Part shown: in pieces, positions 1 through 64,000 of the stretch
Layout of the letters: each line of letters opens with the position of its first letter
How positions within the stretch are numbered: position 1 is the first letter of the stretch
Made by a program: the position numbers and the translations under genes
Assembly (NCBI GenBank): GCA_044448685.1
Contig: JBIOHC010000001.1
Location: 29,941 to 93,940 of the forward strand
Direction of reading: 5' to 3'
Source: Bacteroidia bacterium
GTDB lineage: Bacteria > Bacteroidota > Bacteroidia > Palsa-965
DNA: 64,000 nt
Notes under the pieces: model-generated
What the model was told of the DNA's origin: nothing
The model's input: the letters and a program-made list of their open reading frames with translations, nothing else
The model's database searches: none

Positions 1-2292
1 GTCTATATCTATTCCAATGATCCGGCTGTTTCGCATTTCCAGCTTAGCTTCAGCAATGTGGGTGCCGGAAACGGTGATTATATCAATATCCCTTCCAGTG
101 CCAACGGGCGGGTATTTCAGTGGGTGGCACCTGTTTCCGGTGTTCACCAGGGCAGTTATGCTCCGGTCATACAGCTTGTCACGCCGAAGAAAAAACAAAT
201 GATTACCGGAGGCGGGGAATTTATCCTCAGCAAACACACCACACTGGGTGTTGAAGGAGCATTGAGTAATTATGACCAGAACACTTTTTCGCCCTATGAC
301 GATCAAAACAATACGGGTTATGCATTTCGTTTTAATCTGAACAATAAAACCTATTCCGGTACCTTGCCGCCGGATACTACAGGGAAACCGGCCCTTAAAA
401 AGCCAAGCAGACAAGACAGTCTGGATCATGCACGGGTCCTGAATGCCGCTCACCTGCGCGAGATACCGGGCATTCCGGATCCGGCAATGACGAGTAAATG
501 GATTTTTTCCAAAACACTGAATTACGAGTATGTACAGCAGAATTTCACTCCTATAGAGCGTTACAGAAGTACGGAGTTTGAGCGGGACTGGAATACGGGC
601 ACCCTTCCTTTTGTTAGTGATCAGCATTATACAACAGCAGGTTTTGCACTTACGCGTAACCGTTATGGAAGCCTGGGTTATACCCTCAGCAGTTTTATGG
701 AAGGGAGTGAATACAATGGCCTGAAGAATGATATGAACGGAACTTTTGCCAGGGCTGGATATATGCTGAAGGCGAATGTCAGTCTGCTGAATACAGGCGG
801 CACACAAAGCAATTCACAGTTTCTGCGTCACAAAGCAGAGCTGAGCAAAAAAATACGGCGTATCACCATAGGTGTTACCGAGCAACAGGAAGTAAATCGA
901 ATGCGGGCACCGGGAGCTGACAGTCTCCTGCCAACGAGTTTCAGTTTTTTTGAATGGCAGGCCTATGTACAGAGCGCCGATACAGCCCGCAACAAATACA
1001 GGCTGAGCTATAAGCACCGCCAGGATTTTACCGCATTCCAGAATCATTTTAATCCCCTTTCCGATGCACAGGACCTGGGCTTTTCCCTGGCCGTTCTGAA
1101 AAACAAAAACAATGACCTTAAGACAACCGTTACGTATCGTCAGCTGGAGGTGCTGAGTACAAGTCTGACATCCCAGAAACCAGAAAACTCTCTTGTAGGT
1201 AGAATAGAATACAATCTGCGCCTCTGGCAGGGGTTGCTCACCTCCAATACCTTTTATGAAGCAGGCTCTGGGCTGGAACAGAAAAAAGAATACTCCTATG
1301 TGCTTGTTCCGGCAGGCCAGGGTCAGTATACCTGGATTGATTATAACGGGGATGGAATAAAACAACTGAATGAATTTGAGATAGCCTTGTATCCTGATCA
1401 GGCTACCTATATCCGTGTATTTACACCTACCGATCAGTATATAAAAGCATATACAAACCAGTTCAGCCAGAATCTGCTGCTTAAGCCGGGAGCCCGCTGG
1501 ACCAACAAGAAAGGGATTAAGAAAGGGCTTTCGCATTTTGCCGATCAGGCCACCTACCGTGTAGACAGGAAGACAACCAGTGTGGATCCTGTGAATGCAT
1601 ACAACCCGTTTTTAAAATCCATCCTGGATACTTCTCTGGTCACATTGAATTCATCCTTCCGCAATACGCTTTTCTTCAATCAGAATGATCCTGTGTTCGG
1701 CATTGATCTGAATTTTCAGGATGTACGCGGGAAGTCATTGCTGACAAACGGTTTTGAGACGAGGCTGAATGATTTTTATGAGCTTCGTATACGGTGGAAT
1801 ATGAATAAGACACTCGGACTGATAGTAACCGGAAAAGACGGAACCAAAAGCAATGCATCCCAGTTTTTTGCGAACCGTGATTATACTCTGGCTTACAGAG
1901 GTGCTGATCCAAAGCTTACCTACCAGCCCAATAACCGTTTCAGGCTGGCTTTTGACTATGCGTATACGGAAAAGAAGAACAATGTAGATCAGGGAGGAGA
2001 AACCGTATTCTCCAGTAATCTGGGGGCTGAAACAAAATACAATATTGTGAATAAGGGAAGCCTGACAGCCAAACTCAATTATATAGATCTTCATTATAAC
2101 GGATCACCCAACAGCGCTGTAGCTTATGAAATGCTGGATGGTCTGCATCCCGGAAAAAATGTAACCTGGTCAGTAGGGTATCAGCGCACCTTATCGAACA
2201 ACATACAGGTTAACATCACTTATGAAGGACGTCAAAGTGAGAATATCAAGACGATACATACAGGGGGAGCAACGGTAAGAGCCTTTTTCTAA
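1..2292 (+). CDS. C-terminal ≥744 aa of a large predicted outer-membrane β-barrel protein; the gene continues upstream of the window
   Basis: The ORF runs open from the window edge. It shows alternating amphipathic β-strand patterns, is rich in Y/N/T/G, and ends in ...RAFF, a C-terminal aromatic typical of OM β-barrels. It lies convergent with a T9SS cargo protease. A SprA-like T9SS translocon is one possibility but cannot be confirmed from sequence. Confidence 0.5.
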   Translation, partial: VYIYSNDPAVSHFQLSFSNVGAGNGDYINIPSSANGRVFQWVAPVSGVHQGSYAPVIQLVTPKKKQMITGGGEFILSKHTTLGVEGALSNYDQNTFSPYDDQNNTGYAFRFNLNNKTYSGTLPPDTTGKPALKKPSRQDSLDHARVLNAAHLREIPGIPDPAMTSKWIFSKTLNYEYVQQNFTPIERYRSTEFERDWNTGTLPFVSDQHYTTAGFALTRNRYGSLGYTLSSFMEGSEYNGLKNDMNGTFARAGYMLKANVSLLNTGGTQSNSQFLRHKAELSKKIRRITIGVTEQQEVNRMRAPGADSLLPTSFSFFEWQAYVQSADTARNKYRLSYKHRQDFTAFQNHFNPLSDAQDLGFSLAVLKNKNNDLKTTVTYRQLEVLSTSLTSQKPENSLVGRIEYNLRLWQGLLTSNTFYEAGSGLEQKKEYSYVLVPAGQGQYTWIDYNGDGIKQLNEFEIALYPDQATYIRVFTPTDQYIKAYTNQFSQNLLLKPGARWTNKKGIKKGLSHFADQATYRVDRKTTSVDPVNAYNPFLKSILDTSLVTLNSSFRNTLFFNQNDPVFGIDLNFQDVRGKSLLTNGFETRLNDFYELRIRWNMNKTLGLIVTGKDGTKSNASQFFANRDYTLAYRGADPKLTYQPNNRFRLAFDYAYTEKKNNVDQGGETVFSSNLGAETKYNIVNKGSLTAKLNYIDLHYNGSPNSAVAYEMLDGLHPGKNVTWSVGYQRTLSNNIQVNITYEGRQSENIKTIHTGGATVRAFF

Positions 2293-2296
2293 GATC

Positions 2297-4390
2297 TTAT
2301 CTGACAACCAGCTTCCTGGTAACCTGTTGGTTATTGATCTGAATGGAGGTGATGTAGATACCGGGCTTCAACACAACGGAAGTGTTGATCCGGAACGAGT
2401 GCTCGCCTGCAGCAAGCGTTTGATCACAAACCTTCATCACTTCCCGGCCTGCGATATCCTGAATGTGTATGGCTACATGATGCGCATCTTCTGTGCTGAA
2501 AGCAATAGTGGTATGATCATCAGCAGGGTTAGGATACAGCATCAGGTTGTTCAGGCCCAGCGCCTGTTCCTGAATGCCTGCAAAAGAGGAATAGATATTG
2601 ATATCATCGATAAAAACATCGCTTCCACCCCCGTTGATAATTTCGAATTTGAAACGCATATCAGTCCAGCTTTGATAGGGGCTTACTCCAACAGTTTCTG
2701 TTCTCCATTGTGTGGAATTAGGGACGAAGCTGCCTGTGAGACTGGAGGTAGTGGCTAATGCAGTGCCGAGCTTGTTATATCTCAGTTGCCAGGTCTGACC
2801 GCAGTCGTTTGAGAAATACACCCTCAGATTATCCTTGTCAGTTGTAGCCTGCTGGGCAAAGGCAAGGCGGAAGGTCATGGCAGCGCTGGGGATTTTTGTC
2901 ATATCGATGGAAGGCCCTACAGCCGATTCTGTCTGACCCAATATACTGGCTGCATTGTGTTGCTTAAGCGAAGCAGCACCGGATGAAAAAGCGGAGGTTG
3001 TGCGTTGCCAGGCATTGCCCTGGGGACTGATCATTGTCCAGTCGCTCGTGAGGGCAGTTGCATTTTCAAATCCTTCCGAATAGGAGGAGGAGGTATAGGT
3101 GGTGGTGGTTGGGCTCACAATCACATGCGATGTACGGGTTATGGAATTTGTTCCGGAAGCATTCGTTTCCGACAGTGTTACACTGTATGTTCCCGGTGTA
3201 GCATACTGAATGGTGGGAAAAGAGTCGGTAGAGGAGGAAGGTGTTCCACCCGGAAACTGCCAGCTCCAGGAAGAAGGCTGACCCGCCATCAGCAGGTAGT
3301 TGAACTGATACGAAGCCCCTGCACAAAGCATGATCGGTGTATTCGGCATAAAGTCGGCAACTGGGGCACACAAAACAGGGGTATTGAGCACGCCTGTTGC
3401 ACTCAGGTTGGATGCAGTCCACAGCTGATTACGCTGTGCGGTTGCCGAATTGAGCGCATTGGTCATACGGGAGGCCTGACCCAGGGTGAACATACGTGAG
3501 CAATAAGAGTAATCCATATAGTTCTGGTAATTCTCCTCTATAGAGGTATTGCAGATTTTTGCGGTGGAAGCTGTTGCACAATGTGTCCAGCCTTTTGTGA
3601 TTGGTGTATCCGAAACAGCGTCATCACCGCAGGATACACCGGGAGAGTTGGTATTGCCCCAGGGATGCTGGAGATTGAAGAAGTGGCCTATTTCATGTGT
3701 CAGGGCGCGGCTCGTTACGGTTGATCCGGTTCCTGTACTGCCAATGTAATTCGAAAGGATAAGGATACCGTCAATAGTGGAGCTAAGAAAATTGGAAGGA
3801 AGGTATGCATAACCGGCAGCTCCGTTAGAAATGGTTTTCACGACCCATACATTCAGGTATTTATTCCGGGGCCAGGGATTCAGTTTGGAATTATCATCAC
3901 CTATATACGTTTGTAAAGAAGCAATACGGTCAATGCCGTTGGTGCATTTTCCGTTCGGGTCGATCTGAGCAAGGCGGAATTCAATTTTTGTGTCAGCAAT
4001 GATACTTTTGAAAACGGAATCCACCACTGAAGTATCTGCATTCAGCTTACGGTAATCCCGGTTCAGGATATTCACTTCATCCAGAACCTGTGCATCGGAA
4101 ATATTCTCAGGACCATAATCGTGAAGGATATGGAATACAACGGGAATAATATAGGTGGGTGCAGAGGAGACGGTTTTCATCTGCCTATAGCCATGCATAA
4201 AATCGAGAGCATCCTGATTTTTCAATACCAGTTCATTGGCTTCAAACTCTGCTTTCATCTTTGGATTATCGCGATACAGCTTTTCGTAAATAGCCGGAGT
4301 GCCGCAATATTTCAGGGTTTCGCCGGTCTGAGCTTTGCCGGCGGAAACGAACAGAAGGATCAGTATGGGAAGGGAATAAAATTTCTTCAT
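2297..4390 (-). CDS. Secreted metzincin-type zinc metalloprotease with PKD-like domain and T9SS C-terminal sorting domain
   Basis: N-terminal signal peptide MKKFYSLPILILLFVSAGKAQ. Zinc motif HEIGHFFNLQH (HExxHx5H) followed by a Met-turn region. PKD-like segment (…TYSVTLSETNASG…). C-terminal ~80 aa with the T9SS CTD signature (…LMLYPNPADDHTTIAF…KPGIYITSIQINNQQVTRKLVV). Confidence 0.85.
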   Translation of the reverse strand: MKKFYSLPILILLFVSAGKAQTGETLKYCGTPAIYEKLYRDNPKMKAEFEANELVLKNQDALDFMHGYRQMKTVSSAPTYIIPVVFHILHDYGPENISDAQVLDEVNILNRDYRKLNADTSVVDSVFKSIIADTKIEFRLAQIDPNGKCTNGIDRIASLQTYIGDDNSKLNPWPRNKYLNVWVVKTISNGAAGYAYLPSNFLSSTIDGILILSNYIGSTGTGSTVTSRALTHEIGHFFNLQHPWGNTNSPGVSCGDDAVSDTPITKGWTHCATASTAKICNTSIEENYQNYMDYSYCSRMFTLGQASRMTNALNSATAQRNQLWTASNLSATGVLNTPVLCAPVADFMPNTPIMLCAGASYQFNYLLMAGQPSSWSWQFPGGTPSSSTDSFPTIQYATPGTYSVTLSETNASGTNSITRTSHVIVSPTTTTYTSSSYSEGFENATALTSDWTMISPQGNAWQRTTSAFSSGAASLKQHNAASILGQTESAVGPSIDMTKIPSAAMTFRLAFAQQATTDKDNLRVYFSNDCGQTWQLRYNKLGTALATTSSLTGSFVPNSTQWRTETVGVSPYQSWTDMRFKFEIINGGGSDVFIDDINIYSSFAGIQEQALGLNNLMLYPNPADDHTTIAFSTEDAHHVAIHIQDIAGREVMKVCDQTLAAGEHSFRINTSVVLKPGIYITSIQINNQQVTRKLVVR

Positions 4391-4408
4391 GGTAAAAAGT
4401 TGCTGTGG

Positions 4409-5143
4409 TTACTGTTCTGCAGGTATATCCTTAACAGACATGAGGGTGTGCTTATATTCCTCTGAATGGCGTATGATATGGGCAAATTTCCGGGCAATTT
4501 GTTCCGGATGTGCGAGCTGGTTTTCAATTTTATAGTTGATGAAATCATTCAGGCGGATAAAGTCAGCAGCGGAGGCCGAACGTATCTCTTCCTGCATTTG
4601 TGTGTCAATAACACCCGGAGCAACGGATAAGATCCTGAACGGTCGTCCAAAGCTGTGGCGCTGTTCTTCATCAACCACCCTGCTCAGCATATCCAGTCCG
4701 GCTTTGGATGAACAATAAGGACTCCATCCTCCTATGGGATTCTTTCCTGCACCGGAGCTGACATTAACAATAAGTTTTTTAGCCTCTGATTCCCTGTAGC
4801 TGATCATAAACTGGTTAGTCAGTACGGCAGGTGCTACGAGGTTGACCTGAAAATTATGGATAATGGCTTCGGCGCTGAGTTGTCCGAGGGGTTTGATCAT
4901 CCCTATCAGACCGGCATTGTTGACGAGCACTAATTTTTTAGCATCGTGATGCAGTGGGAAACGAACAGCTTTGAATTCATCCGGGTTGCTCAGATCAACC
5001 GTCCAGTGCTCATAATTCTCATGTGTAATCTCCTGGTTACGGCAAATGCCAACAACACGGTTATCCGGTCCTTCCTGGAGGTAATAGGCTGCCAGGGCTT
5101 TTCCCAGCCCCCGGCTTGTTCCGGTGATATAATAGTAATTCAT
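4409..5143 (-). CDS. Short-chain dehydrogenase/reductase (SDR) family oxidoreductase
   Basis: N-terminal TGxxxGxG cofactor motif (YYITGTSRGLGKALA). Catalytic YxxxK (YCSSKAG). Length 244 aa. Confidence 0.85.
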   Translation of the reverse strand: MNYYYITGTSRGLGKALAAYYLQEGPDNRVVGICRNQEITHENYEHWTVDLSNPDEFKAVRFPLHHDAKKLVLVNNAGLIGMIKPLGQLSAEAIIHNFQVNLVAPAVLTNQFMISYRESEAKKLIVNVSSGAGKNPIGGWSPYCSSKAGLDMLSRVVDEEQRHSFGRPFRILSVAPGVIDTQMQEEIRSASAADFIRLNDFINYKIENQLAHPEQIARKFAHIIRHSEEYKHTLMSVKDIPAEQ

Positions 5144-5194
5144 ACCCTGTACGATGAAGTACTAAAGGTAGTGAGCAAAGGCTGAATATGCAAA

Positions 5195-6334
5195 TCAGCC
5201 CAGGGCCTGCTTTATGTCAGCCAGGAGGTCTTCGATATCTTCAATACCTACACTCAGTCTGAGCAAAGAATCGACAACACCGGCATGTTCCCTTTCCGCT
5301 TTGGGAATAGAAGCATGGGTCATGGTGGCGGGGTGGTTCACAAGAGATTCTACACCTCCCAGGGATTCGGCGAGGGTAAACACTTTGAAGGCCGAGGCCA
5401 GTTTAAAAGCATCTTCCTGGCTGTTTCCTTTCAGGGAGAAAGAGATCATTCCACCGAAATCCTTCATTTGTTTTTTGGCAATGGCATGGTTGGGGTGATC
5501 GGGAAAGCCTGGCCAGTAAAGCTTGTCCACTTTGGGATGCGTTTTGAGAAACTCCGCAATCTTACGCCCGTTATAGCAATGTCTTTCCATCCGTATATGC
5601 AGGGTCTTTACCCCGCGCAATACCAGGAAGCTGTCCATCGGCCCGGGAGTGGCGCCGCAGGAATTATGAATGAAAGCAAGATCGGCATACAGCTTGTCAT
5701 CATTCACACACAGAGCGCCCATAATCACGTCGCTGTGACCGCTGATGTATTTGGTTACAGAATGCATGACAATATCCGCACCAAGCAGGACGGGGTTTTG
5801 CAGGAAGGGAGAGGCAAACGTATTGTCAACAGCCAGGATCAGTTTATGTTCTTTGGCAATTTTGGAGCAGGCTTCAATATCGATGATCTGCATGGTCGGG
5901 TTGGTGGGTGTTTCCAGCCAGATCAGTTTTGTTTTCGCATTCACAAACTTGCGTATGTTCTGAGGATCTTTCAAATCCACAAAGTGGAATTTTATCCCGA
6001 AAGGTTCGAATACCTTGGTAAACATTCTATAAGTACCCCCATAGAGGTCATCACCTGTTATCACTTCATCACCCGGGCGGAGCAGCTTGATGACAGCATC
6101 GGTAGCGCCCATTCCGCTTGAAAAGCAAAGCCCGTGTTTTGTTCCTTCCAGTTCAGCCAGGCATTTTTCCAATGCAGTACGGGTTGGATTTTTACCCCGT
6201 GCATAGGCATAACCTTTGTGTTTACCGGGCGATTCCTGCCAGTAAGTAGATGTCTGGTAAATAGGGGTCATCACAGCACCTGTTGTAGGGTCGGGCTCCT
6301 GACCTGCATGGATAGCTTTGGTTCCGAATTTCAT
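5195..6334 (-). CDS. PLP-dependent Cys/Met-metabolism enzyme (cystathionine γ-lyase/γ-synthase/methionine γ-lyase family)
   Basis: N-terminus MKFGTKAIHAGQEPDPTTGAV…PIYQTSTY. PLP-lysine region SVTKYISGHSDV. Length 379 aa. An AAGGAGG Shine-Dalgarno sits 5 nt upstream of the ATG. Confidence 0.9.
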   Translation of the reverse strand: MKFGTKAIHAGQEPDPTTGAVMTPIYQTSTYWQESPGKHKGYAYARGKNPTRTALEKCLAELEGTKHGLCFSSGMGATDAVIKLLRPGDEVITGDDLYGGTYRMFTKVFEPFGIKFHFVDLKDPQNIRKFVNAKTKLIWLETPTNPTMQIIDIEACSKIAKEHKLILAVDNTFASPFLQNPVLLGADIVMHSVTKYISGHSDVIMGALCVNDDKLYADLAFIHNSCGATPGPMDSFLVLRGVKTLHIRMERHCYNGRKIAEFLKTHPKVDKLYWPGFPDHPNHAIAKKQMKDFGGMISFSLKGNSQEDAFKLASAFKVFTLAESLGGVESLVNHPATMTHASIPKAEREHAGVVDSLLRLSVGIEDIEDLLADIKQALG

Positions 6335-6448
6335 ACGTTCCTCCTTTTGAAGTAGGGAACGAAATTACGAAGTATTTTTTATCCGGTGGGGAGTTATTCA
6401 ATCCCTGATTGGAGACGGTTTTAGGAAAATAGAATTTCGGATTCCCGG

Positions 6449-7045
6449 TTATGTTCGTGCGAAAGAAATTAGGGGCTGAATATTTCCTTTGTCTGCTTGC
6501 TTTATTGCCGTCAGATAACTTGTCCGTGCTTCACCTTTTTTAACCAAGCTATTCCGGTTCCAGGTAAAAACAGGGTTCCCAAACAAGTGACTTATAATCA
6601 CATCTGCGATAAGCCTGGAGTGTCTGCCGTTTCCATTCGGGAAGCAGTGTATAGCAACGATTCTATGACTGAATTGAATAGCGATTTCATCTTCGCTGAA
6701 GGCCATATTCTCAATCCAGAAGGAGCAGTCATCAAGGAGTTTTTTGAGTTCCATCCCAATAAACATCCACATAACACCAAGGTTTTTATCCGATTTTCTG
6801 AAGCTCCCTGCCCAGCTCCAAACATCCTCAAACATTTTCCGGTGCAGGTCAAGCACAAATTCTTCGGAAACCACGCGCCCTTTCCCGAACTTCCGTGTCA
6901 AGGTCCACTCAATTGCTTTTTCTATATTTAATTGCTCGAACTCATCCAGCTCCCCACGTGTTGCTATACTTCCAATGAGTAGCCCATCCTTCTCTTCTTC
7001 GGACAATGGAGTTTGACCGTCCTGATAATCAAGACTCAATCCCAT
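6449..7045 (-). CDS. Fic-domain protein of the 'mobile mystery protein B' type (putative Fic toxin/AMPylase)
   Basis: Canonical Fic motif HCFPNGNGRHSRL (HxFx[D/N]GNGRxxR). Length 198 aa. Overlaps the upstream HTH partner by 10 bp. Confidence 0.8.
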   Translation of the reverse strand: MGLSLDYQDGQTPLSEEEKDGLLIGSIATRGELDEFEQLNIEKAIEWTLTRKFGKGRVVSEEFVLDLHRKMFEDVWSWAGSFRKSDKNLGVMWMFIGMELKKLLDDCSFWIENMAFSEDEIAIQFSHRIVAIHCFPNGNGRHSRLIADVIISHLFGNPVFTWNRNSLVKKGEARTSYLTAIKQADKGNIQPLISFART

Positions 7046-7503
7046 AAGTATTTCGGTATTGTGTTTTTAAGTTCTTCGGTTTTATCCTTTATGGCTTTCT
7101 GAAGTCGCTCTGAAGTATTTTCCTGATTCTCCAGCATCATAGTGTTGGAAGTGCGCTGCACAATTTCAGTGGCTTTTTCCCTTGCTTTTTTTTCAATCAT
7201 TTCCTCCAGGCTCAGGTCTTTGGGAACAAACGCATAAACGAATTTCATATCCAGGGCACGGGCTACATCTTTCATCGTATTTATTGTAATTGCTCCGGTG
7301 GTCTCCCGGATTTCTAACGCAATAATGTTTTGGGGGGATTTCTTAAGCCTTAATCCCAACTGTCGGAGTGACATCTTTAGTGCTTTCCGTATTCCATTAA
7401 TCCATCCGTTTGCCGGAGGCACTATTTTCGTGTCCAGCCCTTTAGCAGATTCCAGCTTCTTATCAATCTGCCCTATTAATAGCCATTGTTTGCTGTCTTT
7501 CAT
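7036..7503 (-). CDS. HTH-domain protein of the 'mobile mystery protein A' type (putative antitoxin/regulator of the Fic partner)
   Basis: 155-aa protein. HTH-like segment (…IRKALKMSLRQLGLRLKKSPQNIIALE…). Translationally coupled to the downstream Fic gene, the classic A/B pair arrangement. Confidence 0.7.
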   Translation of the reverse strand: MKDSKQWLLIGQIDKKLESAKGLDTKIVPPANGWINGIRKALKMSLRQLGLRLKKSPQNIIALEIRETTGAITINTMKDVARALDMKFVYAFVPKDLSLEEMIEKKAREKATEIVQRTSNTMMLENQENTSERLQKAIKDKTEELKNTIPKYLWD

Positions 7504-7674
7504 AACTAAATAAGTTTAAATCAAAACTCAAATATACATATATATATTTAAAATCAAATCTATATATTAAATATATAAGTGTAAAATACTGACTAATTAT
7601 TTATGTAAATGGCTGATTATAAGTAGTTAATGTGAATCGCGTGTTGTCCGGGGGCACTCCAGAGCTCGGGATTT
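7504..7674. promoter_or_regulatory. Extremely AT-rich intergenic segment (~20% GC); probable promoter region for the HTH/Fic pair and possible island junction
   Basis: aaatatacatatatatatttaaaatcaaatctatatattaaatatataag. On the minus strand TATATTTG (a Bacteroidota −7-like TAnnTTTG) lies ~35 nt upstream of the 7503 start codon. Confidence 0.3.
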
Positions 7675-7932
7675 CTATTGCAAGCGAACGGGTAGAGAGG
7701 GAATGAAGGTTATACCTCCGAATTTACCTATATAGGGCACAACCCAAACGGCTCCAACCACTAAAAGTATAAGGCCAATCCACCAGGAATTGTTCGCATG
7801 GATAAGGAAGATTAGAATTAATCCGAAAGCCCAGAATGTGTAGCCTCGATAAATCGCAGGTGGAGGGAAGAGTTTACCTATTCGGTAATCAATCGGAAGT
7901 TTGAGATTGGTAGTAATTGAGTTGTTAGACAA
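7675..7932 (-). CDS. Small two-TM membrane protein (85 aa), hypothetical
   Basis: Two hydrophobic helices (FWAFGLILIFLIHA…; WWIGLILLVVGAVWVV). Sits inside the immunity-like gene array. No family recognised. Confidence 0.45.
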   Translation of the reverse strand: MSNNSITTNLKLPIDYRIGKLFPPPAIYRGYTFWAFGLILIFLIHANNSWWIGLILLVVGAVWVVPYIGKFGGITFIPSLPVRLQ

Positions 7933-7940
7933 CGGTGATT

Positions 7941-8807
7941 TTATTTAACGTATAATATCATTTTTTGTTTGCCGCTTTCTGTTTCGTGCGTGATTGAATC
8001 ATAAATATTCCACTTAAAGCCGAGAACCCAGTGCCCTTTTTTGGTCGCTTCGATGACTACTGTCGCTTGCCCCTCATTATTTTGCAACTGAGTTGTTTTA
8101 ACAGGGTTCTCATTTTTATCCAAATCTTCATGAAATACTGTCACTGTGGAGTTCGGTGGGTTTGCAATAATCATTGTCGAATGGAAAGAATCATTCAGCT
8201 TGACTGTGTCATTTTTGTATCTGAATTCAATAATCCCAGCTCCCTTTTTTAATGTTAGCTTTCCATGATTATCATACATTCGAACGTATGTTAAATTCCC
8301 CTGAGCCGAATAGTATTTATATGAACTTCGTATCCCACTTTTATAGTAGTAATTCCATTCATGAACCATTTTGTCGCCATTCTTGAATCCTGAATAGAAC
8401 ATTTTTCCATTGGAATAATAAGCTTTTTTCTCCCCTTTTTGGACTCCTTCTGAATAAGTTGTTAATATTACGCCGTCACTGTCGTCTAATTGTTTTCTTA
8501 TTCCTTCTATTTTCCCATTCGTTGAGCAAAATGAATCAGCAAGAATTCCATTATTATCATACTTTAAAACGATTTCGGAATGCTTTGAGCTGTCAATAAG
8601 GATTCTCCGTGCTACAATTTTTCCTGAGGAATCACGTTGAACAAAGATTTTATTTCCCAATGAATCATGCTCAATATCTGCTTTGTTCTGTTGATTACAA
8701 CTAACAAAAGCAATTGCTGTGAAAAACGAATAAAAAAACAAACGATTTCGAATAATATTAGTCACCTTCGGTATTGTTGAGAATGAGTTGGAGCAGTGTC
8801 TTTGCAC
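7941..8807 (-). CDS. Lipoprotein with MORN-variant/YwqK-type repeats (putative polymorphic-toxin immunity protein)
   Basis: Signal peptide with lipobox …AIAFVSC. Repeated G-x-w-x-YY-x-NG-k motifs (KAYYSNGKMFYSGFKNGDKMVHEWNYYYKSGI…YDNHGKL), typical of YwqK-family antitoxins. Confidence 0.65.
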   Translation of the reverse strand: MQRHCSNSFSTIPKVTNIIRNRLFFYSFFTAIAFVSCNQQNKADIEHDSLGNKIFVQRDSSGKIVARRILIDSSKHSEIVLKYDNNGILADSFCSTNGKIEGIRKQLDDSDGVILTTYSEGVQKGEKKAYYSNGKMFYSGFKNGDKMVHEWNYYYKSGIRSSYKYYSAQGNLTYVRMYDNHGKLTLKKGAGIIEFRYKNDTVKLNDSFHSTMIIANPPNSTVTVFHEDLDKNENPVKTTQLQNNEGQATVVIEATKKGHWVLGFKWNIYDSITHETESGKQKMILYVK

Positions 8808-8913
8808 TGTCTCTTAGGTTATTGTTCATCAAGATTTCTCCTGAGATTGTTGTGTACTTGCCCTTTTCAAGGTCAATACGGTACACAGTCGTTGTTTTGG
8901 ATTGCTTTTTCAT
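8758..8913 (-). CDS. Possible small ORF (51 aa, MKKQSKTTTVYRIDLEKGKYTTISGEILMNNNLRDSAKTLLQLILNNTEGD)
   Basis: Too short for the ORF track. Found by reading the minus strand beside the GC-rich junction. Overlaps the annotated start of the YwqK-like gene. May be a gene remnant. Confidence 0.2.
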   Translation of the reverse strand: MKKQSKTTTVYRIDLEKGKYTTISGEILMNNNLRDSAKTLLQLILNNTEGD

Positions 8914-8989
8914 TTAGTTTCATATCCTTTTTTACTTTATGTTATGGTGTCCTATTTTTGTCAGTGGGTAAGGAACCCATCCGATCATG

Positions 8990-9180
8990 AATCGAATGGA
9001 ACCCACTAACCTGCCTCCATTTCCCTTCGCTCCCTGCCTGCCGTCGCGCAGGCCTGTGTTACGGCAGGCAGGCGTTTCCCCTCCTTCGCTACTGCTCCTG
9101 CCTCCGTTATCACTTCGGCAAGCAAGTCGGAGGGCAAGTCCGCTCTGATTTTCCCAGCATTCGGAGGATGGAGAGGGTGA
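8990..9180. repeat. GC-rich palindromic segment ending in copy 1 (9142–9175) of a 34-bp direct repeat
   Basis: Perfect 12-bp inverted repeat cctgcctgccgt…acggcaggcagg. Recurring cctgcct motifs. Ends with gctctgattttcccagcattcggaggatggagag. Confidence 0.75.
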
Positions 9181-9186
9181 GGAAGG

Positions 9187-9678
9187 TCACTTCTTTCTAA
9201 TTAATATCAATTGTCCGATCTTCTTCACTTCATGTGAGTCGCTTAACATGTCTCCAAGCTGGACCACATAGGTTATGGTATCACCAGGAAGCTTTGCAAA
9301 GTCTCCGACTAAGGAATTCAGGCTGCAAGTTCTGATATAATGATCGCCATTAATGCCGATTGTCCAACGTAATAAGTCAATACCCTCTATATCCTCCTTC
9401 TCTGTATTAATGCAGAGTTGATACCCCTGCAATATATGTGTGCTATTAGCCCCTCCTGATTTTACCCAGTGGTTTTCAATCCAAGCTTCTTTTACATGTA
9501 ATGGCAAGGTGTCATTTAATTTATATGGGTTAGGATTTGCAGTGTATTCGGCAATCAATACGCCACGTTGCTTTGCTTCCGCAATGTCTTGGGAGATATT
9601 TGCATGTGTATTCTGGTCACATGAAAGTCCTGCAAGGCAGGATAATTCTAATATCAATTTCAGCATAGTTGTTTTCAT
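9187..9678 (-). CDS. Lipoprotein, 164 aa (putative immunity cassette); the 211-aa track ORF is trimmed to the lipoprotein start
   Basis: Starts MKTTMLKLILELSCLAGLSC, a signal peptide with an LAGLSC lipobox. The start codon (ATG, read on the minus strand at 9678–9676) is 6 nt from copy 2 of the 34-bp repeat. The gene is flanked on both sides by the repeat. Confidence 0.6.
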   Translation of the reverse strand: MKTTMLKLILELSCLAGLSCDQNTHANISQDIAEAKQRGVLIAEYTANPNPYKLNDTLPLHVKEAWIENHWVKSGGANSTHILQGYQLCINTEKEDIEGIDLLRWTIGINGDHYIRTCSLNSLVGDFAKLPGDTITYVVQLGDMLSDSHEVKKIGQLILIRKK

Positions 9679-9683
9679 GATTA

Positions 9684-9717
9684 GCTCTGATTTTCCCAGC
9701 ATTCGGAGGATGGAGAG
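9684..9717. repeat. Copy 2 of the 34-bp direct repeat (identical to 9142–9175), with ~15 nt of further degenerate similarity beyond it
   Basis: gctctgattttcccagcattcggaggatggagag is identical in both copies. The extension ggagag[c/g][t/g]tg[g/a]gg[g/a]aag is partly conserved. Confidence 0.8.
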
Positions 9718-9739
9718 CTTGGGGGAAGATGGAATCGCT

Positions 9740-10228
9740 TTATTGAACCTTAACCTTAAAATATACCTCGTTTGAAAGCTTGATTTGTTTGTTTGAAATA
9801 AGAGTAATATAGCAAGGGTCAACTAACTCTTTCGGATTTGGCTCAGGAATCTCTTTGACTTTGGTACTTTTAATTTCAAATAAGTTTAATGAAATGCCGC
9901 CATCCGTTAACTCAATTTTCCCTTCTCTGATTACCCTTGACGTAAAAGTGAAATACATTTTATCTTCAGCCAGACGGTACTTCCCCTTTACTTGTATGAT
10001 GTCCCGAAGGTCATCGGACATACTGGATAGATTCAGAACGAACGTGTTGTTATCATAAAATTCGAAGTTCTGTGCAAGCCCGCTACCAACGAGTTCATTG
10101 TCGCGCTGCCAAACACCAACCAAATCAGATTTTGACAAACAACAAGAATCTTTCTTGGCTTGACCAAATAAGATAAAGTTGGAAAGGCAGAGAGATAGCA
10201 GAAGTGCGTATGAAAATTTAATATTCAT
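9740..10228 (-). CDS. Secreted/periplasmic 162-aa protein (putative cognate immunity protein for the adjacent RHS toxin)
   Basis: Signal peptide MNIKFSYALLLSLCLSNFILFGQA. Lies immediately downstream of the RHS toxin gene in the canonical immunity position. Confidence 0.6.
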   Translation of the reverse strand: MNIKFSYALLLSLCLSNFILFGQAKKDSCCLSKSDLVGVWQRDNELVGSGLAQNFEFYDNNTFVLNLSSMSDDLRDIIQVKGKYRLAEDKMYFTFTSRVIREGKIELTDGGISLNLFEIKSTKVKEIPEPNPKELVDPCYITLISNKQIKLSNEVYFKVKVQ

Positions 10229-10250
10229 GATTGGGGTTTTGAATAGTCGT

Positions 10251-12392
10251 TTAATTTGTTCCGTTTAAGTTCGATGTTTTTCTAATCACGCCTGTCGGTA
10301 CAGGATTTCCAAACTGGTTAGTCCTAACTTGTTCTACATAGTGATACCCCGTTTTCGGTGTAACAGTTGGGCTTAGGGTATAGAAGGAGACGCTATTAAG
10401 CAATGTTTGGGAAGAGAAAACAGAACCTTTACCTGGCCCAACCGCTTTAAATCCATTACTGGCCCCTATATTAGCAATAGCTCCTTTATCTACGTTTTCC
10501 CCTACAGAAAACGTGCCAACGTGACCGTGTCCATTTGGATTATTATAACCAAACAATGCCAGGTTGCCATTTGCAGCAGCAGTCGTAGCTCCAGCTTGGG
10601 TTGTTGCTATTAGAAGTGGGTTAGTTGCAAAATTATTGGTCATGCTATTCGCCATACCTGTTATATCCAGACCTGATGAGTTATTTGAACCTGAAATAAC
10701 TGTTTTAAGAACGTTCTGAGTGGCATAATTACAATAAGTAGCCCCATTCCCAGGTTCCAAAGCGGAGTTCCCATTATTCAAATTTTGTTGCTCCTGAATT
10801 GCAGTTGTCAAATTAACCTTGTTTTCTCCATCATTTGACTCATCCCAGCCATTAAATTCATAGTGCTTGTTAACGCCAGTTCCTGTTTGTTGAAATACGG
10901 CATTGGAGTTGTCTTCCACATGTTTGACCATTTTTCCATCTGCGTCTTTGAAATCAGTGTCCTCTCTTCCATCTGGGTCGGTTAGTCTTACGGGATTTGC
11001 TCGTACATAACCAAATGGTGTCCAACTTTCAAATTTTGATGCCAACTGGTCAATACCACACCATCTTCCTGTTTGCGGGTCGTACATACGTGCCCCATAA
11101 TCATACAAGCTCAATCCATTCCCACCAGCTCCAAACTCGTTCTGCTGTAACTCTTTCCCGTTGTAAAGATAATTCGTCTGGGTCAGACCTGAAAATGCCT
11201 GGTTCTGGTCAAAGATGAGGCCGTAAGGATAGTAGTTGTATTCTTCCAGCAATTGTCCTTTATAATGCACAATCTGCATATTGTCAAAACGAACATCTAC
11301 ACCACTGGTATTGCTTGTGAATACACGTAGGAAGCCATTCTGGGGAATACTTACGGTTTGGGTTGGCAGGCTTACCCAGGCGTTTGCGGCATTCTGGCTG
11401 ATTTGAATAGCTCCGCTTCCTCCGGGAATCAGGTTCATGTTTGCATCATAAAGAATATAATTAAGAAATGCAGCCGGAGAGTTCGGGTTGGCTGCACTTT
11501 GCTGCATATTGACCATAGCATTGGATAAACCCGTAGTGGAAGAAAGCTGTACAGCGGGACCACCGTCAACAGGTATTGCAAGCGGGGCGGCAAAGGCGCT
11601 TATAAAGGTTTGTAATACGGATGCTACTGTCTGGTTGGCGCTTGGGTCCGAGGAAGGAATGAATAATCCTTCTGCATTGATGATCAGGGTATCACCTGCC
11701 ATGACTTTTAGTGTAATATCCGGGCCGATAGGGTTTGCAGTTCCAACCTTGGCAGCCATCACATTACCTGTATCGGTTGCCAGGGGGCGGGCTGAACGGG
11801 TTGTCATCAAGTTATTAAAGAGCTGGATCTCGGTGCTGGTCTTGCTTATTTCGCTTGTGGCGAGGTATGTTACCGGTGTTTTTCCACCACTACTGGGTAC
11901 TTCTCCTACTACAGAGCGGGTATTGCCTAAATGATCCTTGATATAAAATTCATACTTGCTTGATGGATTGTTCAGGGGTGATGCCAGGTTCGCAGTGTTC
12001 AGTACCCGCCCTTCGTCATGCACAACATAATCCAGACTCTTGTTGATATAAATTACCGGTCCCATGTATTCGGTGGTTACAGGGGTGAGGTGGTTATTGC
12101 TTACTTTCTGGAGTTTATTGCCCTGGGCATCATAGACAAATTTGATAGTTCCGTAACTGTTCGCCGCGTCTGTTTGTTTGTTCAGAAATACATCATAGGC
12201 ATAGGTCATGCCTTTGTTGGCATCGCTGAGCTGGTTTCCGTTCCGGTCATAGGTGTAATCGGTGGATGCGGGAACATCACGGAAATCACCAAGTCCGTCA
12301 AATACGAAGGGGCTTGTGGATACTCCGTGATCATCCACTTTCTTGAGGTGGTTGCTGGAAGGGTCATAGGTGTATTGCAGATCATCCAGCAC
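10251..12392 (-). CDS. RHS/YD-repeat polymorphic toxin: YD repeats, RHS core end, ~270-aa C-terminal toxin tip
   Basis: YD repeats (YTYDPSSNHLKKV, YTYDRNGNQLS, YAYDVF…, FVYDAQGNKLQ). RHS core terminus YDYGARMYDPQTGRWCGIDQL…ANPVRLTDPDGRE (PxxxxDPxG). Variable tip with Cys (GATYCNYATQNV) and His (NGHGHVGTF). The reading frame is open up to a TAG at 12408–12410. Confidence 0.85.
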   Translation of the reverse strand: MLDDLQYTYDPSSNHLKKVDDHGVSTSPFVFDGLGDFRDVPASTDYTYDRNGNQLSDANKGMTYAYDVFLNKQTDAANSYGTIKFVYDAQGNKLQKVSNNHLTPVTTEYMGPVIYINKSLDYVVHDEGRVLNTANLASPLNNPSSKYEFYIKDHLGNTRSVVGEVPSSGGKTPVTYLATSEISKTSTEIQLFNNLMTTRSARPLATDTGNVMAAKVGTANPIGPDITLKVMAGDTLIINAEGLFIPSSDPSANQTVASVLQTFISAFAAPLAIPVDGGPAVQLSSTTGLSNAMVNMQQSAANPNSPAAFLNYILYDANMNLIPGGSGAIQISQNAANAWVSLPTQTVSIPQNGFLRVFTSNTSGVDVRFDNMQIVHYKGQLLEEYNYYPYGLIFDQNQAFSGLTQTNYLYNGKELQQNEFGAGGNGLSLYDYGARMYDPQTGRWCGIDQLASKFESWTPFGYVRANPVRLTDPDGREDTDFKDADGKMVKHVEDNSNAVFQQTGTGVNKHYEFNGWDESNDGENKVNLTTAIQEQQNLNNGNSALEPGNGATYCNYATQNVLKTVISGSNNSSGLDITGMANSMTNNFATNPLLIATTQAGATTAAANGNLALFGYNNPNGHGHVGTFSVGENVDKGAIANIGASNGFKAVGPGKGSVFSSQTLLNSVSFYTLSPTVTPKTGYHYVEQVRTNQFGNPVPTGVIRKTSNLNGTN

Positions 12393-12613
12393 AATGATGG
12401 AGCCTGCCTACCGGACATGAGTTTATTTTCACGGGCGCTTAATGAGGCCAGAAGCTTTCGTGTTTTCTTCTCCTGTTGCTTTACATAGGCCTCATTCTTT
12501 TTCTCCAACTTTTTCAAATACCGCACTTTCTTCCGTTCGGAATGGATGGTATCCTGTGCCGCAATGGAAAGCGAACAGCATAAGAATAGGAGAATCCCCA
12601 GGCCTCTTAACAT
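12393..12613 (-). CDS. N-terminal fragment (signal peptide + coiled-coil) of the RHS gene, separated from the body by a frameshift
   Basis: MLRGLGILLFLCCSLSIAAQ signal peptide, then a K/E-rich helix. The frame diverges from the YD-repeat frame near 12393–12420. A single-base indel would fuse it to …SIIVLDDLQYTYDP…. Confidence 0.55.
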
Positions 12614-12933
12614 AAATTACTCTCGTATCGTAATGTAGAATCTGCTGAATTAACGCCGGAAAGTAGAATTAATTATCCTCCCACCCAAGTCTTTTACATG
12701 AACTTAATGCGTTCTTATTGCCCTAATAGTTGACTTGCATTGAGGATAGTGTACTGACGGTTAGATGTATAAGACCGATAAGAAAGAACAATCCCAGAGA
12801 GTCGGAAACCCGGACATGTAAGATTAACTGAAAGATTGTATGATTTTAAGAACAAGGGAAGCTGAAATTTCTGCTGATTTATCAGGTGGATTTGCTTCGT
12901 ATCTTTCGGACTTAAATATTCCAGGTTATCAAG

Positions 12934-13284
12934 ATGAACAAAATCTATTACCTCAGCACCTGCTCTACATGTGCCCGTATCATCAAAGAACTGGGAATAA
13001 CACCCAAAAATTTTGAAATGCAGGATATTAAAACCGATAAAATCACTCCATCCCAACTGGATGAAATGAAGGGTCTGACCGTGACTTATGAGGCATTGTT
13101 TAGCCGAACGGCATTGAAATACAGGGCTCTTGGTTTACAGGATAAAGTTTTGGACGAAAAGGATTACAGAATGCTGATCCTTGAAGAGTATACATTTTTG
13201 AAAAGACCGGTCCTGATCATATCAGGACGGATCTTTGTTGGTAACGCTAAAAAGACCACCGAATCAGCCAAAGCTGCCTTGTAG
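12934..13284 (+). CDS. ArsC/Spx/YffB-family thioredoxin-fold protein
   Basis: 116 aa. N-terminal IYYLSTCSTCAR redox-cysteine region and overall pattern typical of the ArsC family. Confidence 0.6.
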   Translation: MNKIYYLSTCSTCARIIKELGITPKNFEMQDIKTDKITPSQLDEMKGLTVTYEALFSRTALKYRALGLQDKVLDEKDYRMLILEEYTFLKRPVLIISGRIFVGNAKKTTESAKAAL

Positions 13285-13285
13285 G

Positions 13286-14173
13286 ATGAAAACCAATACC
13301 CGAGCCCACCTCTTCCTGCTTGTTGCCAATATTATTTATGCAGCCAGTTATACGATTGCCAAAAGAGTTACCGGTGGGCCGGTCCACCCTTTTGCACTTG
13401 TAATTCTGAGAGCCAGCGGAGCCGTGATTTTGTTCTGGCTCAGTGATATCCTGTTTGTAAAAGAAAAAACTGAAAGACGTGATATCCCACGGTTTATCCT
13501 GCTGGCAGTTTTCGGAGTAGCGCTTAACCAGATGCTTTTTTTGAAAGGGCTGGATCTTACTTCTCCTATCAATGCTTCGATCATGATGATCACCAGTCCC
13601 ATACTGGTTCTGATAATGGCAGCCATCATTCTGCGTGAGCCTGTAACCTTTGTCAAAGCAGCTGGTGTCTTGCTGGGGTTCGGAGGGGCCCTGATGCTCA
13701 TGACAGGCAAGGCTGGAGGTGGAAGCAAGGGGGGAAGCATGATCGGAGATCTATGTGTGTTTATCAATGCCCTGTCCTGGGGCATTTATCTGGTGCTGGT
13801 TAAACCCATGATGATGAAATACCATACGGTGACCATCCTTCGCTGGGTCTTTTTATTCGGATGGATCATGGTGCTTCCTTTTGGCTGGTCTGAATTAAAA
13901 GAAGTTCAATGGAATCTGTTTTCGGCAGCCGATGTGGGGAACTTGTTATTTGTGATTATTGCCACCACATTTATTGCGTATCTGCTCAATATTTATGCAC
14001 TAAAGGCGTTGAGCCCTGCGGTGGTCAGTACTTATATTTATCTCCAGCCCCTTCTTACAACCGTCATAGCGCTTTGGGCCGGGAGTGATCATCTGGACCT
14101 GCTCAAGGTTGGTTCGGCTGCAATGATTTTTGCAGGTGTGTATCTCGTAAGCAGGAAGAATGCCACTCAATAA
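13286..14173 (+). CDS. EamA/DMT-superfamily transporter (10 TM)
   Basis: Two duplicated EamA halves, ~10 hydrophobic helices. Start chosen at MKTNTRAHLF…, just after the ArsC-like stop. Confidence 0.8.
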   Translation: MKTNTRAHLFLLVANIIYAASYTIAKRVTGGPVHPFALVILRASGAVILFWLSDILFVKEKTERRDIPRFILLAVFGVALNQMLFLKGLDLTSPINASIMMITSPILVLIMAAIILREPVTFVKAAGVLLGFGGALMLMTGKAGGGSKGGSMIGDLCVFINALSWGIYLVLVKPMMMKYHTVTILRWVFLFGWIMVLPFGWSELKEVQWNLFSAADVGNLLFVIIATTFIAYLLNIYALKALSPAVVSTYIYLQPLLTTVIALWAGSDHLDLLKVGSAAMIFAGVYLVSRKNATQ

Positions 14174-14230
14174 TTAAATTCAATTGCTGCTCCCCTCCTT
14201 TTCGTACTTTTGTTCAAATTCAAGCATACT

Positions 14231-15100
14231 ATGATTCGCTCCATGACAGGTTACGGAAAGGCTATTTGTGAACTTTCTGAGAAAAAGGTGACTGTAGAAA
14301 TCCGTTCCCTGAACAGCAAGCAACTGGATCTGAATCTCCGTATGCCATCTCTGTATAGGGATCATGAAGCGGAGATACGATCCGATCTTTCCCGCCAGCT
14401 GGAAAGAGGCAAGATTGATTTCAGTATTTTTTATGAATATACGGGTGATGCGGCTTCTCCGGTCATCAATAAAACACTGGCCAGGAGTTATTACAAAGAA
14501 CTCAAATCACTGGCTGTTGAATTTCAGGAAAAGGATTGTGACTTACTTGCTCTTACCATGAAAATGCCGGAAGTGATGCGTCCGGAACGCCAGGAACCCG
14601 ATGAAAACGAATGGGCGGAACTTAAAAAAACAATAATGGAAGCGCAGAAAGATTTCCAGCGTTTCAGGGAAGATGAAGGCAAATCACTGGCCGATGATTT
14701 TGTAAAACGAATCGGACTGATCGCATCTCTGCTGGCAGAAGTGGAACTTGCAGATGCCAAAAGGGTGGATGCGGTAAGGGAACGTATCCGCAAAAACATC
14801 AATGAGTTTGTAGATAAAGAGAAAATTGATCAGAACCGTTTTGAACAGGAACTGGTTTATTACATAGAAAAGATAGATATTACGGAAGAAAAGATCAGGT
14901 TGAAAACACATTGCGATTATTTTTTGAAAACAATGAATGAAGACAGCAGCGGCCGTAAGCTGGGCTTCATCACCCAGGAAATAGGCCGGGAAATAAATAC
15001 CATAGGCTCCAAAGCAAATGATGCAGGAATTCAGAAAACTGTCGTCATGATGAAAGATGAACTGGAAAAGATAAAAGAACAGGTTAATAATGTCCTCTAA
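14231..15100 (+). CDS. yicC: YicC/YloC-family stress-induced protein
   Basis: N-terminal MIRSMTGYGKA signature. ~290 aa. Conserved position upstream of gmk. Confidence 0.9.
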   Translation: MIRSMTGYGKAICELSEKKVTVEIRSLNSKQLDLNLRMPSLYRDHEAEIRSDLSRQLERGKIDFSIFYEYTGDAASPVINKTLARSYYKELKSLAVEFQEKDCDLLALTMKMPEVMRPERQEPDENEWAELKKTIMEAQKDFQRFREDEGKSLADDFVKRIGLIASLLAEVELADAKRVDAVRERIRKNINEFVDKEKIDQNRFEQELVYYIEKIDITEEKIRLKTHCDYFLKTMNEDSSGRKLGFITQEIGREINTIGSKANDAGIQKTVVMMKDELEKIKEQVNNVL

Positions 15101-15686
15101 CGGGAAACTGATCATATTCTCTGCCCCTTCCGGGGCCGGCAAAACAACCATTGTCCACCACCTGCTGGACACTTTTCCCGACTGGCTTGAATTCTCCGTC
15201 TCGGCTTGTAGCAGGGAGAAAAGAAAAGACGAGACCGAAGGTGTTGATTATTACTTCCTGAGCCTGGACGAATTCAAACACCGGATTTCCATGGATGAGT
15301 TTGTGGAATGGGAAGAAGTCTATACCAACAATTTTTACGGCACCCTGAAAGTCGAGATAGAACGTATCTGGCGTAAAGGTAAACATGTGATCTTTGATGT
15401 GGATGTAAACGGGGGACTGAATCTCAAAAACATTTTCCGTGAAAAAGCACTTGCTGTTTTTGTAATGCCCCCTTCAATCGAGAGTTTAGAAGAAAGGCTT
15501 AAAAAAAGGGAAACCGAAACTCCGGAAAGCATCAAACGCCGTATAGACAAAGCCCAGATGGAGATTGATAAATCCGTTGCCTTCGACAAGCTTGTACACA
15601 ACGACACCCTCGAACATGCCTTTGCCGAAGCAGAATCGCTTATCCGGGAGTTTCTGGATCCTGCGCATGAAAAGCATAAAAGATGA
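15090..15686 (+). CDS. gmk: Guanylate kinase
   Basis: P-loop FSAPSGAGKTT. ~198 aa. Overlaps yicC by 11 bp. Confidence 0.95.
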   Translation: MSSNGKLIIFSAPSGAGKTTIVHHLLDTFPDWLEFSVSACSREKRKDETEGVDYYFLSLDEFKHRISMDEFVEWEEVYTNNFYGTLKVEIERIWRKGKHVIFDVDVNGGLNLKNIFREKALAVFVMPPSIESLEERLKKRETETPESIKRRIDKAQMEIDKSVAFDKLVHNDTLEHAFAEAESLIREFLDPAHEKHKR

Positions 15687-16258
15687 AGATAGGCTTGTTT
15701 TTCGGCTCTTTCAATCCGGTGCATATAGGTCATATGGCCATTGCCAATTACATGGCTGAATTTGCAGACCTGAACCAGGTCTGGTTTATTGTATCCCCGC
15801 ATAACCCTTTAAAGAAGAAATCCAGTTTGCTGGCCGACCAGCAACGCCTGCATATGGTAAGACTGGCAATAGGGGATTCGAATAAATACAAAGCCAGCAA
15901 TATAGAATTCAAGCTTCCACAGCCATCCTACACCGTTGTGACGCTGGCTCACCTGAAAGAGAAATATCCCCAGCATCAGTTTGTACTTATTCTCGGTTCC
16001 GATAATCTGGAATCCTTTCCCAAATGGAAGAATTACGAGCATATTCTGAATGAATATGAACTCTATATCTATCCACGTCCGGAATGGGATGGAGGAGTAT
16101 TAAAAGACCACCCCAAAGTCAAATGGACTGAGGCTCCGTTTATGGATATTTCCTCCACCTTTATCCGGGAAGCTGTCAAAGCGAAAAAGGATATACGCTT
16201 CTTCCTTCCCTCATCGGTTTATGAGTATATGAAGGAAATGCATTTTTACGAGAAGTAA
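15683..16258 (+). CDS. nadD: Nicotinate-nucleotide adenylyltransferase
   Basis: GSFNPVHIGHM (HxGH nucleotidyltransferase motif). 191 aa. 4-bp overlap with gmk. Confidence 0.9.
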   Translation: MKIGLFFGSFNPVHIGHMAIANYMAEFADLNQVWFIVSPHNPLKKKSSLLADQQRLHMVRLAIGDSNKYKASNIEFKLPQPSYTVVTLAHLKEKYPQHQFVLILGSDNLESFPKWKNYEHILNEYELYIYPRPEWDGGVLKDHPKVKWTEAPFMDISSTFIREAVKAKKDIRFFLPSSVYEYMKEMHFYEK

Positions 16259-16289
16259 CATATAATTGGCGCTTTTCCATGTGGGTTTG

Positions 16290-16495
16290 GGCGTCTGGAG
16301 TCCCGTAGGGACTATATATCGGTAGAAATTGAATTGTTTTCACGGTACCCGTCCTGTAGGGACGGCATATCGGTTAAAGACATCGATGCAGACAGGCACA
16401 TAGAATTCATTGAACCGATATGTTGCCCCTAAAGGGGCAATGAGGCATGCGGGACATATTGTTCTACCTATATTTTGTCCCTACGGGACATTAGA
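16290..16495. repeat. Cluster of short palindromic hairpin repeats in the nadD–ridA intergenic region
   Basis: gtcccgtagggac (16300–16312), cgtcctgtagggacg (16350–16364), ttgcccctaaaggggcaa (16423–16440), gtccctacgggac (16477–16489). Each is flanked by atatcgg or ccgatat. Confidence 0.6.
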
Positions 16496-16585
16496 ATGTT
16501 AACGCCAACACCCTCTGCGCCCCCATCCTCCCCGTTTGCTCATTTCCCCCAAAAGCCCTAAATTCGCTGTCCTTTATACAAAACT

Positions 16586-17002
16586 ATGGACAGTAAAATC
16601 AATTCTTCCAAAGCCCCGGATCCGGTTGGTCTCTATCCCCACGCAAGACGTGTAGGTAACCTGCTTTTTTTATCGGGTGTAGGTCCGCGTGAAAAAGGCA
16701 GCACTGAAATTCCTGGCGTAAAACTGGATCAGCACGGAGACATTCTTGCGCATGACATCGCTGCTCAGTGTCACAGTGTTTTCAGAAACATTAAATATAT
16801 CCTGGAAGATGCCGGCAGCAGCTGGGACAAGATTGTGGATGTGACTGTTTACCTCACCAATATGAAGGATGACTTCCCTACTTACAATAAACTCTGGGCT
16901 GAATATTTCAAGGATAACCTGCCCTGCCGGACGACACTCGAGGTTAACTGCCTGCCTACTCCCATTGCCATAGAACTGAAAGTGATTGCCACGATCGATT
17001 AG
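16586..17002 (+). CDS. ridA: RidA/YjgF-family reactive-intermediate deaminase
   Basis: 138-aa YjgF/RidA fold (…VYLTNMKDDFPTYNKLWAEYF…). Stop codon abuts the ileS start. Confidence 0.85.
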   Translation: MDSKINSSKAPDPVGLYPHARRVGNLLFLSGVGPREKGSTEIPGVKLDQHGDILAHDIAAQCHSVFRNIKYILEDAGSSWDKIVDVTVYLTNMKDDFPTYNKLWAEYFKDNLPCRTTLEVNCLPTPIAIELKVIATID

Positions 17003-17007
17003 TGCTT

Positions 17008-20000
17008 ATGAAAAAATATACCGTTTACTCCCGTCTTGACCTCAGCCAGACAGCCAAGGATATCCTGAAATTCTGGGATGAGGAAAAGATCTTTGAAAAA
17101 AGTATCACCACCCGGGAAGGAAAAACACCTTTTGTTTTTTACGAAGGTCCTCCCAGTGCCAATGGCATGCCAGGCATACACCATGTCATGGCCAGAGCTA
17201 TAAAGGATATCTTTTGCCGCTATCAGACGCTCAAAGGCAAACAGGTAAAACGTAAAGCCGGTTGGGATACACACGGCTTGCCAATAGAGCTGGCTGTGGA
17301 GAAAACACTGGGAATCACCAAAGAGGATATAGGCAAGAAAATCAGCGTTGAAGAATACAACCAGGCCTGCCGCAGGGAGGTGATGAAGTATACCGATAAG
17401 TGGGAAGAAGTTACCCGCATCATGGGGTATTGGGTGGATATGAAGGATCCCTATATCACCTATGAAAACAAGTATATAGAAAGTGTATGGTGGTTGCTGA
17501 ACGACCTTTACAAGAAGAATCTGCTTTACAAAGGGTATTCAATACAGCCCTACTCTCCGGCTGCAGGTACAGGACTTAGTTCACATGAACTCAATCAGCC
17601 GGGTTGCTACCGCAATGTAAAAGACAACACACTCATTGCACAGTTCAGGATAAAGGATGGTAAAGAAGCGCAGCGTGGAGGTCATAACCTGGCAGGATCG
17701 TATTTCCTCGCCTGGACTACCACGCCCTGGACCCTCAGTTCGAATACAGCCCTTGCCGTAGGTAAGAATATTGACTATGTGATGGTAAAAACCATCAATG
17801 CCTATACCCATGCTCCGGTTAGCCTGATCCTTGCAAAAGCCCTTCTCCCGAAATACTTCCCTGAAAAAAACAAGGACCTTGCATTCGATGCATACAAAGC
17901 CGGTGATAAGAATATTCCATTTGCCCTGGTTGCTGAATTCAAAGGAAGCGACCTGGAAGGCATCCGGTATGAACAATTATTGCCCTATGCATTACCGTTT
18001 GAAAATCCGGAACAGGCTTTCCGTGTTATCCTTGGTGATTTTGTGACTACAGAAGATGGTACCGGTATCGTACACATCGCTCCCACTTTTGGTGCGGATG
18101 ACATGCGTGTTGCCAAAGCTGCCGGTGTACCTCCTATGCTGGTAGCCGATGAAAACGGAAAGGGTGTTCCACTCGTTGATCTGCGCGGACGATTCCGGGC
18201 TGAAATGAAAGACGATGTTTTCGGCTTTGCCGGAGAGTTTGTTAAAGAAGCGTATCTGAATGATGCAGAGAAAGCGGCTGAGGTAGTTATTCAGAAAGAA
18301 AAACTAAAAGGTATTATCAAAGATACCAGCAAGCTGGAATACCTGAACGTAGATAAACGCATAGCCCTGAAACTGGAGCGTGAAGGACTGCTGTTTAAAA
18401 AAGAAGTGTACGAACACAACTACCCACATTGCTGGCGTACTGACAAGCCGGTGCTTTATTATCCCCTCGACTCCTGGTTTATCAAAGTGACCGAGAAGAA
18501 GGAGCGAATGGCTGAACTGAATAAGACTATCAACTGGAAACCGGAATCTACCGGCACAGGACGTTTCGGAAACTGGCTGGAAACAGCCAACGACTGGAAC
18601 CTCAGCCGCTCCCGTTTCTGGGGTATCCCATTGCCGATCTGGAGAACAGAAGAAGGAAACGAAGAACGATGTATTGGTTCTGTGGAAGAACTGAAAATGG
18701 AAATAGAGAAATCACAAAAGGCAGGGTTCATGGAATCCTGCCCGTTGGATAAATTCATTCCGAATGATTTTTCTAAAGAAAATTATAACCTGTTTGATCT
18801 GCACAAGCCGAATGTGGACAGTATCGTACTTGTTTCCCCGACAGGAAAAAAGATGTTCAGGGAAAGTGACCTGATCGATGTTTGGTTCGACAGCGGAGCG
18901 ATGCCCTATGCCCAGCTTCACTACCCTTTTGAAAACAAGGCTGAGATTGATCAGAAGAAATACTACCCTGCCGACTTTATTGCCGAAGGCGTAGACCAGA
19001 CCCGGGGTTGGTTTTATACCCTCCATGCCATAGCCACCATGTGTTTCGATTCTGTTGCGTATAAAAACGTTGTGTCGAACGGACTCGTACTCGACAAGAA
19101 CGGAAACAAGATGAGCAAACGTCTTGGTAATGCAGTAAATCCTTTTGAGACGATTGAGAAATACGGGCCCGATGCCACACGTTGGTATATGATCACCAAC
19201 GCAGCTCCCTGGGAAAACCTGAAATTTGACCTGGAAGGTATTGCCGAAGTACAGCGCAAATTTTTCGGAACACTTTACAATACCTATTCCTTCTTCTCCC
19301 TCTACGCCAATATCGATGACTTCCATTGGAAAGAAAAAGAGATTCCGGTAAGTGAAAGACCGGAAATAGACCGTTGGATTTTGTCAGAACTCAATACCCT
19401 TATCAAAACCGTTGATGAAGCGTATGCCGATTATGAACCCACCCGTGCCGGAAGAGCTATTGAATATTTTCTGGATGAACACCTCAGCAACTGGTATGTA
19501 AGATTATGCCGGCGCCGTTTCTGGAAAGGAGATTATTCAGCGGATAAAATAGCGGCCTTCCAGACTTTGTACCGTTGTATGGAAGTGATCGCACAGATTG
19601 CTTCTCCTATTGCACCCTTTTTCATGGACAGGCTGTTCCTCGATCTGAACCGTGTTACCGGACGCCAGAAAGCAGAGTCGGTCCACCTTTCGGATATGCC
19701 GGTATGGGATGAAAAGCAGATAGACAAAGATCTGGAAGAACGTATGGAGCTGGCCCAGAAAATATCGTCTATGGTGCTCAGCATCAGGAAGAAGGAAAAC
19801 ATACGGGTACGCCAGCCCTTACAGAAAATTCAGATACCGGTACTGGATGATAAGTTCAGAAAAAGGGCGGAAGCAGTTAAAGAACTGATCCTTTCGGAAG
19901 TGAATGTAAAGGAGCTTGAATTTGTGGATGAGTCTAATACCCACATAGTTAAAAACCTAAAGCTCAATTTCAAGACCCTGGGTAAGAAATGCGGAAAGGA

Positions 20001-20481
20001 TATGAAAGCCATGCAGGCTTATGCCCTTACAAATGGATCGGGTATCATTACTGCAATAGAAAAAACGGGAGAAGCCCGTGTTATTGTGGAAAACACACCC
20101 TATATCCTTGTTCCTGAAGATGTAGAGATTATCCCGGTTGATATTCCGGGTTGGAAGGTGGCCAATGACGGGCCCCTGACTGTTGCCCTGGATATTATGG
20201 TAAGTCCGGAGCTGAAAGAGGAAGGTCTGGCAAGAGAGATCGTGAACCGGATTCAGAACATCAGAAAAGACAAAGAATTTGAGGTAACGGACCGTATTTC
20301 GGTCAAAATCAAGTCAAATAATGCCCTGGACGCCTCTGTAAACAATAATTTACAGTATATTTGCTCGGAAACTCTCGCATCTTCCTTGGAGGTGGTTAAA
20401 GAGCTCAGTACTGAGCACGCGGTGTTGGTAGAGGTAGATAGCGAGATTCAGACATTAATAAGCATTGCTAAGTTTAATTAA
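17008..20481 (+). CDS. ileS: Isoleucine–tRNA ligase (Bacteroidota-type, ~1155 aa)
   Basis: HIGH motif (PSANGMPGIHHV) and KMSKS motif (KMSKRLGN). The track start at 17002 is an in-frame GTG; an ATG lies at 17008. Confidence 0.97.
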   Translation: MKKYTVYSRLDLSQTAKDILKFWDEEKIFEKSITTREGKTPFVFYEGPPSANGMPGIHHVMARAIKDIFCRYQTLKGKQVKRKAGWDTHGLPIELAVEKTLGITKEDIGKKISVEEYNQACRREVMKYTDKWEEVTRIMGYWVDMKDPYITYENKYIESVWWLLNDLYKKNLLYKGYSIQPYSPAAGTGLSSHELNQPGCYRNVKDNTLIAQFRIKDGKEAQRGGHNLAGSYFLAWTTTPWTLSSNTALAVGKNIDYVMVKTINAYTHAPVSLILAKALLPKYFPEKNKDLAFDAYKAGDKNIPFALVAEFKGSDLEGIRYEQLLPYALPFENPEQAFRVILGDFVTTEDGTGIVHIAPTFGADDMRVAKAAGVPPMLVADENGKGVPLVDLRGRFRAEMKDDVFGFAGEFVKEAYLNDAEKAAEVVIQKEKLKGIIKDTSKLEYLNVDKRIALKLEREGLLFKKEVYEHNYPHCWRTDKPVLYYPLDSWFIKVTEKKERMAELNKTINWKPESTGTGRFGNWLETANDWNLSRSRFWGIPLPIWRTEEGNEERCIGSVEELKMEIEKSQKAGFMESCPLDKFIPNDFSKENYNLFDLHKPNVDSIVLVSPTGKKMFRESDLIDVWFDSGAMPYAQLHYPFENKAEIDQKKYYPADFIAEGVDQTRGWFYTLHAIATMCFDSVAYKNVVSNGLVLDKNGNKMSKRLGNAVNPFETIEKYGPDATRWYMITNAAPWENLKFDLEGIAEVQRKFFGTLYNTYSFFSLYANIDDFHWKEKEIPVSERPEIDRWILSELNTLIKTVDEAYADYEPTRAGRAIEYFLDEHLSNWYVRLCRRRFWKGDYSADKIAAFQTLYRCMEVIAQIASPIAPFFMDRLFLDLNRVTGRQKAESVHLSDMPVWDEKQIDKDLEERMELAQKISSMVLSIRKKENIRVRQPLQKIQIPVLDDKFRKRAEAVKELILSEVNVKELEFVDESNTHIVKNLKLNFKTLGKKCGKDMKAMQAYALTNGSGIITAIEKTGEARVIVENTPYILVPEDVEIIPVDIPGWKVANDGPLTVALDIMVSPELKEEGLAREIVNRIQNIRKDKEFEVTDRISVKIKSNNALDASVNNNLQYICSETLASSLEVVKELSTEHAVLVEVDSEIQTLISIAKFN

Positions 20482-20492
20482 CCCCCTAGATT

Positions 20493-21242
20493 ATGGCTAA
20501 GAAAGTTCAAAAAAAGCCAGCTAAGTCCGTTGCAGGAAAAGCTAAAAAAGTGGCTAAACCAGCATCCAAAGCTGCCAAAAAACCGGTTGCAAGTAAGAAA
20601 GCAACGCCTAAAGCGGCTAAAAAGCCTGCATCCAAGTCAGCACCTGTTGCCAAAAAAGCGGTATCAAAAACACCCGCAAAGGTTGTATCCAAAGTATCAG
20701 CTCCCAAAACAGCTCAAAAGCCTGTTGCAGTCAAAGCCGCTGAAGTGAAAAAACCTGTTGCCGTTGTTAAAGTACCGGTGAAGACAGAGGTAAAAGCCGA
20801 ACGTCCTTTCGATCCAAGAAGAGAAGTGACCATTGCCAAGCCTTTGATGAAACTGGATAAAGGAGATCCCCGTTCCAGATATTCCGATAAGGAACTGATG
20901 GAATTCAAGGATCTTATCAATAAGAAACTGGAAGAAGCCACCCGCGATTATGAATTGCTGAAAAATACCCTGTCGCATAAAGACGATCATGGTACTGATG
21001 ATACCTCCCCTACATTCAAATTGCTGGAAGACGGATCCGATGTGCTTTCCAAAGAAGAGACTGCTCATCTTGCTTCCCGTCAGGAAAAATATATTCAGAA
21101 CCTGAAGAATGCCTTGATCCGTATCGAGAACAAAACCTACGGTATTTGCCGTGTTACCGGACGCCTGATTCCTAAAGAGCGTCTGCGCAGCGTTCCGCAT
21201 GCTACCCTTAGCATTGACGCGAAGCTGGAGCAGAACCGTTAA
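20493..21242 (+). CDS. DksA/TraR-family regulator with ~110-aa Lys/Ala/Pro-rich histone-H1-like N-terminal extension
   Basis: N-terminal AKKPAxK repeats. C-terminal DksA/TraR-like helix plus zinc-finger-like region (…NKTYGICRVTGRLIPKERL…). Conserved position between ileS and lspA. Confidence 0.8.
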   Translation: MAKKVQKKPAKSVAGKAKKVAKPASKAAKKPVASKKATPKAAKKPASKSAPVAKKAVSKTPAKVVSKVSAPKTAQKPVAVKAAEVKKPVAVVKVPVKTEVKAERPFDPRREVTIAKPLMKLDKGDPRSRYSDKELMEFKDLINKKLEEATRDYELLKNTLSHKDDHGTDDTSPTFKLLEDGSDVLSKEETAHLASRQEKYIQNLKNALIRIENKTYGICRVTGRLIPKERLRSVPHATLSIDAKLEQNR

Positions 21243-21267
21243 CATAGACATAAGACACAAGACATAA

Positions 21268-21305
21268 GAATCAAGACGACATACAAGGTCTTGATTCTTT
21301 TTTTT
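21268..21305 (+). terminator. Rho-independent terminator after dksA, inside a ~95-bp imperfect palindrome (21243–21340)
   Basis: Stem gaatcaagac/gtcttgattc with a 10-nt loop, followed by 8 T residues. Outer arms catagacataagacacaagacataag and cttgtgtctaatgtcttgtgtctaatgtc are near-complementary. Confidence 0.7.
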
Positions 21306-21366
21306 GTCTTGTGTCTAATGTCTTGTGTCTAATGTCTCAGTAGTAGAATTCGTTATCTTTGCCTCC

Positions 21367-22038
21367 GTGAAAAAAGCCGGGATCATCATTTTTATTGTAT
21401 TGCTCCTCGACCAGTGTATCAAGATCTGGATCAAGACGCATATGTATATAGGGCAGGAGTATCACCTGGCCGGCAAATGGGCAATCATTCATTTTGTTGA
21501 AAATGAGGGTATGGCTTTCGGTATGTCCTTGCCCGGCGGGTATGGTAAGCTGGCCTTAAGCCTGTTCCGTATCCTGGCAGTGGGAGGCCTGTGTTATATT
21601 CTCTTCAATGTTATAAAGAAAAAACAGGAAAACATCGTCATCATTGCAATCTCCCTCATCATTGCCGGAGCCGTAGGTAATATTATTGATAGCGCATTTT
21701 ACGGACGTTTGTTCAGCGACAGCGACGGAACCATTGCCCAGTTTATGCCTGCAGAAGGAGGCTATGCCGGTTTTCTCCATGGTAAAGTGGTCGACATGTT
21801 CTACTTCCCTATGCTGGAAGGACATTTTCCCCATTGGTTTCCATTCTGGGGAGGAGAGGAATTCATCTTTTTCCGCCCTGTATTCAACCTGGCTGATTCT
21901 TCCATCACCGTCGGGGTGATTATTGTCATCCTCTTCCAGAAAAAGTTCTTTGGGGCTGAAAAGAAACCCAATGAAGAGCCGACTGCTGAGAACCAGCATA
22001 CTAATCCTCCGGCTGCGGAAGAAGCCCAAATTCCGTAA
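21367..22038 (+). CDS. lspA: Lipoprotein signal peptidase (signal peptidase II)
   Basis: N-terminus VKKAGIIIFIVLLLDQCIKIWIKTH… matches the LspA pattern. 4 TM. The track ORF starts at 21325, but that start lies inside the terminator hairpin; a GTG at 21367 is preferred. Confidence 0.85.
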   Translation: MKKAGIIIFIVLLLDQCIKIWIKTHMYIGQEYHLAGKWAIIHFVENEGMAFGMSLPGGYGKLALSLFRILAVGGLCYILFNVIKKKQENIVIIAISLIIAGAVGNIIDSAFYGRLFSDSDGTIAQFMPAEGGYAGFLHGKVVDMFYFPMLEGHFPHWFPFWGGEEFIFFRPVFNLADSSITVGVIIVILFQKKFFGAEKKPNEEPTAENQHTNPPAAEEAQIP

Positions 22039-22163
22039 TACACGCTGCTACGGACGTAATACACGCTGCTACGAACGAAACAGGTGCTATTCTATATAAT
22101 TAACATGAAACGTATTGCCGGGCCGGAGTTTTCTTCATCTGAATCAATATGTAATATTCCCTA
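22036..22163. repeat. Tandem 21-bp direct repeat (22036–22077) plus a ~47-bp intergenic near-copy (22113–22163) of the 3′ coding end of the downstream TPR-membrane gene (22264–22310)
   Basis: taatacacgctgctacggacg / taatacacgctgctacgaacg. attgccgggccggagttttcttcatctgaatcaatat… versus attgccgggccggcgctttcttcatctgaatcaacat…. Confidence 0.7.
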
Positions 22164-22261
22164 CATGATTTTCTCAGATCATTGCAGATCATTGTTACAT
22201 CAAAAATCATAATTAATCATGATCATCATGTAGATCAGCGGTCTATCACGTTAGGGTTTTA

Positions 22262-24319
22262 TTATTGCCGGGCCGGCGCTTTCTTCATCTGAATCAACAT
22301 ATTATATCCTCTGGCGGCTTCCTGGTGATTGGGATCAAGTTTCAATGCATTGTCCCAGGATATACGGGCATTATTGAAATCCTGTACCGTGAAAAAAGCT
22401 CCTCCCAGGTTGGCCCACATTTCGGCGCTGTTAGGCTCCAGATCAACAGCCTTTTTAAACTGTTCTATCGCTTTCGGAATATCTTTGGCACGGGCAGCAT
22501 CCAGCCCTTTCTGGAAGAACAGCCCTGCATATTGCTTGATCAATGAATTATTGGGTGCAATCTGTTTTCCTTTCATCAGATTGGCATAGGTACTGTCAAA
22601 CATCCCGAGTTTGAAATAGGCATACGCCAGGTTTGTAAAACCGGTCACATATTTAGGATGGAGACGAATGGCATTGCGGAGCGGAGGTATTGCTTTATAA
22701 ATAAGCACTTTCTCCGAATCTTTATTCTCGAACAACCCGCTCATATCCAGATAGCCCTTGGCTGCATTACCGCAAACAAGGACACTGTTGGGAGATATAG
22801 CCAGGTCATGTGTAAACAAAGTGGCATCGTTTTTCCAGTCTGCATTCCGGCTCATGACCCGCCCTCCGCAAACAACAAGTAACACCGCTGACAACCCAAG
22901 CGCAGCAGCTTTCTGTTTTGAGAAATCAGGGAGTTTCTGCAGGAGATAGTATAACCCATAACCCGCCAGGATGCAAAACGCAAAAGAAGGGGAATAAATA
23001 AGACGTTCGCTGAGTGTAGTGCCGATTTCTGTAAGCAGGTTGGAAATGATGAACAGATGAGCCAGGTAAAACCATAGGAAGAAAGAAAGGATATGGCGGC
23101 GCATCGTCAGCATGATCGTAATGGCAACGATACCGATATGCAGGAAGAGAGAGATCCAGAAGTGCCAGTCGCTAAATGTGATGAACGGAATCTGCTTGAA
23201 GGAGTAATCCACACAAAGCGAGTTGGGATAAACCTGCATCCAGAGATAACGTGCAAGCATGTACACCTTGGTACAGAATTTTTCAGCAAACCCGGATGCG
23301 GCTATATATTGGTTGTTGAGCACTTCCGTGGCATGGAAATGAGATGCCTGACCGGGAGGGATGATGATGACACGAATAATATAAAAGACAGCCATGATGC
23401 CGAAATAAGGCAAAGAAGCCCGGATACTCTCTCCAGGCTTTTTTTGCAGAACCAGGTAAAAGAACAGTGGAAGTATCACAAACATGACAATGCCGTATTC
23501 TTTCGACAGCAGGGCGCAGAAAAGGGATAATAAACCGGCCAGTAATGCACTTGTTTTTTTTGTTTCGGAGTATTTGAAAACAAATACAAAGGTCATCACA
23601 GCGAACAGCAGAGCCATCAGCTCATCCCGGCTTTTAATATTATCGACTACTTCGGTATGAATGGGATGGATGGCAAAAACGAGGGCACACAAAAAACCCA
23701 GGTCGGGGTTGTTACGAAAAATCTGTTCCCGCATGAGGTACAGCACAAAGCCTATCGTAAGCAGATAGATAAGCACATTATCGAGGTGGCGGGGAAATGT
23801 TTCATTGTGAAAGGTGCTGATCTGTGCTCCGAAAACCTTGTCTTTGACAGGATTTCCATCTTTACCGGGGTATTCTACATCCACATAGAATGCATCAAAG
23901 CCGGTAATCCTGCTTTTTTGATGGTATTGGCCGGCATGATCCTCGACCTCTACTTCATCCCCAACCTTCATCCCGAAGAATTGTTGCTCCACCGCAAAAG
24001 TGGCAATTGAGAGCGGACGGTAACGTCCTCCCTGAAACTCATCTACAGCATTGTATTTTTTGTAAAAAGCATACATGGAATGCTTTGTGAAGATCTCTTT
24101 TAGTCCCTTGGTGCCTGCCAGTACGGAATTGTTCTCCTTAATCATAGGCCCGTCGTCGAGGGCATATTCATTCATCAGGGAGTTGGCATAAAAAACAAAT
24201 CCAATAATCAGCAACAGATAAAGCTGCTTACGAAAGCCATTCACAGGAAAATAGGAAGGCTTTGCCAGTTCCGGGACCGGGGCTGAGGAAGTTTTTGTTT
24301 TTTTTGATGTTTTAGCCAT
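22262..24319 (-). CDS. Multi-TM membrane protein with C-terminal TPR repeats (PMT/ArnT-like glycosyltransferase-39/DUF1736-type architecture)
   Basis: 685 aa. ~11 predicted TM helices. C-terminal TPR repeats (…AYAYFKLGMFDSTYANL…AEMWANLGGAFF…). Confidence 0.6.
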   Translation of the reverse strand: MAKTSKKTKTSSAPVPELAKPSYFPVNGFRKQLYLLLIIGFVFYANSLMNEYALDDGPMIKENNSVLAGTKGLKEIFTKHSMYAFYKKYNAVDEFQGGRYRPLSIATFAVEQQFFGMKVGDEVEVEDHAGQYHQKSRITGFDAFYVDVEYPGKDGNPVKDKVFGAQISTFHNETFPRHLDNVLIYLLTIGFVLYLMREQIFRNNPDLGFLCALVFAIHPIHTEVVDNIKSRDELMALLFAVMTFVFVFKYSETKKTSALLAGLLSLFCALLSKEYGIVMFVILPLFFYLVLQKKPGESIRASLPYFGIMAVFYIIRVIIIPPGQASHFHATEVLNNQYIAASGFAEKFCTKVYMLARYLWMQVYPNSLCVDYSFKQIPFITFSDWHFWISLFLHIGIVAITIMLTMRRHILSFFLWFYLAHLFIISNLLTEIGTTLSERLIYSPSFAFCILAGYGLYYLLQKLPDFSKQKAAALGLSAVLLVVCGGRVMSRNADWKNDATLFTHDLAISPNSVLVCGNAAKGYLDMSGLFENKDSEKVLIYKAIPPLRNAIRLHPKYVTGFTNLAYAYFKLGMFDSTYANLMKGKQIAPNNSLIKQYAGLFFQKGLDAARAKDIPKAIEQFKKAVDLEPNSAEMWANLGGAFFTVQDFNNARISWDNALKLDPNHQEAARGYNMLIQMKKAPARQ

Positions 24320-24400
24320 GGTATGCTTTGAGGCAAAAATAGGATATTAATCCTTTTCCTGAAGCCTGAAACAGGAAGCAGGAATGATTTATTACTAAAT

Positions 24401-27400
24401 TTGTTTGAAGCCCGGAAAATTAGGATTCAAAATGCCGGCTTCCTGCATGTGAGGAAATTATTCCACAACCGGCTCTTCCTGTGTTCCCTGTCCATCCTGT
24501 TCCTGGTATCGGGTCAGCTCTTGCATACTATGCACCGGGAAAACCCACAGACTGATGCAAGGAAACTTGAATCGGTGCTACACAGCAAAGAGAAGAGAAT
24601 TAATGAAGAACTGGATCTGCTCCGCTCCAAGGCTGGCAAGCTGAATTATAACCAGCTTTTTACCCAACGCCCCGACTACTATAATTCTTTTTTCAAAAAA
24701 GACGGCCTGGTACTGCTCATTTATGAGAATGACACACTGAAGTTCTGGTCCGACAACTCCGTAGCGGTCGAGAACTACATGAAGGAAGTTTGTCTCGATG
24801 ATCATATGGCCAAACTGAAAAACGGTTGGTTCGAAGTGGTAAAAAAGCCGCTCTCCTCTTCCCGTACTGCCGTAGGCCTGATTCATATCAAAAATGAATA
24901 TCCCTACCAGAATCATTATCTGAATAATGATTTCCAGCACGATTTCAAAGTATCCTCCCATGTCAAACTCCAGATCAACGAAAATGCAGCCCTTCCCTCT
25001 GTAAGGAATACGAAAGGAGAATACCTTTTCTCTATGCATCCCCTTACATCCCCGTTGCAGGATGATTTTCCTATTCCCTGGTTTCAGGTCGTTCTGAACG
25101 GGCTGGGTATTGTCCTCCTGATACTATTTATCAGGGAGCTGATGCGTGGCTTCAGGGATAAAATCGGAGAGGGGGGGGGAGCTGTACTGTTCGTCACCGT
25201 ACTCATCCTTCTGCGTTTGCTTTCCATCGTGTTGCATCTTCCGGATGCATTTTATCAAAGCACCCTGTTCGGACCGAAATATTACGGTGATGCAGGCTCT
25301 TTCTGGCTGAGTTCTCTGGGCGATTTATTGCTGAATACCCTTCTCCTTTTTTACATCACATTCTACATTTCCAGGCATTGGAAAGTGACGCTTAACAAAC
25401 TATCGGGAAAGAAAGCGGTATTGATTGTCTGTTCATTTTTGCTTTTTTTCTCTGTATTCTGGCTATCCTGGTTTACTGACAATCTTTTCAAGGGCCTCAT
25501 TCATAATTCGGAAATCAATTTCAGTGTCAACGAGCTTTTCAGCCTGAATTTTTATTCCCTCCTGGGGGTGCTCATTGTTGGGTTGCTGCTCTTTTCCTTT
25601 TTTCTGCTTACAGACCTTGTATTGAGTTTTGTCAATTCGGCGGGGTTGCCTGTTCCTGCGCGCCTGATACTGTTTATCGGTTCGGCCCTTTTCTTCGCAT
25701 TGCTATGCCACCTGACAGGGGTACTTGATCCCGTAGCATTCTGCTGGTCCTTTGCGGTTATTGTCATTGTTGCGGCTGTCAAAAGACAATCAGCCGGATC
25801 CTATTCTTTTTCCGGATCCATCCTGCTTGTCATGATCCTGAGTATGTATTCGGTTCATACTTTTCTGAAATATACGGGTATCAAGGAAAAAGACAACCGG
25901 AAAGTATATGCCGAAAAACTGTCTGCGGAGCAGGATCCTATAGCCGAACACCTGTATCCGGAAGTGGAGCCCCAGCTGCTCACAGACTCTGTACTTCTTC
26001 ACGATCTCCTTTCTCCCCGGACCTATGAAGCCTTCCAGAAAAGACTCACTCAGCGCTATTTCGGGGGTTATTGGGAAAAGTATGATATACGCATTACCTA
26101 TTTTGACAGTGCCTGCAATGCACTTATCAAACCGAATCGTCAAAGCCCGGATAATATTACGTATTTCGACGAGCTGATTACCAAATCGGGACAGGAAACA
26201 TATACTCCCAATCTATATTACCTGCAGAATCTTTCAGGTAAGATAAGCTACCTGGCACGGATTCCGATATACCTCAATTCAAGAGATGCAATCCCTTCTC
26301 ATCTCATCCTGGTTTTTGAATCCAAATTTATTTCGGAAGAAGTCGGATTTCCGGAATTGCTTCTCGACAGAGACCTGGGTATAACCCAGCAAATAGCTAA
26401 TTATTCCTATGCCAAATACAGGAATGGAAAACTCGTCAATCAATATGGAAAATATCACTATCCTATCATTTCAGCAGCCTATGATGGGTATAGGGAACCC
26501 TTTTCATTTCTTGTCGCCGACGGCTATAATCACCTTATTCACCGACCGGACGCCTCAACACTTATTCTGATTAGCAAACCGGATAGCGGTCTGGTGGGTG
26601 ATGTAACCACGTTCTCCTATCTGTTTGCTTTTTACAGCCTGCAGCTCCTCCTGCTTTTATTTCTGAAGCAGCTTGTCTTCAGCGGACTAAGTATCTCGGC
26701 CCTAACTTTTAAGGCAAGAATACAGGCCATCCTGGTTTTTATTGTCTTAATTAGTCTGGCTCTTTTCGGTTTCGGGACCGTGTTTTATATACGGGCCCAG
26801 TATGAAGCAAAGAACACGGAGAACATTACCGAGAAGCTTCAGTCCGTGCTGGCTGAAGTAGACACACGTTTTGAAGTTGAGGAGCTTGACCGGAATTACC
26901 GGGAGTATTCATCTTTTATCCTGAAAAAACTTTCCAATATCTTTTTCACCGATATAAACCTGTACGATGCAAACGGAAATCTGTATGTATCCTCCCGTCC
27001 GGAAGTTTTTGACGAAGGGCTCGTTTCAAAAAAAATGAATCCGGAAGCCTATTATCAGATGGGTTTAAGGAAGAAATCGGAATTTGTGCATGATGAAAAC
27101 ATTGGCAATCTGAACTATCTATCGGCCTATGTTCCATTCAAAAACCGGAACGGTAAGGAAATCGCCTTCCTGAACCTGCCTTATTTTGCCAAACAAAGCG
27201 AACTGGAAAAAGAGATCTCCACCTTCCTGGTGGCGCTGATCAATATTTATGTCCTGCTTTTTGCTATGTCAATTATCGTAGCGGTGATTATTTCCAACTA
27301 CCTGACACGGCCACTTAAACTCATCCAGGATAAGATGAGTAAGGTAAAGCTGGGCGAAGCCAACGAACTTATTGAATGGAACCAGCTCGATGAAATCGGC

Positions 27401-28156
27401 AGCCTGATAAGAGAGTATAACCGTATGATTGAAGAGCTTGCACGAAGTGCCGATCTGCTTGCACGTTCTGAACGGGAAAGTGCCTGGAGAGAAATGGCCA
27501 AACAGGTGGCCCATGAAATTAAGAATCCGCTGACGCCCATGAAGCTTAGCATTCAGCATATGCAAAGGCTCATTGATGACAAAAGTCCGGATCTGGAAAA
27601 GAAGGTCGGGCGATTGGCTCAGACTCTCATCGAGCAGATAGACACACTGTCTTCCATAGCCAGCGAATTTTCAAGCTTTGCAAAAATGCCAAAAGCTGTC
27701 AGTGAAGCCATTGATCTTAAACAGCTAATCCCTTCTTCTCTCGACCTGTTCAAGGAAACACCCGGGGTGGATATACATTTTGTCTGCGAAGATACCAGAC
27801 CGGATTTTAGGGTGTATGCCGACAAAGAACAATTGCTCCGTATGCTCAATAACCTCCTGAAAAATGCGGTGCAGGCTATACCCGAAGACAGGCACGGCGT
27901 CATCTCAGTAGAGCTGAGCTATGCGGAAGAAATGCAGGTTATAGCCATAAAAGATAACGGTACGGGTATACAGGAAGACCTGATGGATAAAATATTTGTG
28001 CCCAACTTTACGACCAAAAGCACGGGTATGGGCCTTGGCCTGGCAATGGTAAAAAGTATCGTGGAGACCTTCGGAGGACAGATACGTTTCGAAACGAAGA
28101 AGGACAAGGGAAGTATATTCTACATATATCTTCCTGAACTAAAAACAAAAGCTTAA
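24401..28156 (+). CDS. Large multi-TM sensor histidine kinase (~1250 aa) without receiver domain
   Basis: N-terminal extracytoplasmic region, then many TM helices, a HAMP-like linker, H-box HEIKNPLTPMK, and HATPase_c (…GTGIQEDLMDKIF…GMGLGLAMVKSIVE…). The true start may lie downstream of 24401. Confidence 0.85.
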   Translation: MFEARKIRIQNAGFLHVRKLFHNRLFLCSLSILFLVSGQLLHTMHRENPQTDARKLESVLHSKEKRINEELDLLRSKAGKLNYNQLFTQRPDYYNSFFKKDGLVLLIYENDTLKFWSDNSVAVENYMKEVCLDDHMAKLKNGWFEVVKKPLSSSRTAVGLIHIKNEYPYQNHYLNNDFQHDFKVSSHVKLQINENAALPSVRNTKGEYLFSMHPLTSPLQDDFPIPWFQVVLNGLGIVLLILFIRELMRGFRDKIGEGGGAVLFVTVLILLRLLSIVLHLPDAFYQSTLFGPKYYGDAGSFWLSSLGDLLLNTLLLFYITFYISRHWKVTLNKLSGKKAVLIVCSFLLFFSVFWLSWFTDNLFKGLIHNSEINFSVNELFSLNFYSLLGVLIVGLLLFSFFLLTDLVLSFVNSAGLPVPARLILFIGSALFFALLCHLTGVLDPVAFCWSFAVIVIVAAVKRQSAGSYSFSGSILLVMILSMYSVHTFLKYTGIKEKDNRKVYAEKLSAEQDPIAEHLYPEVEPQLLTDSVLLHDLLSPRTYEAFQKRLTQRYFGGYWEKYDIRITYFDSACNALIKPNRQSPDNITYFDELITKSGQETYTPNLYYLQNLSGKISYLARIPIYLNSRDAIPSHLILVFESKFISEEVGFPELLLDRDLGITQQIANYSYAKYRNGKLVNQYGKYHYPIISAAYDGYREPFSFLVADGYNHLIHRPDASTLILISKPDSGLVGDVTTFSYLFAFYSLQLLLLLFLKQLVFSGLSISALTFKARIQAILVFIVLISLALFGFGTVFYIRAQYEAKNTENITEKLQSVLAEVDTRFEVEELDRNYREYSSFILKKLSNIFFTDINLYDANGNLYVSSRPEVFDEGLVSKKMNPEAYYQMGLRKKSEFVHDENIGNLNYLSAYVPFKNRNGKEIAFLNLPYFAKQSELEKEISTFLVALINIYVLLFAMSIIVAVIISNYLTRPLKLIQDKMSKVKLGEANELIEWNQLDEIGSLIREYNRMIEELARSADLLARSERESAWREMAKQVAHEIKNPLTPMKLSIQHMQRLIDDKSPDLEKKVGRLAQTLIEQIDTLSSIASEFSSFAKMPKAVSEAIDLKQLIPSSLDLFKETPGVDIHFVCEDTRPDFRVYADKEQLLRMLNNLLKNAVQAIPEDRHGVISVELSYAEEMQVIAIKDNGTGIQEDLMDKIFVPNFTTKSTGMGLGLAMVKSIVETFGGQIRFETKKDKGSIFYIYLPELKTKA

Positions 28157-29124
28157 AGCCAGGCCTTGCTCAGGATATCCCGGGCATGATAGGTGATGAT
28201 GATATCAGCTCCGGCACGGGTAAAGGCATACATATTCTCCATCACGATTTTCTGTTCATCAATGAGTGAGGCAGCAGCAGCAGCCTTTACCATAGAATAT
28301 TCACCAGATACATTATAACAGGCAACAGGCAAATTGGTTTGGGCACGCAAACCGGCAATCACGTCCAGATAGGCAAGGGCCGGTTTCACCATCAGGATAT
28401 CAGCACCTTCCGCTTCGTCGAGTTCAGCTTCCCGCATTGCTTCCCGCCCGTTCCTGAAATCCATCTGGTATGATTTGCGGTCTCCCTCCTGAGGAGAGGA
28501 ATCAGCAGCTGAACGGAATGGACCGTAATAAGCAGATGCAAATTTGATGGCATAGGACATGAGGGCAGTGTTACTGAATCCGTTACTGTCGAGCAGGGTG
28601 CGTATTGCCCCAACCCGTCCATCCATCATATCCGAAGGAGCCACCATATCGGCACCGGCCATGGCATGACTCAGGGCCATCTGAGATAAGACTTTAAGAC
28701 TTTTATCATTATCCACATAATGATCGTGCAAGACCCCGCAATGCCCGTGTGTGGTATAGGCACAGACACAGATATCGGTGATTACATACAACTGACTGCC
28801 GAATTGTTTTTTAAGCTCCCGCACAGCTCGTGCCACAATAGTCCCTTCCTTAGCAGCAGAACTTCCGTCTTCGGTTTTTTCTTCTCCCACACCGAAGAGC
28901 AGGATTTTGTTGATGCCGAGTTTGAGTCCGATCTCAACATCCTTAACCAAACGGTCAATCGTGAAATGGCTGATACCGGGCATGGCATCAATGGGGTGAA
29001 CTGTATTTGTTCCGTCTATCACAAAATAAGGATAGATAAACATTTCCTTGCTGAGTCTTGTTTCTGCGGCCATTTCCCGGATGATGGGATTGGCTCTTAA
29101 TCGGCGGGGGCGTTCGGTAAGCAT
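28153..29124 (-). CDS. hemB: Porphobilinogen synthase (δ-aminolevulinate dehydratase)
   Basis: MLTERPRRLRANPIIREM… N-terminus. Active-site lysine regions. 323 aa. Its stop codon overlaps the stop of the convergent HK gene (tta/taa at 28153–28156). Confidence 0.95.
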   Translation of the reverse strand: MLTERPRRLRANPIIREMAAETRLSKEMFIYPYFVIDGTNTVHPIDAMPGISHFTIDRLVKDVEIGLKLGINKILLFGVGEEKTEDGSSAAKEGTIVARAVRELKKQFGSQLYVITDICVCAYTTHGHCGVLHDHYVDNDKSLKVLSQMALSHAMAGADMVAPSDMMDGRVGAIRTLLDSNGFSNTALMSYAIKFASAYYGPFRSAADSSPQEGDRKSYQMDFRNGREAMREAELDEAEGADILMVKPALAYLDVIAGLRAQTNLPVACYNVSGEYSMVKAAAAASLIDEQKIVMENMYAFTRAGADIIITYHARDILSKAWL

Positions 29125-29150
29125 GATTTTATGTATTAGTATGTTGAATA

Positions 29151-30731
29151 TTATAAACTGTAAACAGCCTGGGCAATTCCTATATCGTCAAAAGTTGCAG
29201 GCAAAGCAAACCGGTGTACTCCGAACTGTTTCAGTGCAGCACCTGTTGCACCACCCATGGCAACGATTTTTTGCCCGGTCTTTATTTTATTCTTCTCAAA
29301 AAAAGCCTCCACATTCGAAGGGCTTGTGAATATCAGGACATCGGCAGCCGGAACCTGTATATCATTGTATTTAATGGTTTCATAAACCGTCAGATCCACC
29401 ACCTTGCTGCTGTTTACAAACTGTTGTTGTATGCTGCGCATGCTTTCCTTGGCCACAGGGAAGAGCACTGTCCCATCGCCTACAGTAGCAGCAAACTGTT
29501 TGCCCGTCATGCGTGTGTCGGTTGAGTAGCCAATGAAGTCAGGCTTCATCCCGAAACGCCTCAGGGCTTCGGCTGTTGATTTGCCCACGCACCCGTATTT
29601 CACTTTGCCAACTTCCGGCTTCTGGCCAAAGAAATGCTTTACGGCATTTTTACTGGTGAAGAAAATCCAGTCGCACGTTGGCAGTAATTTGATGGGTACA
29701 GGGCGGATATCTATGAGGGCTTGTGAATGCAAAGCAATACCATTTGCCTCCAGTGATTTGGAAAGCAAATCAAGACGACCGGTACTGTTGCGTGTGATAT
29801 AGGCAGAACTCAAAGCGGTATTACGCAAACGTTCCAGGATACGATCGGCCATACCAACAGTATCCTTGCTTTCGTCATAGATCCATTTAGGAGCTTTGTC
29901 CCATGCCTTTGCAAAAGAAGTCCAGGAGCGGAACAAAGGGTTTCCGTCAATATCCGAATCTGCAATACAATAAACGCCTAAGGGAAGCTGACAGCCCCCG
30001 TCAAGCTGGTTAAGTACCCGGCGTTCCACTTCAATGGTTTCGGCAACATCCGGATGATTCAGAGCCTGGAGGGTTTTAAACAGTTCGGTATCATTTTCCC
30101 TGATCTGCAATGCAAGCACACCCTGAGCAGGAGCAGGGACGAATTCAATGGGATCCATTTTCTCTACATGAAATTCGTCGAGGTTGATGTTCAGACGTTC
30201 CACACCGGCAGCAGCAAGCAGTATGGCATCGTATTGCTTGTCCCGCAGTTTCTGTATACGGGTAGGGACATTGCCCCTCAATTCCTTTATTTCAATATCA
30301 TCACGAAAAACAAGCATCTGTGATTTGCGCCGGGCCGAAGAGGTTCCGAGTGCAGCGCCTTTTTTGAGGTTGAATTTATTTTTAAGATCAACAGACTCTT
30401 TCAAAATAAGCAACAGCTCAGCCGGATCTTCCCTGTGAGACACAGCCGCAATCTTCAACCCTGCAGGTGATGTGGTTGGAAGATCCTTGTGGGAATGCAC
30501 AGCGAGATCAATTGTTTTATTGAGCAGACATTCTTCCAGCTCTTTCGTGAAAAACCCTTTTCCTTCCAGCTTATCGAAGCTGAGGTGCTGTATGGCATCA
30601 CCCTGGGTCTTGATGATTTTAATTTCGGCGGTGATGCCGATCTTTTTCAGTTCAGCCTGTACAAAATGTGCCTGCCATAAAGCCAGATCACTTCCACGGG
30701 AGCCAATGGTGATTTGTTTACTCATATACAA
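29151..30731 (-). CDS. hemCD: Bifunctional hydroxymethylbilane synthase / uroporphyrinogen-III synthase fusion
   Basis: N-terminal HemC (ITIGSRGSDLALWQA…). C-terminal ~230-aa HemD-like half. 526 aa total. Confidence 0.9.
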   Translation of the reverse strand: MYMSKQITIGSRGSDLALWQAHFVQAELKKIGITAEIKIIKTQGDAIQHLSFDKLEGKGFFTKELEECLLNKTIDLAVHSHKDLPTTSPAGLKIAAVSHREDPAELLLILKESVDLKNKFNLKKGAALGTSSARRKSQMLVFRDDIEIKELRGNVPTRIQKLRDKQYDAILLAAAGVERLNINLDEFHVEKMDPIEFVPAPAQGVLALQIRENDTELFKTLQALNHPDVAETIEVERRVLNQLDGGCQLPLGVYCIADSDIDGNPLFRSWTSFAKAWDKAPKWIYDESKDTVGMADRILERLRNTALSSAYITRNSTGRLDLLSKSLEANGIALHSQALIDIRPVPIKLLPTCDWIFFTSKNAVKHFFGQKPEVGKVKYGCVGKSTAEALRRFGMKPDFIGYSTDTRMTGKQFAATVGDGTVLFPVAKESMRSIQQQFVNSSKVVDLTVYETIKYNDIQVPAADVLIFTSPSNVEAFFEKNKIKTGQKIVAMGGATGAALKQFGVHRFALPATFDDIGIAQAVYSL

Positions 30732-31770
30732 AGGGTTTTATGCGCCAGCAGGGGGCATCGTTTTTTTTAGCTTCAATCGGGTCTAAGTAATATTCTGTTG
30801 TTGGGCCATGACCGATGGCGATTAAAGGGACGCCGATCACCAAACCGCTCAGTAAGCTGATTCCGCTGAATAGTAAAAACTGGTGGGTGTCGAAAGAGTT
30901 GAAATGAGGGGCGGAGGCGAAGAGGGGGGAGGCGAGGAAGGCGCTTGCAACGGAAAGAGTGGCAACAGTTCCGCCTATACCGGAAAGGACAGGATGTTTT
31001 TCAAGCCGTGGGGTTATGCTGTAAATGTTTTTTATACAATAGGATCTTATGGGCAAATTGGCGTTATTATCAATGATCAGTTCTTTCGATTGCCCTTTGC
31101 CATTAATATCTGTAAACGATAAATATTCGGATTCGCATTTTATTTTCAATGTATCATCATGAACCCCTATGAAATATCCAGAGGCCTGTGAGGAATATTC
31201 CTGCAGGGTGTCATTCCTGAGTTGAATACTAATGTGCTCATCCAAATAGCTGGCAATTTTGATTGTTTTGGTCGAATCTTGTGGGTTAATAAGAAATAAA
31301 TTATTGGGTTGAGGATCGTGATATAATCTTGAAGTTCTAAGAGCAATACGCTTAAAGAAAAGTACTGAATCCGCATAGGTATTATCTCTTTTACGAACAA
31401 GTGCTTTAACTGCAAGCGTATCCGAAGTTAAGTGAACAATCCCATCGGATATTAATAAAGGAATAAGTCCGACACAATAAGTCTCATCGGGATTAAAACT
31501 ATGTCTGTATAGCAAAATAAATTTTTTCTTCCCTTTTATCTTCCATCTGGCTTGTGATAGCAAACATTTCCAACTCTTAAATGGAGCAGCAGTTATTTCC
31601 TCTTGAAATTTACCATCGTGATAAAATGTAATAATACGGGTTGCATTCTTGTCAATACTCGCCCAGCTCCCCACCAGCATTTTCTTAATCGAATCGCTGC
31701 TCTGTGCTTTCAACCTCAAAGCTGGAATCACAAAGAGAATCAAAAAGAAGAAGAGGAGTTTACGGAACAT
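30718..31770 (-). CDS. Hypothetical secreted/membrane-anchored protein embedded in the hem operon
   Basis: Signal peptide MFRKLLFFFLILFVIPALRLKAQ. C-terminal hydrophobic segments. Overlaps the hemCD start by 14 bp. No family recognised. Confidence 0.5.
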   Translation of the reverse strand: MFRKLLFFFLILFVIPALRLKAQSSDSIKKMLVGSWASIDKNATRIITFYHDGKFQEEITAAPFKSWKCLLSQARWKIKGKKKFILLYRHSFNPDETYCVGLIPLLISDGIVHLTSDTLAVKALVRKRDNTYADSVLFFKRIALRTSRLYHDPQPNNLFLINPQDSTKTIKIASYLDEHISIQLRNDTLQEYSSQASGYFIGVHDDTLKIKCESEYLSFTDINGKGQSKELIIDNNANLPIRSYCIKNIYSITPRLEKHPVLSGIGGTVATLSVASAFLASPLFASAPHFNSFDTHQFLLFSGISLLSGLVIGVPLIAIGHGPTTEYYLDPIEAKKNDAPCWRIKPFVYE

Positions 31771-31877
31771 GTACTTAAATCAGGATGCGAATATCACCAT
31801 AAAAACGCTTGCCGGATATGATAAATACAGAAATCATACCTGATCATAATCATCATGAAAAGGCGGTAAACCACCCC

Positions 31878-31919
31878 CTTCCGACTTACGTCGGAAGACC
31901 CCTCCTTTTCAAGGAGGGG
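31878..31919. promoter_or_regulatory. Two adjacent perfect hairpins between hemA and the next gene (candidate attenuator, processing or REP-like element)
   Basis: cttccgac-ttac-gtcggaag (31878–31897) and cccctcctt-ttc-aaggagggg (31899–31919). No trailing U-run on the transcribed strand. Confidence 0.35.
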
Positions 31920-31942
31920 AGCTGGAAATGTGTCAGGATAGC

Positions 31943-33178
31943 TCAGGCTTTAGGCTGTTCATCAATCAGGATCTCCTTGGCCATTTTCATGGGAACGCTG
32001 ATATATTTCTTCTCCATATAGGCGATTACTTTTTCAAGTACATCCTTGGAGCTTTGATCGAGGGTGGCAATATCCTTGGCAAACACGGTGTTCATAGCCG
32101 TTTCGCGTATCTCTTTCACTTTACGGGGCACTTCACTCATGGCCAGCTCCACCTTGCGTTCATGCAGGATGGAATTGAACTGTTCAATATTGCGGGCTAC
32201 AATATCATGACAGGCATCAAGTTCTTTTTCTCTTTCAAGCAAGTTTTCCTTAGCAACTTCCTGCAGGTTATTGACAGCAATGAGGTTGATATCGTAACTA
32301 TCCAGTATTTCAGGATCCAGATCATTCGGCACGGCAAGGTCTATCACAATCTTGCGGCTGGAATCTCCGGCGGTTAATTTTTCGTAAATATTTTTGGTAA
32401 TAACTGGCTCCGCAGCTCCTGTACAAGTAAGGATTACATCAAATCCCTTGCTGTAATTTCCAAGTTCAGCCAGGGGGTAGGCCGGGGCATTCAGCTCAGT
32501 AGCCAGGGTCTGGGCATTTACCAGGCTGCGGTTAAATACGGTAAAATTGGTGAAACCGTGCTTACGCAGATATTTGGCCATGCTGTTATTGGTAACACCG
32601 GCACCGATAATAAGGATGCGGGCATCAAGCATTACGTTCAAATCGCGCAGGCGGCGGTAGGCCAGGGAAACAACAGATACAGGTTTGTCAGCAATCTGGG
32701 TTTCTGTATAGACTTCCTTGGCTGTTTCAATGGCTTTTTTCACAATGAGACGGATCAGATCGCCTGTAATGCCGTATTTTGCACAACGTTCATACGAATT
32801 GCGTACCTGGGTGATGATTTCCCTTTCACCTACAACAAGGGAATCAAGGGAAGAAGCTACATGGAGGATATGGCGAAGTGCAGTATCACCCTCAAATACA
32901 GCAGCGTAGGAGGTTGCCCAGGCAATATCTGTGGTATTCCATTCGGGGTTAAAGGCGGTAAAAAAGTGGGTTAACCAGGTTTCATTGATTTCATCCCTGG
33001 TAACGAGCATGAATTCAACCCGGTTACAGGTGGTCACATACATGAGCTCTTCAATACCGGGAAGATTCCGTAAAACCTGAAGTCTTTCGGCTGCAACGCT
33101 CTCGTCCAGATGGAAACGCCCGATTTCCTTCAGGTCTATATTCTTATGAGTAAAAGCAATGAGTTTAATTCTGTTCAC
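31943..33178 (-). CDS. hemA: Glutamyl-tRNA reductase
   Basis: N-terminal domain with the VTTCNRVEFM catalytic-Cys motif. NADP-binding GAGxxG region. 411 aa. Confidence 0.95.
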   Translation of the reverse strand: MNRIKLIAFTHKNIDLKEIGRFHLDESVAAERLQVLRNLPGIEELMYVTTCNRVEFMLVTRDEINETWLTHFFTAFNPEWNTTDIAWATSYAAVFEGDTALRHILHVASSLDSLVVGEREIITQVRNSYERCAKYGITGDLIRLIVKKAIETAKEVYTETQIADKPVSVVSLAYRRLRDLNVMLDARILIIGAGVTNNSMAKYLRKHGFTNFTVFNRSLVNAQTLATELNAPAYPLAELGNYSKGFDVILTCTGAAEPVITKNIYEKLTAGDSSRKIVIDLAVPNDLDPEILDSYDINLIAVNNLQEVAKENLLEREKELDACHDIVARNIEQFNSILHERKVELAMSEVPRKVKEIRETAMNTVFAKDIATLDQSSKDVLEKVIAYMEKKYISVPMKMAKEILIDEQPKA

Positions 33179-33341
33179 AAGCAGCGCGGGTTTTCCTTTA
33201 CAAAAATGCAGATAAGCCGCTTGAAATGTGTCATGGAATTGTCATAAGGGCCTGATTTTCGTCACCCCGGCGGTTTTTCCTATTTTGATACATTGAAGGC
33301 AAATGCTAGATTTGTCTTTCTAAAAACTCAATCTCCCCATT

Positions 33342-36300
33342 TTGGCAGGATACGAACATACAGCAGAGACCCCGGAAGTAGAGGAGTTGGGCAAGGTTGA
33401 CCGGCTGAATGAAGAAGCCTGGTCTTTTAACCGGACTAATCCCGGCAAGGCGATAGAGCTGAGTGAAAATGCCCTGGCCTATGCCCGCCAGATCTCATAC
33501 AAAGCAGGCATGGCTATGGCCTGGAGAACTCTGGGAGCAAGCTATGTATGGGTATCCAGAAATGAAGAAGCGCTTACAGCATCCATGTCGGCACTTTCCC
33601 TCTTTAAAGAACTTGGTGATAAGCAGAATGAAGCCCAGATTTATTATAACATGGGCACGAATTTCTCCTACCTGGCCGATTATGACAATGCCTTGAAGAA
33701 TTACCAGTTATGCTATAATCTGAATGAGCGGCTGAATAATCTGGTCGGGATGGCTGACGGACTGAACGGACTTGGAACAATCTATTATTCCATCGGTGAA
33801 AATCAGAAAGCACTTGAGCTGCTTGAACGCAGCAGGAGAATATGTGAAAAGGAACAGGAGAAAGAGGTGTTGGTCAAGGTACTTGACGGATTGGGTGAAA
33901 CGTATTATAACCTGGGGATGTTTCCCCGTGCACTTGAAAATTATTTTCTGTGTCTGGATCTGATCCGGGAAACATCCTGGTCACCGCTTACAGAAGCCTT
34001 CGCACTGGAAGGGATAGGAAATACCTATACCCGTATGGGGTCGGGTGAAAAAGCCCTGGAATACTATAACAGAAGTCTGGAGATCAGGCAGGGTTTGGGA
34101 TTTAAAGGTGGGGTGGCCAGTGCGCTGACCAATATAGGCAAGTTGTTCTTTGCATCAGGAGAGGTTTCCGGGGCAGAGGATTATCTGAGACAGGCCCTGG
34201 AAATTTCTACAGGAATTAATTCCTTTGAAGGAATCTATAAATCAAGCGAAGTGCTTGCTTCTATGCTTGAAGGAGAAGGCCGCACTGCCGAAGCGCTGGC
34301 ATTATACAAAATCTATTACCAGGCCAAGGACGAGGTTAAAAACGAAAATGCTTTACGCCGGATCCGCAGCATAGAGCTTCAGCATAAAATGGAGCAGACG
34401 GAAAGTGAACGGGCTCTGCTGGCAGCCAAGAATCAGGAGCTGGAATCCTACTATCATGATGTAACGCTCCTGAGTGAAATAGGACAGAAAATTATCAGCA
34501 GCCTTTCTGTCGAAGTAATCCTGGATACGGTCTATGCCAATGTAAATACATTGATGGATGCAGCAGGTTTCGGCATAGGACTTTACAGGGAGAAAGAAAA
34601 CGAAATCCATTTTCCGGTTTATATAGAAGATGGCGTTAAACTGTTGGATACGCGCTTTAATGCATCGGATATGAACAGGCTGGGATCCTGGTGCTTCCAG
34701 AACAAGAAAGAAGTATTCATCAATGATATTCATAAGGAGATCACCAACTATGTCAGGATTATTTATAAACCTGTTGCCGGCCGAAGTGTTGATTCCCTTA
34801 TTTATCTTCCATTAACCGTTAAGGAAAAAACGCTCGGCGTTATCACTGTGCAGAGCTTTGGTAAGAATGCCTATACGAACTACCATCTTGATATTCTCCG
34901 GAATCTGGCAGTATATGCGGCCATAGCACTTGAAAATGCACAGATCTATGCAGGGATGGAAGAAACTGTTGAAGAACGTACCCGGGAAGTGGTAAGCCAG
35001 AAAGAGGAAATAGAACGCAGTTATGAAAATACGCGTCTGCTAAGCGAAATAGGGCAGGAACTCACCTCCACGCTTAATTTTGAAAAGCTTTTCAACCGCC
35101 TTCATGAAATTGTGAACCAGCTCATGGATGCCACCGTTTTCGGTGTCCGTATATATCACGGTGATCAGCATATGGTGGAATACAAGTTTGAAATTGAAAA
35201 AGGAGAACGCACCCCGTCAGCCATGGTGAGCATGGATGATATGGATAATTTTTCGGTTTGGTGCATCACCCACCGCAAAGAAATTTTTATCAATGACAAC
35301 CTGAGAGAATACAAAAAGTATACCCGGCAGATCAAGGTTGTTTCCGGTGAAATGCCCCATTCCCTTATATTTTTCCCGCTGATGATAGGCAACAGGGTAT
35401 TGGGTGTAATTACGGTTCAAAGCTTCCGGAAACATGCCTATATGCCCTATCATCTGGATATATTGAAAAGTCTGGCGAGCTATACAGCCATTGCATTGGA
35501 GAATGCAAGTCTGTATGAAAACCTGGAAGAGAAAATCAAAGCCAGGACTACCGAGGTGATGAGACAGAAAGAAATTATTGAGGAAAAGAACAAAAATATC
35601 ACCGACAGCATTAAGTATGCAAAAAAAATCCAGCAGGCTCTGCTGCCAAATGAAGCCGAAATCCTGCGTGCATTGCCTCAGAGTTTTATTTATTATAAAC
35701 CCAAGGATATTGTAAGCGGTGATTTCTACTGGTATACCCAGTTTGATGATTTTGCCATTTTTGCCGCAGCGGATTGTACCGGGCATGGAGTTCCGGGGGC
35801 TTTTATGTCAGCCATCTGCAACGATCTGATGAACCAGGTGATCCGTGATGAGCATGTAAGTGATCCTGCGCTTGCTTTGCAACAGCTGGATATCAAACTC
35901 AGAATGTTGCTGAAAAAGAGTAATGATCAGGGAGCGAATGACGGAATGGATATAGCCCTGTGTTCACTGAATATGAAGACAAAGGAATTGCGTTATGCAG
36001 GAGCACATCGCCCGCTCCTGATTCAGCGGGGAGATGAAATAATGGAGTTTAAGCCCGACAAGCTTTCAATAGGAGGATATAATGTTGAGCAGAAAAAATT
36101 TAATACCCACAGGCTTGCCTTGCAGCAGGGAGATATAATTTATCTGTTCACCGACGGATATACAGATCAGTTTGGAGGCCCGAAAGGAAAGAAATTCAAA
36201 TACAGACAGCTTAAGGAATTACTTCTCCGGATCAGAAACCTGCCTATGAAGGAACAGCGTGAGCAAATAGCCGAGGCCCTCAAGTCATGGAGGCAGATGC

Positions 36301-36344
36301 AGGAACAAGTGGATGATATTCTCGTATTGGGTGTCAGGGTTTGA
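33342..36344 (+). CDS. TPR–GAF–GAF–PP2C (SpoIIE/RsbU-type) serine phosphatase signalling protein
   Basis: N-terminal TPR repeats. Two GAF-like domains. C-terminal PP2C/SpoIIE domain (…SGDFYWY…AADCTGHGVPGAFMS…DGMDIAL…FTDGYTDQ…). Confidence 0.85.
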   Translation: MAGYEHTAETPEVEELGKVDRLNEEAWSFNRTNPGKAIELSENALAYARQISYKAGMAMAWRTLGASYVWVSRNEEALTASMSALSLFKELGDKQNEAQIYYNMGTNFSYLADYDNALKNYQLCYNLNERLNNLVGMADGLNGLGTIYYSIGENQKALELLERSRRICEKEQEKEVLVKVLDGLGETYYNLGMFPRALENYFLCLDLIRETSWSPLTEAFALEGIGNTYTRMGSGEKALEYYNRSLEIRQGLGFKGGVASALTNIGKLFFASGEVSGAEDYLRQALEISTGINSFEGIYKSSEVLASMLEGEGRTAEALALYKIYYQAKDEVKNENALRRIRSIELQHKMEQTESERALLAAKNQELESYYHDVTLLSEIGQKIISSLSVEVILDTVYANVNTLMDAAGFGIGLYREKENEIHFPVYIEDGVKLLDTRFNASDMNRLGSWCFQNKKEVFINDIHKEITNYVRIIYKPVAGRSVDSLIYLPLTVKEKTLGVITVQSFGKNAYTNYHLDILRNLAVYAAIALENAQIYAGMEETVEERTREVVSQKEEIERSYENTRLLSEIGQELTSTLNFEKLFNRLHEIVNQLMDATVFGVRIYHGDQHMVEYKFEIEKGERTPSAMVSMDDMDNFSVWCITHRKEIFINDNLREYKKYTRQIKVVSGEMPHSLIFFPLMIGNRVLGVITVQSFRKHAYMPYHLDILKSLASYTAIALENASLYENLEEKIKARTTEVMRQKEIIEEKNKNITDSIKYAKKIQQALLPNEAEILRALPQSFIYYKPKDIVSGDFYWYTQFDDFAIFAAADCTGHGVPGAFMSAICNDLMNQVIRDEHVSDPALALQQLDIKLRMLLKKSNDQGANDGMDIALCSLNMKTKELRYAGAHRPLLIQRGDEIMEFKPDKLSIGGYNVEQKKFNTHRLALQQGDIIYLFTDGYTDQFGGPKGKKFKYRQLKELLLRIRNLPMKEQREQIAEALKSWRQMQEQVDDILVLGVRV

Positions 36345-36380
36345 CTGCTTGAAATTTAATCCCACCTTTGTCCTTCAGGG

Positions 36381-37769
36381 ATGCCCTCAGATGATAAAAT
36401 AAATAACCCTGTTGAAAACAGGAAACTGGTACGCGGACTGGGACTGCGTGAAGCCACCACTATCAATATGATTGATATGGTTGGCATAGGACCTTTCGTT
36501 ATCATTCCATTTGTTATCGGGTTTATGGGAGGACCCCAATGTATTCTCGCCTGGGTCCTTGGTGCAGTGCTTGCGTATATGGATGGATCGGTATGGGCTG
36601 AATTAGGGGCCGCTTATCCGGCAGCAGGCGGTTCTTATGTTTTTCTTCAGAAAGTATACGGAGAAAAAAAATGGGGTTCCCTGTTTTCTTTCCTGTTTAT
36701 CTGGCAAACAAGTATACAGGCTCCGTTAGTCATCGCTTCGGGTGCTATCGGTCTTTCCAGATACCTCAACTACCTGGTTCCGGTAAATGAATTGCAGCAG
36801 AAAATGGTTGCAGGCGGTCTGGTTATATTACTTGCCATACTTCTGTACCGTAAAATTTCGCAGGTCGGTAAAATTTCACTTGTCATGGGTTTGATTGTAG
36901 CAGGAACAATGATCTGGGTAATTATTGCGGGCTTCACACATTTTCATCTTTCCAACCTTAAAATACCGGAAGGGGCTTTTAACCCACCGGGAGGATTTTT
37001 TAAGGGCCTTGCTTCTGCATCAGCCAAGACTATTTATGCCTTCCTGGGTTATTACAATGTCTGTCACCTCGGAGCAGAAATCAAACAACCTCAGAAAAAC
37101 ATTCCAAGGAGTATTTTTCTGTCCATCACAGGTATTACAATTATCTACCTGCTTATGCAGGTGAGCGTACTGGGTGCAATGCCCTGGCAGGAATCAGAAA
37201 AATCCACATTCCTCATAAGTACATTGTTTGAACGGGTATATGGAATTATTGCAGCCAATCTGGTTACCGGCCTCATATTGCTGGTAGGTCTGGCCAGCCT
37301 TTTTTCAGCAACTCTTGGTTATTCCCGCATCCCTTATGCAGCTGCTGTGCAGGGAAATTTTTTCAAACTATTCGCAAGGATTCATCCCGTACGCCAGTTC
37401 CCTCATATCTCTCTTTTGTTTTTGTGCGGTATAGCTTTTGCCTTCAGCCTCTTCTCCAATTTATCAGCTATTATAACCATCATTGTTATCATGCGAATCC
37501 CGGTCCAGTTCATTGGCCAGGCTGTAGGCCTGATAGCCCTAAGACGAAGAAGTAAGGAGTCGCCCAGACCCTATAAAATGCTATTTTTCCCTGTTCCGGC
37601 TCTACTCAGTATCGTGATCTGGCTCTATATTTTTTGCAGTGTTGAATGGAGTGCAATACTTTCTGCTATAGGCGTGATCCTGACTGGTTTGGTATTGTTT
37701 TTGATCCGGGCCAGATCAAACGAACAATTTCCGTTTGAAACAAACATTCAATCCTCTGAAAACCAATAG
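36381..37769 (+). CDS. APC-superfamily amino-acid/polyamine permease
   Basis: 12 predicted TM segments. Typical APC N-terminal region (…TINMIDMVGIGPFVIIPFV…). Confidence 0.85.
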   Translation: MPSDDKINNPVENRKLVRGLGLREATTINMIDMVGIGPFVIIPFVIGFMGGPQCILAWVLGAVLAYMDGSVWAELGAAYPAAGGSYVFLQKVYGEKKWGSLFSFLFIWQTSIQAPLVIASGAIGLSRYLNYLVPVNELQQKMVAGGLVILLAILLYRKISQVGKISLVMGLIVAGTMIWVIIAGFTHFHLSNLKIPEGAFNPPGGFFKGLASASAKTIYAFLGYYNVCHLGAEIKQPQKNIPRSIFLSITGITIIYLLMQVSVLGAMPWQESEKSTFLISTLFERVYGIIAANLVTGLILLVGLASLFSATLGYSRIPYAAAVQGNFFKLFARIHPVRQFPHISLLFLCGIAFAFSLFSNLSAIITIIVIMRIPVQFIGQAVGLIALRRRSKESPRPYKMLFFPVPALLSIVIWLYIFCSVEWSAILSAIGVILTGLVLFLIRARSNEQFPFETNIQSSENQ

Positions 37770-37853
37770 GGTAAAAATCACAAAACCTGAACATTCTTAA
37801 CTTTACAACGTATAACGTCGTATTGCTCCCTGTACTCAAAGAAAACTAATCAT

Positions 37854-40829
37854 ATGAAAAATACTTACCGCACATTATTCGCATTGTCTTTCCTTGTTAT
37901 GCTACCTGAATTTTCCGTTGCTCAGGAATTCTGGGGTATGACTTCCAGCGGAGGAGCTTATGGACTTGGAACAATTTTCAAAGCTGATTCCGGCTGTACA
38001 AATGCAGTAGCGAAATATTCTTTTGTATCCAATATTCCGGGGTCGAATCCATCGGGCGACCTCGTTCAGGCAAGCAACGGGAAATTTTATGGCATGACGA
38101 CAAACGGAGGGACGAATGGAACCGGTGTGCTATTTGAATATGATGCAACCGGGGGTATTTACACACGCAAATTCGAATTCATAGGAACAACGACAGGAGC
38201 CAATCCTGTCGGTTCGCTTATTCAGGCCGGGAATGGAAAACTGTACGGGATGACCAGCAGCGGAGGTACCGGCAACATCGGAGTACTGTTTTCCTTCGAT
38301 CCCGTCTCTTCTGCATTTGTAAAACTGATTGACTTTTACGGAGCAAACGGTTCAATGCCCACAGGTTCCCTGATGCAGGCAAGTACAGGTAAGTTATATG
38401 GTCTTACAAGTGCAGGCGGAGGCAATGGAAAAGGAATTCTGTTCTCCTATGATCCCGTAACCACCACCTTCATGGATAAATTTGATTTTTCAGGAACAGC
38501 GGATGGAGCAGGCCCTCAGGGATCGCTTATTCAAGCTATGAACGGTAAATTATATGGTCTGACAACCTATGGAGGAATAAAAAATGCCGGGGCCCTTTTT
38601 CAATTCGATACCCTATCAGGAGCACTTTCCAAACTGGCAGATTTCGACACTATTCCCACAGGATGTAATCCAACCGGCTCCCTTGTTGAGATCAGCCATG
38701 GTAAATTATTCGGTACAGCTTCCTATGGGGGAGTAAATACGAATGGTACAATTTTTTCATATGTCATCAGTACGGGCATTTTTAGCAAAGTAGCAGACTT
38801 TAATGTTGCAACACTTGGCGGAACTCCTAACGGATCAATGGTTCTTGCACCCAATGGAAAGTTTTACGGACTGACTTTTGCGGGAGGCACAAACGGGATA
38901 GGTACTCTCTTTCAGCTTGATACCACGACTCTGACACTTGTTAATAAAGTAAATCTCTCCGGCTCAGCAAACGGATCAAATCCTAAAGGTTCTCCTATTC
39001 TGGCAACGGATGGTAAGTTATACGGAATGGATTACAACGGAGGCTTGAACAACAGCGGTGTATTGTTCCAATATGACCCGGGAACAAGTACGTATACTGA
39101 TAAGGTGGATTTTGAAACAGCAGTCAATGGAGCCGTACCTACAGGCAACCTGTATATGGCAACGAATGGAAAATTTTATGGAATGACGACTGCAGGGGGT
39201 ACAAACGGAACGGGTGCCTTATTCGAATTTGATACCGCCACTTCGGTGTTAACCTCCAAGGTGCAGTTCACCGGAGCAAATGGAACAAGCCCGAATGGAT
39301 CCCTTATGCAGGCAAGCAACGGAAAATTATACGGGGTAACAACCGGGGGAGGTACTTCGAATTCAGGTATTTTGTTCGAATACGATCCTGCTTCATCGAC
39401 CTATACTAAAAAGTATGATTTTGACGGTGCAGGTAACGGAGGGGCTCCTTTTTGCACCTTGTTACAGGCAAGCGATGGTTTGATTTATGGAGTAGCTACA
39501 ACCGGGGGAGCTAACAGTGCCGGTGTCCTCTATTCCTTTGACCCTGCAAGTTCAACCTATACCAAGACATTCGACTTTAACACATCGATAGACGGCGGGT
39601 CCCCGTATGGAGCACTCATACAGACAAGCCCTGGACGGCTGTTCGGGTTGACAGCCGGAGGAGGAAATAACGGAACGGGTATACTATATGAATATTCAAT
39701 TTCCTCTGCCGCCTGCACAAAAAGAGTTGATTTTGTTGGAACTACGAATGGTACCAATCCATATGGTGCTCTGGTTTCGATGCCAGGAGGTAAATTATAC
39801 GGAACTACATCAGGAGGAGGCGCTAATGGACTGGGCGTTATTTTCGAATACGATACAGCTTCCGGAACATTGACAAAAGTATTGCCGCTCACTGCACAGC
39901 CAAACGGAAATTTTCCACAAGGATCCATAATCGTTGCCGGGAATCAATTATTTCTGACGACCGTGAATGGGGGGGTGAACAATATTGGAGCACTTGTAGA
40001 ATATGACCCGGTTTCGAACACAGCTGTAAATAAATCGGATTTCGTTCGTACATCGACAGGTGCTGATCCCTACGGTGATCTGGTATATTTCTGTAATCCT
40101 GTTGCCGTAAGCGCCAATTCGGGTGATACAGCCAAATGTCAGGGCAACACAAGTATTTTATGGGTTACTACTACCGGCAAGTATGTAACCTATCAATGGT
40201 ATAAGAATGGAGTTGCAATAGGCGGAGCCACAGGTTCCAAATATATTATTCCAAACATGTCAGCCTCAGACAGTGCATTCTATTACTGTAATGTGCAGAA
40301 TGCATGTGGAAATCTGAATTCATTGCAGGTTCATATTACGCTCAATGCACAGCCTTCAGTTCCCACCATAACACAAAATGGTGCCGTATTAACTTCCAGT
40401 TCGGTAACAGGAAATCAATGGTACCTGAATGGGGTTATTATTACAGGTGCAACGGCTCAGAATTATACGCCGTCAGCGAACGGAAACTATACTGTGACCG
40501 TTACCAATAGCAGTGGATGTTCCGCAACTTCCGCCCCCTTTAATATGACCAATACCGGAATAACGGAAAAAGCCGGAGAGTTGATTATGCAGGTGTTTCC
40601 GAATCCGGCAACGACAACGCTCAATCTTAGTTTCCAGGTGGAGCAAGAAACACAAACAGAATTATCCGTGATGGATCTGCTGGGCAATACGGTTCTGAAT
40701 AGCCGTGCTTATCTTACAAAATCTGCCAATAAAACAGTTTTGGATATCAGTATTCTTAACCCCGGAATGTACGTACTCAAAGTGAGCAGTATTTCTGGTC
40801 AGGGGTTGATAAAGTTCTTCAAACAGTAG
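37854..40829 (+). CDS. Secreted protein with ~13 tandem GloVer-type ~48-aa repeats, Ig-like domains and T9SS C-terminal sorting domain
   Basis: Signal peptide. Repeats of the form NPxGSLxQAxNGKLYGMTxxGGxNGxGVLFEYDxxxxxxTKxxDF. C-terminal FPNPATTTLNLSF…YVLKVSSISGQGLIKFFKQ (T9SS CTD). Confidence 0.8.
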   Translation: MKNTYRTLFALSFLVMLPEFSVAQEFWGMTSSGGAYGLGTIFKADSGCTNAVAKYSFVSNIPGSNPSGDLVQASNGKFYGMTTNGGTNGTGVLFEYDATGGIYTRKFEFIGTTTGANPVGSLIQAGNGKLYGMTSSGGTGNIGVLFSFDPVSSAFVKLIDFYGANGSMPTGSLMQASTGKLYGLTSAGGGNGKGILFSYDPVTTTFMDKFDFSGTADGAGPQGSLIQAMNGKLYGLTTYGGIKNAGALFQFDTLSGALSKLADFDTIPTGCNPTGSLVEISHGKLFGTASYGGVNTNGTIFSYVISTGIFSKVADFNVATLGGTPNGSMVLAPNGKFYGLTFAGGTNGIGTLFQLDTTTLTLVNKVNLSGSANGSNPKGSPILATDGKLYGMDYNGGLNNSGVLFQYDPGTSTYTDKVDFETAVNGAVPTGNLYMATNGKFYGMTTAGGTNGTGALFEFDTATSVLTSKVQFTGANGTSPNGSLMQASNGKLYGVTTGGGTSNSGILFEYDPASSTYTKKYDFDGAGNGGAPFCTLLQASDGLIYGVATTGGANSAGVLYSFDPASSTYTKTFDFNTSIDGGSPYGALIQTSPGRLFGLTAGGGNNGTGILYEYSISSAACTKRVDFVGTTNGTNPYGALVSMPGGKLYGTTSGGGANGLGVIFEYDTASGTLTKVLPLTAQPNGNFPQGSIIVAGNQLFLTTVNGGVNNIGALVEYDPVSNTAVNKSDFVRTSTGADPYGDLVYFCNPVAVSANSGDTAKCQGNTSILWVTTTGKYVTYQWYKNGVAIGGATGSKYIIPNMSASDSAFYYCNVQNACGNLNSLQVHITLNAQPSVPTITQNGAVLTSSSVTGNQWYLNGVIITGATAQNYTPSANGNYTVTVTNSSGCSATSAPFNMTNTGITEKAGELIMQVFPNPATTTLNLSFQVEQETQTELSVMDLLGNTVLNSRAYLTKSANKTVLDISILNPGMYVLKVSSISGQGLIKFFKQ

Positions 40830-40830
40830 G

Positions 40831-41292
40831 CTATGACAAAAGTTTTTGACGCAGCATAAAGTCAAGCTGTTTGTTGGCTTCCAGGAGCATCTCGGTAAGA
40901 TGCTTATTGCTTTCCCTCAGGGAAAAAAGTTCGTAGGCCTGTTCTATGGAAACCCTCAGTTCATGCTCATCCCAGGGTTTACTGATATAGCGGTAAACCT
41001 GACCCTTGTTGATGGCAGAAATAACCGCCTGAATATCAGCATAACCGGTGATCAGTATCCTGACCGGATCAGGATATTCAGTCAGGATGGATTCCAGAAA
41101 CTCCACACCGGTTGTACCGGGCATGCGTTGATCGGTCAGAATGACATGAAAAGTATGTTCCTTCATTAATGTTCTGCCCCGCTCTGCTGATGAAGCCGTT
41201 TGAATATCAAAATCCCTTCTGAACAAAGCTTTGAAAGCAACCAAATTGTTGGTTTCATCGTCTACATACAAAATCTTGATTTTTTTTTCCAT
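40831..41292 (-). CDS. Stand-alone response-regulator receiver domain (CheY-like)
   Basis: ILYVDDE…LTDQRMPGTTGVEFL…ISKPW (conserved D, D, K positions). 153 aa. No output domain. Confidence 0.85.
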   Translation of the reverse strand: MEKKIKILYVDDETNNLVAFKALFRRDFDIQTASSAERGRTLMKEHTFHVILTDQRMPGTTGVEFLESILTEYPDPVRILITGYADIQAVISAINKGQVYRYISKPWDEHELRVSIEQAYELFSLRESNKHLTEMLLEANKQLDFMLRQKLLS

Positions 41293-41339
41293 GACCGTCT
41301 GGTTTAATGTATTATCACGCTCTGCATTTATTTTCTATA

Positions 41340-43484
41340 TCAATCGTTGCTCCGGAAAATAGGTAAACTTATGATAAATTCACTTCCTGTTCCGGGCTCC
41401 GAATACACTTTTATTTTACCGTGATGTTTTTCTATAATTGAATGTGTAATGGATAAGCCCAGACCGATTCCCTGTCCAACATCCTTTGTTGAAAAGAAAG
41501 GTTCGAAAATGCGGGGAAGAATTTCCGCCTTTATACCTATACCATTATCCTGAATGCTTATGTACACGTTTTTTTCATCCGAAGAAGAATGAATAGTTAT
41601 AAGCCCTTCTGCGGGGCTTCCCTTCTCTGAAATAGCATGGATAGCATTATTCAGAATATTCATAAATACCTGATTGATTTTACCGGGATAGCATTCAACC
41701 GGAGGAAGGGATCCATACTCCTTCACTATTCTTATCTTATCCTTTACCAATGTATTCAGAAGAATGAGTGTGGCATTCAATCCTTCGTGGATGTCAGCTG
41801 TTTTGAGACTGTCTTCATCCAGACGTGAAAAAACCTTGAGCCCTTTAATGATTTCAGAAGTACGGGATGCGCCATCATCAATACCATGAAGCAGCTCATC
41901 AATTTCCTGCATGGAATAATCCATATCCAGCTCTTTTTTCAGCTTCTGAGCAGCGGCAATGGATTCGTCTGCACGGGGACCGCTTTCGATCTGTTCATAT
42001 TGTTTAAACAGCTGCCTGATTTCATCCAGGGTTCTTTTCAGTGATTTAATATTGGATTTGACAAAATTAATGGGATTGTTTATTTCATGCGCAATGCCGG
42101 CAGTAAGCTGACCGAGTGAAGCCATTTTTTCTGCATCCACCAGCTGGCTTTGGGCTTCTTTTAAGTTGGAGAATGTAAGGCTCAGTTCCTTATTCGTTGT
42201 TTCAAGCTCTGCAGTCCGTTCGTGAACTTTGGTTTCCAGAATCAGGTTCTGCTCCCTGACAATCCTTGCATTTTCCCTTAATGCATCCAATGCGCGAACC
42301 TGGCTTTCTTCCTTTTCTTTTTTAAGAATATTAATGCGATCTGCCAAACCAAAAGAAATCAGAAGAACCTCTAATGCAGAACCGGCCTGCATGGTATAAC
42401 GGGTAAAAGTATTATAGGGCAGTACTTCAAAATCTTTCAGAACAAAGATGCAGATGCCGGTAAGAAATATAGACCAGGCGATTAAAAAGAAACGTGCCGG
42501 GCGATACCCTTTTCTTGTAATGATGAGTGCTTCGGCAAAGATATAGATGGAAACCAGGATAGCGGTGACTTCTATACTCAGGTAGCTGGCCTGATACAGT
42601 TTAAATAAGGAAAGTATGTAACCGATGAGGTATGCGAAATATAGGAGATAGGTAAATTTGTATAGACGGGGAGTATAATGTTTTGTTTGAATAAAAGAGT
42701 GAAGAAAAAACAATCCGGTAACACCAACAAGAGCAGGATAAAAGAATTCAAGATTTATGGCAAGTGCCGGATAGTTCGGGTAAAGAAACTGAAAAGGATA
42801 CCCCTGCAACCCGGTTTGTGTCAGAAGTACACTGGCTATATAAACAACATAGTACAGATAGCTTTTATCCCGGACTGAAAAATAGATAAAGAGGTTATAC
42901 AAAAGCATAACCAGCATGAGTCCCACATAAATTCCCGAAAAAAGATTTTTACCATTAATATGTTCAAACAGGGATTGTTCTGACACTAAGAGGAAGGGCA
43001 GCTGAATCTGATCTGAACTGTGAATCCTTATGAAATAAGTAACCGGGTTATTCACAGGGGCATGCAAGGTGAAAATATAATCCGGAACTTTGTATTTGCG
43101 AAAAGAGAAAGGCTTGAATTCACCTTGTTTGTCTTCCTCGAACCGGCCCTGATCGTTAGGGGAAAACACAGACACTTCATCCAAGGAGGGCTGTTCCAGC
43201 ATCAGCATCAGATGATTTTCCTTGCTGGTATTCAGGACTGTAAATTTTACCCAGAATACGGAATTAGAAAGACCCATATTGGGGACAAGTTGGGTGCTGG
43301 TCCTGAATTTGTCCGACAGGATCACATTTTCAAAAGTAAGTGTGCCGGAGGCATCTTCCAGAATCTCAAGATTAGCTCCTATCCCCTTATTTGTTTCATG
43401 ACCGGTATACAGAATTGGACCGGAAGCATGAGCCTGTATAAAAAAGCCAAATAAGAAGAAAAGTATAAAAGAGAGCTTGTTCAT
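41340..43484 (-). CDS. 7TMR-DISM-type sensor histidine kinase (extracellular DISMED2-like domain + 7TM + HisKA + HATPase_c)
   Basis: Signal peptide. ~170-aa extracellular domain. Seven TM helices. H-box GIAHEINNPINF. G-boxes (…DNGIGIKAEILPRIFEPFFSTK…GIGLGLSITHSII…). Confidence 0.85.
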   Translation of the reverse strand: MNKLSFILFFLFGFFIQAHASGPILYTGHETNKGIGANLEILEDASGTLTFENVILSDKFRTSTQLVPNMGLSNSVFWVKFTVLNTSKENHLMLMLEQPSLDEVSVFSPNDQGRFEEDKQGEFKPFSFRKYKVPDYIFTLHAPVNNPVTYFIRIHSSDQIQLPFLLVSEQSLFEHINGKNLFSGIYVGLMLVMLLYNLFIYFSVRDKSYLYYVVYIASVLLTQTGLQGYPFQFLYPNYPALAINLEFFYPALVGVTGLFFLHSFIQTKHYTPRLYKFTYLLYFAYLIGYILSLFKLYQASYLSIEVTAILVSIYIFAEALIITRKGYRPARFFLIAWSIFLTGICIFVLKDFEVLPYNTFTRYTMQAGSALEVLLISFGLADRINILKKEKEESQVRALDALRENARIVREQNLILETKVHERTAELETTNKELSLTFSNLKEAQSQLVDAEKMASLGQLTAGIAHEINNPINFVKSNIKSLKRTLDEIRQLFKQYEQIESGPRADESIAAAQKLKKELDMDYSMQEIDELLHGIDDGASRTSEIIKGLKVFSRLDEDSLKTADIHEGLNATLILLNTLVKDKIRIVKEYGSLPPVECYPGKINQVFMNILNNAIHAISEKGSPAEGLITIHSSSDEKNVYISIQDNGIGIKAEILPRIFEPFFSTKDVGQGIGLGLSITHSIIEKHHGKIKVYSEPGTGSEFIISLPIFRSND

Positions 43485-44224
43485 ATGCGGACAAAAGGGG
43501 AATATACTAAAGAAAGAGCTTGTGCGTTTTTCAATTCATTAACGTATATAACGATCAGGTCATAGTCTACCTCAAAGGTGCCCTTGGGGCCCGTTTCAAT
43601 AAGGATAGTCCTTGGATTGGCTCTTAGCTCCAACATCCGTCGCCTGTCATACTCTGTACTGCTGGCCAACGTTTCGGCATTCATGATACCAACTACTTTG
43701 GCCAGATATTCTTCAGTAGGATAGATAAAATCTCCATCCTTTCCGAGTGTTTTGTCAATTACAAAACCGACACGGGTGAACATAGGCAGGGAATATTCTG
43801 CACAAATCCCCAGCAAGGTTCGGAAGTGAAGCTGGTTAATAATGGATATGGCAGCCCGCACCAGCAGGATACTGATTCCCCGTCCGGCCACTTCCCTGGC
43901 ATTCCAGAGTCCGCAAAGTTCACCGGTACCTCCATCCTGACGGTGTTTGAGTACAAGATCATATACCTGGGAGTCCATCTTGCCAACTGCGGTTTCAACC
44001 GGCAATGGATGCACTCCATCGGCAACCTGGACACGAATTCCTCCAACTAGTTTACCATCCAGCTCGGCTACTACGCCATAAGTGAATGGATTTTCTGCCC
44101 AGTCTTTGGAATAGGAGGTGACATTGAGGATACCATAATCTTCCAGCACCCTTCGATGGCCTTCTATGTATTCCAGGCATAAGCCCTGCTCCCATACGGG
44201 GTAAAAAGATCTGATTTTCAGCAT
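43481..44224 (-). CDS. GNAT-fold protein resembling LuxI/FeeM-type N-acyl amino-acid (autoinducer-like) synthases, with ~70-aa C-terminal extension
   Basis: 247 aa. β-α GNAT-like core (…YGVVAELDGKLVGGIRVQV…GELCGLWNAREVAGRGISILLVRAAISI…). 4-bp overlap with the downstream HK (ATGA). Family assignment from sequence pattern only. Confidence 0.45.
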   Translation of the reverse strand: MLKIRSFYPVWEQGLCLEYIEGHRRVLEDYGILNVTSYSKDWAENPFTYGVVAELDGKLVGGIRVQVADGVHPLPVETAVGKMDSQVYDLVLKHRQDGGTGELCGLWNAREVAGRGISILLVRAAISIINQLHFRTLLGICAEYSLPMFTRVGFVIDKTLGKDGDFIYPTEEYLAKVVGIMNAETLASSTEYDRRRMLELRANPRTILIETGPKGTFEVDYDLIVIYVNELKNAQALSLVYSPFVRI

Positions 44225-44227
44225 GGA

Positions 44228-46546
44228 TCATTTTAGATACAAGACCTCTGTAAGCGGCCTTCTCAGGGCCTTTGTCTCCATTTCATTTGCAATATGCAAC
44301 TTGATAAGGAATACATGTTCTGTGTTTCCTTCCAGTGCAAACAACCGGTTAAAACGGGCATGCAGTTGGGTAAGTTCTTGTTCCATATGCGGACTGAATC
44401 TTTTCGCCTGACCATGAACAAGGCGACTGAAGAAATAGGTACAGGCAGAAACAGGGTGAACAGAAATACCAAGCAGGTTCGCCTGAATCCAGGCTCGCTG
44501 CAAAGCTCTTCCTCCATTGAAAAAATTCACTGAACTGTATGCCGGCATTGTGACCAGAGCCAGGGCAGAAGCTGTCTGAACAGCCTGCCGTCCCATTTTC
44601 TCAAATGCTGTACCCCCCTTCCAGGCATTCAGGTGGCGTATTACATCCGGCGTTACGGCCATACGGAACCCTGCCAGTTCAGAAGGGGTCAGCTCCACAG
44701 TAGCCAGATCAATCCCGTCCTGGGTGCGTTCTGCATCTTCTTTTGTCCAGCGCATTTCATGGACGAATTCCTGATGGTCTTCTTCATTCATAAGCCGAAT
44801 CCGGTCAACACAGCCAACAATATCCTCCGCTTCTTTCAAGTCGGCATTCGAATCCAGAAATTTCAGATCTGCTCCGGGAATACTCTTTGTTGCAGTTAGC
44901 AGTTGAGACAATCTGTCAGAATCAATCGTCCGGCGTATACCGTATTTTCGATTCGTACCACGGAGAAAAATGCCTTTGCTCAGAGAGTCGCAGGGATGCG
45001 GTTCAAGATGAATATCTTTTGGTAAGGTGGCGGTCTTATAAAAGCGGAAAACGGCAATCAGTTTGCTGTCATCACCTGTCTTGTTCAAGCAGGAAACTTC
45101 CAGATCAAGTTCATGTGCTTTCAGAATAAGATTTTCAGTGGTAGCGCCAAGACCAAGGAAGGAAAAAATATGCTGAAAATCGGAGGACCGTATACGGTCA
45201 TGGAACAGGCAGAGTTTTTTTTCTGTATAGATCCATTTCCAGGGTTGGTTATTTCCGGCTGAAGGAGCAGCAACCGCAGCTGTAATCAGTTCAACGACCT
45301 GTGCTTCACTCAGCTCAAGTTGCGATTCATCCGGCAGTATTGCCTGCAATCGGATAGTTTCAAGCATTTCCTCCCGGGTAAGCTCTGTTTCCTTTGTTGT
45401 ATCTTCAGGAACATGAGGGAGCTGGGCAGGAGCCTTGTCACAAATAAGCTCTTCCAGGTCAACAAAATATCTTCCGGACTCATGAAACTGGTCCAGGGCT
45501 ATCCTTCTGCAAACGTCGGCAGCCAGCGCTCCTCCCAGAACGACAGCGGAGCCAAGCTGTGGCCAGGTGGTCAGTGTCTGACCGATTTCAATCATGGACG
45601 CTTTAAGCTTGGAGGATATTGTTTCTGAACCAAGAATCGGAAGGATATATGGCACTTTTTCTTCGTTGCTGAGGTTCTTAATCTTGCTGATGTCGAGGTG
45701 ATCGATCATGCCATGTAATAAGGGACGATCCGGTTCCAGATCAAACCTTTCCACATCCAGTGTCCCCCTGTCATTCATATCCATCACAACCGGAATCCGG
45801 AGTGCCCTGGCCTTTTGCCGGCATAATATTTTAATATCCAGCCCATCGCACTCTTCCACCAGCATATCCAGTTTTCCTCCTTTCAGAAAAAAATCATCCA
45901 TATTTTCCTCAGTGAGTCCATCGGTATAGCAAACCGTTTTCAGGTAGGGATCCATTTCAGCTATTTCCCGTGCCACGGCAATGGCCTTGCTTATCCCCAG
46001 GTTATAAAGCCCGGTTTGAATCCTGTTCAGGTTGGTAAGCTCCAGTGTATCATAATCGGCCAGGCGTATTTCACCGAAGCTGCGCTCCATAGCCATTGCC
46101 ATGGAAATTGTTTTTCCTACAGAGAGTCCTATTACGCCGACTCTCAGTTGCCCAAGCCGGTCCCGTTCTTCAACAGTAATCTTGTACTGGTTGCGGTTTG
46201 TCCTCACCTCTATAAATTCACTTTCGTCAAGAATATGCAGCAGACGGTATGACCAGGGGTAATATATCCAGACACCATAGTGAGCCGGATCAGAATTTCC
46301 CAGATGCTTATCAACCATCTTATCCAATTGTTCCTGATTCAGTTTCAAGCTCGGGTTCCTGGATTTGAGAAGTTCCCTGAGCTGGGATCTCAACTCATCA
46401 CTTACCTGAATAAAAGGAGAATCCTGAAGAAGCTGATCCATACGCTCCTGTTCACCGGGAGTTTTCAGATTAAAAATACTGGGATGGTAAACGGAATGGT
46501 CCCTTCTTGTCTTATCTGTATGAGAAGCCAGTACTGTTTCAGACAT
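44228..46546 (-). CDS. ThiF/MoeB (E1-like) – nitroreductase-superfamily fusion protein (MoeY/Rv1355c-like architecture)
   Basis: Rossmann GxGxxG (VGVIGLSVGKTISMAMA) and E1-like core (~residues 130–380). C-terminal ~330-aa nitroreductase/Acg-like FMN domain with the PSAGNNQPW signature. 772 aa. Confidence 0.8.
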   Translation of the reverse strand: MSETVLASHTDKTRRDHSVYHPSIFNLKTPGEQERMDQLLQDSPFIQVSDELRSQLRELLKSRNPSLKLNQEQLDKMVDKHLGNSDPAHYGVWIYYPWSYRLLHILDESEFIEVRTNRNQYKITVEERDRLGQLRVGVIGLSVGKTISMAMAMERSFGEIRLADYDTLELTNLNRIQTGLYNLGISKAIAVAREIAEMDPYLKTVCYTDGLTEENMDDFFLKGGKLDMLVEECDGLDIKILCRQKARALRIPVVMDMNDRGTLDVERFDLEPDRPLLHGMIDHLDISKIKNLSNEEKVPYILPILGSETISSKLKASMIEIGQTLTTWPQLGSAVVLGGALAADVCRRIALDQFHESGRYFVDLEELICDKAPAQLPHVPEDTTKETELTREEMLETIRLQAILPDESQLELSEAQVVELITAAVAAPSAGNNQPWKWIYTEKKLCLFHDRIRSSDFQHIFSFLGLGATTENLILKAHELDLEVSCLNKTGDDSKLIAVFRFYKTATLPKDIHLEPHPCDSLSKGIFLRGTNRKYGIRRTIDSDRLSQLLTATKSIPGADLKFLDSNADLKEAEDIVGCVDRIRLMNEEDHQEFVHEMRWTKEDAERTQDGIDLATVELTPSELAGFRMAVTPDVIRHLNAWKGGTAFEKMGRQAVQTASALALVTMPAYSSVNFFNGGRALQRAWIQANLLGISVHPVSACTYFFSRLVHGQAKRFSPHMEQELTQLHARFNRLFALEGNTEHVFLIKLHIANEMETKALRRPLTEVLYLK

Positions 46547-46619
46547 AGGAAAAGTATTAGGTGAATTCCACTAAATTATGGTCCTTCATGCCCTAAGTAG
46601 CATGAATAGTATATTGCCT

Positions 46620-47705
46620 TTAAGCCTGGTTTGGAATGACGATCTTAAATTTCGTTCCCTTTCCGATCACAGAGCTTACTTCAATTTCGCCTCCTATTTT
46701 TTCAACTGCTTCTTTAGCAATATAAAGCCCCAGGCCGGAGCCGGGCTTTTCTTGTGTAGCACGATAAAACATGTTGAATATTTTATCAAGATGCTCCGAT
46801 TCAATACCAATGCCGGAGTCCTCTATGCAAAGAGTTGCATTTTTTTGAGCTACTTTAAGATCAATGGAGACAAATTGATCGTGCCGGTTTTTATTCTGGT
46901 ACTTGATAGCGTTTAGTAATATATTGTTGAGGATAACCTGGAAACGGAATTCATCCGTGCTAAAAGCTTCCTGTTGGTCAATGCAGTACTTAAGCTGGAT
47001 ATTACTCTTCCCCTGGAAATAGTCAAAACTGGCCCAGGTTTCCCGAATCATTTTATCGAAGTCCAGAACAGAAGGCCTGATTTCATATTTGACATTCTGA
47101 TAGTAGTTAATGATATTACCGACGAATACATCCAGGCGATCAATACTTTTATCAATCATAGCCAGGTAATCCTGGGGTGTGGTATTGGGTTGGGTTTTAG
47201 CAAAATTGATGATCCCTTTGATGGACATCAGGGGAGCCCGGAGGTCATGGGAGGCGCTGTAAACAAATTTTTCAAGCTCGTTATTTGTTTTTTGAAGCTG
47301 AAGATTGCGTTCCTTAAGCAGCCTGCGGGTACAAGCCATATCAAATGCATTTCTCAGAATAACACGCAAGTTTTGTTCATCCCAGGGCTTGTTCAGGTAA
47401 CAGTATATTTTGCCTTTGTTAATGGCATCAATCACATCCTGCATATCTGTATAACCAGTAATGAGTATTTTAATCAGATCAGGATAGCTCGAGGTGATCG
47501 ATTCCAGAAAATGAACCCCGGTAATTCCGGGCATCCTTTGGTCAGTCAGAATAATATCCAATTCTTCCCTTTTCAGGATTTCCAGCCCTTCTTCAGCCGA
47601 TTTTCCCGTAAAAACAGTTGCATCTCTGCGAAAAGCAGCCCTGAAAGCCGTTAACTGACCCGGGTCGTCATCCACATACAAAATTCGGGGGGTCTGATCA
47701 AACAT
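46620..47705 (-). CDS. Hybrid REC–HisKA–HATPase_c signalling protein (receiver domain N-terminal to the kinase core; no TM)
   Basis: Receiver ILYVDDD…LTDQRMPGITGVHFL…LNKPW. H-box YSASHDLRAPL. HATPase_c (…DSGIGIESEHLDKIFNMFYR…GSGLGLYIAKEAVE…). The receiver is ~55% identical to the one at 40831–41292. Confidence 0.85.
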   Translation of the reverse strand: MFDQTPRILYVDDDPGQLTAFRAAFRRDATVFTGKSAEEGLEILKREELDIILTDQRMPGITGVHFLESITSSYPDLIKILITGYTDMQDVIDAINKGKIYCYLNKPWDEQNLRVILRNAFDMACTRRLLKERNLQLQKTNNELEKFVYSASHDLRAPLMSIKGIINFAKTQPNTTPQDYLAMIDKSIDRLDVFVGNIINYYQNVKYEIRPSVLDFDKMIRETWASFDYFQGKSNIQLKYCIDQQEAFSTDEFRFQVILNNILLNAIKYQNKNRHDQFVSIDLKVAQKNATLCIEDSGIGIESEHLDKIFNMFYRATQEKPGSGLGLYIAKEAVEKIGGEIEVSSVIGKGTKFKIVIPNQA

Positions 47706-47827
47706 ACGAATGTTCTGAGCTAGCTGGAATAAATCAAAGGTATTCTATTTGTACGGTATGAAATTTTATTTGGATGTACAGAGTCTTACAAAAAGAGCTA
47801 AAATCTTACATATGCAAGGTACATCGA

Positions 47828-49108
47828 TTATTTGGCATTGAAAAGGGCGAAGCTTTCTTTTTCAAGCCTTTCCCTATGATCCGGATGTGCAATATCAGTG
47901 AGCATTCTGGCCCGGTCTTTGCGGTTACGTCCGTATAAATTTGCAATACCATACTCTGTTACAACATAATGTACATGTGCCCGGGTGGTTACCACCCCTG
48001 CACCGGAATGAAGCATGGGAACAATCCTTGATTCTCCCTTCGATGTTGTAGCATGCAGGGCTATGATCGGCTTTCCGCCTTCCGAAAGAGAAGCCCCACG
48101 GATAAAATCCATTTGCCCGCCGACACCTGAATACATTACCGGACCAATACTGTCAGCACAAACCTGACCACTCAGATCAATTTCTATGGCACTGTTAATG
48201 GCAACCACCTTGGGATTCTGTCTGATAATATGGGTATCATTTACATAGGCGGCATCCTCCATTTCAATAAGAGGATTGTCATCTACAAATTCATACAGTC
48301 TCCTGCTCCCCAGAATAAAGCCGGCTACTATTTTGCCGGGATGTTTTTTCTTAAAAGCACCGGTAATGACACCTTTTTCAACAAGGTCAATAACCCCGTC
48401 TGAGAACATTTCACTGTGGATGCCAAGGTGTCTGTGATTCTTAAGCTCTCCGAGTACAGCATTGGGAATTTTACCTATTCCCATCTGCAGGGTTGACCCA
48501 TCTTCAATGAGCCCGGCAACATACCTGGCAATCTTTCTATCCCTTTCATCCGGTTTGCCACTGTGAATTTCAGGCAATGGATGGTTTACTTCAACCATAT
48601 GTGTGAAACGGGACCTGTGAATCAGTCCCGCCCCGTGGGTTCTTGGCATCTGAGGGTTAACCTGTGCGATAAGGCAGGAGGCATTCTCAATTGCAGAAAG
48701 TGCCAGGTCAACGGAAATGCCCAGGCTACAGTAACCATGTTTATCCGGAGGTGAAACATGGAGCAGGGCTATATCAAGAGGGATAATTTTTTTTCTGAAT
48801 AAGGCAGGAACTTCACTCAGGAAAACCGGAATGTAATCAGCCATACCTGTTATAAGCGCCTTCCTGGTATTGGTACCAATAAAAAAGCAATTTGTTTTGA
48901 AATGTCCCCTTAAAGACTCATCAATATAAGGAGCATCCCCTTCTGTATGCATCTGATATATCTGAATATCAGAAAGGCTTTTACCTTTCTCCACCATTGC
49001 CATAATAAGTTCGGCCGGGGCAGCAGCAGCAGATTGTATAAAAACACGGGAACCTGATTTAAGCTCTGAAAGAGCTTCATGTGCTGTAGAATAACCGTTT
49101 TGATTCAT
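47828..49108 (-). CDS. Acetyl-CoA hydrolase/transferase-family enzyme (e.g. succinyl-CoA:acetate or 4-hydroxybutyrate CoA-transferase type)
   Basis: 426 aa. Family-typical N-terminus MNQNGYSTAHEALSELKSGSRVFI and conserved GIG…E region. Confidence 0.8.
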   Translation of the reverse strand: MNQNGYSTAHEALSELKSGSRVFIQSAAAAPAELIMAMVEKGKSLSDIQIYQMHTEGDAPYIDESLRGHFKTNCFFIGTNTRKALITGMADYIPVFLSEVPALFRKKIIPLDIALLHVSPPDKHGYCSLGISVDLALSAIENASCLIAQVNPQMPRTHGAGLIHRSRFTHMVEVNHPLPEIHSGKPDERDRKIARYVAGLIEDGSTLQMGIGKIPNAVLGELKNHRHLGIHSEMFSDGVIDLVEKGVITGAFKKKHPGKIVAGFILGSRRLYEFVDDNPLIEMEDAAYVNDTHIIRQNPKVVAINSAIEIDLSGQVCADSIGPVMYSGVGGQMDFIRGASLSEGGKPIIALHATTSKGESRIVPMLHSGAGVVTTRAHVHYVVTEYGIANLYGRNRKDRARMLTDIAHPDHRERLEKESFALFNAK

Positions 49109-49159
49109 TTTGTATGGATGGCGTGGAAAAAGGATTCTTACGGCATTCTGCCTGTTGGT

Positions 49160-49519
49160 TCAGTGAATAGAAGCAAGCTCCGGATTGTCAATTTCCCCAA
49201 GGGTGAACTTATTACCGGCAGGTATTTCCTTCCAGTTTCCGTCTACCTTATGCAGGAGACATACATTGAGCCCAAAAACATCCCGGAAGTGATTGATGAG
49301 TTCAGCAGGAGTCATTCCCGGAGTAACCGTGATAGTCCCTTTGTTGTGAATGCTCCGGCACTGACCCACTGTTTTACTGCCGCCCACCATATGGTCGGGG
49401 CCTGCAGCACCGGCATGAGCCGATTTGGCAAAAAAAGCCAGAAGTAAGTGAGGAAAAAGCGCTGCAAAAGCTTTTTGAATTCCAAATACCTTGCGGTGAT
49501 CGTTGATAGAGATTTTCAT
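49160..49519 (-). CDS. Hypothetical 119-aa protein
   Basis: ORF in an operon-like arrangement between the Usp and CoA-transferase genes. No recognisable motif. Confidence 0.4.
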   Translation of the reverse strand: MKISINDHRKVFGIQKAFAALFPHLLLAFFAKSAHAGAAGPDHMVGGSKTVGQCRSIHNKGTITVTPGMTPAELINHFRDVFGLNVCLLHKVDGNWKEIPAGNKFTLGEIDNPELASIH

Positions 49520-49528
49520 AGCAGGAGA

Positions 49529-50383
49529 TTATTCGTGAATAGACAATAAGGGGATATGCGTATGGAAGGCCATTGATCGTGTATTGCTTTTGTGAAACAG
49601 ATTTGACAACAGGTTACGTACATGTGGTACCATGACCAGGAGGTTGGCTTTATTTTTCTTTATAAACAACTGGAGCTCCGGCTCCATTTGGCCGGAAACA
49701 GAGAAGTAATAAGAAGGATGAAATGAAGCCAGTTCACCCCTTGTTTTAAAGGGGACCGCCTCTGCCTTGCCGGCCTCATACCCGGCTTCGGATTTCTGAA
49801 TATTCAGCACAAGCAGGCTTGATTTAAATACATGGACAAGAGGGCCCAATACCCTGGTGAATTTGCCGGGAAGAAATTTTTCTTCATCACAGGCAAATGC
49901 AATAACACGGATCGGGCGGAATCTGGCCTTTTCAGGCACAATCAGGACAGGGCATTTTGTTTTTTTCAACAATGAAGTTGTATTGCTTCCCATAAGGATA
50001 TTCGTACGCTTTCCTGCACCTGTAATTCCCATCACCACCAGATCGGCATGTGAACGTTTTATTTCAGCACAGATCTCCTCCCGTATTATAAAACCCATTC
50101 TTGATATCGCTGTGACGGGAACCTTACCCATAGTCTGTTTTTCCAATGCCTGACGCAGCTTTTCGATTTGAAATTCAGAACGCATTTCCATCTGTTCTGC
50201 AATCACTGTGATCGGTGAGTCGGGATCGGGCAGAGGAATCGAATAGATGTGAAGCAGGGTGATTCCGGCTTTCAGGTGTTCGGCCAGTTTAACGGCATAA
50301 GTCAGGGCATTCATAGAGACGACCGAATAATCGACAGGAACCAGTATCATTTGAATTCGGCTGTTTGAAAAGGACTTTGCCAT
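49529..50383 (-). CDS. Tandem universal stress protein (UspA-domain ×2)
   Basis: Two ~140-aa Usp-like halves (…ILVPVDYS…; …RVIAFACDEE…LVMG…). Confidence 0.8.
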   Translation of the reverse strand: MAKSFSNSRIQMILVPVDYSVVSMNALTYAVKLAEHLKAGITLLHIYSIPLPDPDSPITVIAEQMEMRSEFQIEKLRQALEKQTMGKVPVTAISRMGFIIREEICAEIKRSHADLVVMGITGAGKRTNILMGSNTTSLLKKTKCPVLIVPEKARFRPIRVIAFACDEEKFLPGKFTRVLGPLVHVFKSSLLVLNIQKSEAGYEAGKAEAVPFKTRGELASFHPSYYFSVSGQMEPELQLFIKKNKANLLVMVPHVRNLLSNLFHKSNTRSMAFHTHIPLLSIHE

Positions 50384-50545
50384 AATGCAATATTATTTCA
50401 AATAAAAAATCCCTGAAAAGACCTTCATCATGCCCAAACTTGAGTTATGTCACCCGAATTCTTGAGGCAGGTCATCTTCCTTTCACCCGGAAGAAGGTTT
50501 CTTTGTGTAAGATGATAGGTAATCCAACCCCTGTAAAAACTGATG

Positions 50546-51970
50546 ATGAACAAAAATCTCTTCATTTTATTCTTATTCCTGTCTCAGGCCGGTCTTTCAC
50601 AGGTCAAAAAATGGTCCCTGAAGGAGTGTATGCAAACAGCATTGGAGCATAATATCAGTCTGAACCAAAATAAACTTACCATCGAGTCTGCTCGGGCTGT
50701 TTGGGAGCAAAGTCAGTATAACCTCTATCCTACCCTGAATCTGAGTGATGCACAGAACTTCAATTTCGGACGTTCCATAGACCCGGTTTCGTACCAGTAT
50801 ACCAGCCAGAATTTTGCAACCAATACCCCTTCCCTGAATAGTACTGTCACCTTGTATGGAGGTTTTCGCAACCTGAATCTGGTGAAAGAAAATAAGCTCA
50901 GTTATATGGCGGGGACATTGGACCTCGAGAAGATGCAAAATGACTTGTCTTTAAATGTAATAGGCGCTTATATGCAGGTTTTACTTGCAGCGGAAGCGAT
51001 GAATCTGGCAATGGAGCAGGCTGCATCAACGAGTATTCAGGCCGAGCGGACAGAAAAATTTGTGAATGCTGGAAAGTATCCGGAATTAAACCTGCTACAG
51101 GTACGGTCTCAGCTCGCATCGGACAAATCAGCCATTGTAGATGCAGAGAACGCCCTGCAAATTGCCAAAGTCAATCTGATGCAGCTGATGGAGCTTCCGG
51201 TTGTCCCAGAGTTTGATATTGAAAAGCCGGTGCTGGAAACGGCTCTTTCAGAATTGGCGATAACACCGGCGGAGGTGGTTTATAAAAACGCACTTTCCTG
51301 GCAGCCCCAGGTTAAAAGTGCAGTGTACAGGTCACAGGCAGCAGAAACAGACCTCCGGATTTCACAGGGATCTATCCTGCCCGTACTGAGTCTTTCAGGC
51401 GCATTGCGTACAAGCTATTCAAGTCTGAGAAGCCGGACCTCTGAGCAAATAAGCTATCAGCGGGAAACTATCGGGTATCTGCAAGGCAACTTATCTCAGC
51501 CTGTCATTGGACTGATTCCAGTCAGTATCATTTCATCTTCCGGTTATCCTATCGGAAAACAATTCAGTGATAATTTCAGTCAGGCGGCAGGCCTGACGCT
51601 TACGATTCCCATATTCAATAATTTTCAGGGCAAGTATGCAATTGTCAGGTCAAAAATCGGGATTCAGAATGCCAGGTTGAATGAGGATGCGGTAAAAATA
51701 CAATTACGCAAAACGGTAGAACAGGCCTGCACCGATCAGTCAGGAGCGGCAAAAAAATTAGCAGCGACAACCGAACAGGAGAAGTCCGAAGAGCGAACAT
51801 ATGTTGATATGGAAAAAAAACTCAATGCCGGGATCGCAAATATGACTGATTTTCTGATCGAGAAAAGCAATTACAACAAAGCCAGAATTTCCAGATTGGT
51901 GTCGAAATACGATTATGCCTATAAAACAAAAGTGGTGGACTTCTATCTGGGTAAACCGCTATCATTCTGA
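50546..51970 (+). CDS. TolC-family outer-membrane efflux protein
   Basis: Signal peptide. Two repeated OEP helical/β-barrel halves. 474 aa. Heads an efflux operon. Confidence 0.85.
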   Translation: MNKNLFILFLFLSQAGLSQVKKWSLKECMQTALEHNISLNQNKLTIESARAVWEQSQYNLYPTLNLSDAQNFNFGRSIDPVSYQYTSQNFATNTPSLNSTVTLYGGFRNLNLVKENKLSYMAGTLDLEKMQNDLSLNVIGAYMQVLLAAEAMNLAMEQAASTSIQAERTEKFVNAGKYPELNLLQVRSQLASDKSAIVDAENALQIAKVNLMQLMELPVVPEFDIEKPVLETALSELAITPAEVVYKNALSWQPQVKSAVYRSQAAETDLRISQGSILPVLSLSGALRTSYSSLRSRTSEQISYQRETIGYLQGNLSQPVIGLIPVSIISSSGYPIGKQFSDNFSQAAGLTLTIPIFNNFQGKYAIVRSKIGIQNARLNEDAVKIQLRKTVEQACTDQSGAAKKLAATTEQEKSEERTYVDMEKKLNAGIANMTDFLIEKSNYNKARISRLVSKYDYAYKTKVVDFYLGKPLSF

Positions 51971-51975
51971 ATAAC

Positions 51976-53184
51976 ATGAAAAAGAGTTTATTATATGGCA
52001 CTGCAATTCTTCTTCTGGGGGTTGGTATCTATTACTATTACAACCATAAACAAGGTACAGCATTGCCTGTCTGGAAAACAGCCAAAGTGGAAAAAGGAAA
52101 CCTGGTACAGCTGATATCCGCTACAGGAACTGTAGCGGCCGATACGACTATACTGGTCGGTACACAGGTTTCCGGTATTATTGCAAAAATCCTGGTGGAT
52201 TTCAATTCTGTGGTTAAGCAGGGTCAGATCATAGCCATTCTGGATACTACATTCCTTTATGCTTCCAAGGAAGATGCCGAGGCGACGATGGAGAAGGCAA
52301 TTGGTCAAACCAATGAGATGAAAAGAGAATATGACAGAGCCCGGGAACTATTTGACCAGAAAGTTGCGGCACAGGCCGATTATGACATTGCCTTGTCGAA
52401 TTATGAGTCGGCTAAAAGCACCCAGCGTTCGGCAAAAGCGCAGCTTGACAGAGCAATAATTAATCTGCGCTATGCCACTATAAAAGCTCCTGTGAGCGGT
52501 ACTGTTATTTCACGAAATGTAGATGTTGGACAGACAGTCATCTCCAGTTTTAATTCACCCACACTTTTTACGATTGCCAATGATCTGACCAAAATGCAGG
52601 TTCAGGCCAATGTGGATGAAGCGGATATCGGATTCATTAAGGTTGGGCAAACCGTTGAGTTCAATGTGGATGCATTTGCTGATGAATTGTTTTACGGTTT
52701 GGTTCAGCAAATCCGTATGCAACCCGTTACGGTCCAGAATGTCGTGAACTATGTGGTCATCATTGATGTAGCTAATAAAGAGCGCAAACTCATGCCCGGT
52801 CTTACAGCCAACATCCGGATTAAAGTGAATGAACATGACGGAGTACTGAAAGTTCCTGCCAATGCACTCCACTTCATGCCTCCTCCGGATTATCCCGGGA
52901 CTGTTAAAGTACCTGATTCCATACTTCGCAAATCAGAGAGTCTGACAGCTCCCGCCGGTGAAGAGGTGAAGAAAAGAAGTTATGTGCTCTGGCTCAAGTC
53001 GGGAGCCTTTGTGTACCCGGTGCGGGTGATAACGGGCTTAACGGACGGATTGTTAACAGAAGTTTCTGGAAATATCAGGGCCGGTAGTGAAGTTGCTACA
53101 GGAGTTCTGACAGAAACGGCTGCTGTTACACAACAAAAAAATCCCTTTATGCCGCAATTTCCTCAGCGTAAGAAAACACCCTGA
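51976..53184 (+). CDS. Efflux periplasmic adaptor (membrane-fusion protein, MacA/HlyD-like)
   Basis: N-terminal TM anchor, coiled-coil hairpin, lipoyl/β-barrel signature (…IKAPVSGTVISRNVDVGQTV…). Confidence 0.85.
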   Translation: MKKSLLYGTAILLLGVGIYYYYNHKQGTALPVWKTAKVEKGNLVQLISATGTVAADTTILVGTQVSGIIAKILVDFNSVVKQGQIIAILDTTFLYASKEDAEATMEKAIGQTNEMKREYDRARELFDQKVAAQADYDIALSNYESAKSTQRSAKAQLDRAIINLRYATIKAPVSGTVISRNVDVGQTVISSFNSPTLFTIANDLTKMQVQANVDEADIGFIKVGQTVEFNVDAFADELFYGLVQQIRMQPVTVQNVVNYVVIIDVANKERKLMPGLTANIRIKVNEHDGVLKVPANALHFMPPPDYPGTVKVPDSILRKSESLTAPAGEEVKKRSYVLWLKSGAFVYPVRVITGLTDGLLTEVSGNIRAGSEVATGVLTETAAVTQQKNPFMPQFPQRKKTP

Positions 53185-53186
53185 TC

Positions 53187-53957
53187 ATGGATAGAAAGAA
53201 TATCATATCCGTAAAGAATATCTGGAAAATATACCGGACAGGGGATGTAGAGATGAACGCACTGAGGAATGTTTCCCTTGAAATAAAAGAAGGCGATTTT
53301 GTTGCCATCATGGGTGCCAGTGGTTCAGGCAAATCGACTTTTATGAATATTCTGGGCTGTTTGGATTATCCAACAAAAGGGGAATATTTTATGGACGGAG
53401 CGGATGCGTTGAAAATGGATAAGAATGGATTGGCCGAATTACGGAACCGTAAAATCGGATTCATTTTTCAATCGTTCAATATCCTGGCACGTACATCGGC
53501 GCTTGAAAATGTTGAGCTCCCTTTGCTTTATAATAACCGCTTCGGATCAAAGGAAAGAAAGGAAAAAGCCCGTAAGGCACTGGAAGCTGTTGGTTTGGGA
53601 GAAAGACTGAATTCAATGCCTAATCAGCTTTCGGGTGGTCAGCAACAGCGAGTTGCTGTGGCAAGGGCACTTATCAATGATCCGGTGGTAATCATGGCAG
53701 ATGAACCGACCGGTAACCTGGATACAAGAACGAGCTATGAAATTATGGACATTTTTCAGAAACTGAACAACCACGGAATTACAATTGTGATGGTTACCCA
53801 CGAACCCGATATAGCGCAATGTGCCACAAGTAACGTTCTATTCAGGGATGGACAGATTATATCCAATTCGCTGGTTCAAAACAGAAAGATAGCGAAAGAG
53901 GAATTAAAAAAATTGGAGGAACTCAGACAAAAAGAAGAATCACTTGAGAACACTTAA
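53187..53957 (+). CDS. ABC transporter ATP-binding protein (MacB/LolD-type)
   Basis: Walker A GASGSGKST. Signature LSGGQQQRVAVARAL. Walker B IIMADEPTGNLD. Confidence 0.9.
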   Translation: MDRKNIISVKNIWKIYRTGDVEMNALRNVSLEIKEGDFVAIMGASGSGKSTFMNILGCLDYPTKGEYFMDGADALKMDKNGLAELRNRKIGFIFQSFNILARTSALENVELPLLYNNRFGSKERKEKARKALEAVGLGERLNSMPNQLSGGQQQRVAVARALINDPVVIMADEPTGNLDTRTSYEIMDIFQKLNNHGITIVMVTHEPDIAQCATSNVLFRDGQIISNSLVQNRKIAKEELKKLEELRQKEESLENT

Positions 53958-55167
53958 TCTCATAAAAGTGGCAGGCCGGAGCCTCAGTAAAAATCTGCTC
54001 CGCACATTCCTTACCATGCTCGGTATAATTATCGGGGTTGGCTCTGTTATTGCCATGCTTGCTATTGGTGAAGGTTCCAGACAGAATATACAGGCATCGG
54101 TAGCAAGTCTCGGAACGAATTCAATTATGATATTTCCCGGATCAATGAATATGGGAGGAGTCCGGATGGGAGCCGGCTCCTATTCCACACTTACCTTAAA
54201 GGATGCCGATGCCATTGGCATACGATGTGATAAGGTGAATCATGTAGCTCCGGTGGTTAATAAAGGTGTTCAGGTTATTTCAGGGGCCCAGAACTGGAGG
54301 ACAATTATTGTAGGCAGCACAGAAGAATATCTGACGATCCGAAACCTTTCTGTTGGCAGTGGGGCACTATTCACACCGGCGGATGACAGGGCAGCCTCCA
54401 AAGTATGTGTGATCGGTCAAACGGTTGCGGTGAATGTTTTCGGAGCCGGTAAAGATCCTGTCGGGCAAAGTGTACGAATAAACAGTATTCCTTTCAGAGT
54501 TATCGGTATGCTGGATAAAAAAGGACAAAATACCTTCGGGCAGGATCAGGATGACATTATCATTGCCCCTTTTTCAACCGTTCAAAAGCGAATAATGACC
54601 TCTTCCATTTTCATCAGTAGTATTTATGCTTCGGGAGTTTCAGAAAAAGTTATAGATCAGGCAAAGGATGAAATCGGTCTTATTCTTCGGGAGCAGCATA
54701 AACTTACCGTACATGATGAAGATGATTTTACTGTGCGCAGCCAGGCCGATCTGGCCAATATTTTCGGGTCAATATCAAAGATCCTGACAATTCTCCTTGC
54801 CAGTATTGCAGGTATATCGCTCCTCGTGGGGGGTATAGGGATAATGAATATCATGCTGGTTTCCGTAACCGAAAGAACACGTGAAATCGGGATCCGTATG
54901 GCCATTGGCGCTAAAGGCCGGGACGTGCTGATTCAGTTTATGATTGAAGCAATTTTTATCAGCTTTATAGGAGGGTTAATAGGAGTGGGATTGGGTGTTT
55001 TTGCTTCCGGATTGGTAGCACGGTTCGGAGGCTGGCCTGTAGTTATCACTTCGTATTCTATCCTGCTTTCATTTGCCTTTTCGGCTGCAGTGGGTATTTT
55101 TTTCGGATGGTACCCGGCACGTAAGGCTGCAGGCCTGAATCCCATTGATGCACTCCGATATGAATGA
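53944..55167 (+). CDS. ABC transporter permease, FtsX/MacB-type
   Basis: N-terminal TM, large periplasmic domain, C-terminal 3-TM FtsX-like bundle. 407 aa. Confidence 0.9.
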   Translation: MRTLNLIKVAGRSLSKNLLRTFLTMLGIIIGVGSVIAMLAIGEGSRQNIQASVASLGTNSIMIFPGSMNMGGVRMGAGSYSTLTLKDADAIGIRCDKVNHVAPVVNKGVQVISGAQNWRTIIVGSTEEYLTIRNLSVGSGALFTPADDRAASKVCVIGQTVAVNVFGAGKDPVGQSVRINSIPFRVIGMLDKKGQNTFGQDQDDIIIAPFSTVQKRIMTSSIFISSIYASGVSEKVIDQAKDEIGLILREQHKLTVHDEDDFTVRSQADLANIFGSISKILTILLASIAGISLLVGGIGIMNIMLVSVTERTREIGIRMAIGAKGRDVLIQFMIEAIFISFIGGLIGVGLGVFASGLVARFGGWPVVITSYSILLSFAFSAAVGIFFGWYPARKAAGLNPIDALRYE

Positions 55168-55253
55168 AGTGACCATAATCACTCACAGAAAGGAGGAAAA
55201 TCATTCCGGGACAGCTGCACCTGTTTACCTTTGTTATATAAAAACAAACCAAC

Positions 55254-55664
55254 ATGGATCATATTGAGGCACTTTATTATGCATTGGGCGAACTGTGCTA
55301 CGCCATTGCAAAATCATCCGGCAGGATGAGTCAAAAGGAGAAAGACCGCTTACATGAAATCCTTAAAGGTGAATTCAGGGAACATAATGGACTGATAGAC
55401 CCGGCGGAAATAATATTTCATATCCTGCAAAAGGAAGGAATGGATTCCAAAACAGCTTATAGCTGGGCAATACATGAGATGAAACTGAACAGCGAATACA
55501 TGAGTGAATCATTAAAAGCGCATTTTGTTCATGTAATCCAAAAAGTAGTGAACAATTTTCCTTCCGTTACTACCGAAGAACGTTTACTCATCAGTGATTT
55601 TATTCAGGAGTTGAATAAAATTAAAGGCGATCCGATATTCAGTCAGCTCACGGAGCATTCCTGA
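55254..55664 (+). CDS. Hypothetical helical protein (possibly TerB-like)
   Basis: 136 aa, all-helical pattern. Family tentative. Confidence 0.35.
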   Translation: MDHIEALYYALGELCYAIAKSSGRMSQKEKDRLHEILKGEFREHNGLIDPAEIIFHILQKEGMDSKTAYSWAIHEMKLNSEYMSESLKAHFVHVIQKVVNNFPSVTTEERLLISDFIQELNKIKGDPIFSQLTEHS

Positions 55665-55698
55665 ATGGTAATATGTTAAACAGGCAAATCGGGTAACC

Positions 55699-56049
55699 AT
55701 GCAAACGATCCAATTGTACCTGCCTCCTAACGAGGAAGCTTTCCGGGAACATGCCCGGGAGTTAAGTCTGGTTTATTATGCATCGGAAGCAGCTGAAGAA
55801 ATGGGATTCACCGACATCGATGAATTTCAGGAAGCTGTAAAAAGAGCTATGGAGCTTTGTTTGCATGCCGGTATACCACTTGACATGAACTTCAAACGCA
55901 TCTATAAATGTTCTTACAGCGGAATACTTTATGATTGGAAATTATCCGTACTGGGATATAAACTTGTTTGCCTGAATGGCAGCGCTGCTAACCCTCATGT
56001 GGCACGAATGCAGATCGATCTGATTCGTAATCAGGCACTTCATTCCTGA
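55699..56049 (+). CDS. Small protein with a Bro-N/KilA-N-like (DinD/antirepressor N-terminal) motif
   Basis: …LSVLGYKLVCLNGSAANPHVARMQIDLI… resembles the …SExGLYxLIxxSxxPxAxxFxxW core of Bro-N domains. 116 aa. Confidence 0.35.
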   Translation: MQTIQLYLPPNEEAFREHARELSLVYYASEAAEEMGFTDIDEFQEAVKRAMELCLHAGIPLDMNFKRIYKCSYSGILYDWKLSVLGYKLVCLNGSAANPHVARMQIDLIRNQALHS

Positions 56050-56165
56050 ATTTAACATTTTGATCCCGAATATGACAATCATCACAATACATGCTGATGA
56101 TGCTCATTTATTCCCCAACCAGTCACCGCTATTTTTATGATTACAAATAAGTTAGGTGAATCATT

Positions 56166-56948
56166 ATGGAGAACCAGCGATCAGTCATGTATCCGGTCAA
56201 GAGTTTTCTGGCTGAAGCCGGGGAAATTTCGCATTTCGCATGGAGATTCTTCCGGGAAGGATTCAGGCCTCCTTATGAATTGGGAGAGTTGCTGCACCAG
56301 GCTTATGAAATAGGCTACCGTTCTTTACCACTGGTTTCATTCACGGCCTTCATTATGGGCCTGGTTATTACCATTCAGTCTCATCCTGCATTGGAAGTAT
56401 TTGGTGCTGAATCCTGGCTTCCTTCCATTGTTTCCGTATCTCTGGTCAGGGAAATTACCCCTGTCATCACCGCATTGATCTGTGCTGGAAAAGTAGGATC
56501 CAGTATAGGAGCGGAGATAGGCTCTATGAAGGTAACAGAACAGATTGATGCCATGGAAGTTTCTGGCACCAACCCATTTAAATACCTCGTTGTCACCCGG
56601 GTACTTGCTACCACACTCATGTTGCCCCTGTTGGTCATCTTTGGCGATGTGATAGCTCTTTACGGTGGTTTTTTGGGCGTAAACATACGGGGTACTACAA
56701 GCCTCTACTTGTTCTGGTCACAGGTGTTCAATAAATTAACCTTTGGAGATGTGTTCCCTTCCGTTATTAAATCGGTTTTTTTTGGATTCGTGATCGGCAT
56801 TGTCGGATCTTATAAAGGGTACACAACAAATAACGGAACAGAAGGGGTAGGAAGGTCTGCCAATGCTGCTGTCGTTATTTCCTCTTTTATTGTATTTATT
56901 GTTGACCTGCTTGCAGCCCAAATATCAGATATTCTGCACCTCACATGA
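56166..56948 (+). CDS. mlaE: MlaE-family ABC permease (phospholipid/lipid-asymmetry transport)
   Basis: 260 aa, 5–6 TM, MlaE-typical N-terminal region. Confidence 0.85.
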   Translation: MENQRSVMYPVKSFLAEAGEISHFAWRFFREGFRPPYELGELLHQAYEIGYRSLPLVSFTAFIMGLVITIQSHPALEVFGAESWLPSIVSVSLVREITPVITALICAGKVGSSIGAEIGSMKVTEQIDAMEVSGTNPFKYLVVTRVLATTLMLPLLVIFGDVIALYGGFLGVNIRGTTSLYLFWSQVFNKLTFGDVFPSVIKSVFFGFVIGIVGSYKGYTTNNGTEGVGRSANAAVVISSFIVFIVDLLAAQISDILHLT

Positions 56949-57691
56949 AAAAGAACAGCGAAGATAATCCGGTGGTGGTTATCCAGGGGGTGGAAAAAAC
57001 CTTTGGTGATAATCATGTGCTGAAAGGATTTAGCCTGACTGTCAACAAAGGTGAAAATGTAGTGGTGTTAGGTCGCTCAGGAACAGGAAAATCAGTGCTT
57101 ATTAAGTGTATTGTAAGGCTGGTGGATCCGGATGCCGGCTCCATAAAAGTGCTGGGAACCGATATGCTGGACCTTAAACACGAGGAACTCGATGCTATGC
57201 GTGCCAGGATAGGGTTTCTTTTTCAGAGCAGTGCCTTGTATGATTCCATGAGTGTAGGAGAAAATCTGGAATTTCCATTACGAAGGCATCGCAGAAAAAA
57301 TATTCGAACAGATGAGAAAGCATTGGTGGTTAGTGCCCTGCAAAGTGTCGGATTGAGCGGTACCGAACATATGTCACCGGCAGAGCTCTCGGGGGGAATG
57401 AGAAAACGTATTGGTATTGCACGAACGCTTATTCTGAATCCTGCTGTGATGCTCTACGATGAACCTACAACCGGGCTTGACCCGATAACAGGCAGGGAAA
57501 TTAACAGACTTATGCTGGATGTACAGGAAAAGTACAATACGTCATCCATCATTATTTCTCATGATATGAATTGTGTAAAAATGACTGCAAACCGCGTAGT
57601 CGTGCTTATTGATGGAAGATGTTATGCAGAAGGCACCTATGCAGATCTTAGCAGGAGTCAGGACAAACTGGTAAAGCAATTTTTTGACTAG
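56945..57691 (+). CDS. mlaF: MlaF-type ABC ATP-binding protein
   Basis: Walker A GRSGTGKS. Signature LSGGMRKRIGIARTL. Walker B MLYDEPTTGLD. Confidence 0.85.
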   Translation: MKKNSEDNPVVVIQGVEKTFGDNHVLKGFSLTVNKGENVVVLGRSGTGKSVLIKCIVRLVDPDAGSIKVLGTDMLDLKHEELDAMRARIGFLFQSSALYDSMSVGENLEFPLRRHRRKNIRTDEKALVVSALQSVGLSGTEHMSPAELSGGMRKRIGIARTLILNPAVMLYDEPTTGLDPITGREINRLMLDVQEKYNTSSIIISHDMNCVKMTANRVVVLIDGRCYAEGTYADLSRSQDKLVKQFFD

Positions 57692-57693
57692 TT

Positions 57694-58680
57694 ATGATTA
57701 CAACGACAAAAAGCAGAATTAAGACGGGGGTCTTTGTCATAACAACCACCCTGTTATTTATCATAGGCCTCTATAAGATTGGGGGTAAACGTCGCATGTT
57801 CAGATCTACTGTCCAGGTTACAGCGGTTTTCAAGAACGTAAATGGGCTTTGTGCAGGAAATAACGTAAGGTTCGGAGGAATTGACGTAGGCACGGTTTCG
57901 GAGGTGACCATACTGGCTGATACCGCTGTCAAAGCCGTCCTGTCAATTGAAAATGAAGCAGCTAAATTCATTACTTCTACTGCGGTGGCTTCGATCGGAA
58001 CAGATGGATTGATGGGCAACAAGATTGTGAATATCATCCCCGGTAAAAGCGGAGGGGTTCCTGTCAGGGAAGGAGGCATGCTACAGGCCCTTCCGTTAAT
58101 TGAGCTGGATAATGCCATGCGAACCCTGAATAAAACGAATGACAATCTTGAAATGATTACCGATGATGCAAAAATTGTCATGAACCGTTTCAGTGCCAAG
58201 AATACCCTCTGGAGCCTGCTTATGGATACAGCTGTTGCAGACAATGTAAAACAGGCCATTCTGAATATCAGACTTTCCGGCAGGAATGCTGTACAGATTA
58301 CACATGGCCTGGACGAAATGGTCGGCAATGTGAATAAAGGCAATGGAAGTCTGGGTATGCTCATCAAGGACACCGCCCTTGCCGGTAATCTGCACAGGGC
58401 TGCCGTGGACATAGGGATAATGGGTAAACAGGCATCAAGCATGAGCAAGGATCTGAGCATGCTGTCAGATAAGATAGTGCATGGTCAGGGAAGTGTAGGT
58501 GCTTTGCTGCGTGATACAATTATGGTGCACAGGGTGGATCAGGCAGTAGTCGATTTCAAACGGGGAGCTGCAAATTTTGATTCGAGCATGATTTCTCTGA
58601 AACAAAATATCCTGCTCAGGAGAGGAATTAAAAAGCAGGAGAAGAAAGCAAATGCAGCAAAAAAGAAGGCGGTAAAATAA
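57694..58680 (+). CDS. mlaD: MlaD/MCE-domain protein
   Basis: N-terminal TM anchor followed by an MCE domain. Helical C-terminal extension. Confidence 0.8.
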   Translation: MITTTKSRIKTGVFVITTTLLFIIGLYKIGGKRRMFRSTVQVTAVFKNVNGLCAGNNVRFGGIDVGTVSEVTILADTAVKAVLSIENEAAKFITSTAVASIGTDGLMGNKIVNIIPGKSGGVPVREGGMLQALPLIELDNAMRTLNKTNDNLEMITDDAKIVMNRFSAKNTLWSLLMDTAVADNVKQAILNIRLSGRNAVQITHGLDEMVGNVNKGNGSLGMLIKDTALAGNLHRAAVDIGIMGKQASSMSKDLSMLSDKIVHGQGSVGALLRDTIMVHRVDQAVVDFKRGAANFDSSMISLKQNILLRRGIKKQEKKANAAKKKAVK

Positions 58681-58690
58681 GTTTGTAAGT

Positions 58691-61108
58691 ATGAGGATTC
58701 ATCCCAAAATTGTTACTGATAATAAGCACATTTGTTATCATTGCGGAGAAGATTGTATTGATTCAATAATCTGCGAAGGGGCAAATTATTTCTGCTGTGA
58801 AGGCTGTCACCTGGTGTACAGTTTGCTTAGCAAAAATGGATTGTGCGACTATTACAACCTGAATGAGAATCCCGGATTAACCCAGAAAGCAGAGATCAGG
58901 GCCGATAAATTTGCTTTTCTGGATGACGAAACTGTAAAAAAGAAATTACTGGTTTTTACCGATGGAAAACAAAGCAAAGCAAGCTTCTATCTTCCCCAGA
59001 TTCATTGCAGCTCCTGTATCTGGCTTTTGGAAAACCTGCATAAGCTGCATACGGGTGTTTTGTCCAGTCGGGTGGATTTTCCGAAAAAGACAATCGATAT
59101 CTTATTTTCTGAGAATGAGCTGTCGTTGCGTAAAGTGGCTGAGTTGCTCACCCGAATTGGGTATGAACCCCATATCAGCCTGAAAGATATCCAGGACAAG
59201 GATATACGGAAGATTGACAGGAAGCGTCTAATCAGACTCGGTGTCGCAGGATTCTGTTTCGGCAATATTATGATGCTCAGCTTGCCGGAATACTTTTCGG
59301 GAGGTGCTATTGCCGACCTTAAAATGAAGCATCTTTTTTCCATGCTCAACCTGGTGTTGTCATTGCCTGTTTTTTTCTATTGTGCTGCGGAATTCTATAC
59401 TTCGGCCCTGGGTGGACTGAAGCAAAAATTTCTGAATATTGATACACCGATTGCTATGGCAATCGTGATCACCTTTCTCCGGAGTGTATATGAAATACTA
59501 AGCGGAACGGGAGCCGGTTATCTTGACTCCATGGCAGGAATAGTATTTCTTATGCTCATTGGCCGGGTGTTTCAGGATTATACCTATCAGGCACTTTCTT
59601 TTGAACGGGATTTTAAGTCTTATTTTCCGGTTTCTGTTTGTCAGAAAAAAGACGGACAGGAGATTTTTGTTCCTATATCGGAAGTAAAGGCTGGCGACCG
59701 GATACTTATACGCAGTAATGAACTGATACCTGCTGATGGAATCCTATTCCTCGGAAAAGCAAAAATCGATTACAGTTTTGTCACCGGAGAGTCGGAACTT
59801 GTTGAGAAAAGCCTGGGAGAAATACTCTATGCAGGAGGAAAGCAGACCGGAGGAGAGATAGAACTGGAGGTTATTAAGGATGTTTCACAAAGTTATCTGA
59901 CCCAGTTATGGAATAACAGTGTGTTCAAGGAACACAAAAATAAGCGGATAAGTTTTATTCATGCATTGGGACGATATTTTACCTGGATTTTATTCGGGCT
60001 TGCAGCGGCATCAGCGGCATACTGGTATTTCCATAATCCTGCCCGTATATGGGCTGCCGTAACAGCAATCTTAATTGTGGCCTGTCCTTGTGCCTTGTTG
60101 CTTTCGGCAACATTTACCAACGGACATATCCTTCGTATTATGGGCCGGAATGGACTATACCTGAAAAATTCAGGGGCTATTGAAGCATTGGCAGGAGCTG
60201 ATATGATTGTGTTTGACAAAACAGGAACAATTTCACAGAACGGACCTACCGCCGTTCACTATGAAGGTCCGGAACTGGGCTTGACCGAGCAGCAGCTTAT
60301 CCGAAGCCTGGCCAGGCAAAGTAATCATATTCTTAGCCGTGCCATTGCGGGAACATTGCCCGAAAGCAAAACCCTGAAAGTTGAAAACTACAAAGAATAC
60401 ATTGGCCAGGGGGCGGAAGGGGATATCCGGAATGTGCATGTACGAATGGGTTCAGCAGTTTTCAGCGGTATTAGTGAGGATCAGGATAACGGATTCAGTA
60501 AGGTCTATGTTCAGATTGACGGAGGAAGCGCGGGCTGTTTTATGTTGAAAAATGTTTACAGGAAAGGCGTCGAGTCTTTAATTACAAGGCTCAGAAGGAA
60601 TTATGCTGTGGCATTGCTTTCAGGTGATAATGATACAGAACGGAATTACCTGAGCAATGTATTCGGGCCTTCAAGCCGGCTTAATTTTAATCAAAGCCCT
60701 CAGCAAAAACTCCGGTTTATTTCTGACAGACAGGAGGAAGGAAGGAAAGTAATCATGGTAGGCGACGGCCTTAATGATTCAGGAGCATTGAAACAAAGCG
60801 ATGCCGGAATAGCGCTGTCAGATGACATAAACAATTTTTCTCCGGCTTGTGATTGCATCTTATCAGCTGAGCGGCTCGGAGACCTGCCCGCTTTTCTGGC
60901 GTATGCAAAAGCGGGAAAAAAAGTTATTCTCAGCAGTTTTATTATTTCCATGATTTATAATACCGTTGGGCTGGGCTTTGCGGTACAAGGCACATTATCT
61001 CCGCTTATCGCAGCCATTCTTATGCCCATCAGTTCAATTTCCATTCTTGTTTTTACAACTGGAGCGAGCAGAGTGGCTGCCCGCCTCTGCGGCCTCAAAG
61101 CAGCATGA
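58691..61108 (+). CDS. ccoI: Heavy-metal (Cu+) P-type ATPase of the cbb3-oxidase assembly type
   Basis: N-terminal Cys-rich metal-binding region (CYHCGEDC…CCEGC). TM CPC motif (ACPCALL). DKTGT phosphorylation site. GDGLND hinge. Confidence 0.9.
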   Translation: MRIHPKIVTDNKHICYHCGEDCIDSIICEGANYFCCEGCHLVYSLLSKNGLCDYYNLNENPGLTQKAEIRADKFAFLDDETVKKKLLVFTDGKQSKASFYLPQIHCSSCIWLLENLHKLHTGVLSSRVDFPKKTIDILFSENELSLRKVAELLTRIGYEPHISLKDIQDKDIRKIDRKRLIRLGVAGFCFGNIMMLSLPEYFSGGAIADLKMKHLFSMLNLVLSLPVFFYCAAEFYTSALGGLKQKFLNIDTPIAMAIVITFLRSVYEILSGTGAGYLDSMAGIVFLMLIGRVFQDYTYQALSFERDFKSYFPVSVCQKKDGQEIFVPISEVKAGDRILIRSNELIPADGILFLGKAKIDYSFVTGESELVEKSLGEILYAGGKQTGGEIELEVIKDVSQSYLTQLWNNSVFKEHKNKRISFIHALGRYFTWILFGLAAASAAYWYFHNPARIWAAVTAILIVACPCALLLSATFTNGHILRIMGRNGLYLKNSGAIEALAGADMIVFDKTGTISQNGPTAVHYEGPELGLTEQQLIRSLARQSNHILSRAIAGTLPESKTLKVENYKEYIGQGAEGDIRNVHVRMGSAVFSGISEDQDNGFSKVYVQIDGGSAGCFMLKNVYRKGVESLITRLRRNYAVALLSGDNDTERNYLSNVFGPSSRLNFNQSPQQKLRFISDRQEEGRKVIMVGDGLNDSGALKQSDAGIALSDDINNFSPACDCILSAERLGDLPAFLAYAKAGKKVILSSFIISMIYNTVGLGFAVQGTLSPLIAAILMPISSISILVFTTGASRVAARLCGLKAA

Positions 61109-61226
61109 CGAATTAATCTCCGTATCAGCGGTATGAAAAACCTGACTAAGATCACATTTTGTAGTGAGATTGATCATGCAGGAGCGCAGAACGACAATGT
61201 ACTTTTGAGACGAAATCCATTAACTA

Positions 61227-61436
61227 ATGAGCGCAATCTTCATTCTTTTGGGAGCAAGCCTTAGCATAGCAGTTGGTTTTCTTATTGCATTCATCTGGTC
61301 TGTGAAGAACGGACAATACGATGATGAATATACACCATCCGTACGGATGCTTTTTGATGAAACAAGTTCTCCCAAAGTCAATGTCAAGCCAGAATTAAAT
61401 ACAGTGATCAATCCGAATAATCATCCGAGCAGTTAA
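61227..61436 (+). CDS. ccoS: cbb3-type cytochrome oxidase maturation protein CcoS/FixS
   Basis: Single-TM ~60–70-aa protein MSAIFILLGASLSIAVGFLIAFIWSVKNGQYDD…, the typical CcoS pattern and position after ccoI. Confidence 0.75.
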   Translation: MSAIFILLGASLSIAVGFLIAFIWSVKNGQYDDEYTPSVRMLFDETSSPKVNVKPELNTVINPNNHPSS

Positions 61437-61453
61437 CAAAACGAAGCAGATTT

Positions 61454-63580
61454 ATGCAAGTCGAGAAATTTTCATACGACAATAAGATTGTCAAAATGTT
61501 TGCCTACGCCACCATACTATGGGGTTTGGTAGGTATGCTTGTTGGCCTGTGGGTGGCCCTGGAGCTGGTATTTCCGTCACTGAATCTGGGTATTCCGTAC
61601 ACCACTTTCGGACGTATCCGGCCCTTGCATACGAATGCAGTCATTTTTGCATTTGTGGGGAACGGAATCTTTATGGGAGTTTATTATTCCCTTCAACGCC
61701 TTTGCAAGGCACGGATGTTCAGTGATAAACTGAGCCATATACACTTTTGGGGCTGGCAGCTCATTATTGTTGCTGCAGCACTTACGCTGCCTTTCGGAAT
61801 CACAACCGGAAAAGAATACGCAGAGCTGGAGTGGCCAATAGACATTGCCATCACCCTAATCTGGGTTGTTTTTGCCTGGAACCTGTTCGGTACAATAATT
61901 AAAAGAAGAGAAAGACATCTCTATGTAGCCATCTGGTTTTATATAGCTACGCTTATCACTGTAGCCATGCTGCATATTGTCAACAGCATGGAAATACCGG
62001 TTTCCTTTCTGAAAAGCTACAGCTGGTATGCAGGTGTACAGGATGCCCTGGTGCAATGGTGGTATGGTCACAATGCTGTAGCCTTCTTCCTTACAACTCC
62101 TTACCTCGGTTTGATGTATTATTTTATTCCTAAAGCTGCCAACAGGCCGGTATACTCCTATCGCTTATCAATTATTCACTTTTGGGCTCTGATTTTTCTG
62201 TATATCTGGGCCGGCCCTCACCATCTGCTATACACCGCATTACCTGATTGGGCCCAGTCACTCGGTGTGGCTTTCTCTATCATGCTTATTGCACCATCCT
62301 GGGGTGGCATGATCAACGGACTGCTTACCCTTCGCGGTGCCTGGGATAAAGTAAGAGAAGATGTAGTACTGAAATTCATGGTTGTGGCTGTGACATGTTA
62401 TGGTATGGCCACATTTGAAGGACCTATGCTTAGCCTTAAGAGCGTGAATATGTGGAGCCACTTTACCGACTGGACCATTGCTCATGTTCATATCGGAGCC
62501 CTGGGCTGGAACGGGTTTCTGACATTTGGTATCCTGTACTGGATAATCCCGAAAATGTTCCGGATTGATTTGTACTCAAAAAAACTCGCTAACTGGCATT
62601 TCTGGATCGGCACATTGGGTATCATATTTTATGCGCTTCCTATGTATTGGGCCGGTTTCGAACAAAGCAGGGAATGGAGTAAATTTACGGAAGACGGGCG
62701 TTTACAATACCAGTTCCTGACTACGGTAACCAATATCCGCCCATTACAGATGATGAGGGCGCTTGGAGGAGCAATGTATCTGATCGGAGCCGTTGTGATG
62801 GCTTATAACCTGATCAAGACTGTGAAGGCCGGTTCCTTCCTCGCGAATGAAGAAGCAGAAGCTGCGCCCCTTGAAAAAACTTACAAACTCCATGAAGGAG
62901 AGCACTGGCACCGCTGGATAGAACGCAGACCAATCCAGCTTCTTATCCTGGCCCTGGTAGCGGTTATTATAGGCGGACTCATAGAATTAGTACCCACCTT
63001 CTTAATTCAATCGAACGTACCTACCATAAGCAGTATAAAACCGTATACACCGCTTGAGTTACAAGGCCGTGATATATATATCAGGGAAGGCTGTTACAAT
63101 TGTCACTCTCAAATGGTAAGGCCACTTCGTCACGAAACAGCGCGGTATGGAGAATATTCAAAAGCCGGAGAGTTTGTATATGATCACCCTTTCCAGTGGG
63201 GATCCAAACGCACCGGACCAGACCTTGCACGTGTAGGAGGTAAATATCTTAACTCCTGGCATTATAACCATATGCTTGAACCAACGTCCATGTCGGAACA
63301 TTCCAGTATGCCCAATTACCCATGGCTGCTTGATAATAACCTGGATACTTCCTCCACTGCTGCCAAGATCAGAGCCATGATTACATTGGGCGTTCCGTAT
63401 CCGAAAGGGTATGATAAGCTGGCCAATGCTGATCTGAGAAAACAGGCTGAAGGAATTGCTGAGAATCTGAAGAATGACAAAATTCAGACTCCGGCCAACA
63501 AAGAAATTATTGCTCTGATTGCTTATCTGCAGAGGCTGGGTATGGATATCAAAGCGCCTCACAACTTTACTGAAAAATAA
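61454..63580 (+). CDS. ccoNO: cbb3-type cytochrome c oxidase, fused subunits I and II (CcoN–CcoO)
   Basis: 12-TM heme-copper oxidase core with His ligands. C-terminal mono-heme cytochrome c domain with CYNCH. Confidence 0.95.
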   Translation: MQVEKFSYDNKIVKMFAYATILWGLVGMLVGLWVALELVFPSLNLGIPYTTFGRIRPLHTNAVIFAFVGNGIFMGVYYSLQRLCKARMFSDKLSHIHFWGWQLIIVAAALTLPFGITTGKEYAELEWPIDIAITLIWVVFAWNLFGTIIKRRERHLYVAIWFYIATLITVAMLHIVNSMEIPVSFLKSYSWYAGVQDALVQWWYGHNAVAFFLTTPYLGLMYYFIPKAANRPVYSYRLSIIHFWALIFLYIWAGPHHLLYTALPDWAQSLGVAFSIMLIAPSWGGMINGLLTLRGAWDKVREDVVLKFMVVAVTCYGMATFEGPMLSLKSVNMWSHFTDWTIAHVHIGALGWNGFLTFGILYWIIPKMFRIDLYSKKLANWHFWIGTLGIIFYALPMYWAGFEQSREWSKFTEDGRLQYQFLTTVTNIRPLQMMRALGGAMYLIGAVVMAYNLIKTVKAGSFLANEEAEAAPLEKTYKLHEGEHWHRWIERRPIQLLILALVAVIIGGLIELVPTFLIQSNVPTISSIKPYTPLELQGRDIYIREGCYNCHSQMVRPLRHETARYGEYSKAGEFVYDHPFQWGSKRTGPDLARVGGKYLNSWHYNHMLEPTSMSEHSSMPNYPWLLDNNLDTSSTAAKIRAMITLGVPYPKGYDKLANADLRKQAEGIAENLKNDKIQTPANKEIIALIAYLQRLGMDIKAPHNFTEK

Positions 63581-63584
63581 AACC

Positions 63585-63767
63585 ATGAAGTTCATTCATT
63601 ATTTGGAAGGTATAGCCGGGGTGGGAATTTTTCCGCTCATCTCTCTCCTTATTTTCTTTTTCTTCTTCCTTGGTGTTACCATCTGGGTGCTGAAGGCAGA
63701 TAAGGCAAGTATGGAGGAAATGGAAAATTTGCCTTTACAACCCGATAAATCAAACGACAGGATTTAA
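63585..63767 (+). CDS. ccoQ: CcoQ-like small membrane subunit
   Basis: Single TM (IAGVGIFPLISLLIFFFFFLGVTIWVL) with a charged tail. The start preferred is MKFIHY…, the internal M of the 63519 ORF. Confidence 0.55.
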   Translation: MKFIHYLEGIAGVGIFPLISLLIFFFFFLGVTIWVLKADKASMEEMENLPLQPDKSNDRI

Positions 63768-63777
63768 AAACAAGCGT

Positions 63778-64000
63778 ATGGAAAAGCTTATAGAGTCAGC
63801 CGGGAAAGTCAGTATTTTGTCGAACGCTTTGTTTGATACCATGCTGGCTGTGGCAATATTATTACTTATTATCATAGCTGTTCTGGCCGATGTTGTAAGA
63901 AACATTGGAACCGGCATGAAGGAAAAACAAAGCGGTAATTCAAAGGGAATCGGAATCCTGCTGCTGATCCTTGGCGTGACTCCGTTTACTTCCCATGCTG
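63778..64000 (+). CDS. N-terminus (partial) of the next cbb3-cluster membrane protein, probably CcoP
   Basis: ATG at 63778. MEKLIESAGKVSILSNALFDTMLAVAILLLIIIAVL… hydrophobic N-terminus. Truncated by the window edge. Confidence 0.4.
   Translation, partial: MEKLIESAGKVSILSNALFDTMLAVAILLLIIIAVLADVVRNIGTGMKEKQSGNSKGIGILLLILGVTPFTSHA

What the first reader, a model, noticed from the sequence alone, without database searches (positions are those of the whole stretch)
10251..12613. Short Sec-signal RHS/YD-repeat toxin interrupted by a frameshift, with an unassigned Cys/His C-terminal tip
The YD repeats and the RHS core terminus (…YDYGARMYDPQTGRW…DPDGRE) are clear. The signal-peptide N-terminus (12613→~12420) is in a different frame from the repeat body: a TAG at 12408–12410 closes the body frame just upstream of …SIIVLDDLQYTYDP. 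A single indel in a short run near 12393–12420 would restore an ~787-aa protein. The ~270-aa tip beyond DPDGRE has a Cys (ATYCNYATQNV) and a His (NGHGHVGTF) spaced in a CHAP/NlpC-P60-like amidase pattern. That would fit a periplasm-acting toxin, in keeping with the signal peptides on the downstream candidate immunity proteins.
Basis: partly seen in the sequence, partly recalled or inferred. Interest (0 to 1): 0.55.

Follow-up and report, generated by a model that had tools for sequence, protein, structure and literature searches.

The report
Stranded RHS toxin fragment with immunity
This is the tail end of a bacterial RHS "toxin-in-a-cage" gene: it carries a cell-wall-cutting enzyme related to the Pseudomonas toxin Tse1, with its own antidote gene next door, and it is a truncated leftover of an ordinary kind, not a complete short toxin broken by one frameshift.

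Summary
The sequence observations hold. A 719-codon open frame on the minus strand (12407→10254, stop 10251-10253) carries YD repeats, an RHS core ending in DPDGRE, and a 236-aa tip. A TAG at 12408-12410 closes this frame. A signal-peptide-like ORF starts at 12613 in another frame.

The "short RHS split by a frameshift" reading is not supported. RHS homology starts at the first codon after the TAG. Full-length carriers of this tip are signal peptide + DUF6443 + RHS proteins of 1120-3382 aa, with 645-1353 residues ahead of that point. The 119 closest homologues are 5'-truncated fragments with scattered start points, and none has a signal-peptide leader. The leader ORF has no relatives anywhere. 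A fused 787-aa product would hold about one third of the cage and no delivery domain.

Best reading: a stranded orphan-type rhs-CT/rhsI module in a small low-GC island. This is an ordinary new member of a known kind.

The parts
12411..12613 (-). Leader ORF. It starts at ATG 12613 and encodes MLRGLGILLFLCCSLSIAA|QD..., a signal-peptide-like N-terminus followed by a Lys/Glu-rich stretch. The frame is different from the RHS body and runs on to 12206 across it. It is probably the 5' stub of a gene for an exported protein of unknown identity.
   Evidence: Searches show the frames. In one search, only 6 of 147 ORFs pass a signal-peptide heuristic, and the other 5 are real exported proteins. One search gives a codon-usage score of 0.096, which is ambiguous. 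Searches found no homologue.
12408..12410 (-). TAG stop in the RHS body frame. It marks the 5' breakpoint of RHS homology.
   Evidence: Alignments to P0028, P0054, P0094 and P0125 reach query residue 1 (AGS...) and do not extend upstream.
10251..12407 (-). 5'-truncated rhs fragment: 719 open codons plus a stop at 10251-10253. The source annotation calls it 713 aa from GTG 12392. It is identical to P0026, 'RHS repeat-associated core domain-containing protein [Bacteroidia bacterium]'.
11871..12407 (-). Terminal YD-repeat hairpins (YTYDPSSN, YTYDRNGNQL, FVYDAQGNKL ... KDHLGNTR). They are equivalent to about aa 737-880 of a 1191-aa full-length RHS protein.
11253..11870 (-). Inserted beta-jelly-roll domain that resembles carbohydrate-binding modules (CBMs). 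It sits between the last YD hairpins and the RHS core.
10962..11234 (-). RHS repeat-associated core domain (YYPYGL...YDYGARMYDPQTGRW...NPVRLTDPDGRE). Its end, at codons 10962-10979, carries the DPxG cleavage-type motif.
   Evidence: TIGR03696, E 6.3e-13; core HMM, 121 bits.
10254..10961 (-). Toxin tip of 236 aa. It has a small N-terminal beta subdomain, then a Tse1/Tae1-like NlpC/P60 amidase domain, then a disordered tail. The predicted catalytic Cys is at codon 10731-10733 (C554 of the 713-aa ORF). The predicted catalytic His is at codon 10521-10523 (H624).
9740..10228 (-). Cognate immunity gene (162 aa) with an N-terminal signal peptide (...NFILFG|QAKK). It starts 22 nt after the toxin stop.
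   Evidence: 34% identity, E 9e-25, to the gene after the tip homologue in Mucilaginibacter; 55% identity to Puia; homologue directly downstream of the tip in at least 20 of 33 genome loci.
7675..9678 (-). Three further small genes with hydrophobic N-termini (about 9187-9678, 7941-8807 and 7675-7932), a 51-aa truncated ORF (8758-8913) and a GC-rich palindromic spacer. They are possible orphan immunity genes or cassette debris, and their functions are not established.
   Evidence: ORFs; no family; no homologues next to other tip loci; 41-nt direct repeat at 9142-9182 and 9684-9724; palindrome at 9033-9072.
6449..7503 (-). Mobile mystery protein A (HTH) and B (Fic) pair at the left end of the low-GC island.
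   Evidence: TIGR02612, E 1e-39; TIGR02613, E 4e-69; GC 0.35-0.41 over 7500-10500, against about 0.45 in the flanks.

Best explanation
The locus is a stranded, 5'-truncated rhs fragment of the orphan rhs-CT/rhsI type.

What it contains: the last third of a Bacteroidota DUF6443-type RHS cage, made up of a few YD hairpins, a CBM-like insert and the RHS core with DPDGRE. This is followed by a 236-aa toxin domain and, 22 nt later, its cognate immunity gene.

How the toxin would work: it is a Tse1/Tae1-like NlpC/P60 cysteine amidase with a Cys554/His624 dyad. When carried by a full-length RHS protein, it would be delivered to a neighbour's periplasm and cut peptidoglycan peptide stems. The immunity protein is exported by its own signal peptide and would block the toxin in the periplasm.

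What this copy lacks: the fragment has no signal peptide, no DUF6443 domain and at least about 650 aa of cage, so by itself it cannot be exported or enclose its toxin. Its 5' end is an illegitimate junction, created by an insertion or an internal deletion, with the first roughly 66 codons of a gene for an exported protein. The two frames simply do not match.

Likely present roles: (i) the intact immunity gene protects against neighbours armed with this toxin family; (ii) the intact 2.1-kb toxin cassette can be reactivated by recombination with a full-length rhs gene elsewhere in the genome, as shown for orphan rhs in Salmonella.

Shown here: the domain anatomy, the homology breakpoint, the fold and conserved dyad, and the toxin-immunity linkage. 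Inferred: amidase activity and bond specificity, periplasmic site of action, how the junction arose, and the present roles.
For: Breakpoint:
- Body homologues align from the first residue after the TAG.
- The upstream 540 nt carries no RHS signal. Core-HMM tile scores there are at most 1.8 bits, below the 99th percentile of the window background.

Missing parts:
- Full-length tip carriers match only window 12392-10317, through their aa 646-1082 of 1120, aa 724-1086 of 1181 and aa 1354-2112 of 2121.
- The body aligns to aa 737-968 of a 1191-aa Mucilaginibacter RHS protein.
- Five of six tested full-length carriers have DUF6443 near the N-terminus and the sixth has RHS repeats only. No DUF6443 or PAAR domain is present here.

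Orphan pattern in relatives:
- The start points of 119 homologues spread from -323 to +308 aa around the window's start, and none begins with a signal peptide.
- Chitinophaga oryzae has a full-length DUF6443-RHS gene followed by a 625-aa orphan plus a small gene.
- Mucilaginibacter has RHS + immunity + a 287-aa orphan with this tip + an immunity homologue.
- Isolated orphans or orphan arrays among housekeeping genes occur in L002, L004 and L006.
- Among 33 genome loci with this tip, about 9 are full-length and about 14 are orphan-sized.

Toxin:
- Profile-to-Tse1 E 1.2e-5, with the His aligned to the only GHV motif in Tse1. C77 and H147 of the tip are invariant.
- The Cys sits at a helix N-terminus and the His at a strand start, as in papain-like enzymes. 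The Tse1 Cys30/His91 dyad is described in PMC3695027.

Immunity.

Assembly quality: neighbouring genes give full-length Pfam matches (for example 2-380/381 and 2-315/317), so indel errors are not frequent in this assembly.

Precedent: orphan rhs-CT/rhsI modules lack initiation and export signals and are reactivated by recombination (PMC3150448; PMC3967940).
Against: - No full-length rhs gene lies within the 64-kb window, so the classical 'orphan downstream of a main rhs' arrangement is not seen. The rest of the MAG could not be examined.
- The leader ORF really does look like a signal peptide and lies exactly where a start would be needed.
- The fragment keeps a 719-codon frame with no decay, so it is either recent or under selection.
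- Read data were not available, so a 1-nt assembly error cannot be formally excluded.
Confidence: 0.78

Rival explanations
1. One reading: this is a genuine short (about 787 aa) Sec-exported RHS toxin whose reading frame is broken by a single-base indel, either a real mutation or an assembly error, near 12400-12410.
For: - A 1-nt insertion would fuse the two frames.
- The leader passes a signal-peptide heuristic that no shadow ORF in the window passes.
- The 719-codon body frame is intact.
- The leader's codon usage is the best of its three frames.
Against: - Homology to RHS proteins stops at the TAG.
- The fused protein would lack DUF6443 and at least 645 aa of cage that every full-length carrier has.
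- None of the 119 homologues has this architecture.
- The leader has no relatives at all.
- There is no homopolymer at the junction, and other genes in the window are unbroken.
- The AF2 model of the body leaves the core domain unpacked (pLDDT below 50). That fits a missing cage, though it is weak evidence.
Confidence: 0.07
2. This is a degraded main rhs gene. A once full-length RHS gene with its own unusual, non-DUF6443 signal-peptide N-terminus suffered a large internal deletion of at least 2 kb. The deletion joined codon ~66 to the last third of the gene, out of frame.
For: - The fragment is the first element of the island. It sits behind a 320-nt intergenic region and a signal-peptide-bearing start.
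- N-termini of full-length carriers are diverse.
- YD-repeat DNA is prone to internal recombination; an internal direct repeat is seen at 12227-12257 and 12344-12374.
Against: - The 45 residues after the signal peptide resemble no known RHS N-terminus or any other protein.
- No trace of repeat sequence is left on the leader side of the junction.
- In practice this differs from the best explanation only in history, not in present function.
Confidence: 0.12
3. The fragment is translated from an internal start (GTG 12392 or a downstream Met) and acts inside the producer like a toxin-antitoxin pair, as reported for the Salmonella orphan rhs.
For: The source annotation calls a 713-aa protein from the GTG. 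Such behaviour is reported in PMC7043789 (abstract).
Against: The toxin is a peptidoglycan amidase whose substrate is outside the cytoplasm, and its immunity protein is exported. A cytoplasmic product would therefore have neither a target nor contact with its antidote. No promoter-like excess was found.
Confidence: 0.03

Closest known systems
Orphan rhs-CT/rhsI modules of Enterobacteria (Dickeya, Yersinia, Salmonella; PMC3150448, PMC3967940)
   Same: A gene fragment that keeps the 3' part of the rhs core-coding sequence through the DPxG motif, together with a variable toxin domain. It lacks export signals and the 5' delivery part. It is followed at once by a cognate immunity gene. [quoted passage not shown]
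   Different: It is in Bacteroidota, with a DUF6443-type rather than a PAAR/T6SS-type parent. It is not downstream of a main rhs gene within 64 kb. It is an unusually long orphan (about 480 aa of body). Its 5' end abuts a signal-peptide-like stub in another frame.
Tse1/Tae1 of Pseudomonas aeruginosa (T6SS peptidoglycan amidase effector, NlpC/P60 fold; PDB 3vpi, 4eob, 4fgi)
   Different: Only 18-21% identity. Here the domain is the C-terminal cargo of an RHS protein, not a free Hcp-borne effector. It has an extra N-terminal beta subdomain of about 45 aa and a conserved QEQQNLN motif. The immunity protein shows no sequence similarity to Tsi1 or to any other solved structure. The bond cleaved is unknown.
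DUF6443-RHS proteins of Bacteroidota (for example Mucilaginibacter sp. SJ, 1191 aa; Chitinophaga oryzae, at least 1469 aa)
   Same: Same body sequence (35% identity over 479 aa to the C. oryzae full-length protein). Same CBM-like insert in the Chitinophaga type. Same core. The same tip family sits at the C-terminus of 1120-2121-aa members.
   Different: The window copy lacks the signal peptide, the DUF6443 domain and about two thirds of the YD shell.

Membership tests
Full-length (deliverable) RHS/YD polymorphic toxin | RHS repeat-associated core domain ending in a DPxG motif, followed by a variable C-terminal toxin | tested here: met
   TIGR03696, E 6.3e-13, aa 387-475, ends in DPDGRE. A 236-aa tip follows.
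Full-length (deliverable) RHS/YD polymorphic toxin | A YD-repeat shell long enough to form a closed cage | tested here: not met
   Only about 165 aa of YD hairpins precede the insert and core. The body matches just the last 230-760 residues of full-length relatives, which have 645-1353 aa ahead of that point. Pfam RHS_repeat reaches only E 0.55.
Full-length (deliverable) RHS/YD polymorphic toxin | N-terminal secretion or delivery region (signal peptide + DUF6443 in Bacteroidota; PAAR/VgrG-linked in T6SS types) | tested here: not met
   No DUF6443, PAAR or other domain is present. The signal-peptide-like ORF is in another frame and unrelated to carrier N-termini. There are no T6SS genes in the window.
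Orphan rhs-CT/rhsI module | A fragment that retains 3' rhs core sequence plus the CT domain but lacks the 5' part and export signals | tested here: met
Orphan rhs-CT/rhsI module | Cognate immunity gene immediately downstream | tested here: met
   The gene at 9740-10228 starts 22 nt after the toxin stop. Homologues follow the tip in at least 20 loci.
Orphan rhs-CT/rhsI module | [quoted passage not shown] | tested here: met
   P0148, P0150, P0156, P0158, P0160, P0164, P0179, P0180 and P0207 (1120-3382 aa) carry the tip at their C-terminus. Genome loci L014-L016, L021, L025 and L037 do too.
Orphan rhs-CT/rhsI module | Located downstream of a main (full-length) rhs gene in the same locus | tested here: not met
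   No other RHS-like sequence is present in the 64-kb window. Comparable isolated orphans exist in relatives.
Orphan rhs-CT/rhsI module | Absence of translation initiation signals | tested here: inconclusive
   An in-frame GTG at 12392 is used by the source annotation. No promoter excess was found. Bacteroidota start signals are weak, so this cannot be judged from sequence.
Tae1 (Tse1) family / NlpC-P60 amidases | Papain-like NlpC/P60 fold | tested here: met
   [not shown]
Tae1 (Tse1) family / NlpC-P60 amidases | Conserved catalytic Cys-His dyad | tested here: met
   C77 and H147 of the tip are invariant in 23-26 sequences. The His aligns with GHV of Tse1. The Cys is at a helix N-terminus and the His at a strand start. 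Distances in the model could not be measured.
Tae1 (Tse1) family / NlpC-P60 amidases | Sequence-level family membership | tested here: inconclusive
   The profile reaches Tse1 at E 1.2e-5 over about 95 residues. There is no Pfam or NCBIfam hit (CHAP, NLPC_P60, Tox-PL) even at E up to 10, and identity is 18-21%.
Tae1 (Tse1) family / NlpC-P60 amidases | Cleaves the gamma-D-Glu-mDAP bond of peptidoglycan | not testable with these tools
   This needs muropeptide digestion with purified protein.
Tae1 (Tse1) family / NlpC-P60 amidases | Free effector exported by a T6SS, paired with a Tsi1-type immunity protein | tested here: not met
   The domain is RHS cargo. There are no T6SS genes in the window. 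The immunity profile finds no solved structure, Tsi1 included.

The most novel reading that the evidence does not exclude
The leader and the fragment together form a switchable mini-RHS. A +1/-2 change at the junction, by mutation or by recoding during translation, would yield a Sec-exported 787-aa protein: one third of an RHS cage, a CBM-like receptor-binding insert and a Tse1-like amidase. It would work without the usual DUF6443 domain and without a full cage. That would be a new, minimal delivery format for RHS toxins.
Probability: 0.03. Interest if true: 0.6.

Novelty: new member of a known kind. Interest (0 to 1): 0.27.

Why it matters
For genome annotation, the 713-aa "RHS repeat-associated core domain-containing protein" should be read as a truncated orphan cassette, not as a working toxin or a simple frameshifted gene.

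Three results are modestly useful beyond this locus:
- **An unannotated toxin family.** It has no Pfam or NCBIfam model. It has about 570 representative sequences and is spread across Chitinophagaceae, Pedobacter, Flavobacteriaceae, Bacteroidales and Prolixibacteraceae. It can now be assigned as a Tse1/Tae1-like peptidoglycan amidase.
- **A matching immunity family**, also unannotated and exported, which now has a partner toxin.
- **A CBM-like jelly-roll inserted before the RHS core** in Chitinophagaceae-type RHS cages. It could be a receptor-binding element.

None of this overturns current understanding of polymorphic toxins.

Tried and rejected
1. **Decayed upstream RHS core under the leader ORF.** Weak tblastn matches suggested it (GFSYSYAVRFPLRHRIP vs SPYxYxxNNPxRxxDP; FFLIGL...VNY*GNKNAL vs YYPFGL...YLYNGKEL). 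I rejected it. A core HMM scored on 50-aa tiles in all six frames of the window gives those tiles at most 1.8 bits, below the 99th percentile of the background, while the true core scores 121 bits.
2. **Identity of the leader ORF.** No word-sharing candidate among 5.8 billion proteins. No tblastn hit in fetched loci. No relative in metagenome contigs. It does not resemble the N-termini of full-length carriers.
3. **Sister copies of the junction.** An exact-anchor pattern across the junction found nothing in metagenome contigs. The first genome-contig scan, with the 713-aa protein, found nothing. Exact-protein look-ups of the ORF and of P0026 found no contig. So the rest of the MAG and any read-level check were out of reach.
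4. **Integration site.** No tRNA, tmRNA or Rfam element was found as an integration site for the island. No flanking direct repeats mark island ends.
5. **Direct family hits for the tip.** Pfam and single-sequence PDB searches gave nothing. Only the profile and fold comparisons did.
6. **Other small island genes** (9187-9678, 7941-8807, 7675-7932). No family was found and they do not co-occur with other tip loci.
7. **Slippery or homopolymer sequence at the junction.** None was found for programmed frameshifting or phase variation.
Full report
**What is in the sequence**

On the minus strand, an open frame runs from 12407 to 10254, with its stop codon at 10251-10253. The longest start-codon ORF within it is 10251..12392, 713 aa from a GTG. 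A TAG at 12408-12410 closes this frame, and two more stops lie within the 11 codons upstream.

A second ORF starts at ATG 12613 (MLRGLGILLFLCCSLSIAAQDTIH...). It is in a frame offset from the body frame and stays open to 12206.

The junction sequence (tccggtaggcaggctcc) contains no homopolymer or other error-prone run. The 713-aa product is identical to a database protein named [quoted passage not shown], from a 286-kb MAG contig.

**Anatomy of the body**

NCBIfam places the RHS core domain TIGR03696 at aa 387-475 (E 6e-13), ending in DPDGRE. Upstream of it are only a few YD hairpins, and Pfam RHS_repeat does not reach significance (E 0.55).

**Is it a short RHS toxin broken by a frameshift?**

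Four lines of evidence say no.

1. *Homology starts at the TAG.* Several homologues align from query residue 1 or 2 of AGSIIVLDDLQYTY. For example, P0028 reads ...NTAGQKIIVDDLSYAY. Nothing upstream aligns in any frame. An apparent decayed RHS core under the leader did not survive a six-frame HMM tile test: at most 1.8 bits there, against 121 bits for the real core.
2. *Full-length relatives have much more ahead of that point.* The window matches:
   - aa 737-968 of a 1191-aa Mucilaginibacter DUF6443-RHS protein;
   - aa 646-1082 of 1120, aa 724-1086 of 1181 and aa 1354-2112 of 2121 in full-length carriers of the same tip;
   - nt 2005-3477 of a Chitinophaga oryzae locus, inside its full-length RHS gene (at least 1469 aa).

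   Five of the six tested full-length carriers have DUF6443 near the N-terminus, behind a signal peptide. DUF6443 is absent here.
3. *The closest homologues are truncated fragments.* The 119 closest body homologues are 338-962 aa long. They begin at points scattered from 323 aa inside to 308 aa upstream of the window's start, usually in mid-repeat. None has a signal peptide joined to this region. In complete genomes they are typical orphans:
   - in C. oryzae, a 625-aa fragment plus a small gene lies downstream of a full-length DUF6443-RHS gene and transposases;
   - in a metagenome contig, three fragments of 430-498 aa alternate with small genes between ribosomal-protein and ABC-transporter genes;
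   - in Niastella, a 789-aa fragment sits alone.
4. *The leader is an orphan sequence.* It shares no words with any of 5.8 billion proteins. It has no tblastn relative in metagenome contigs or in fetched loci. It does not resemble carrier N-termini.

The leader is nevertheless probably a real stub of a gene for an exported protein. A crude signal-peptide test passes 6 of 147 ATG ORFs of at least 60 aa in the window. Five are genuine exported proteins and the sixth is this ORF. Its codon usage is borderline (0.096, against 0.216 ± 0.072 for real genes).

A random junction between two coding sequences is out of frame two times in three, so the frame mismatch needs no separate frameshift event. 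Neighbouring genes give end-to-end Pfam matches, so the assembly is not riddled with indels. Read-level confirmation was not possible.

**The tip**

The 236 residues after DPDGRE have no Pfam, NCBIfam or direct PDB sequence match. They do have 25 close homologues and 568 cluster representatives at E ≤ 1e-3 in an exhaustive profile search. These lie at the C-terminus of both short orphan-sized proteins and full-length proteins of 1120-3382 aa.

The invariant residues include C77 and H147 of the tip, which are C554 and H624 of the ORF, together with a QEQQNLN motif.

The AlphaFold model is confident (pLDDT 92, pTM 0.88). The structural and profile comparisons agree:
- The Foldseek top 17 PDB hits are all Tse1/Tae1 of P. 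aeruginosa (E 1e-3 to 7e-2, probability 0.98-1.0).
- A tip-only profile finds Tse1 by sequence (E 1.2e-5), aligning GHGHV with Tse1's YGHVAVV.

Tse1 uses a Cys30/His91 dyad on an NlpC/P60 core and cuts the gamma-D-Glu-mDAP bond (PMC3695027). Activity and bond specificity remain inferred.

**The immunity gene**

The 162-aa ORF at 9740-10228 starts 22 nt after the toxin stop and has a signal peptide with a Gln after the predicted cleavage site. It is 34% identical (E 9e-25) to the gene just downstream of a tip homologue in Mucilaginibacter. It is 55% identical to the corresponding gene in Puia.

In a scan of species-representative genomes, 33 loci across Bacteroidota encode the tip. In at least 20 of them, a homologue of this protein follows directly. 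It has no relative among solved structures, Tsi1 included. An exported immunity protein fits a toxin that acts in the periplasm.

**Setting**

The fragment lies at the right end of a roughly 6.3-kb island with lower G+C. The island also holds:
- three more small genes with hydrophobic N-termini;
- a truncated 51-aa ORF;
- a GC-rich palindromic spacer;
- a mobile-mystery-protein A/B (HTH/Fic) pair.

The flanks are housekeeping genes: cystathionine synthase-like, SDR, ArsC-like, EamA, YicC and IleRS. There is no other RHS sequence and no T6SS gene anywhere in the 64 kb. The organism has T9SS-sorted proteins.

**Interpretation**

This is a stranded orphan-type rhs-CT/rhsI module. Orphan modules keep the 3' core sequence, toxin and immunity gene but lack initiation and export signals. 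They can be reactivated by recombination with a main rhs gene (PMC3150448; PMC3967940).

The fragment's intact 2.1-kb frame suggests that it is recent or maintained. The intact, exported immunity protein is the part most likely to be functional now.

Whether the junction arose by insertion into an exported-protein gene or by a large internal deletion of a once-complete rhs gene cannot be decided here.

**Verdict**

The tip and immunity interpretation is supported. The "short Sec-RHS with a frameshift" reading is not.

The locus is an ordinary new member of a known kind. Two modest by-products are a Tse1-like assignment for an unannotated Bacteroidota toxin/immunity family, and a CBM-like insert in Chitinophagaceae-type RHS cages.

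Noticed in passing
[not shown]
   Followed up: partly
window 9142-9182 and 9684-9724: A 41-nt direct repeat (93% identical) brackets the second small gene downstream of the toxin (about 9187-9678). This suggests cassette-like duplication or a shared regulatory element.
   Followed up: no
window 9000-9180: A GC-rich, non-coding stretch of about 180 nt sits in an otherwise low-GC island and carries a 20+20-nt palindrome at 9033-9072. No tRNA, tmRNA or Rfam family matches it.
   Followed up: partly
window 8758-8913 (minus strand): A 51-aa ORF (MKKQSKTTTVYRIDLEKGKYTTISGEILMNNNLRDSAKTLLQLILNNTEGD) looks like the N-terminal stub of a longer mobile-element protein. It overlaps the annotated start of the 288-aa ORF 7941-8807.
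   Followed up: no
window 6449-7503 (minus strand): A mobile mystery protein A (HTH, TIGR02612) and B (Fic domain, TIGR02613) pair sits at the left edge of the low-GC island, consistent with horizontally acquired DNA.
   Followed up: partly
homologues P0056, P0068, P0069, P0071, P0073, P0092, P0099, P0128, P0139, P0140: About ten of the 119 truncated RHS homologues start within 8 residues of the window fragment's start, at the (I/L)Dx(L)xYxY motif. This may be a preferred truncation or recombination point, or a gene-calling artefact.
   Followed up: no
L004 3800-16400 (JGI metagenome contig Ga0558074_0000145): An array of at least three orphan RHS fragments (430, 498 and 471 aa; one has a NucA/NucB DNase tip) alternates with small genes. 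It lies between ribosomal-protein genes and an ABC transporter, with no full-length rhs within 10 kb.
   Followed up: partly
window 43481-46546 (minus strand): A 772-aa protein combining ThiF-like and nitroreductase-like domains sits next to a 247-aa protein with no Pfam match. The layout is reminiscent of peptide-modification (RiPP-type) enzymes.
   Followed up: no
window 2297-4390 and 37854-40829: Two proteins carry the T9SS C-terminal sorting domain (Por_Secre_tail): an M43 peptidase with a PKD domain and a 991-aa Ig-domain protein. So the organism has a type IX secretion system.
   Followed up: no

Follow-up and report, generated by a model that had tools for sequence, protein, structure and literature searches.

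Oxazolone-type biosynthesis genes linked to a 7TMR-DISM sensor kinase in Bacteroidota: a candidate make-and-sense cassette

The window, which is the whole 64,000-nucleotide stretch of DNA that was analysed, carries five minus-strand genes that encode two sensor kinases, an enzyme fusion, a GNAT-fold protein and a single-domain receiver (Table 1). A preliminary description of this DNA had reported a tight co-directional run, and all five open reading frames were found exactly at the coordinates that it gave, with domain assignments that hold in Pfam. From the first gene to the last, the junctions measure 73 nt, 3 nt, a 4-nt overlap and 47 nt. The overlap is an ATGA at 43481–43484, where the start codon of the 7TMR-DISM kinase gene lies on the stop codon of the acyltransferase gene; a second 4-bp overlap claimed previously proved to be the 3-nt gap at which the fusion gene adjoins the GNAT gene. 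A TAccTTTG sequence 30–37 nt 5′ of the first operon gene is tentatively taken to be a −7 element of the Bacteroidota promoter type; a generic sigma-70 scan scored no better than shuffled sequence.

Table 1 Features of the minus-strand operon and its upstream flank.
Feature	Position	Strand	Basis
REC-HisKA-HATPase hybrid kinase, 361 aa	46620..47705	-	Pfam
ThiF–nitroreductase fusion, 772 aa	44228..46546	-	Pfam + NCBIfam
N-acyl amino acid synthase-like GNAT, putative TrzA/TyzA/OxzA counterpart, 247 aa	43481..44224	-	Pfam
7TMR-DISM sensor histidine kinase, 714 aa	41340..43484	-	Pfam
Single-domain response regulator REC_a, 153 aa	40831..41292	-	Pfam
Possible Bacteroidota-type −7 promoter element (TAccTTTG), tentative	47726..47742	-	Sequence inspection

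The fusion protein consists of a ThiF domain (Pfam, E = 6e-14) and a nitroreductase domain (E = 2e-6). It passes the NCBIfam model NF005901, the 'Rv1355c family', with a score of 807.5 bits (E = 1e-242) where the cutoff is 476, and the match is near full length, extending over profile positions 4–718 of 722. In Mycobacterium tuberculosis, Rv1355c is the oxazolone synthetase TrzS. The nitroreductase half additionally matches the NCBIfam Acg family (E = 7e-28), in line with the Acg-type reading proposed for it earlier, and the fusion shares 32–36% identity with actinobacterial Rv1355c-family proteins over 86–95% of its length. Conserved motifs include GLSVG (140–144), ADYD (163–166), NLNR (172–175) and EECD with D234 in the first part of the protein, and APSxGNxQPW (427–436), RxTNR (529–533) and DRIR with R582 and R584 in the second. 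D234 (EECDG) is invariant among the window fusion, four actinobacterial Rv1355c-family proteins and one Streptomyces ThiF and lines up with the corresponding Asp in TcdA and in E1. Judged by motif, D234 is the probable equivalent of the adenylation residue D217 in the TrzS of M. smegmatis, where the D217A substitution abolishes cyclisation (PMC12856293). The oxidase half contains the invariant arginines R529, R533, R582 and R584, and position 697 is Q/H, with His also found in M. thermoresistibile and Rhodococcus. The FMN-site residues tested in TrzS are R540 and Q651 (PMC12856293); residue spacing, with approximate numbering, suggests that R540 corresponds to one of the DRIR arginines.

The 247-residue GNAT protein gave a weak generic match to PF00583 in Pfam (E = 1e-5) and no match to any NCBIfam model, so that neither database matched it to a curated synthase family. 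In line with the lack of an NCBIfam match, the protein is no housekeeping acetyltransferase, which supports the preliminary description. Among solved structures, its fold comes nearest to FeeM and then to AHL synthases; for TyzA, too, the nearest structural neighbours are FeeM and an AHL synthase (PMC10404671). Sequence identity to FeeM and LuxI-type AHL synthases is 10–14%, and the GNAT protein differs from them in an extra C-terminal region of ~70 residues that comprises a β-hairpin and helix. Pairwise BLASTP of the GNAT protein against the TrzA family reached only E = 0.09. Profile comparison by hhalign aligned the Bacteroidota family with the actinobacterial family that occupies the TrzA position at 94.6% probability (E = 6.5e-8, 168 columns), and a search of 547 ORFs with the Bacteroidota HMM ranked only three, all of them adjacent to Rv1355c genes (E = 4e-5, 0.019 and 0.023). 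By these profile and fold comparisons, the protein is a remote TrzA homologue and a predicted N-acyl amino acid synthase-like enzyme.

Although the preliminary description found no known pathway for this set of genes, a ThiF–nitroreductase protein together with such an acyltransferase constitutes the OxzAB/TrzAS pathway (PMC12856293, PMC10404671, bioRxiv 10.1101/2020.06.11.147165). This oxazolone pathway was discovered in 2020–21, and TrzA–TrzS (Rv1356c–Rv1355c) carry out N-acyl tryptazolone biosynthesis in M. tuberculosis, M. smegmatis and Rhodococcus jostii (PMC12856293). Experimental chemistry is available for TrzA and TrzS (PMC12856293), OxzAB (bioRxiv 10.1101/2020.06.11.147165) and TyzACB (PMC10404671), and cyclisation followed by desaturation was shown experimentally for TrzS (PMC12856293). 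In Actinomycetota, acyl-tryptophans build up in the supernatant and tryptazolones inside the cells (PMC12856293).

The 714-residue kinase contains 7TMR-DISMED2 (PF07696, residues 37–167, E = 3.6e-29), 7TMR-DISM_7TM (PF07695, residues 180–383, E = 2.2e-51), HisKA and HATPase (602–709) domains, preceded by a signal-peptide-like segment (1–21) and with an H-box, AGIAHEINNP, at 462–471. Its DISMED2 domain followed by a 7TM module assigns it to the 7TMR-DISM receptor family; the matches of a PDB sequence search were confined to its kinase core. The hybrid kinase carries the receiver residues D12–D14, D55 and K106 and the H-box SASHDLRAPL with H153, and its LuxQ match in NCBIfam is a generic match to the catalytic core. 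REC_a consists of a receiver and a C-terminal helix without an output domain, and aligns with the hybrid kinase receiver at 51% identity over 139 aa (E = 2e-49). The receivers at the two ends of the operon are paralogues, as had been described, at 51% rather than the ~55% identity first estimated.

Conservation of the arrangement was assessed by scanning a genome collection, in which 405 stretches code for relatives of the acyltransferase; of these, the best 80 loci went into the comparison. These best 80 of 405 span Sphingobacteriia, Chitinophagia, Cytophagia and Flavobacteriia, and in 76 of them the 7TMR-DISM kinase gene lies directly 3′ of the acyltransferase gene, with a median gap of −4 nt; at least three of the remaining four (L035, L073 and L071) stop at a contig end. 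A ThiF(-FDO) gene is present in 74 of the best 80, nearly always upstream of the acyltransferase gene, and the two are adjacent in 72 related loci with a median gap of 4 nt. Hybrid kinase orthologues occur in 55/80, mostly directly after the 7TMR-DISM kinase, the gene having relocated to the operon head in the window's own clade. REC_a orthologues (61/80) are mostly divergent and upstream of the ThiF-FDO gene. Of six representatives from more distant parts of the family, four also have the full cassette, and one representative (P0348) encodes a ThiF–acyltransferase fusion protein. In odd cases the acyltransferase is fused to TIR or LRR domains. Cultured carriers include Pedobacter steynii DSM 19110, P. 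duraquae DSM 19034, Pedobacter sp. BAL39 and Nemorincola caseinilytica JCM 32105.

Cassette members are retained despite rearrangement between clades, whereas the genes outside vary by lineage (rpoN in Pedobacter, dnaJ–grpE in another group and GloVer here). The recurring gene set, the tight median gaps and this turnover of outside genes indicate that the arrangement is not due to chance, and the conserved co-occurrence that the preliminary description had proposed to look for is thus strongly positive in the best 80 of 405 loci. Its suggested T9SS/GloVer link is not supported, since the GloVer neighbour is kept only in the closest relatives (L001 and L002). Neither a DNA-binding regulator in any of the best 80 of 405 loci nor a conserved exporter or DNA-binding output was found as part of the cassette. 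The enzyme complement varies as well: approximately seven loci have ThiF and lack the oxidase, and L075 has two acyltransferase genes and no ThiF, so the final sensed molecule cannot everywhere be an unsaturated oxazolone.

We propose, with about even confidence, that these genes form a cassette that both makes and senses an N-acyl-amino-acid oxazolone. The biosynthetic half is well supported by the family and motif matches, and the idea in the preliminary description of a locus for making and sensing a small molecule fits the evidence; sensing of the product by the 7TMR-DISM kinase we infer from gene linkage. The linkage of oxazolone enzymes to a sensor kinase and receivers is the new element, and we found no paper that describes it. 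In the proposed mechanism, the ThiF half of the fusion would adenylate a carboxylate and close the oxazolone ring, and the flavin-dependent oxidase half would desaturate the ring with O2. The co-translated kinase could detect either the lipophilic, hydrolysis-prone product or its precursor, the secreted N-acyl amino acid, by way of either the 7TM bundle in the membrane or the DISMED2 domain in the periplasm, and would phosphorylate both paralogous receivers, namely REC_a and that of the hybrid kinase. In most relatives, the hybrid kinase may relay to a second receiver type, REC_b, which is absent from the window. Given that the cassette lacks a DNA-binding regulator, output would be post-translational or would pass through an unlinked partner.

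A kinase inside a biosynthetic operon could equally regulate that operon. It would then sense an outside cue (envelope stress, antibiotics or a nutrient) and control oxazolone production via the receivers, with the oxazolone acting as an effector (an antimicrobial, membrane lipid or stress protectant) rather than as the kinase ligand. We consider this unlikely overall, though with an appreciable chance of being correct, as cluster-situated two-component regulators are generally common in natural-product loci. In Proteobacteria, antibiotics at sub-inhibitory levels induce the making of oxazolones, related N-acyl tyrosines are antimicrobial or biofilm-shaping (bioRxiv 10.1101/2020.06.11.147165; PMC12856293), and two family members (L092 and L095) have no linked kinase at all, which indicates that the enzymes can work without one. 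However, the absence of a DNA-binding regulator from the cassette in all of the best 80 of 405 loci does not favour such control, the kinase gene is downstream of the enzyme genes and translationally coupled to them, which is not the placement of an upstream regulator, and the actinobacterial counterpart, too, is in one operon with the gene for a signalling protein that has a sensor domain.

A reactive intermediate, either the ThiF adenylate or the oxazolone (azlactone) itself, might instead transfer its N-acyl-aminoacyl group to a protein, lipid or envelope component tied to the kinase pathway, in place of a free diffusible signal. Loci with ThiF and no oxidase would yield a saturated azlactone, reactive and short-lived, and such a saturated cyclised intermediate has been described (PMC12856293); activating a carboxylate for transfer is the usual role of ThiF-like enzymes (PMC12596934), and the fusions to TIR or LRR domains would suit this role. 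Nevertheless, the oxazolone leaves the characterised homologues as a free product (PMC12856293, PMC10404671) and the cassette has no conserved acceptor gene, which makes a donor function improbable. That the enzyme genes and the kinase genes are neighbours through shared ancestry alone, without functional coupling, is very improbable: the best 80 of 405 loci do all belong to one phylum, with many from Pedobacter, but the cassette is kept in all four classes although the flanking genes change, it has been rearranged internally without loss of members, and its gene junctions overlap.

If make-and-sense is the correct reading, environmental Bacteroidota (Pedobacter, Chitinophagaceae, Cytophagaceae and several Flavobacteriales) may carry a communication or autocrine system in which an oxazolone made by TrzAS-like enzymes is the cognate ligand of the 7TMR-DISM kinase, a proposal that we hold tentatively and at a little below an even chance. 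The physiological role of oxazolones is a 'major unresolved question' for the authors who described tryptazolones, and these authors speculated from the resemblance to AHLs that oxazolones are signals (PMC12856293). The kinase-tied cassette makes that speculation testable by specific experiments, offers a candidate ligand for the 7TMR-DISM receptors, a family in which few ligands are known, and represents a candidate cell–cell or autocrine system for Bacteroidota; if the proposal is true, it would provide the first physiological function for oxazolones. It would also be, to our knowledge, the first small-molecule ligand class paired with a 7TMR-DISM kinase via a dedicated synthase and the first conserved synthase–receptor pair described in Bacteroidota, for which we know of few dedicated synthase–receptor signalling systems. 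The actinobacterial GAF-GGDEF-EAL partner would then be an intracellular equivalent of the 7TMR-DISM kinase, and the parallel mycobacterial linkage to c-di-GMP enzymes points to a shared logic with relevance for M. tuberculosis.

Compared with TrzA–TrzS, the window fusion passes the same NCBIfam family model, the adjacent small acyltransferase is a remote TrzA homologue by profile, and sensor or signalling genes adjoin both systems. In M. thermoresistibile, trzA–trzS is followed by an overlapping GAF-GGDEF-EAL gene, in Nocardia and on Rhodococcus plasmids the pair lies amid GGDEF and EAL genes, and the same neighbourhood pattern was noted for rv1354c and rv1357c of M. tuberculosis (PMC12856293). 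The differences are that identity is only 32–36% for the fusion and ~21% at profile level for the acyltransferase, that the gene order is reversed, with the fusion first and the acyltransferase second in the window, and that the phylum is another and a 7TMR-DISM histidine kinase cascade takes the place of the c-di-GMP enzymes. OxzA–OxzB of Pseudoalteromonas rubra (tyrazolones and phenazolones) and TyzACB of M. tuberculosis combine an N-acyltransferase, a ThiF cyclase and an oxidase of the nitroreductase superfamily, the three activities that are also predicted for the window, although OxzB and TyzB/TyzC fall into similarity subclusters other than that of TrzS (PMC12856293); the literature examined reports no kinase linkage for either. 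The actinobacterial GAF-GGDEF-EAL linkage is an independent parallel to the kinase linkage.

Among signalling systems, RetS and LadS of Pseudomonas aeruginosa are 7TMR-DISM receptors in multi-kinase networks and similarly join a DISMED2 and 7TM sensor to a histidine kinase core. They are, however, hybrid or unorthodox kinases that act on GacS and are not known to be encoded with a metabolite synthase, and the known 7TMR-DISM signals, such as calcium for LadS, are not lipids. LuxM–LuxN, AinS–AinR, CqsA–CqsS and LqsA–LqsS–LqsR are cassettes of a synthase and a membrane sensor kinase in which, as here, the synthase gene adjoins that of a multi-pass membrane histidine kinase. By analogy, the window kinase would bind a lipophilic product in the membrane and start a phosphorelay via receivers, and LqsR, too, is not known to have a DNA-binding output domain. 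NCBIfam and Pfam scans found no homology to the LuxM, AinS or CqsA synthases or to the LuxN or CqsS sensor domains, and the Bacteroidota system differs in its predicted oxazolone or N-acyl amino acid chemistry and in its phylum. The relation to the autoinducer cassettes is thus one of analogy, not membership, and the gene arrangement typical of them is present: synthase and kinase are adjacent, co-oriented and co-conserved across four Bacteroidota classes.

The operon consists of five consecutive minus-strand ORFs whose boundaries agree exactly with those of the preliminary description. Gaps of 73 nt and 3 nt follow the first and second genes, the third and fourth share a 4-nt ATGA, and 47 nt precede the last gene. 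The tight packing noted there is borne out, with one 4-bp overlap (the ATGA) present and the second absent, and the flanking receivers are indeed paralogues, at 51% identity across 139 residues instead of the ~55% first estimated. All four signalling proteins retain their phospho-acceptor and H-box residues. No Rfam match was found in the entire window, and generic sigma-70 promoters and terminators at 40300-49400 were discarded because scan counts were no better than for shuffled sequence. In the rest of the 64-kb window no second biosynthetic copy, no second 7TMR-DISM sensor gene and no gene for REC_b, a second receiver type, was found; the histidine-kinase core of a large ORF outside the cassette is distant kin of the cassette kinases (26-32% identity).

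Coordinates of the operon genes, neighbouring features and related loci
Sequence	Coordinates	Strand	Feature	Source
Window	47705-46620	-	REC-HisKA-HATPase kinase (REC-kinase hybrid), 361 aa	Pfam
Window	46546-44228	-	ThiF + nitroreductase (FDO) fusion, 772 aa	Pfam
Window	44224-43481	-	Weak GNAT (NAS), 247 aa	Pfam
Window	43484-41340	-	Signal peptide, 7TMR-DISMED2, 7TMR-DISM 7TM, HisKA, HATPase; 714 aa	Pfam
Window	41292-40831	-	REC alone (REC_a), 153 aa	Pfam
Window	24401-28156	+	ORF outside the cassette, 1251 aa	
Window	27410-28147		C-terminal histidine-kinase core of the 1251-aa ORF	
Window	37854-40829	+	T9SS-sorted protein, 13 GloVer repeats, 991 aa	
Window	47828-49108	-	Acetyl-CoA hydrolase/transferase family protein	
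Window	49529-50383	-	Tandem Usp (universal stress protein) gene	
L017 (Chitinophagaceae MAG)	2358-5462		Three extra genes (243, 354, 306 aa) between ThiF-FDO and NAS	
L075	9995-11409		Tandem NAS pair	
L092 (Saprospiraceae MAG)	6001-7899		ThiF-NAS fusion (P0348)	
L095	4961-8053		Distant NAS, then FAD_binding_4 oxidase and R2K ATP-grasp protein	
L096	4953-6062		~370-aa ThiF upstream of NAS	
L082 (Streptomyces plasmid)	5914-7712		ThiF-only gene	
L088 (M. thermoresistibile)	5001-9869		trzA-trzS, then directly an overlapping GAF-GGDEF-EAL gene	
L090 (Nocardia species)	2532-9404		trzA-trzS amid GGDEF, EAL, GGDEF genes	

The ThiF-FDO fusion scored 807.5 bits against NCBIfam NF005901, 'Rv1355c family protein' (cutoff 476), covering nearly the whole profile, and across 86-95% of its length shares 32-36% identity with its Rv1355c-family counterparts in Rhodococcus, Mycolicibacterium and Nocardia, with every conserved motif of those proteins present. 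Rv1355c (TrzS) acts on the N-acyl-tryptophan that TrzA (Rv1356c) produces: an ATP-dependent ring closure and then an O2-dependent desaturation turn it into N-acyl tryptazolones (PMC12856293). Pseudoalteromonas rubra performs this chemistry with OxzAB (bioRxiv 10.1101/2020.06.11.147165) and M. tuberculosis also with TyzACB (PMC10404671), and an NAS, ThiF and nitroreductase triad has been proposed to lie behind the N-acyl dehydrotyrosines of Planctomycetota and Pseudomonadota (PMC12479983). The adenylation-motif aspartate D234 of the fusion is the counterpart, by motif, of TrzS D217, whose change to alanine abolishes cyclisation (PMC12856293). The invariant arginines are kept in the oxidase half, where conservation with respect to R540 and Q651 of M. 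smegmatis TrzS is at motif level only. A ThiF-only gene on Streptomyces/Kitasatospora plasmids (L082, H12-H15) is 43-45% identical to the window ThiF half, which makes it nearer than the mycobacterial fusions are.

Apart from a weak generic GNAT match, the window NAS belongs to no curated family in Pfam or NCBIfam. In a ranking of solved folds, LasI, RpaI, TofI and MesI stood behind its top match, FeeM; the structural neighbours of TyzA are likewise FeeM and an AHL synthase (PMC10404671). A profile of the Bacteroidota NAS picked just three of 547 ORFs in seven actinobacterial loci, all flanking Rv1355c-family genes. Profile-profile comparison of the Bacteroidota and actinobacterial NAS families gave a probability of 94.6% (E 6.5e-8, 168 columns); the latter family has members in Mycobacterium haemophilum and M. 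thermoresistibile, and in L088 and L085 its gene immediately precedes trzS. The relationship between the Bacteroidota NAS and the family in the TrzA position is remote but real, and because of it we treat the window pair as a predicted N-acyl amino acid to oxazolone pathway of the TrzAS/OxzAB type. The preliminary description could map the gene combination to no pathway; the NF005901 match and the remote TrzA homology now place the middle pair within a described one. Two other candidate comparators were set aside because neither resembles the window GNAT detectably: the 211-aa GNAT that the ThiF-only gene overlaps on the Streptomyces plasmid, and the product of the gene following an Rv1355c-family gene on a Mycolicibacterium plasmid; the former likewise has no detectable likeness to the Bacteroidota acyltransferase. 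On the same strand and 122 nt upstream of the operon lies a gene for a butyryl-CoA:acetate CoA-transferase-like protein (under the family cutoff), kept only in the closest relative, L001, at 81% identity. More speculatively, its product might supply short-chain acyl-CoA to the NAS. The Usp gene upstream of it is not kept in related loci.

With each species represented by one genome, a scan yielded 405 stretches encoding an NAS relative, and the window proteins were mapped onto the best 80, all ORFs of which were clustered. These 80 loci span Sphingobacteriia (Pedobacter), Chitinophagia (Chitinophagaceae, Flavipsychrobacter, Nemorincola), Cytophagia (Cytophagaceae, Cytophaga) and Flavobacteriia (Vicingaceae, Brumimicrobium). 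The NAS is present in all 80, and in 76 a 7TMR-DISM kinase gene lies immediately 3' of it; in at least three of the other four (L035, L073, L071) the contig ends early. The ThiF-FDO fusion occurs in 67/80 and a ThiF-only gene in 7/80, upstream of NAS in nearly all, while REC_a is found in 61, the REC-kinase hybrid in 55 (replaced by a REC-PAS-HisKA_3 kinase in 8) and REC_b in 48. No family beyond these six is common to more than 18 of the 80. The commonest layout is a divergent REC_a beside ThiF-FDO, NAS, 7TMR-DISM kinase, REC-kinase and REC_b; in the window, as in L001-L004, its closest relatives, the REC-kinase is at the head and REC_a at the end, and the window lacks REC_b. Across the 80 loci the median gap is 4 nt between ThiF and NAS and -4 nt between NAS and kinase (<=20 nt in 66/75), with medians of 12.5 nt and -11 nt at two further junctions.

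The flanks vary by lineage: Pedobacter has rpoN, another group dnaJ-grpE, and the window a T9SS GloVer protein. The cassette is under selection for linkage, since its members are kept despite rearrangement and flank turnover in four classes. A connection to T9SS/GloVer, suggested earlier, was abandoned as lineage-specific synteny, the GloVer protein that converges on the operon end being a neighbour in L001 and L002 only. Pedobacter has rpoN next to the cassette, and the receivers are similar to those of the NtrC type; a sigma-54 promoter was therefore sought upstream of ThiF-FDO, with zero matches in 68 loci. L017 carries additional genes within the cassette.

An exhaustive profile search extended the NAS family to 612 representatives (50% identity clusters). 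Of six distant representatives whose context was read, four have the full cassette (L091, L093, L094, L096). The ThiF-NAS fusion of L092 stands alone with no kinase nearby, and L095 lacks both ThiF-FDO and the cassette, so the enzymes can exist without the kinase. The oxidase and ATP-grasp protein of L095 may stand in, as non-homologous substitutes, for the oxidase and the carboxylate-activating enzyme. The kinase is kept in ThiF-only loci and in L075, which has no ThiF or ThiF-FDO and in which the two NAS genes are followed by 7TMR-DISM kinase, REC-kinase and REC_b in the usual order; L061 also has two NAS copies. NAS and kinase are the invariant core, and ring closure and desaturation look like variable tailoring steps. 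Flavobacteriales/UKL13-3-type loci (L007, L027, L036, L050, L056 and L079, in each at about position 8.8-10.0 kb, and also L096) encode a ~370-aa ThiF upstream of NAS that lacks an oxidase domain; an oxidase gene is likewise absent within 10 kb. They would be predicted to stop at the saturated oxazolone; in most of them the REC-PAS-HisKA_3 kinase replaces the REC-HisKA hybrid. Two further fusions with the NAS domain (P0338, P0303), TIR-NAS (570 aa) and LRR-NAS (662 aa), could be gene-calling artefacts on short contigs.

By homology, the NAS would synthesise an N-acyl amino acid in the cytoplasm, the ThiF half would adenylate and cyclise it, and the FDO half would desaturate the ring using O2. 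Gene linkage suggests that the product or its precursor would be the ligand of the co-translated 7TMR-DISM kinase. Actinomycetota build up the acyl-amino acid extracellularly and the oxazolone intracellularly (PMC12856293), and oxazolones at pH 8 are hydrolysed within hours (bioRxiv 10.1101/2020.06.11.147165). Sensing could occur in the membrane, through the 7TM bundle, or in the periplasm, through DISMED2; among 70 kinase orthologues the bundle is better conserved (mean column conservation 0.61 vs 0.45 in the DISMED2 half), which is only weakly informative on the site, and a PDB sequence search returned no solved relative of the DISMED2/7TM half of the protein. Given that its H-box is of the HEINNP type and that the two paralogous receivers are of the KPW type, the 7TMR-DISM kinase would phosphorylate both REC_a and the receiver of the hybrid, whose SHDLRAPL-type kinase would in turn serve REC_b where present. 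The pathway consumes ATP, acyl-CoA, an amino acid and O2, so what the signal reports could also be the metabolic state or oxygen supply of the cell, not cell density.

Comparable linkage is seen in Actinomycetota, where trzA-trzS adjoins cyclic-di-GMP-type GGDEF or EAL genes in M. thermoresistibile, in Nocardia and on Rhodococcus plasmids (L083, L084), in which a GGDEF gene abuts trzA. The TrzAS authors reported the same for rv1354c and rv1357c and considered it consistent with a signalling role (PMC12856293). Mycolicibacterium plasmid copies have P450 and TetR genes as neighbours and lack a trzA homologue. In two phyla, then, one biosynthetic pair is linked to sensor-signalling proteins of two unrelated kinds, which is the strongest circumstantial argument for the product as signal.

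Alternatively, the cluster may be under the control of the kinase cascade, which would respond to an outside cue, and the oxazolone would be an effector. This would fit antibiotic-induced production in Proteobacteria (bioRxiv 10.1101/2020.06.11.147165) as well as the kinase-less NAS family members, but it leaves unexplained both the absence of any transcription factor (no DNA-binding output gene belongs to the cassette in the best 80 of 405 loci) and the fact that the kinase gene lies downstream and overlaps its neighbour. The ThiF-only variants have suggested a role for the pathway as a reactive-acyl donor, although the cassette includes no conserved acceptor. Pure hitch-hiking of the enzyme pair and kinase genes is unlikely, given that the cassette keeps them while its gene order and flanks change.

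The enzymes add members to a known oxazolone pathway in a phylum for which the literature searched has no report of it, and the linkage of an oxazolone-type pair to kinases is the new part. Searches of open-access text returned nothing relevant tying oxazolones or N-acyl amino acid synthesis to 7TMR-DISM or histidine kinases in Bacteroidota, and the main texts of PMC12856293, PMC10404671 and bioRxiv 10.1101/2020.06.11.147165 mention neither kinases nor Bacteroidota clusters. No synthase or sensor domain of the cassette is homologous to those of LuxM/N, CqsA/S or LqsA/S/R, and its likeness to these systems, on paper only, would lie in the shared theme of a synthase paired with a sensor kinase.

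Follow-up and report, generated by a model that had tools for sequence, protein, structure and literature searches.

Biochemical work has established that TrzAS, OxzAB and TyzACB produce N-acyl oxazolones (PMC12856293, PMC10404671, bioRxiv 10.1101/2020.06.11.147165), compounds that absorb at 300-400 nm. TrzA/TrzS (Rv1356c/Rv1355c), the two-gene unit behind the N-acyl tryptazolones of Mycobacterium, Rhodococcus and their relatives, pairs a ~250-aa N-acyltransferase of the FeeM/LuxI fold with a fusion of a ThiF cyclase and a flavin oxidase. Mutagenesis of TrzS showed that D217 is needed for cyclisation and R540 for desaturation (PMC12856293). The tyrazolone/phenazolone synthetase OxzA/OxzB, known from Pseudoalteromonas rubra and further Proteobacteria (bioRxiv 10.1101/2020.06.11.147165), and the M. 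tuberculosis system TyzACB (PMC10404671), which we compare by their published descriptions, share with the locus reported here the logic of an N-acyltransferase followed by ATP-dependent ThiF cyclisation and nitroreductase-type desaturation. OxzB belongs to flavoenzyme subcluster FDO-A8 and Rv1355c to A4, and TyzACB has its ThiF and its oxidase as individual proteins, unlike the fusion found here. Both of these papers suspected a signalling function, and neither named a receptor (PMC10404671, bioRxiv 10.1101/2020.06.11.147165). 7TMR-DISM sensors are widespread, and few of them have an assigned cue. No kinase linkage has been reported for OxzAB or TyzACB, and no histidine kinase adjoins the characterised oxazolone clusters of Actinomycetota and Pseudomonadota, unlike the Bacteroidota module described below.

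The locus that we analysed is, as judged by sequence comparison, most likely a Bacteroidota counterpart of the trzAS/oxzAB oxazolone pathway, set inside a phosphorelay module. It lies on the minus strand of the window, by which we mean the whole stretch of 64,000 nucleotides from a Bacteroidia bacterium. Within the window, the first same-strand cluster gene encodes a 361-aa hybrid receiver-histidine kinase (46620..47705; REC-HisKA-HATPase_c by Pfam). It is followed by the genes for a predicted TrzS-like oxazolone synthetase of 772 aa (44228..46546), a GNAT protein of 247 aa (43481..44224), a 7TMR-DISM sensor histidine kinase of 714 aa (41340..43484) and, last, a stand-alone receiver protein of 153 aa (40831..41292; Pfam Response_reg). 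Only 3 nt (44225..44227) separate the TGA stop of the TrzS-like gene (44228-44230) from the ATG start of the GNAT gene (44222-44224), and more than 200 homologues share this N-terminal start in an alignment. As the earlier note had reported, the GNAT stop overlaps the kinase start, the TGA of one and the ATG of the other forming an ATGA at 43481..43484 (TCAT on the plus strand), an arrangement that suggests translational coupling of the two proteins.

The TrzS-like neighbour, which the earlier note did not mention, is the key to the function of the GNAT protein. It consists of an N-terminal ThiF/E1-type ATP-dependent cyclase and a tandem-nitroreductase flavin-dependent oxidase (Pfam ThiF and Nitroreductase), and its residues 13-769 match the NCBIfam 'Rv1355c family' equivalog NF005901 with E 9.9e-243 and a score of 807.5 bits (cutoff 476). 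From end to end the protein aligns collinearly with TrzS orthologues of actinobacteria, at 33% identity. The critical TrzS residues were placed by means of the published mutagenic primers, D217 in the motif EECD and R540 in DRIR, and their equivalents in the 772-aa protein are D234 (EECD) and R584 (DRIR). The position of TrzS Q651 is occupied by His, as it is in several actinobacterial orthologues. The actinobacterial TrzS and TrzA sequences were found by tblastn of plasmids and the synteny was confirmed in M. haemophilum; for the TrzS copy of a Mycolicibacterium plasmid, a TrzA-like neighbour was not found. A homologue search with the 772-aa protein gave only Bacteroidota relatives among the matches listed. 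A Kitasatospora ThiF fusion was left out of the evidence, as its N-terminal acyltransferase-like domain has no profile similarity to the GNAT family (probability 0.5%).

The reaction chemistry that we propose is carried over from the literature on the homologues. The GNAT protein, in all probability a TrzA/OxzA-type N-acyl amino acid synthase to judge from its sequence relatives, would move an acyl group, probably from acyl-CoA, to a free amino acid, at its alpha-amino group; the amino acids acylated by the characterised enzymes have so far been aromatic. The TrzS-like protein would adenylate the carboxylate of this N-acyl amino acid with ATP and then close the 5(4H)-oxazolone ring, which its flavin domain would desaturate with O2. 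The resulting N-acyl oxazolone would give an N-acyl dehydro-amino acid on hydrolysis. Because the TrzS-like gene adjoins the GNAT gene, the end product is probably such an N-acyl oxazolone or a dehydro-amino acid, and not simply an N-acyl amino acid. We can only infer which amino acid and acyl chain are used, and the substrate of TrzS is not transferable to a neighbour that is only 33% identical. Relative to TrzA/TrzS the gene order is reversed (S before A), and whereas the actinobacterial loci have c-di-GMP enzymes as neighbours, the Bacteroidota pair lies within a 7TMR-DISM phosphorelay operon.

The organisation of the locus was surveyed in the 80 closest of 416 genomic matches plus four distant members sampled singly. 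In the 80-locus census a ThiF gene lies directly upstream of the GNAT gene in 67 of 69 informative loci (97%). The oxidase domain accompanies ThiF in 62 of these 67, the other five having ThiF without the oxidase, and a single-chain ThiF-GNAT fusion was also found. On its downstream side the GNAT gene is directly followed by a 7TMR-DISM kinase in 72/72 informative loci. As projected in related loci, the gap between the TrzS-like and GNAT genes has a median of 10 nt and that between the GNAT and kinase genes a median of 5 nt; the second gap does not exceed 60 nt in 72 of 76 cases. Orthologues of the hybrid kinase (66/80 loci, mostly directly downstream of the 7TMR-DISM kinase) and of the receiver (66/80, mostly divergent and upstream of the TrzS-like gene) bring the module to 5–6 genes, of which one or two encode stand-alone receivers; conservation across loci is limited to the module genes, and the flanking genes vary. 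The parts of the module are separable. One locus has two GNATs and no ThiF, and two of the four distant members have no kinase nearby; the other two carry the whole cassette including the kinase directly downstream (E about 1e-41). The GNAT/7TMR-DISM pairing, which the earlier note had seen at this locus and proposed to look for in other genomes, is therefore a conserved one. Carriers of the module include cultured Pedobacter strains, among them Pedobacter steynii DSM 19110, P. duraquae DSM 19034 and Pedobacter sp. BAL39.

The kinase has a signal peptide, a periplasmic DISMED2 domain, a 7TM block, a coiled coil, HisKA and HATPase_c, with Pfam matches to 7TMR-DISMED2, 7TMR-DISM_7TM, HisKA and HATPase_c. 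Conservation of the 7TM block, in which many polar and aromatic positions are invariant (for example Y196, N197, D206, Q223, W337 and E372), comes close to that of the catalytic core; the periplasmic domain is less conserved than any other part of the protein. DISMED2 is usually regarded as a domain for the binding of carbohydrates or ions, which counts against a lipid cue. The Pseudomonas sensors RetS and LadS have the same sensor architecture (DISMED2 plus 7TM block) and likewise signal through histidine kinases in multi-kinase networks, but they are orphan sensors that lack a co-transcribed small-molecule biosynthetic pair. To our knowledge, the cues proposed for RetS and LadS are not lipids. 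A lipophilic-signal synthase gene beside that of a polytopic membrane histidine kinase feeding a phosphorelay is found in CqsA/CqsS and LuxM/LuxN of Vibrio and LqsA/LqsS of Legionella (PMC3285556, PMC3376566). The enzyme and receptor families of those systems are unrelated to the present ones, and in those systems signal binding has been demonstrated.

Since a membrane sensor kinase almost always accompanies the GNAT gene, the lipid could be a signal that comes with a dedicated receptor. The cue for the 7TMR-DISM kinase would be the lipid made by the enzyme pair or its N-acyl amino acid precursor, read probably in the membrane-embedded 7TM block, and the whole would be a circuit of synthase and receptor resembling the autoinducer pairs CqsA/CqsS and LuxM/LuxN. 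We put forward only tentatively, as a real but somewhat doubtful possibility, that the kinase senses the product of the GNAT/TrzS-like pair. The joint reading, an oxazolone enzyme pair together with a kinase that senses its product, we regard as evenly balanced. The wider proposal that oxazolones, their N-acyl amino acid precursors or their hydrolysis products are self-made Bacteroidota signals with the 7TMR-DISM kinase as receptor is more speculative and rather doubtful. Two published observations speak against the joint reading: in Rhodococcus hosts the tryptazolones were mostly intracellular with the N-acyl-Trp intermediates in the supernatant (PMC12856293), and oxazolones hydrolyse within hours at pH 8 (bioRxiv 10.1101/2020.06.11.147165). 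A literature search, to which most subscription journals were outside scope, found no prior description of 7TMR-DISM joined with N-acyl amino acids, Bacteroidetes or ThiF/nitroreductase.

The same N-acyl amino acid to oxazolone chemistry could also operate with a kinase that reads an external cue (a carbohydrate, an ion, envelope stress or an antibiotic) and times the making or use of the lipid, which would then be a stress, antimicrobial or membrane metabolite. We consider this unlikely, although it is the alternative that survives best. Sub-lethal antibiotics induce oxazolones in Pseudoalteromonas and Colwellia (bioRxiv 10.1101/2020.06.11.147165) and mycobacterial oxazolone loci have been tied to oxidative stress and drug resistance (PMC10404671). 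The periplasmic DISMED2 is present and species-variable, as an environmental sensor would be, and regulators often adjoin the biosynthetic genes under their control. However, the biosynthetic genes here lie within the kinase's own transcription unit with overlapping or nearly overlapping codons, which is typical of synthase/receptor rather than regulator/target pairs, and the strong conservation of the 7TM block likewise disfavours an external cue. Nor was a DNA-binding or transcription-factor output found among the module genes, which also counts against such a regulator; the same lack of an output counts against the synthase/receptor circuit, in which no feedback loop is visible.

The predicted oxazolone pathway and a 7TMR-DISM sensor are united in a tightly conserved Bacteroidota operon with matches in 416 species-level genomes, and this union of oxazolone lipids with 7TMR-DISM sensors therefore provides a concrete and directly testable hypothesis for both. 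The pathway would be extended to a fourth phylum and several hundred 'hypothetical' proteins would gain a predicted functional name. If the kinase does sense the lipid, this would be the first physiological role for the oxazolone class and the first small-molecule ligand class genetically linked to a 7TMR-DISM receptor. It would also mean that a phylum without LuxI/LuxR has dedicated cell-cell or envelope signalling, by a module that hundreds of its species carry.

The enzymatic assignment of the GNAT protein draws on both fold and sequence. The AlphaFold model (pLDDT 90.1, pTM 0.88) has as its best Foldseek matches BjaI (E 1.2e-7), EsaI, MesI, RpaI and FeeM (TM 0.78), and the top matches of two independent fold searches were mostly FeeM and LuxI-type enzymes rather than ordinary acetyltransferases. 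The closest structures reported for TyzA are the same ones, including FeeM and BjaI (PMC10404671). The LuxI/FeeM-like character claimed in the earlier note thus stands for the fold but not for the sequence, which falls outside both Pfam families: 0/51 family members match Autoind_synth at E<=1 and only 1/51 matches FeeM (PF21926), with a non-significant E of 0.15. The resemblance to FeeM is confined to the fold level. FeeM uses acyl-ACP and the LuxI enzymes use SAM, and neither FeeM (PDB 2G0B) nor the LuxI-type AHL synthases (LasI, EsaI, TofI, BjaI, RpaI and MesI) have the additional C-terminal helix-hairpin of the present protein. Neither the single protein nor the family profile gave a meaningful match in PDB sequence searches, and an NCBIfam model for the GNAT protein was not found.

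A specific relationship was seen with TrzA. The GNAT-family profile aligned with an actinobacterial Rv1356c/TrzA profile, which includes the M. haemophilum orthologue from a syntenic EAL-TrzA-TrzS locus, over 167 columns (hhalign probability 95.2%, E 2.6e-8), whereas a reversed control gave a probability of 0.5%. The homology is remote (22% identity). When a TrzA HMM was run against 983 ORFs it recovered 82/82 GNAT-family ORFs, 79 of them at E<1e-3, and every ORF outside the family had an E of at least 0.7. The window protein itself scored E 2.2e-8 and 29 bits, comparable to its 26-bit score with the generic Pfam GNAT model, and the TrzA homology reaches N-terminal residues beyond the generic match. 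This homology supports the N-acyl amino acid synthase reading that the earlier note had offered.

Both the sequence model and the fold place the protein in the GNAT superfamily, and an ordinary GNAT acetyltransferase acting on a small molecule or a protein such as a phosphorelay component, unrelated to acyl-amino-acid synthesis, would account for its sole Pfam match (Acetyltransf_1, E 1.1e-5, 26.1 bits). It would also suit the GxG-type loop VAGRGIS (aa 112-118), which we take to resemble the CoA pyrophosphate-binding motif of GNATs. This explanation is very unlikely given the FeeM/LuxI-type fold matches, the TrzA homology outside the GNAT match, and a TrzS-like gene that adjoins in 97% of loci and can be fused as ThiF-GNAT; acetylation of a phosphorelay protein in particular is unlikely. 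Some Bacteroidota have been reported to show AHL-like activities for which no synthase gene is known, and we count these in favour of a true LuxI-type, SAM-using acyl-homoserine-lactone synthase with a LuxN-like AHL receptor kinase. Such a pair is highly improbable even with the CoA-dependent AHL synthases BjaI, RpaI and MesI among the best structural matches, as no member matches Autoind_synth, the obligate ThiF cyclase partner requires a free alpha-carboxylate that an AHL does not have, and the nearest relatives by sequence, the TrzA proteins, use a free amino acid as the acyl acceptor (PMC12856293).

The layout of an ~170-aa core and an unassigned ~70-aa tail given in the earlier note holds in outline, with different limits. 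The core, predicted to be a TrzA/OxzA-like N-acyl amino acid synthase domain of the FeeM/LuxI fold, spans aa 1-182 (43679..44224) and contains the invariant motifs VGGIRVQ (60-66), GELCGLWN (101-108) and VAGRGIS. It is followed by a conserved C-terminal extension, aa 183-225 (43550..43678), composed of a helix (191-202) and a beta-hairpin (205-222). The extension is confidently folded in the model (pLDDT 96-98), has invariant R201, E210 and Y221 in a 51-sequence alignment, and lies outside the FeeM/LasI and TrzA alignments. It is specific to the Bacteroidota GNAT family; TrzA lacks both this conserved extension of 45 aa and the GxG loop. Only the C-terminal end, aa 226-247 (43484..43549), is variable, showing no conservation in the alignment, and with a pLDDT of 45-59 it is probably disordered.

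A sigma-70 promoter scan of the window gave matches at chance level. A Bacteroidota-type TAnnTTTG motif is present on the minus strand at 47735-47742, ~30 nt upstream of the first gene, and the motif is not enriched in the window. The window contains 13 terminator-like sites, modestly above the expectation from shuffled sequence (mean 8.0, sd 3.1).

The 247-residue GNAT protein (43481..44224, minus strand) and its 772-residue upstream neighbor, a TrzS-like ThiF cyclase/flavin-dependent oxidase fusion (ThiF-FDO; 44228..46546, minus strand), are predicted to be a divergent new member of a known oxazolone pathway, and the fixed coupling of these putative oxazolone enzymes to a 7TMR-DISM phosphorelay is new. 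Three such pathways have been characterized outside Bacteroidota: OxzA/OxzB of Pseudoalteromonas rubra (bioRxiv 10.1101/2020.06.11.147165), TyzACB of M. tuberculosis (PMC10404671) and TrzA/TrzS, which are Rv1356c/Rv1355c (PMC12856293). In all three, a FeeM/LuxI-fold acyltransferase uses acyl-CoA to N-acylate an aromatic amino acid, a ThiF-like enzyme plus ATP then cyclizes the product, and desaturation by a flavin oxidase of the nitroreductase superfamily yields an N-acyl oxazolone.

The five minus-strand genes form a tight cluster with gaps of 73, 3, -4 and 47 nt: a receiver (REC)-kinase hybrid (46620..47705), ThiF-FDO, the GNAT, a 714-residue kinase (41340..43484) and a stand-alone receiver (40831..41292). 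The ThiF-FDO ORF, which went unmentioned in the earlier note, stops 3 nt upstream of the GNAT ORF (junction sequence TGA-TCC-ATG). The GNAT stop overlaps the kinase start codon, since the plus-strand TCAT at 43481-43484 is ATGA on the minus strand; the earlier note had described both the ORF and this overlap, and both were confirmed. Its assignment of the downstream gene as a 7TMR-DISM kinase also held, with Pfam 7TMR-DISMED2, 7TMR-DISM_7TM, HisKA and HATPase_c domains found.

Sequence searches with the GNAT protein gave only a weak generic Pfam match (Acetyltransf_1, E 1.1e-5, residues 39-154); no NCBIfam model matched and PDB sequence searches returned nothing. A word-indexed search found 211 clusters of the family, all from Bacteroidota and all labeled 'hypothetical' or 'GNAT', 619 clusters (50% identity level) came from an exhaustive profile search, and a genome scan placed the family in 416 species-level genomes. 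An alignment of 51 sequences was conserved up to about residue 225, with VGGIRVQ, GELCGLWN and VAGRGIS invariant, and the AlphaFold2 model built from it was confident (pLDDT 90.1), having a core to about residue 182, an ordered helix plus beta-hairpin at 191-222 and a disordered end. The tail of ~70 residues that had been called unassigned does exist, but alignment and model show that ~45 of its residues are conserved, family-specific and structured, and only the last ~22 are variable.

Foldseek ranked BjaI, a CoA-dependent AHL synthase, first (E 1.2e-7), followed by EsaI, MesI and RpaI, whereas the best TM-score (0.78) was that of FeeM. The lead of these FeeM/LuxI-type structures over ordinary GNATs was modest, yet the same in both fold-search methods, and in this sense the proposed LuxI/FeeM-like fold stands. 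As neither the GNAT family nor the actinobacterial TrzA family matches the LuxI and FeeM Pfam models, the protein is not filed under either family. FeeM and BjaI are also the closest structures reported for TyzA (PMC10404671).

The ThiF-FDO protein matches NCBIfam NF005901 ('Rv1355c family') over its full length (E 9.9e-243) and is collinear, at 33% identity, with the TrzS orthologues of M. haemophilum, Rhodococcus and Mycolicibacterium. Invariant elements include the glycine loop, RLADxD, NxNR, EECD and GNxQPW. Mutagenic primers place TrzS D217 in EECD, R540 in DRIR and Q651 in Q-P-V-S (supplement, PMC12856293). The aligned residues in the window are D234, R584 and H697, and histidine at the Q651 position is also seen in actinobacterial orthologues.

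Actinobacterial TrzS loci were taken from plasmids, and the adjacent 259-residue Rhodococcus hypothetical protein served as seed for the TrzA family. That family includes the M. haemophilum gene between an EAL gene and a 715-residue ThiF gene, an order (EAL-TrzA-TrzS) which is the Rv1357c-Rv1356c-Rv1355c arrangement. Profile-profile comparison of the GNAT and TrzA families gave a probability of 95.2% (E 2.6e-8, 167 columns) versus 0.5% for the reversed-alignment control. When run against 983 ORFs from 80 Bacteroidota loci, the TrzA HMM recovered all 82 GNAT-family ORFs, 79 of them at E<1e-3 (best 2.5e-14; window GNAT 2.2e-8, 29 bits), and no other ORF in this set scored better than E 0.7. The two families are thus homologous, distantly (22% identity) but specifically.

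A 616-residue ThiF fusion encoded on a Kitasatospora plasmid (in L083:4227-9213) was left out of the evidence, its acyltransferase-like N-terminal ~250 residues having no profile similarity to the GNAT family. The C-terminal half matches the ThiF half of the 772-residue protein at 45% identity; a KAS III gene follows, and a LuxR-type regulator is near.

Conservation was assessed in the best 80 of the 416 genomic matches (Pedobacter, Chitinophagaceae, Cytophagaceae and Flavobacteriales among them) and in four individually chosen members that are more distant. Among the best 80, a same-strand ThiF gene lay immediately upstream in 67 of the 69 loci with enough upstream sequence (62 with the oxidase domain, 5 ThiF only), and a 7TMR-DISM kinase immediately downstream in all 72 with enough downstream sequence. 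Median projected gaps were 10 nt (ThiF-GNAT) and 5 nt (GNAT-kinase), and overlaps were frequent. ORF clustering gave only six recurring families (GNAT, ThiF-FDO, 7TMR-DISM kinase, REC-kinase hybrid and two REC-only proteins), and the flanks were not conserved; the gene set is a self-contained module. The second REC-only gene (~135 residues, e.g., L012:11914-12327) directly follows the hybrid gene; it is present in 48 loci and absent from the window and its lineage. In the window lineage and loci L001-L004, the hybrid kinase has shifted upstream of ThiF-FDO and the first receiver downstream of the 7TMR-DISM kinase.

Two of the four distant members (E about 1e-41) keep the full cassette. The third, P0232 (L085:6001-7899), is a single-chain ThiF-GNAT fusion of 632 residues that lacks an oxidase domain; no kinase is near it, and the neighboring genes encode an OmpA-family and a DUF7619 protein. 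In the fourth, P0265 (locus L086:4961-8053), the genes after the GNAT encode a FAD_binding_4 oxidase and an ATP-grasp enzyme of the R2K clade in place of ThiF-FDO and kinase; these two may be non-orthologous stand-ins for ATP-dependent activation and flavin oxidation. Hence the GNAT/7TMR-DISM pairing noted earlier is very broad within Bacteroidota but not universal, and the enzyme pairing is the deeper one. Tandem duplicate GNAT genes occur at L075:8001-9403, which keeps the kinase but has no ThiF gene, and at L061:7243-8669; the ThiF proteins lacking the oxidase half are at L007, L027, L050, L056 and L079. Given these differences, lineages may differ in whether they make a plain N-acyl amino acid or an oxazolone, and in whether that oxazolone is saturated or unsaturated. 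Versions of the GNAT joined to an N-terminal TIR domain (P0218, 570 residues, two short contigs including L091:269-1981) or to leucine-rich repeats (P0189, 662 residues) are candidate fusions or gene-call artefacts.

Fold, both homologies, conserved catalytic residues and gene order were computed here, whereas the chemistry is that of the characterized homologues. By analogy, the GNAT would convert acyl-CoA and an amino acid to an N-acyl amino acid, which ThiF-FDO would adenylate and cyclize to an oxazolone for desaturation by its flavin domain. The GxG loop of the GNAT suggests CoA binding, acyl-CoA being the putative acyl donor, and the amino acid may be Tyr, Phe or Trp, as in all known cases.

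The co-transcribed kinase might sense the product of the enzyme pair. The operon layout resembles those of CqsA/CqsS, LuxM/LuxN and LqsA/LqsS (PMC3285556, PMC3376566), and the kinase 7TM block contains many invariant polar and aromatic residues, its conservation being 0.61 (catalytic core 0.64-0.66, periplasmic DISMED2 lowest at 0.45); layout and 7TM conservation faintly favor product sensing. Counting against it, no DNA-binding output was found among the module genes, oxazolones are labile and in Rhodococcus mostly intracellular (N-acyl-Trp intermediates are in the supernatant), and the characterized clusters of other phyla, unlike the Bacteroidota module, lack a kinase. In the main rival reading, the phosphorelay has a different cue and controls how the lipid is made or used. 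Producers of N-acyl tyrosine and of oxazolones have been placed in Pseudomonadota, Actinomycetota and Planctomycetota (PMC12479983), and the literature searched, which lay mostly outside subscription journals, contained no mention of Bacteroidota carriers or of histidine-kinase linkage. The coupling of the enzyme pair to the phosphorelay makes the role of oxazolones testable in cultured Pedobacter.

Around the module, a TAnnTTTG-type Bacteroidota -7 promoter motif (TACCTTTG, 47735-47742, minus strand) precedes the first gene by ~30 nt; such motifs show no enrichment in the window, so the site is only a candidate, and promoter and terminator scans of the window gave no informative signal. On the upstream side are an acetyl-CoA hydrolase/transferase family gene (47828-49108, minus strand) and a Usp-domain gene of the universal stress protein family (49529-50383, minus strand). 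The CoA-transferase is kept only in the closest relative, L001, and so a tie to acyl-CoA supply is probably coincidental. Convergent with the cluster and outside the conserved module, 37854-40829 (plus strand) encodes a 991-residue protein having many glycine-rich repeats of ~45 residues, then Ig-like domains and a Por_Secre_tail, the type IX secretion C-terminal sorting domain.
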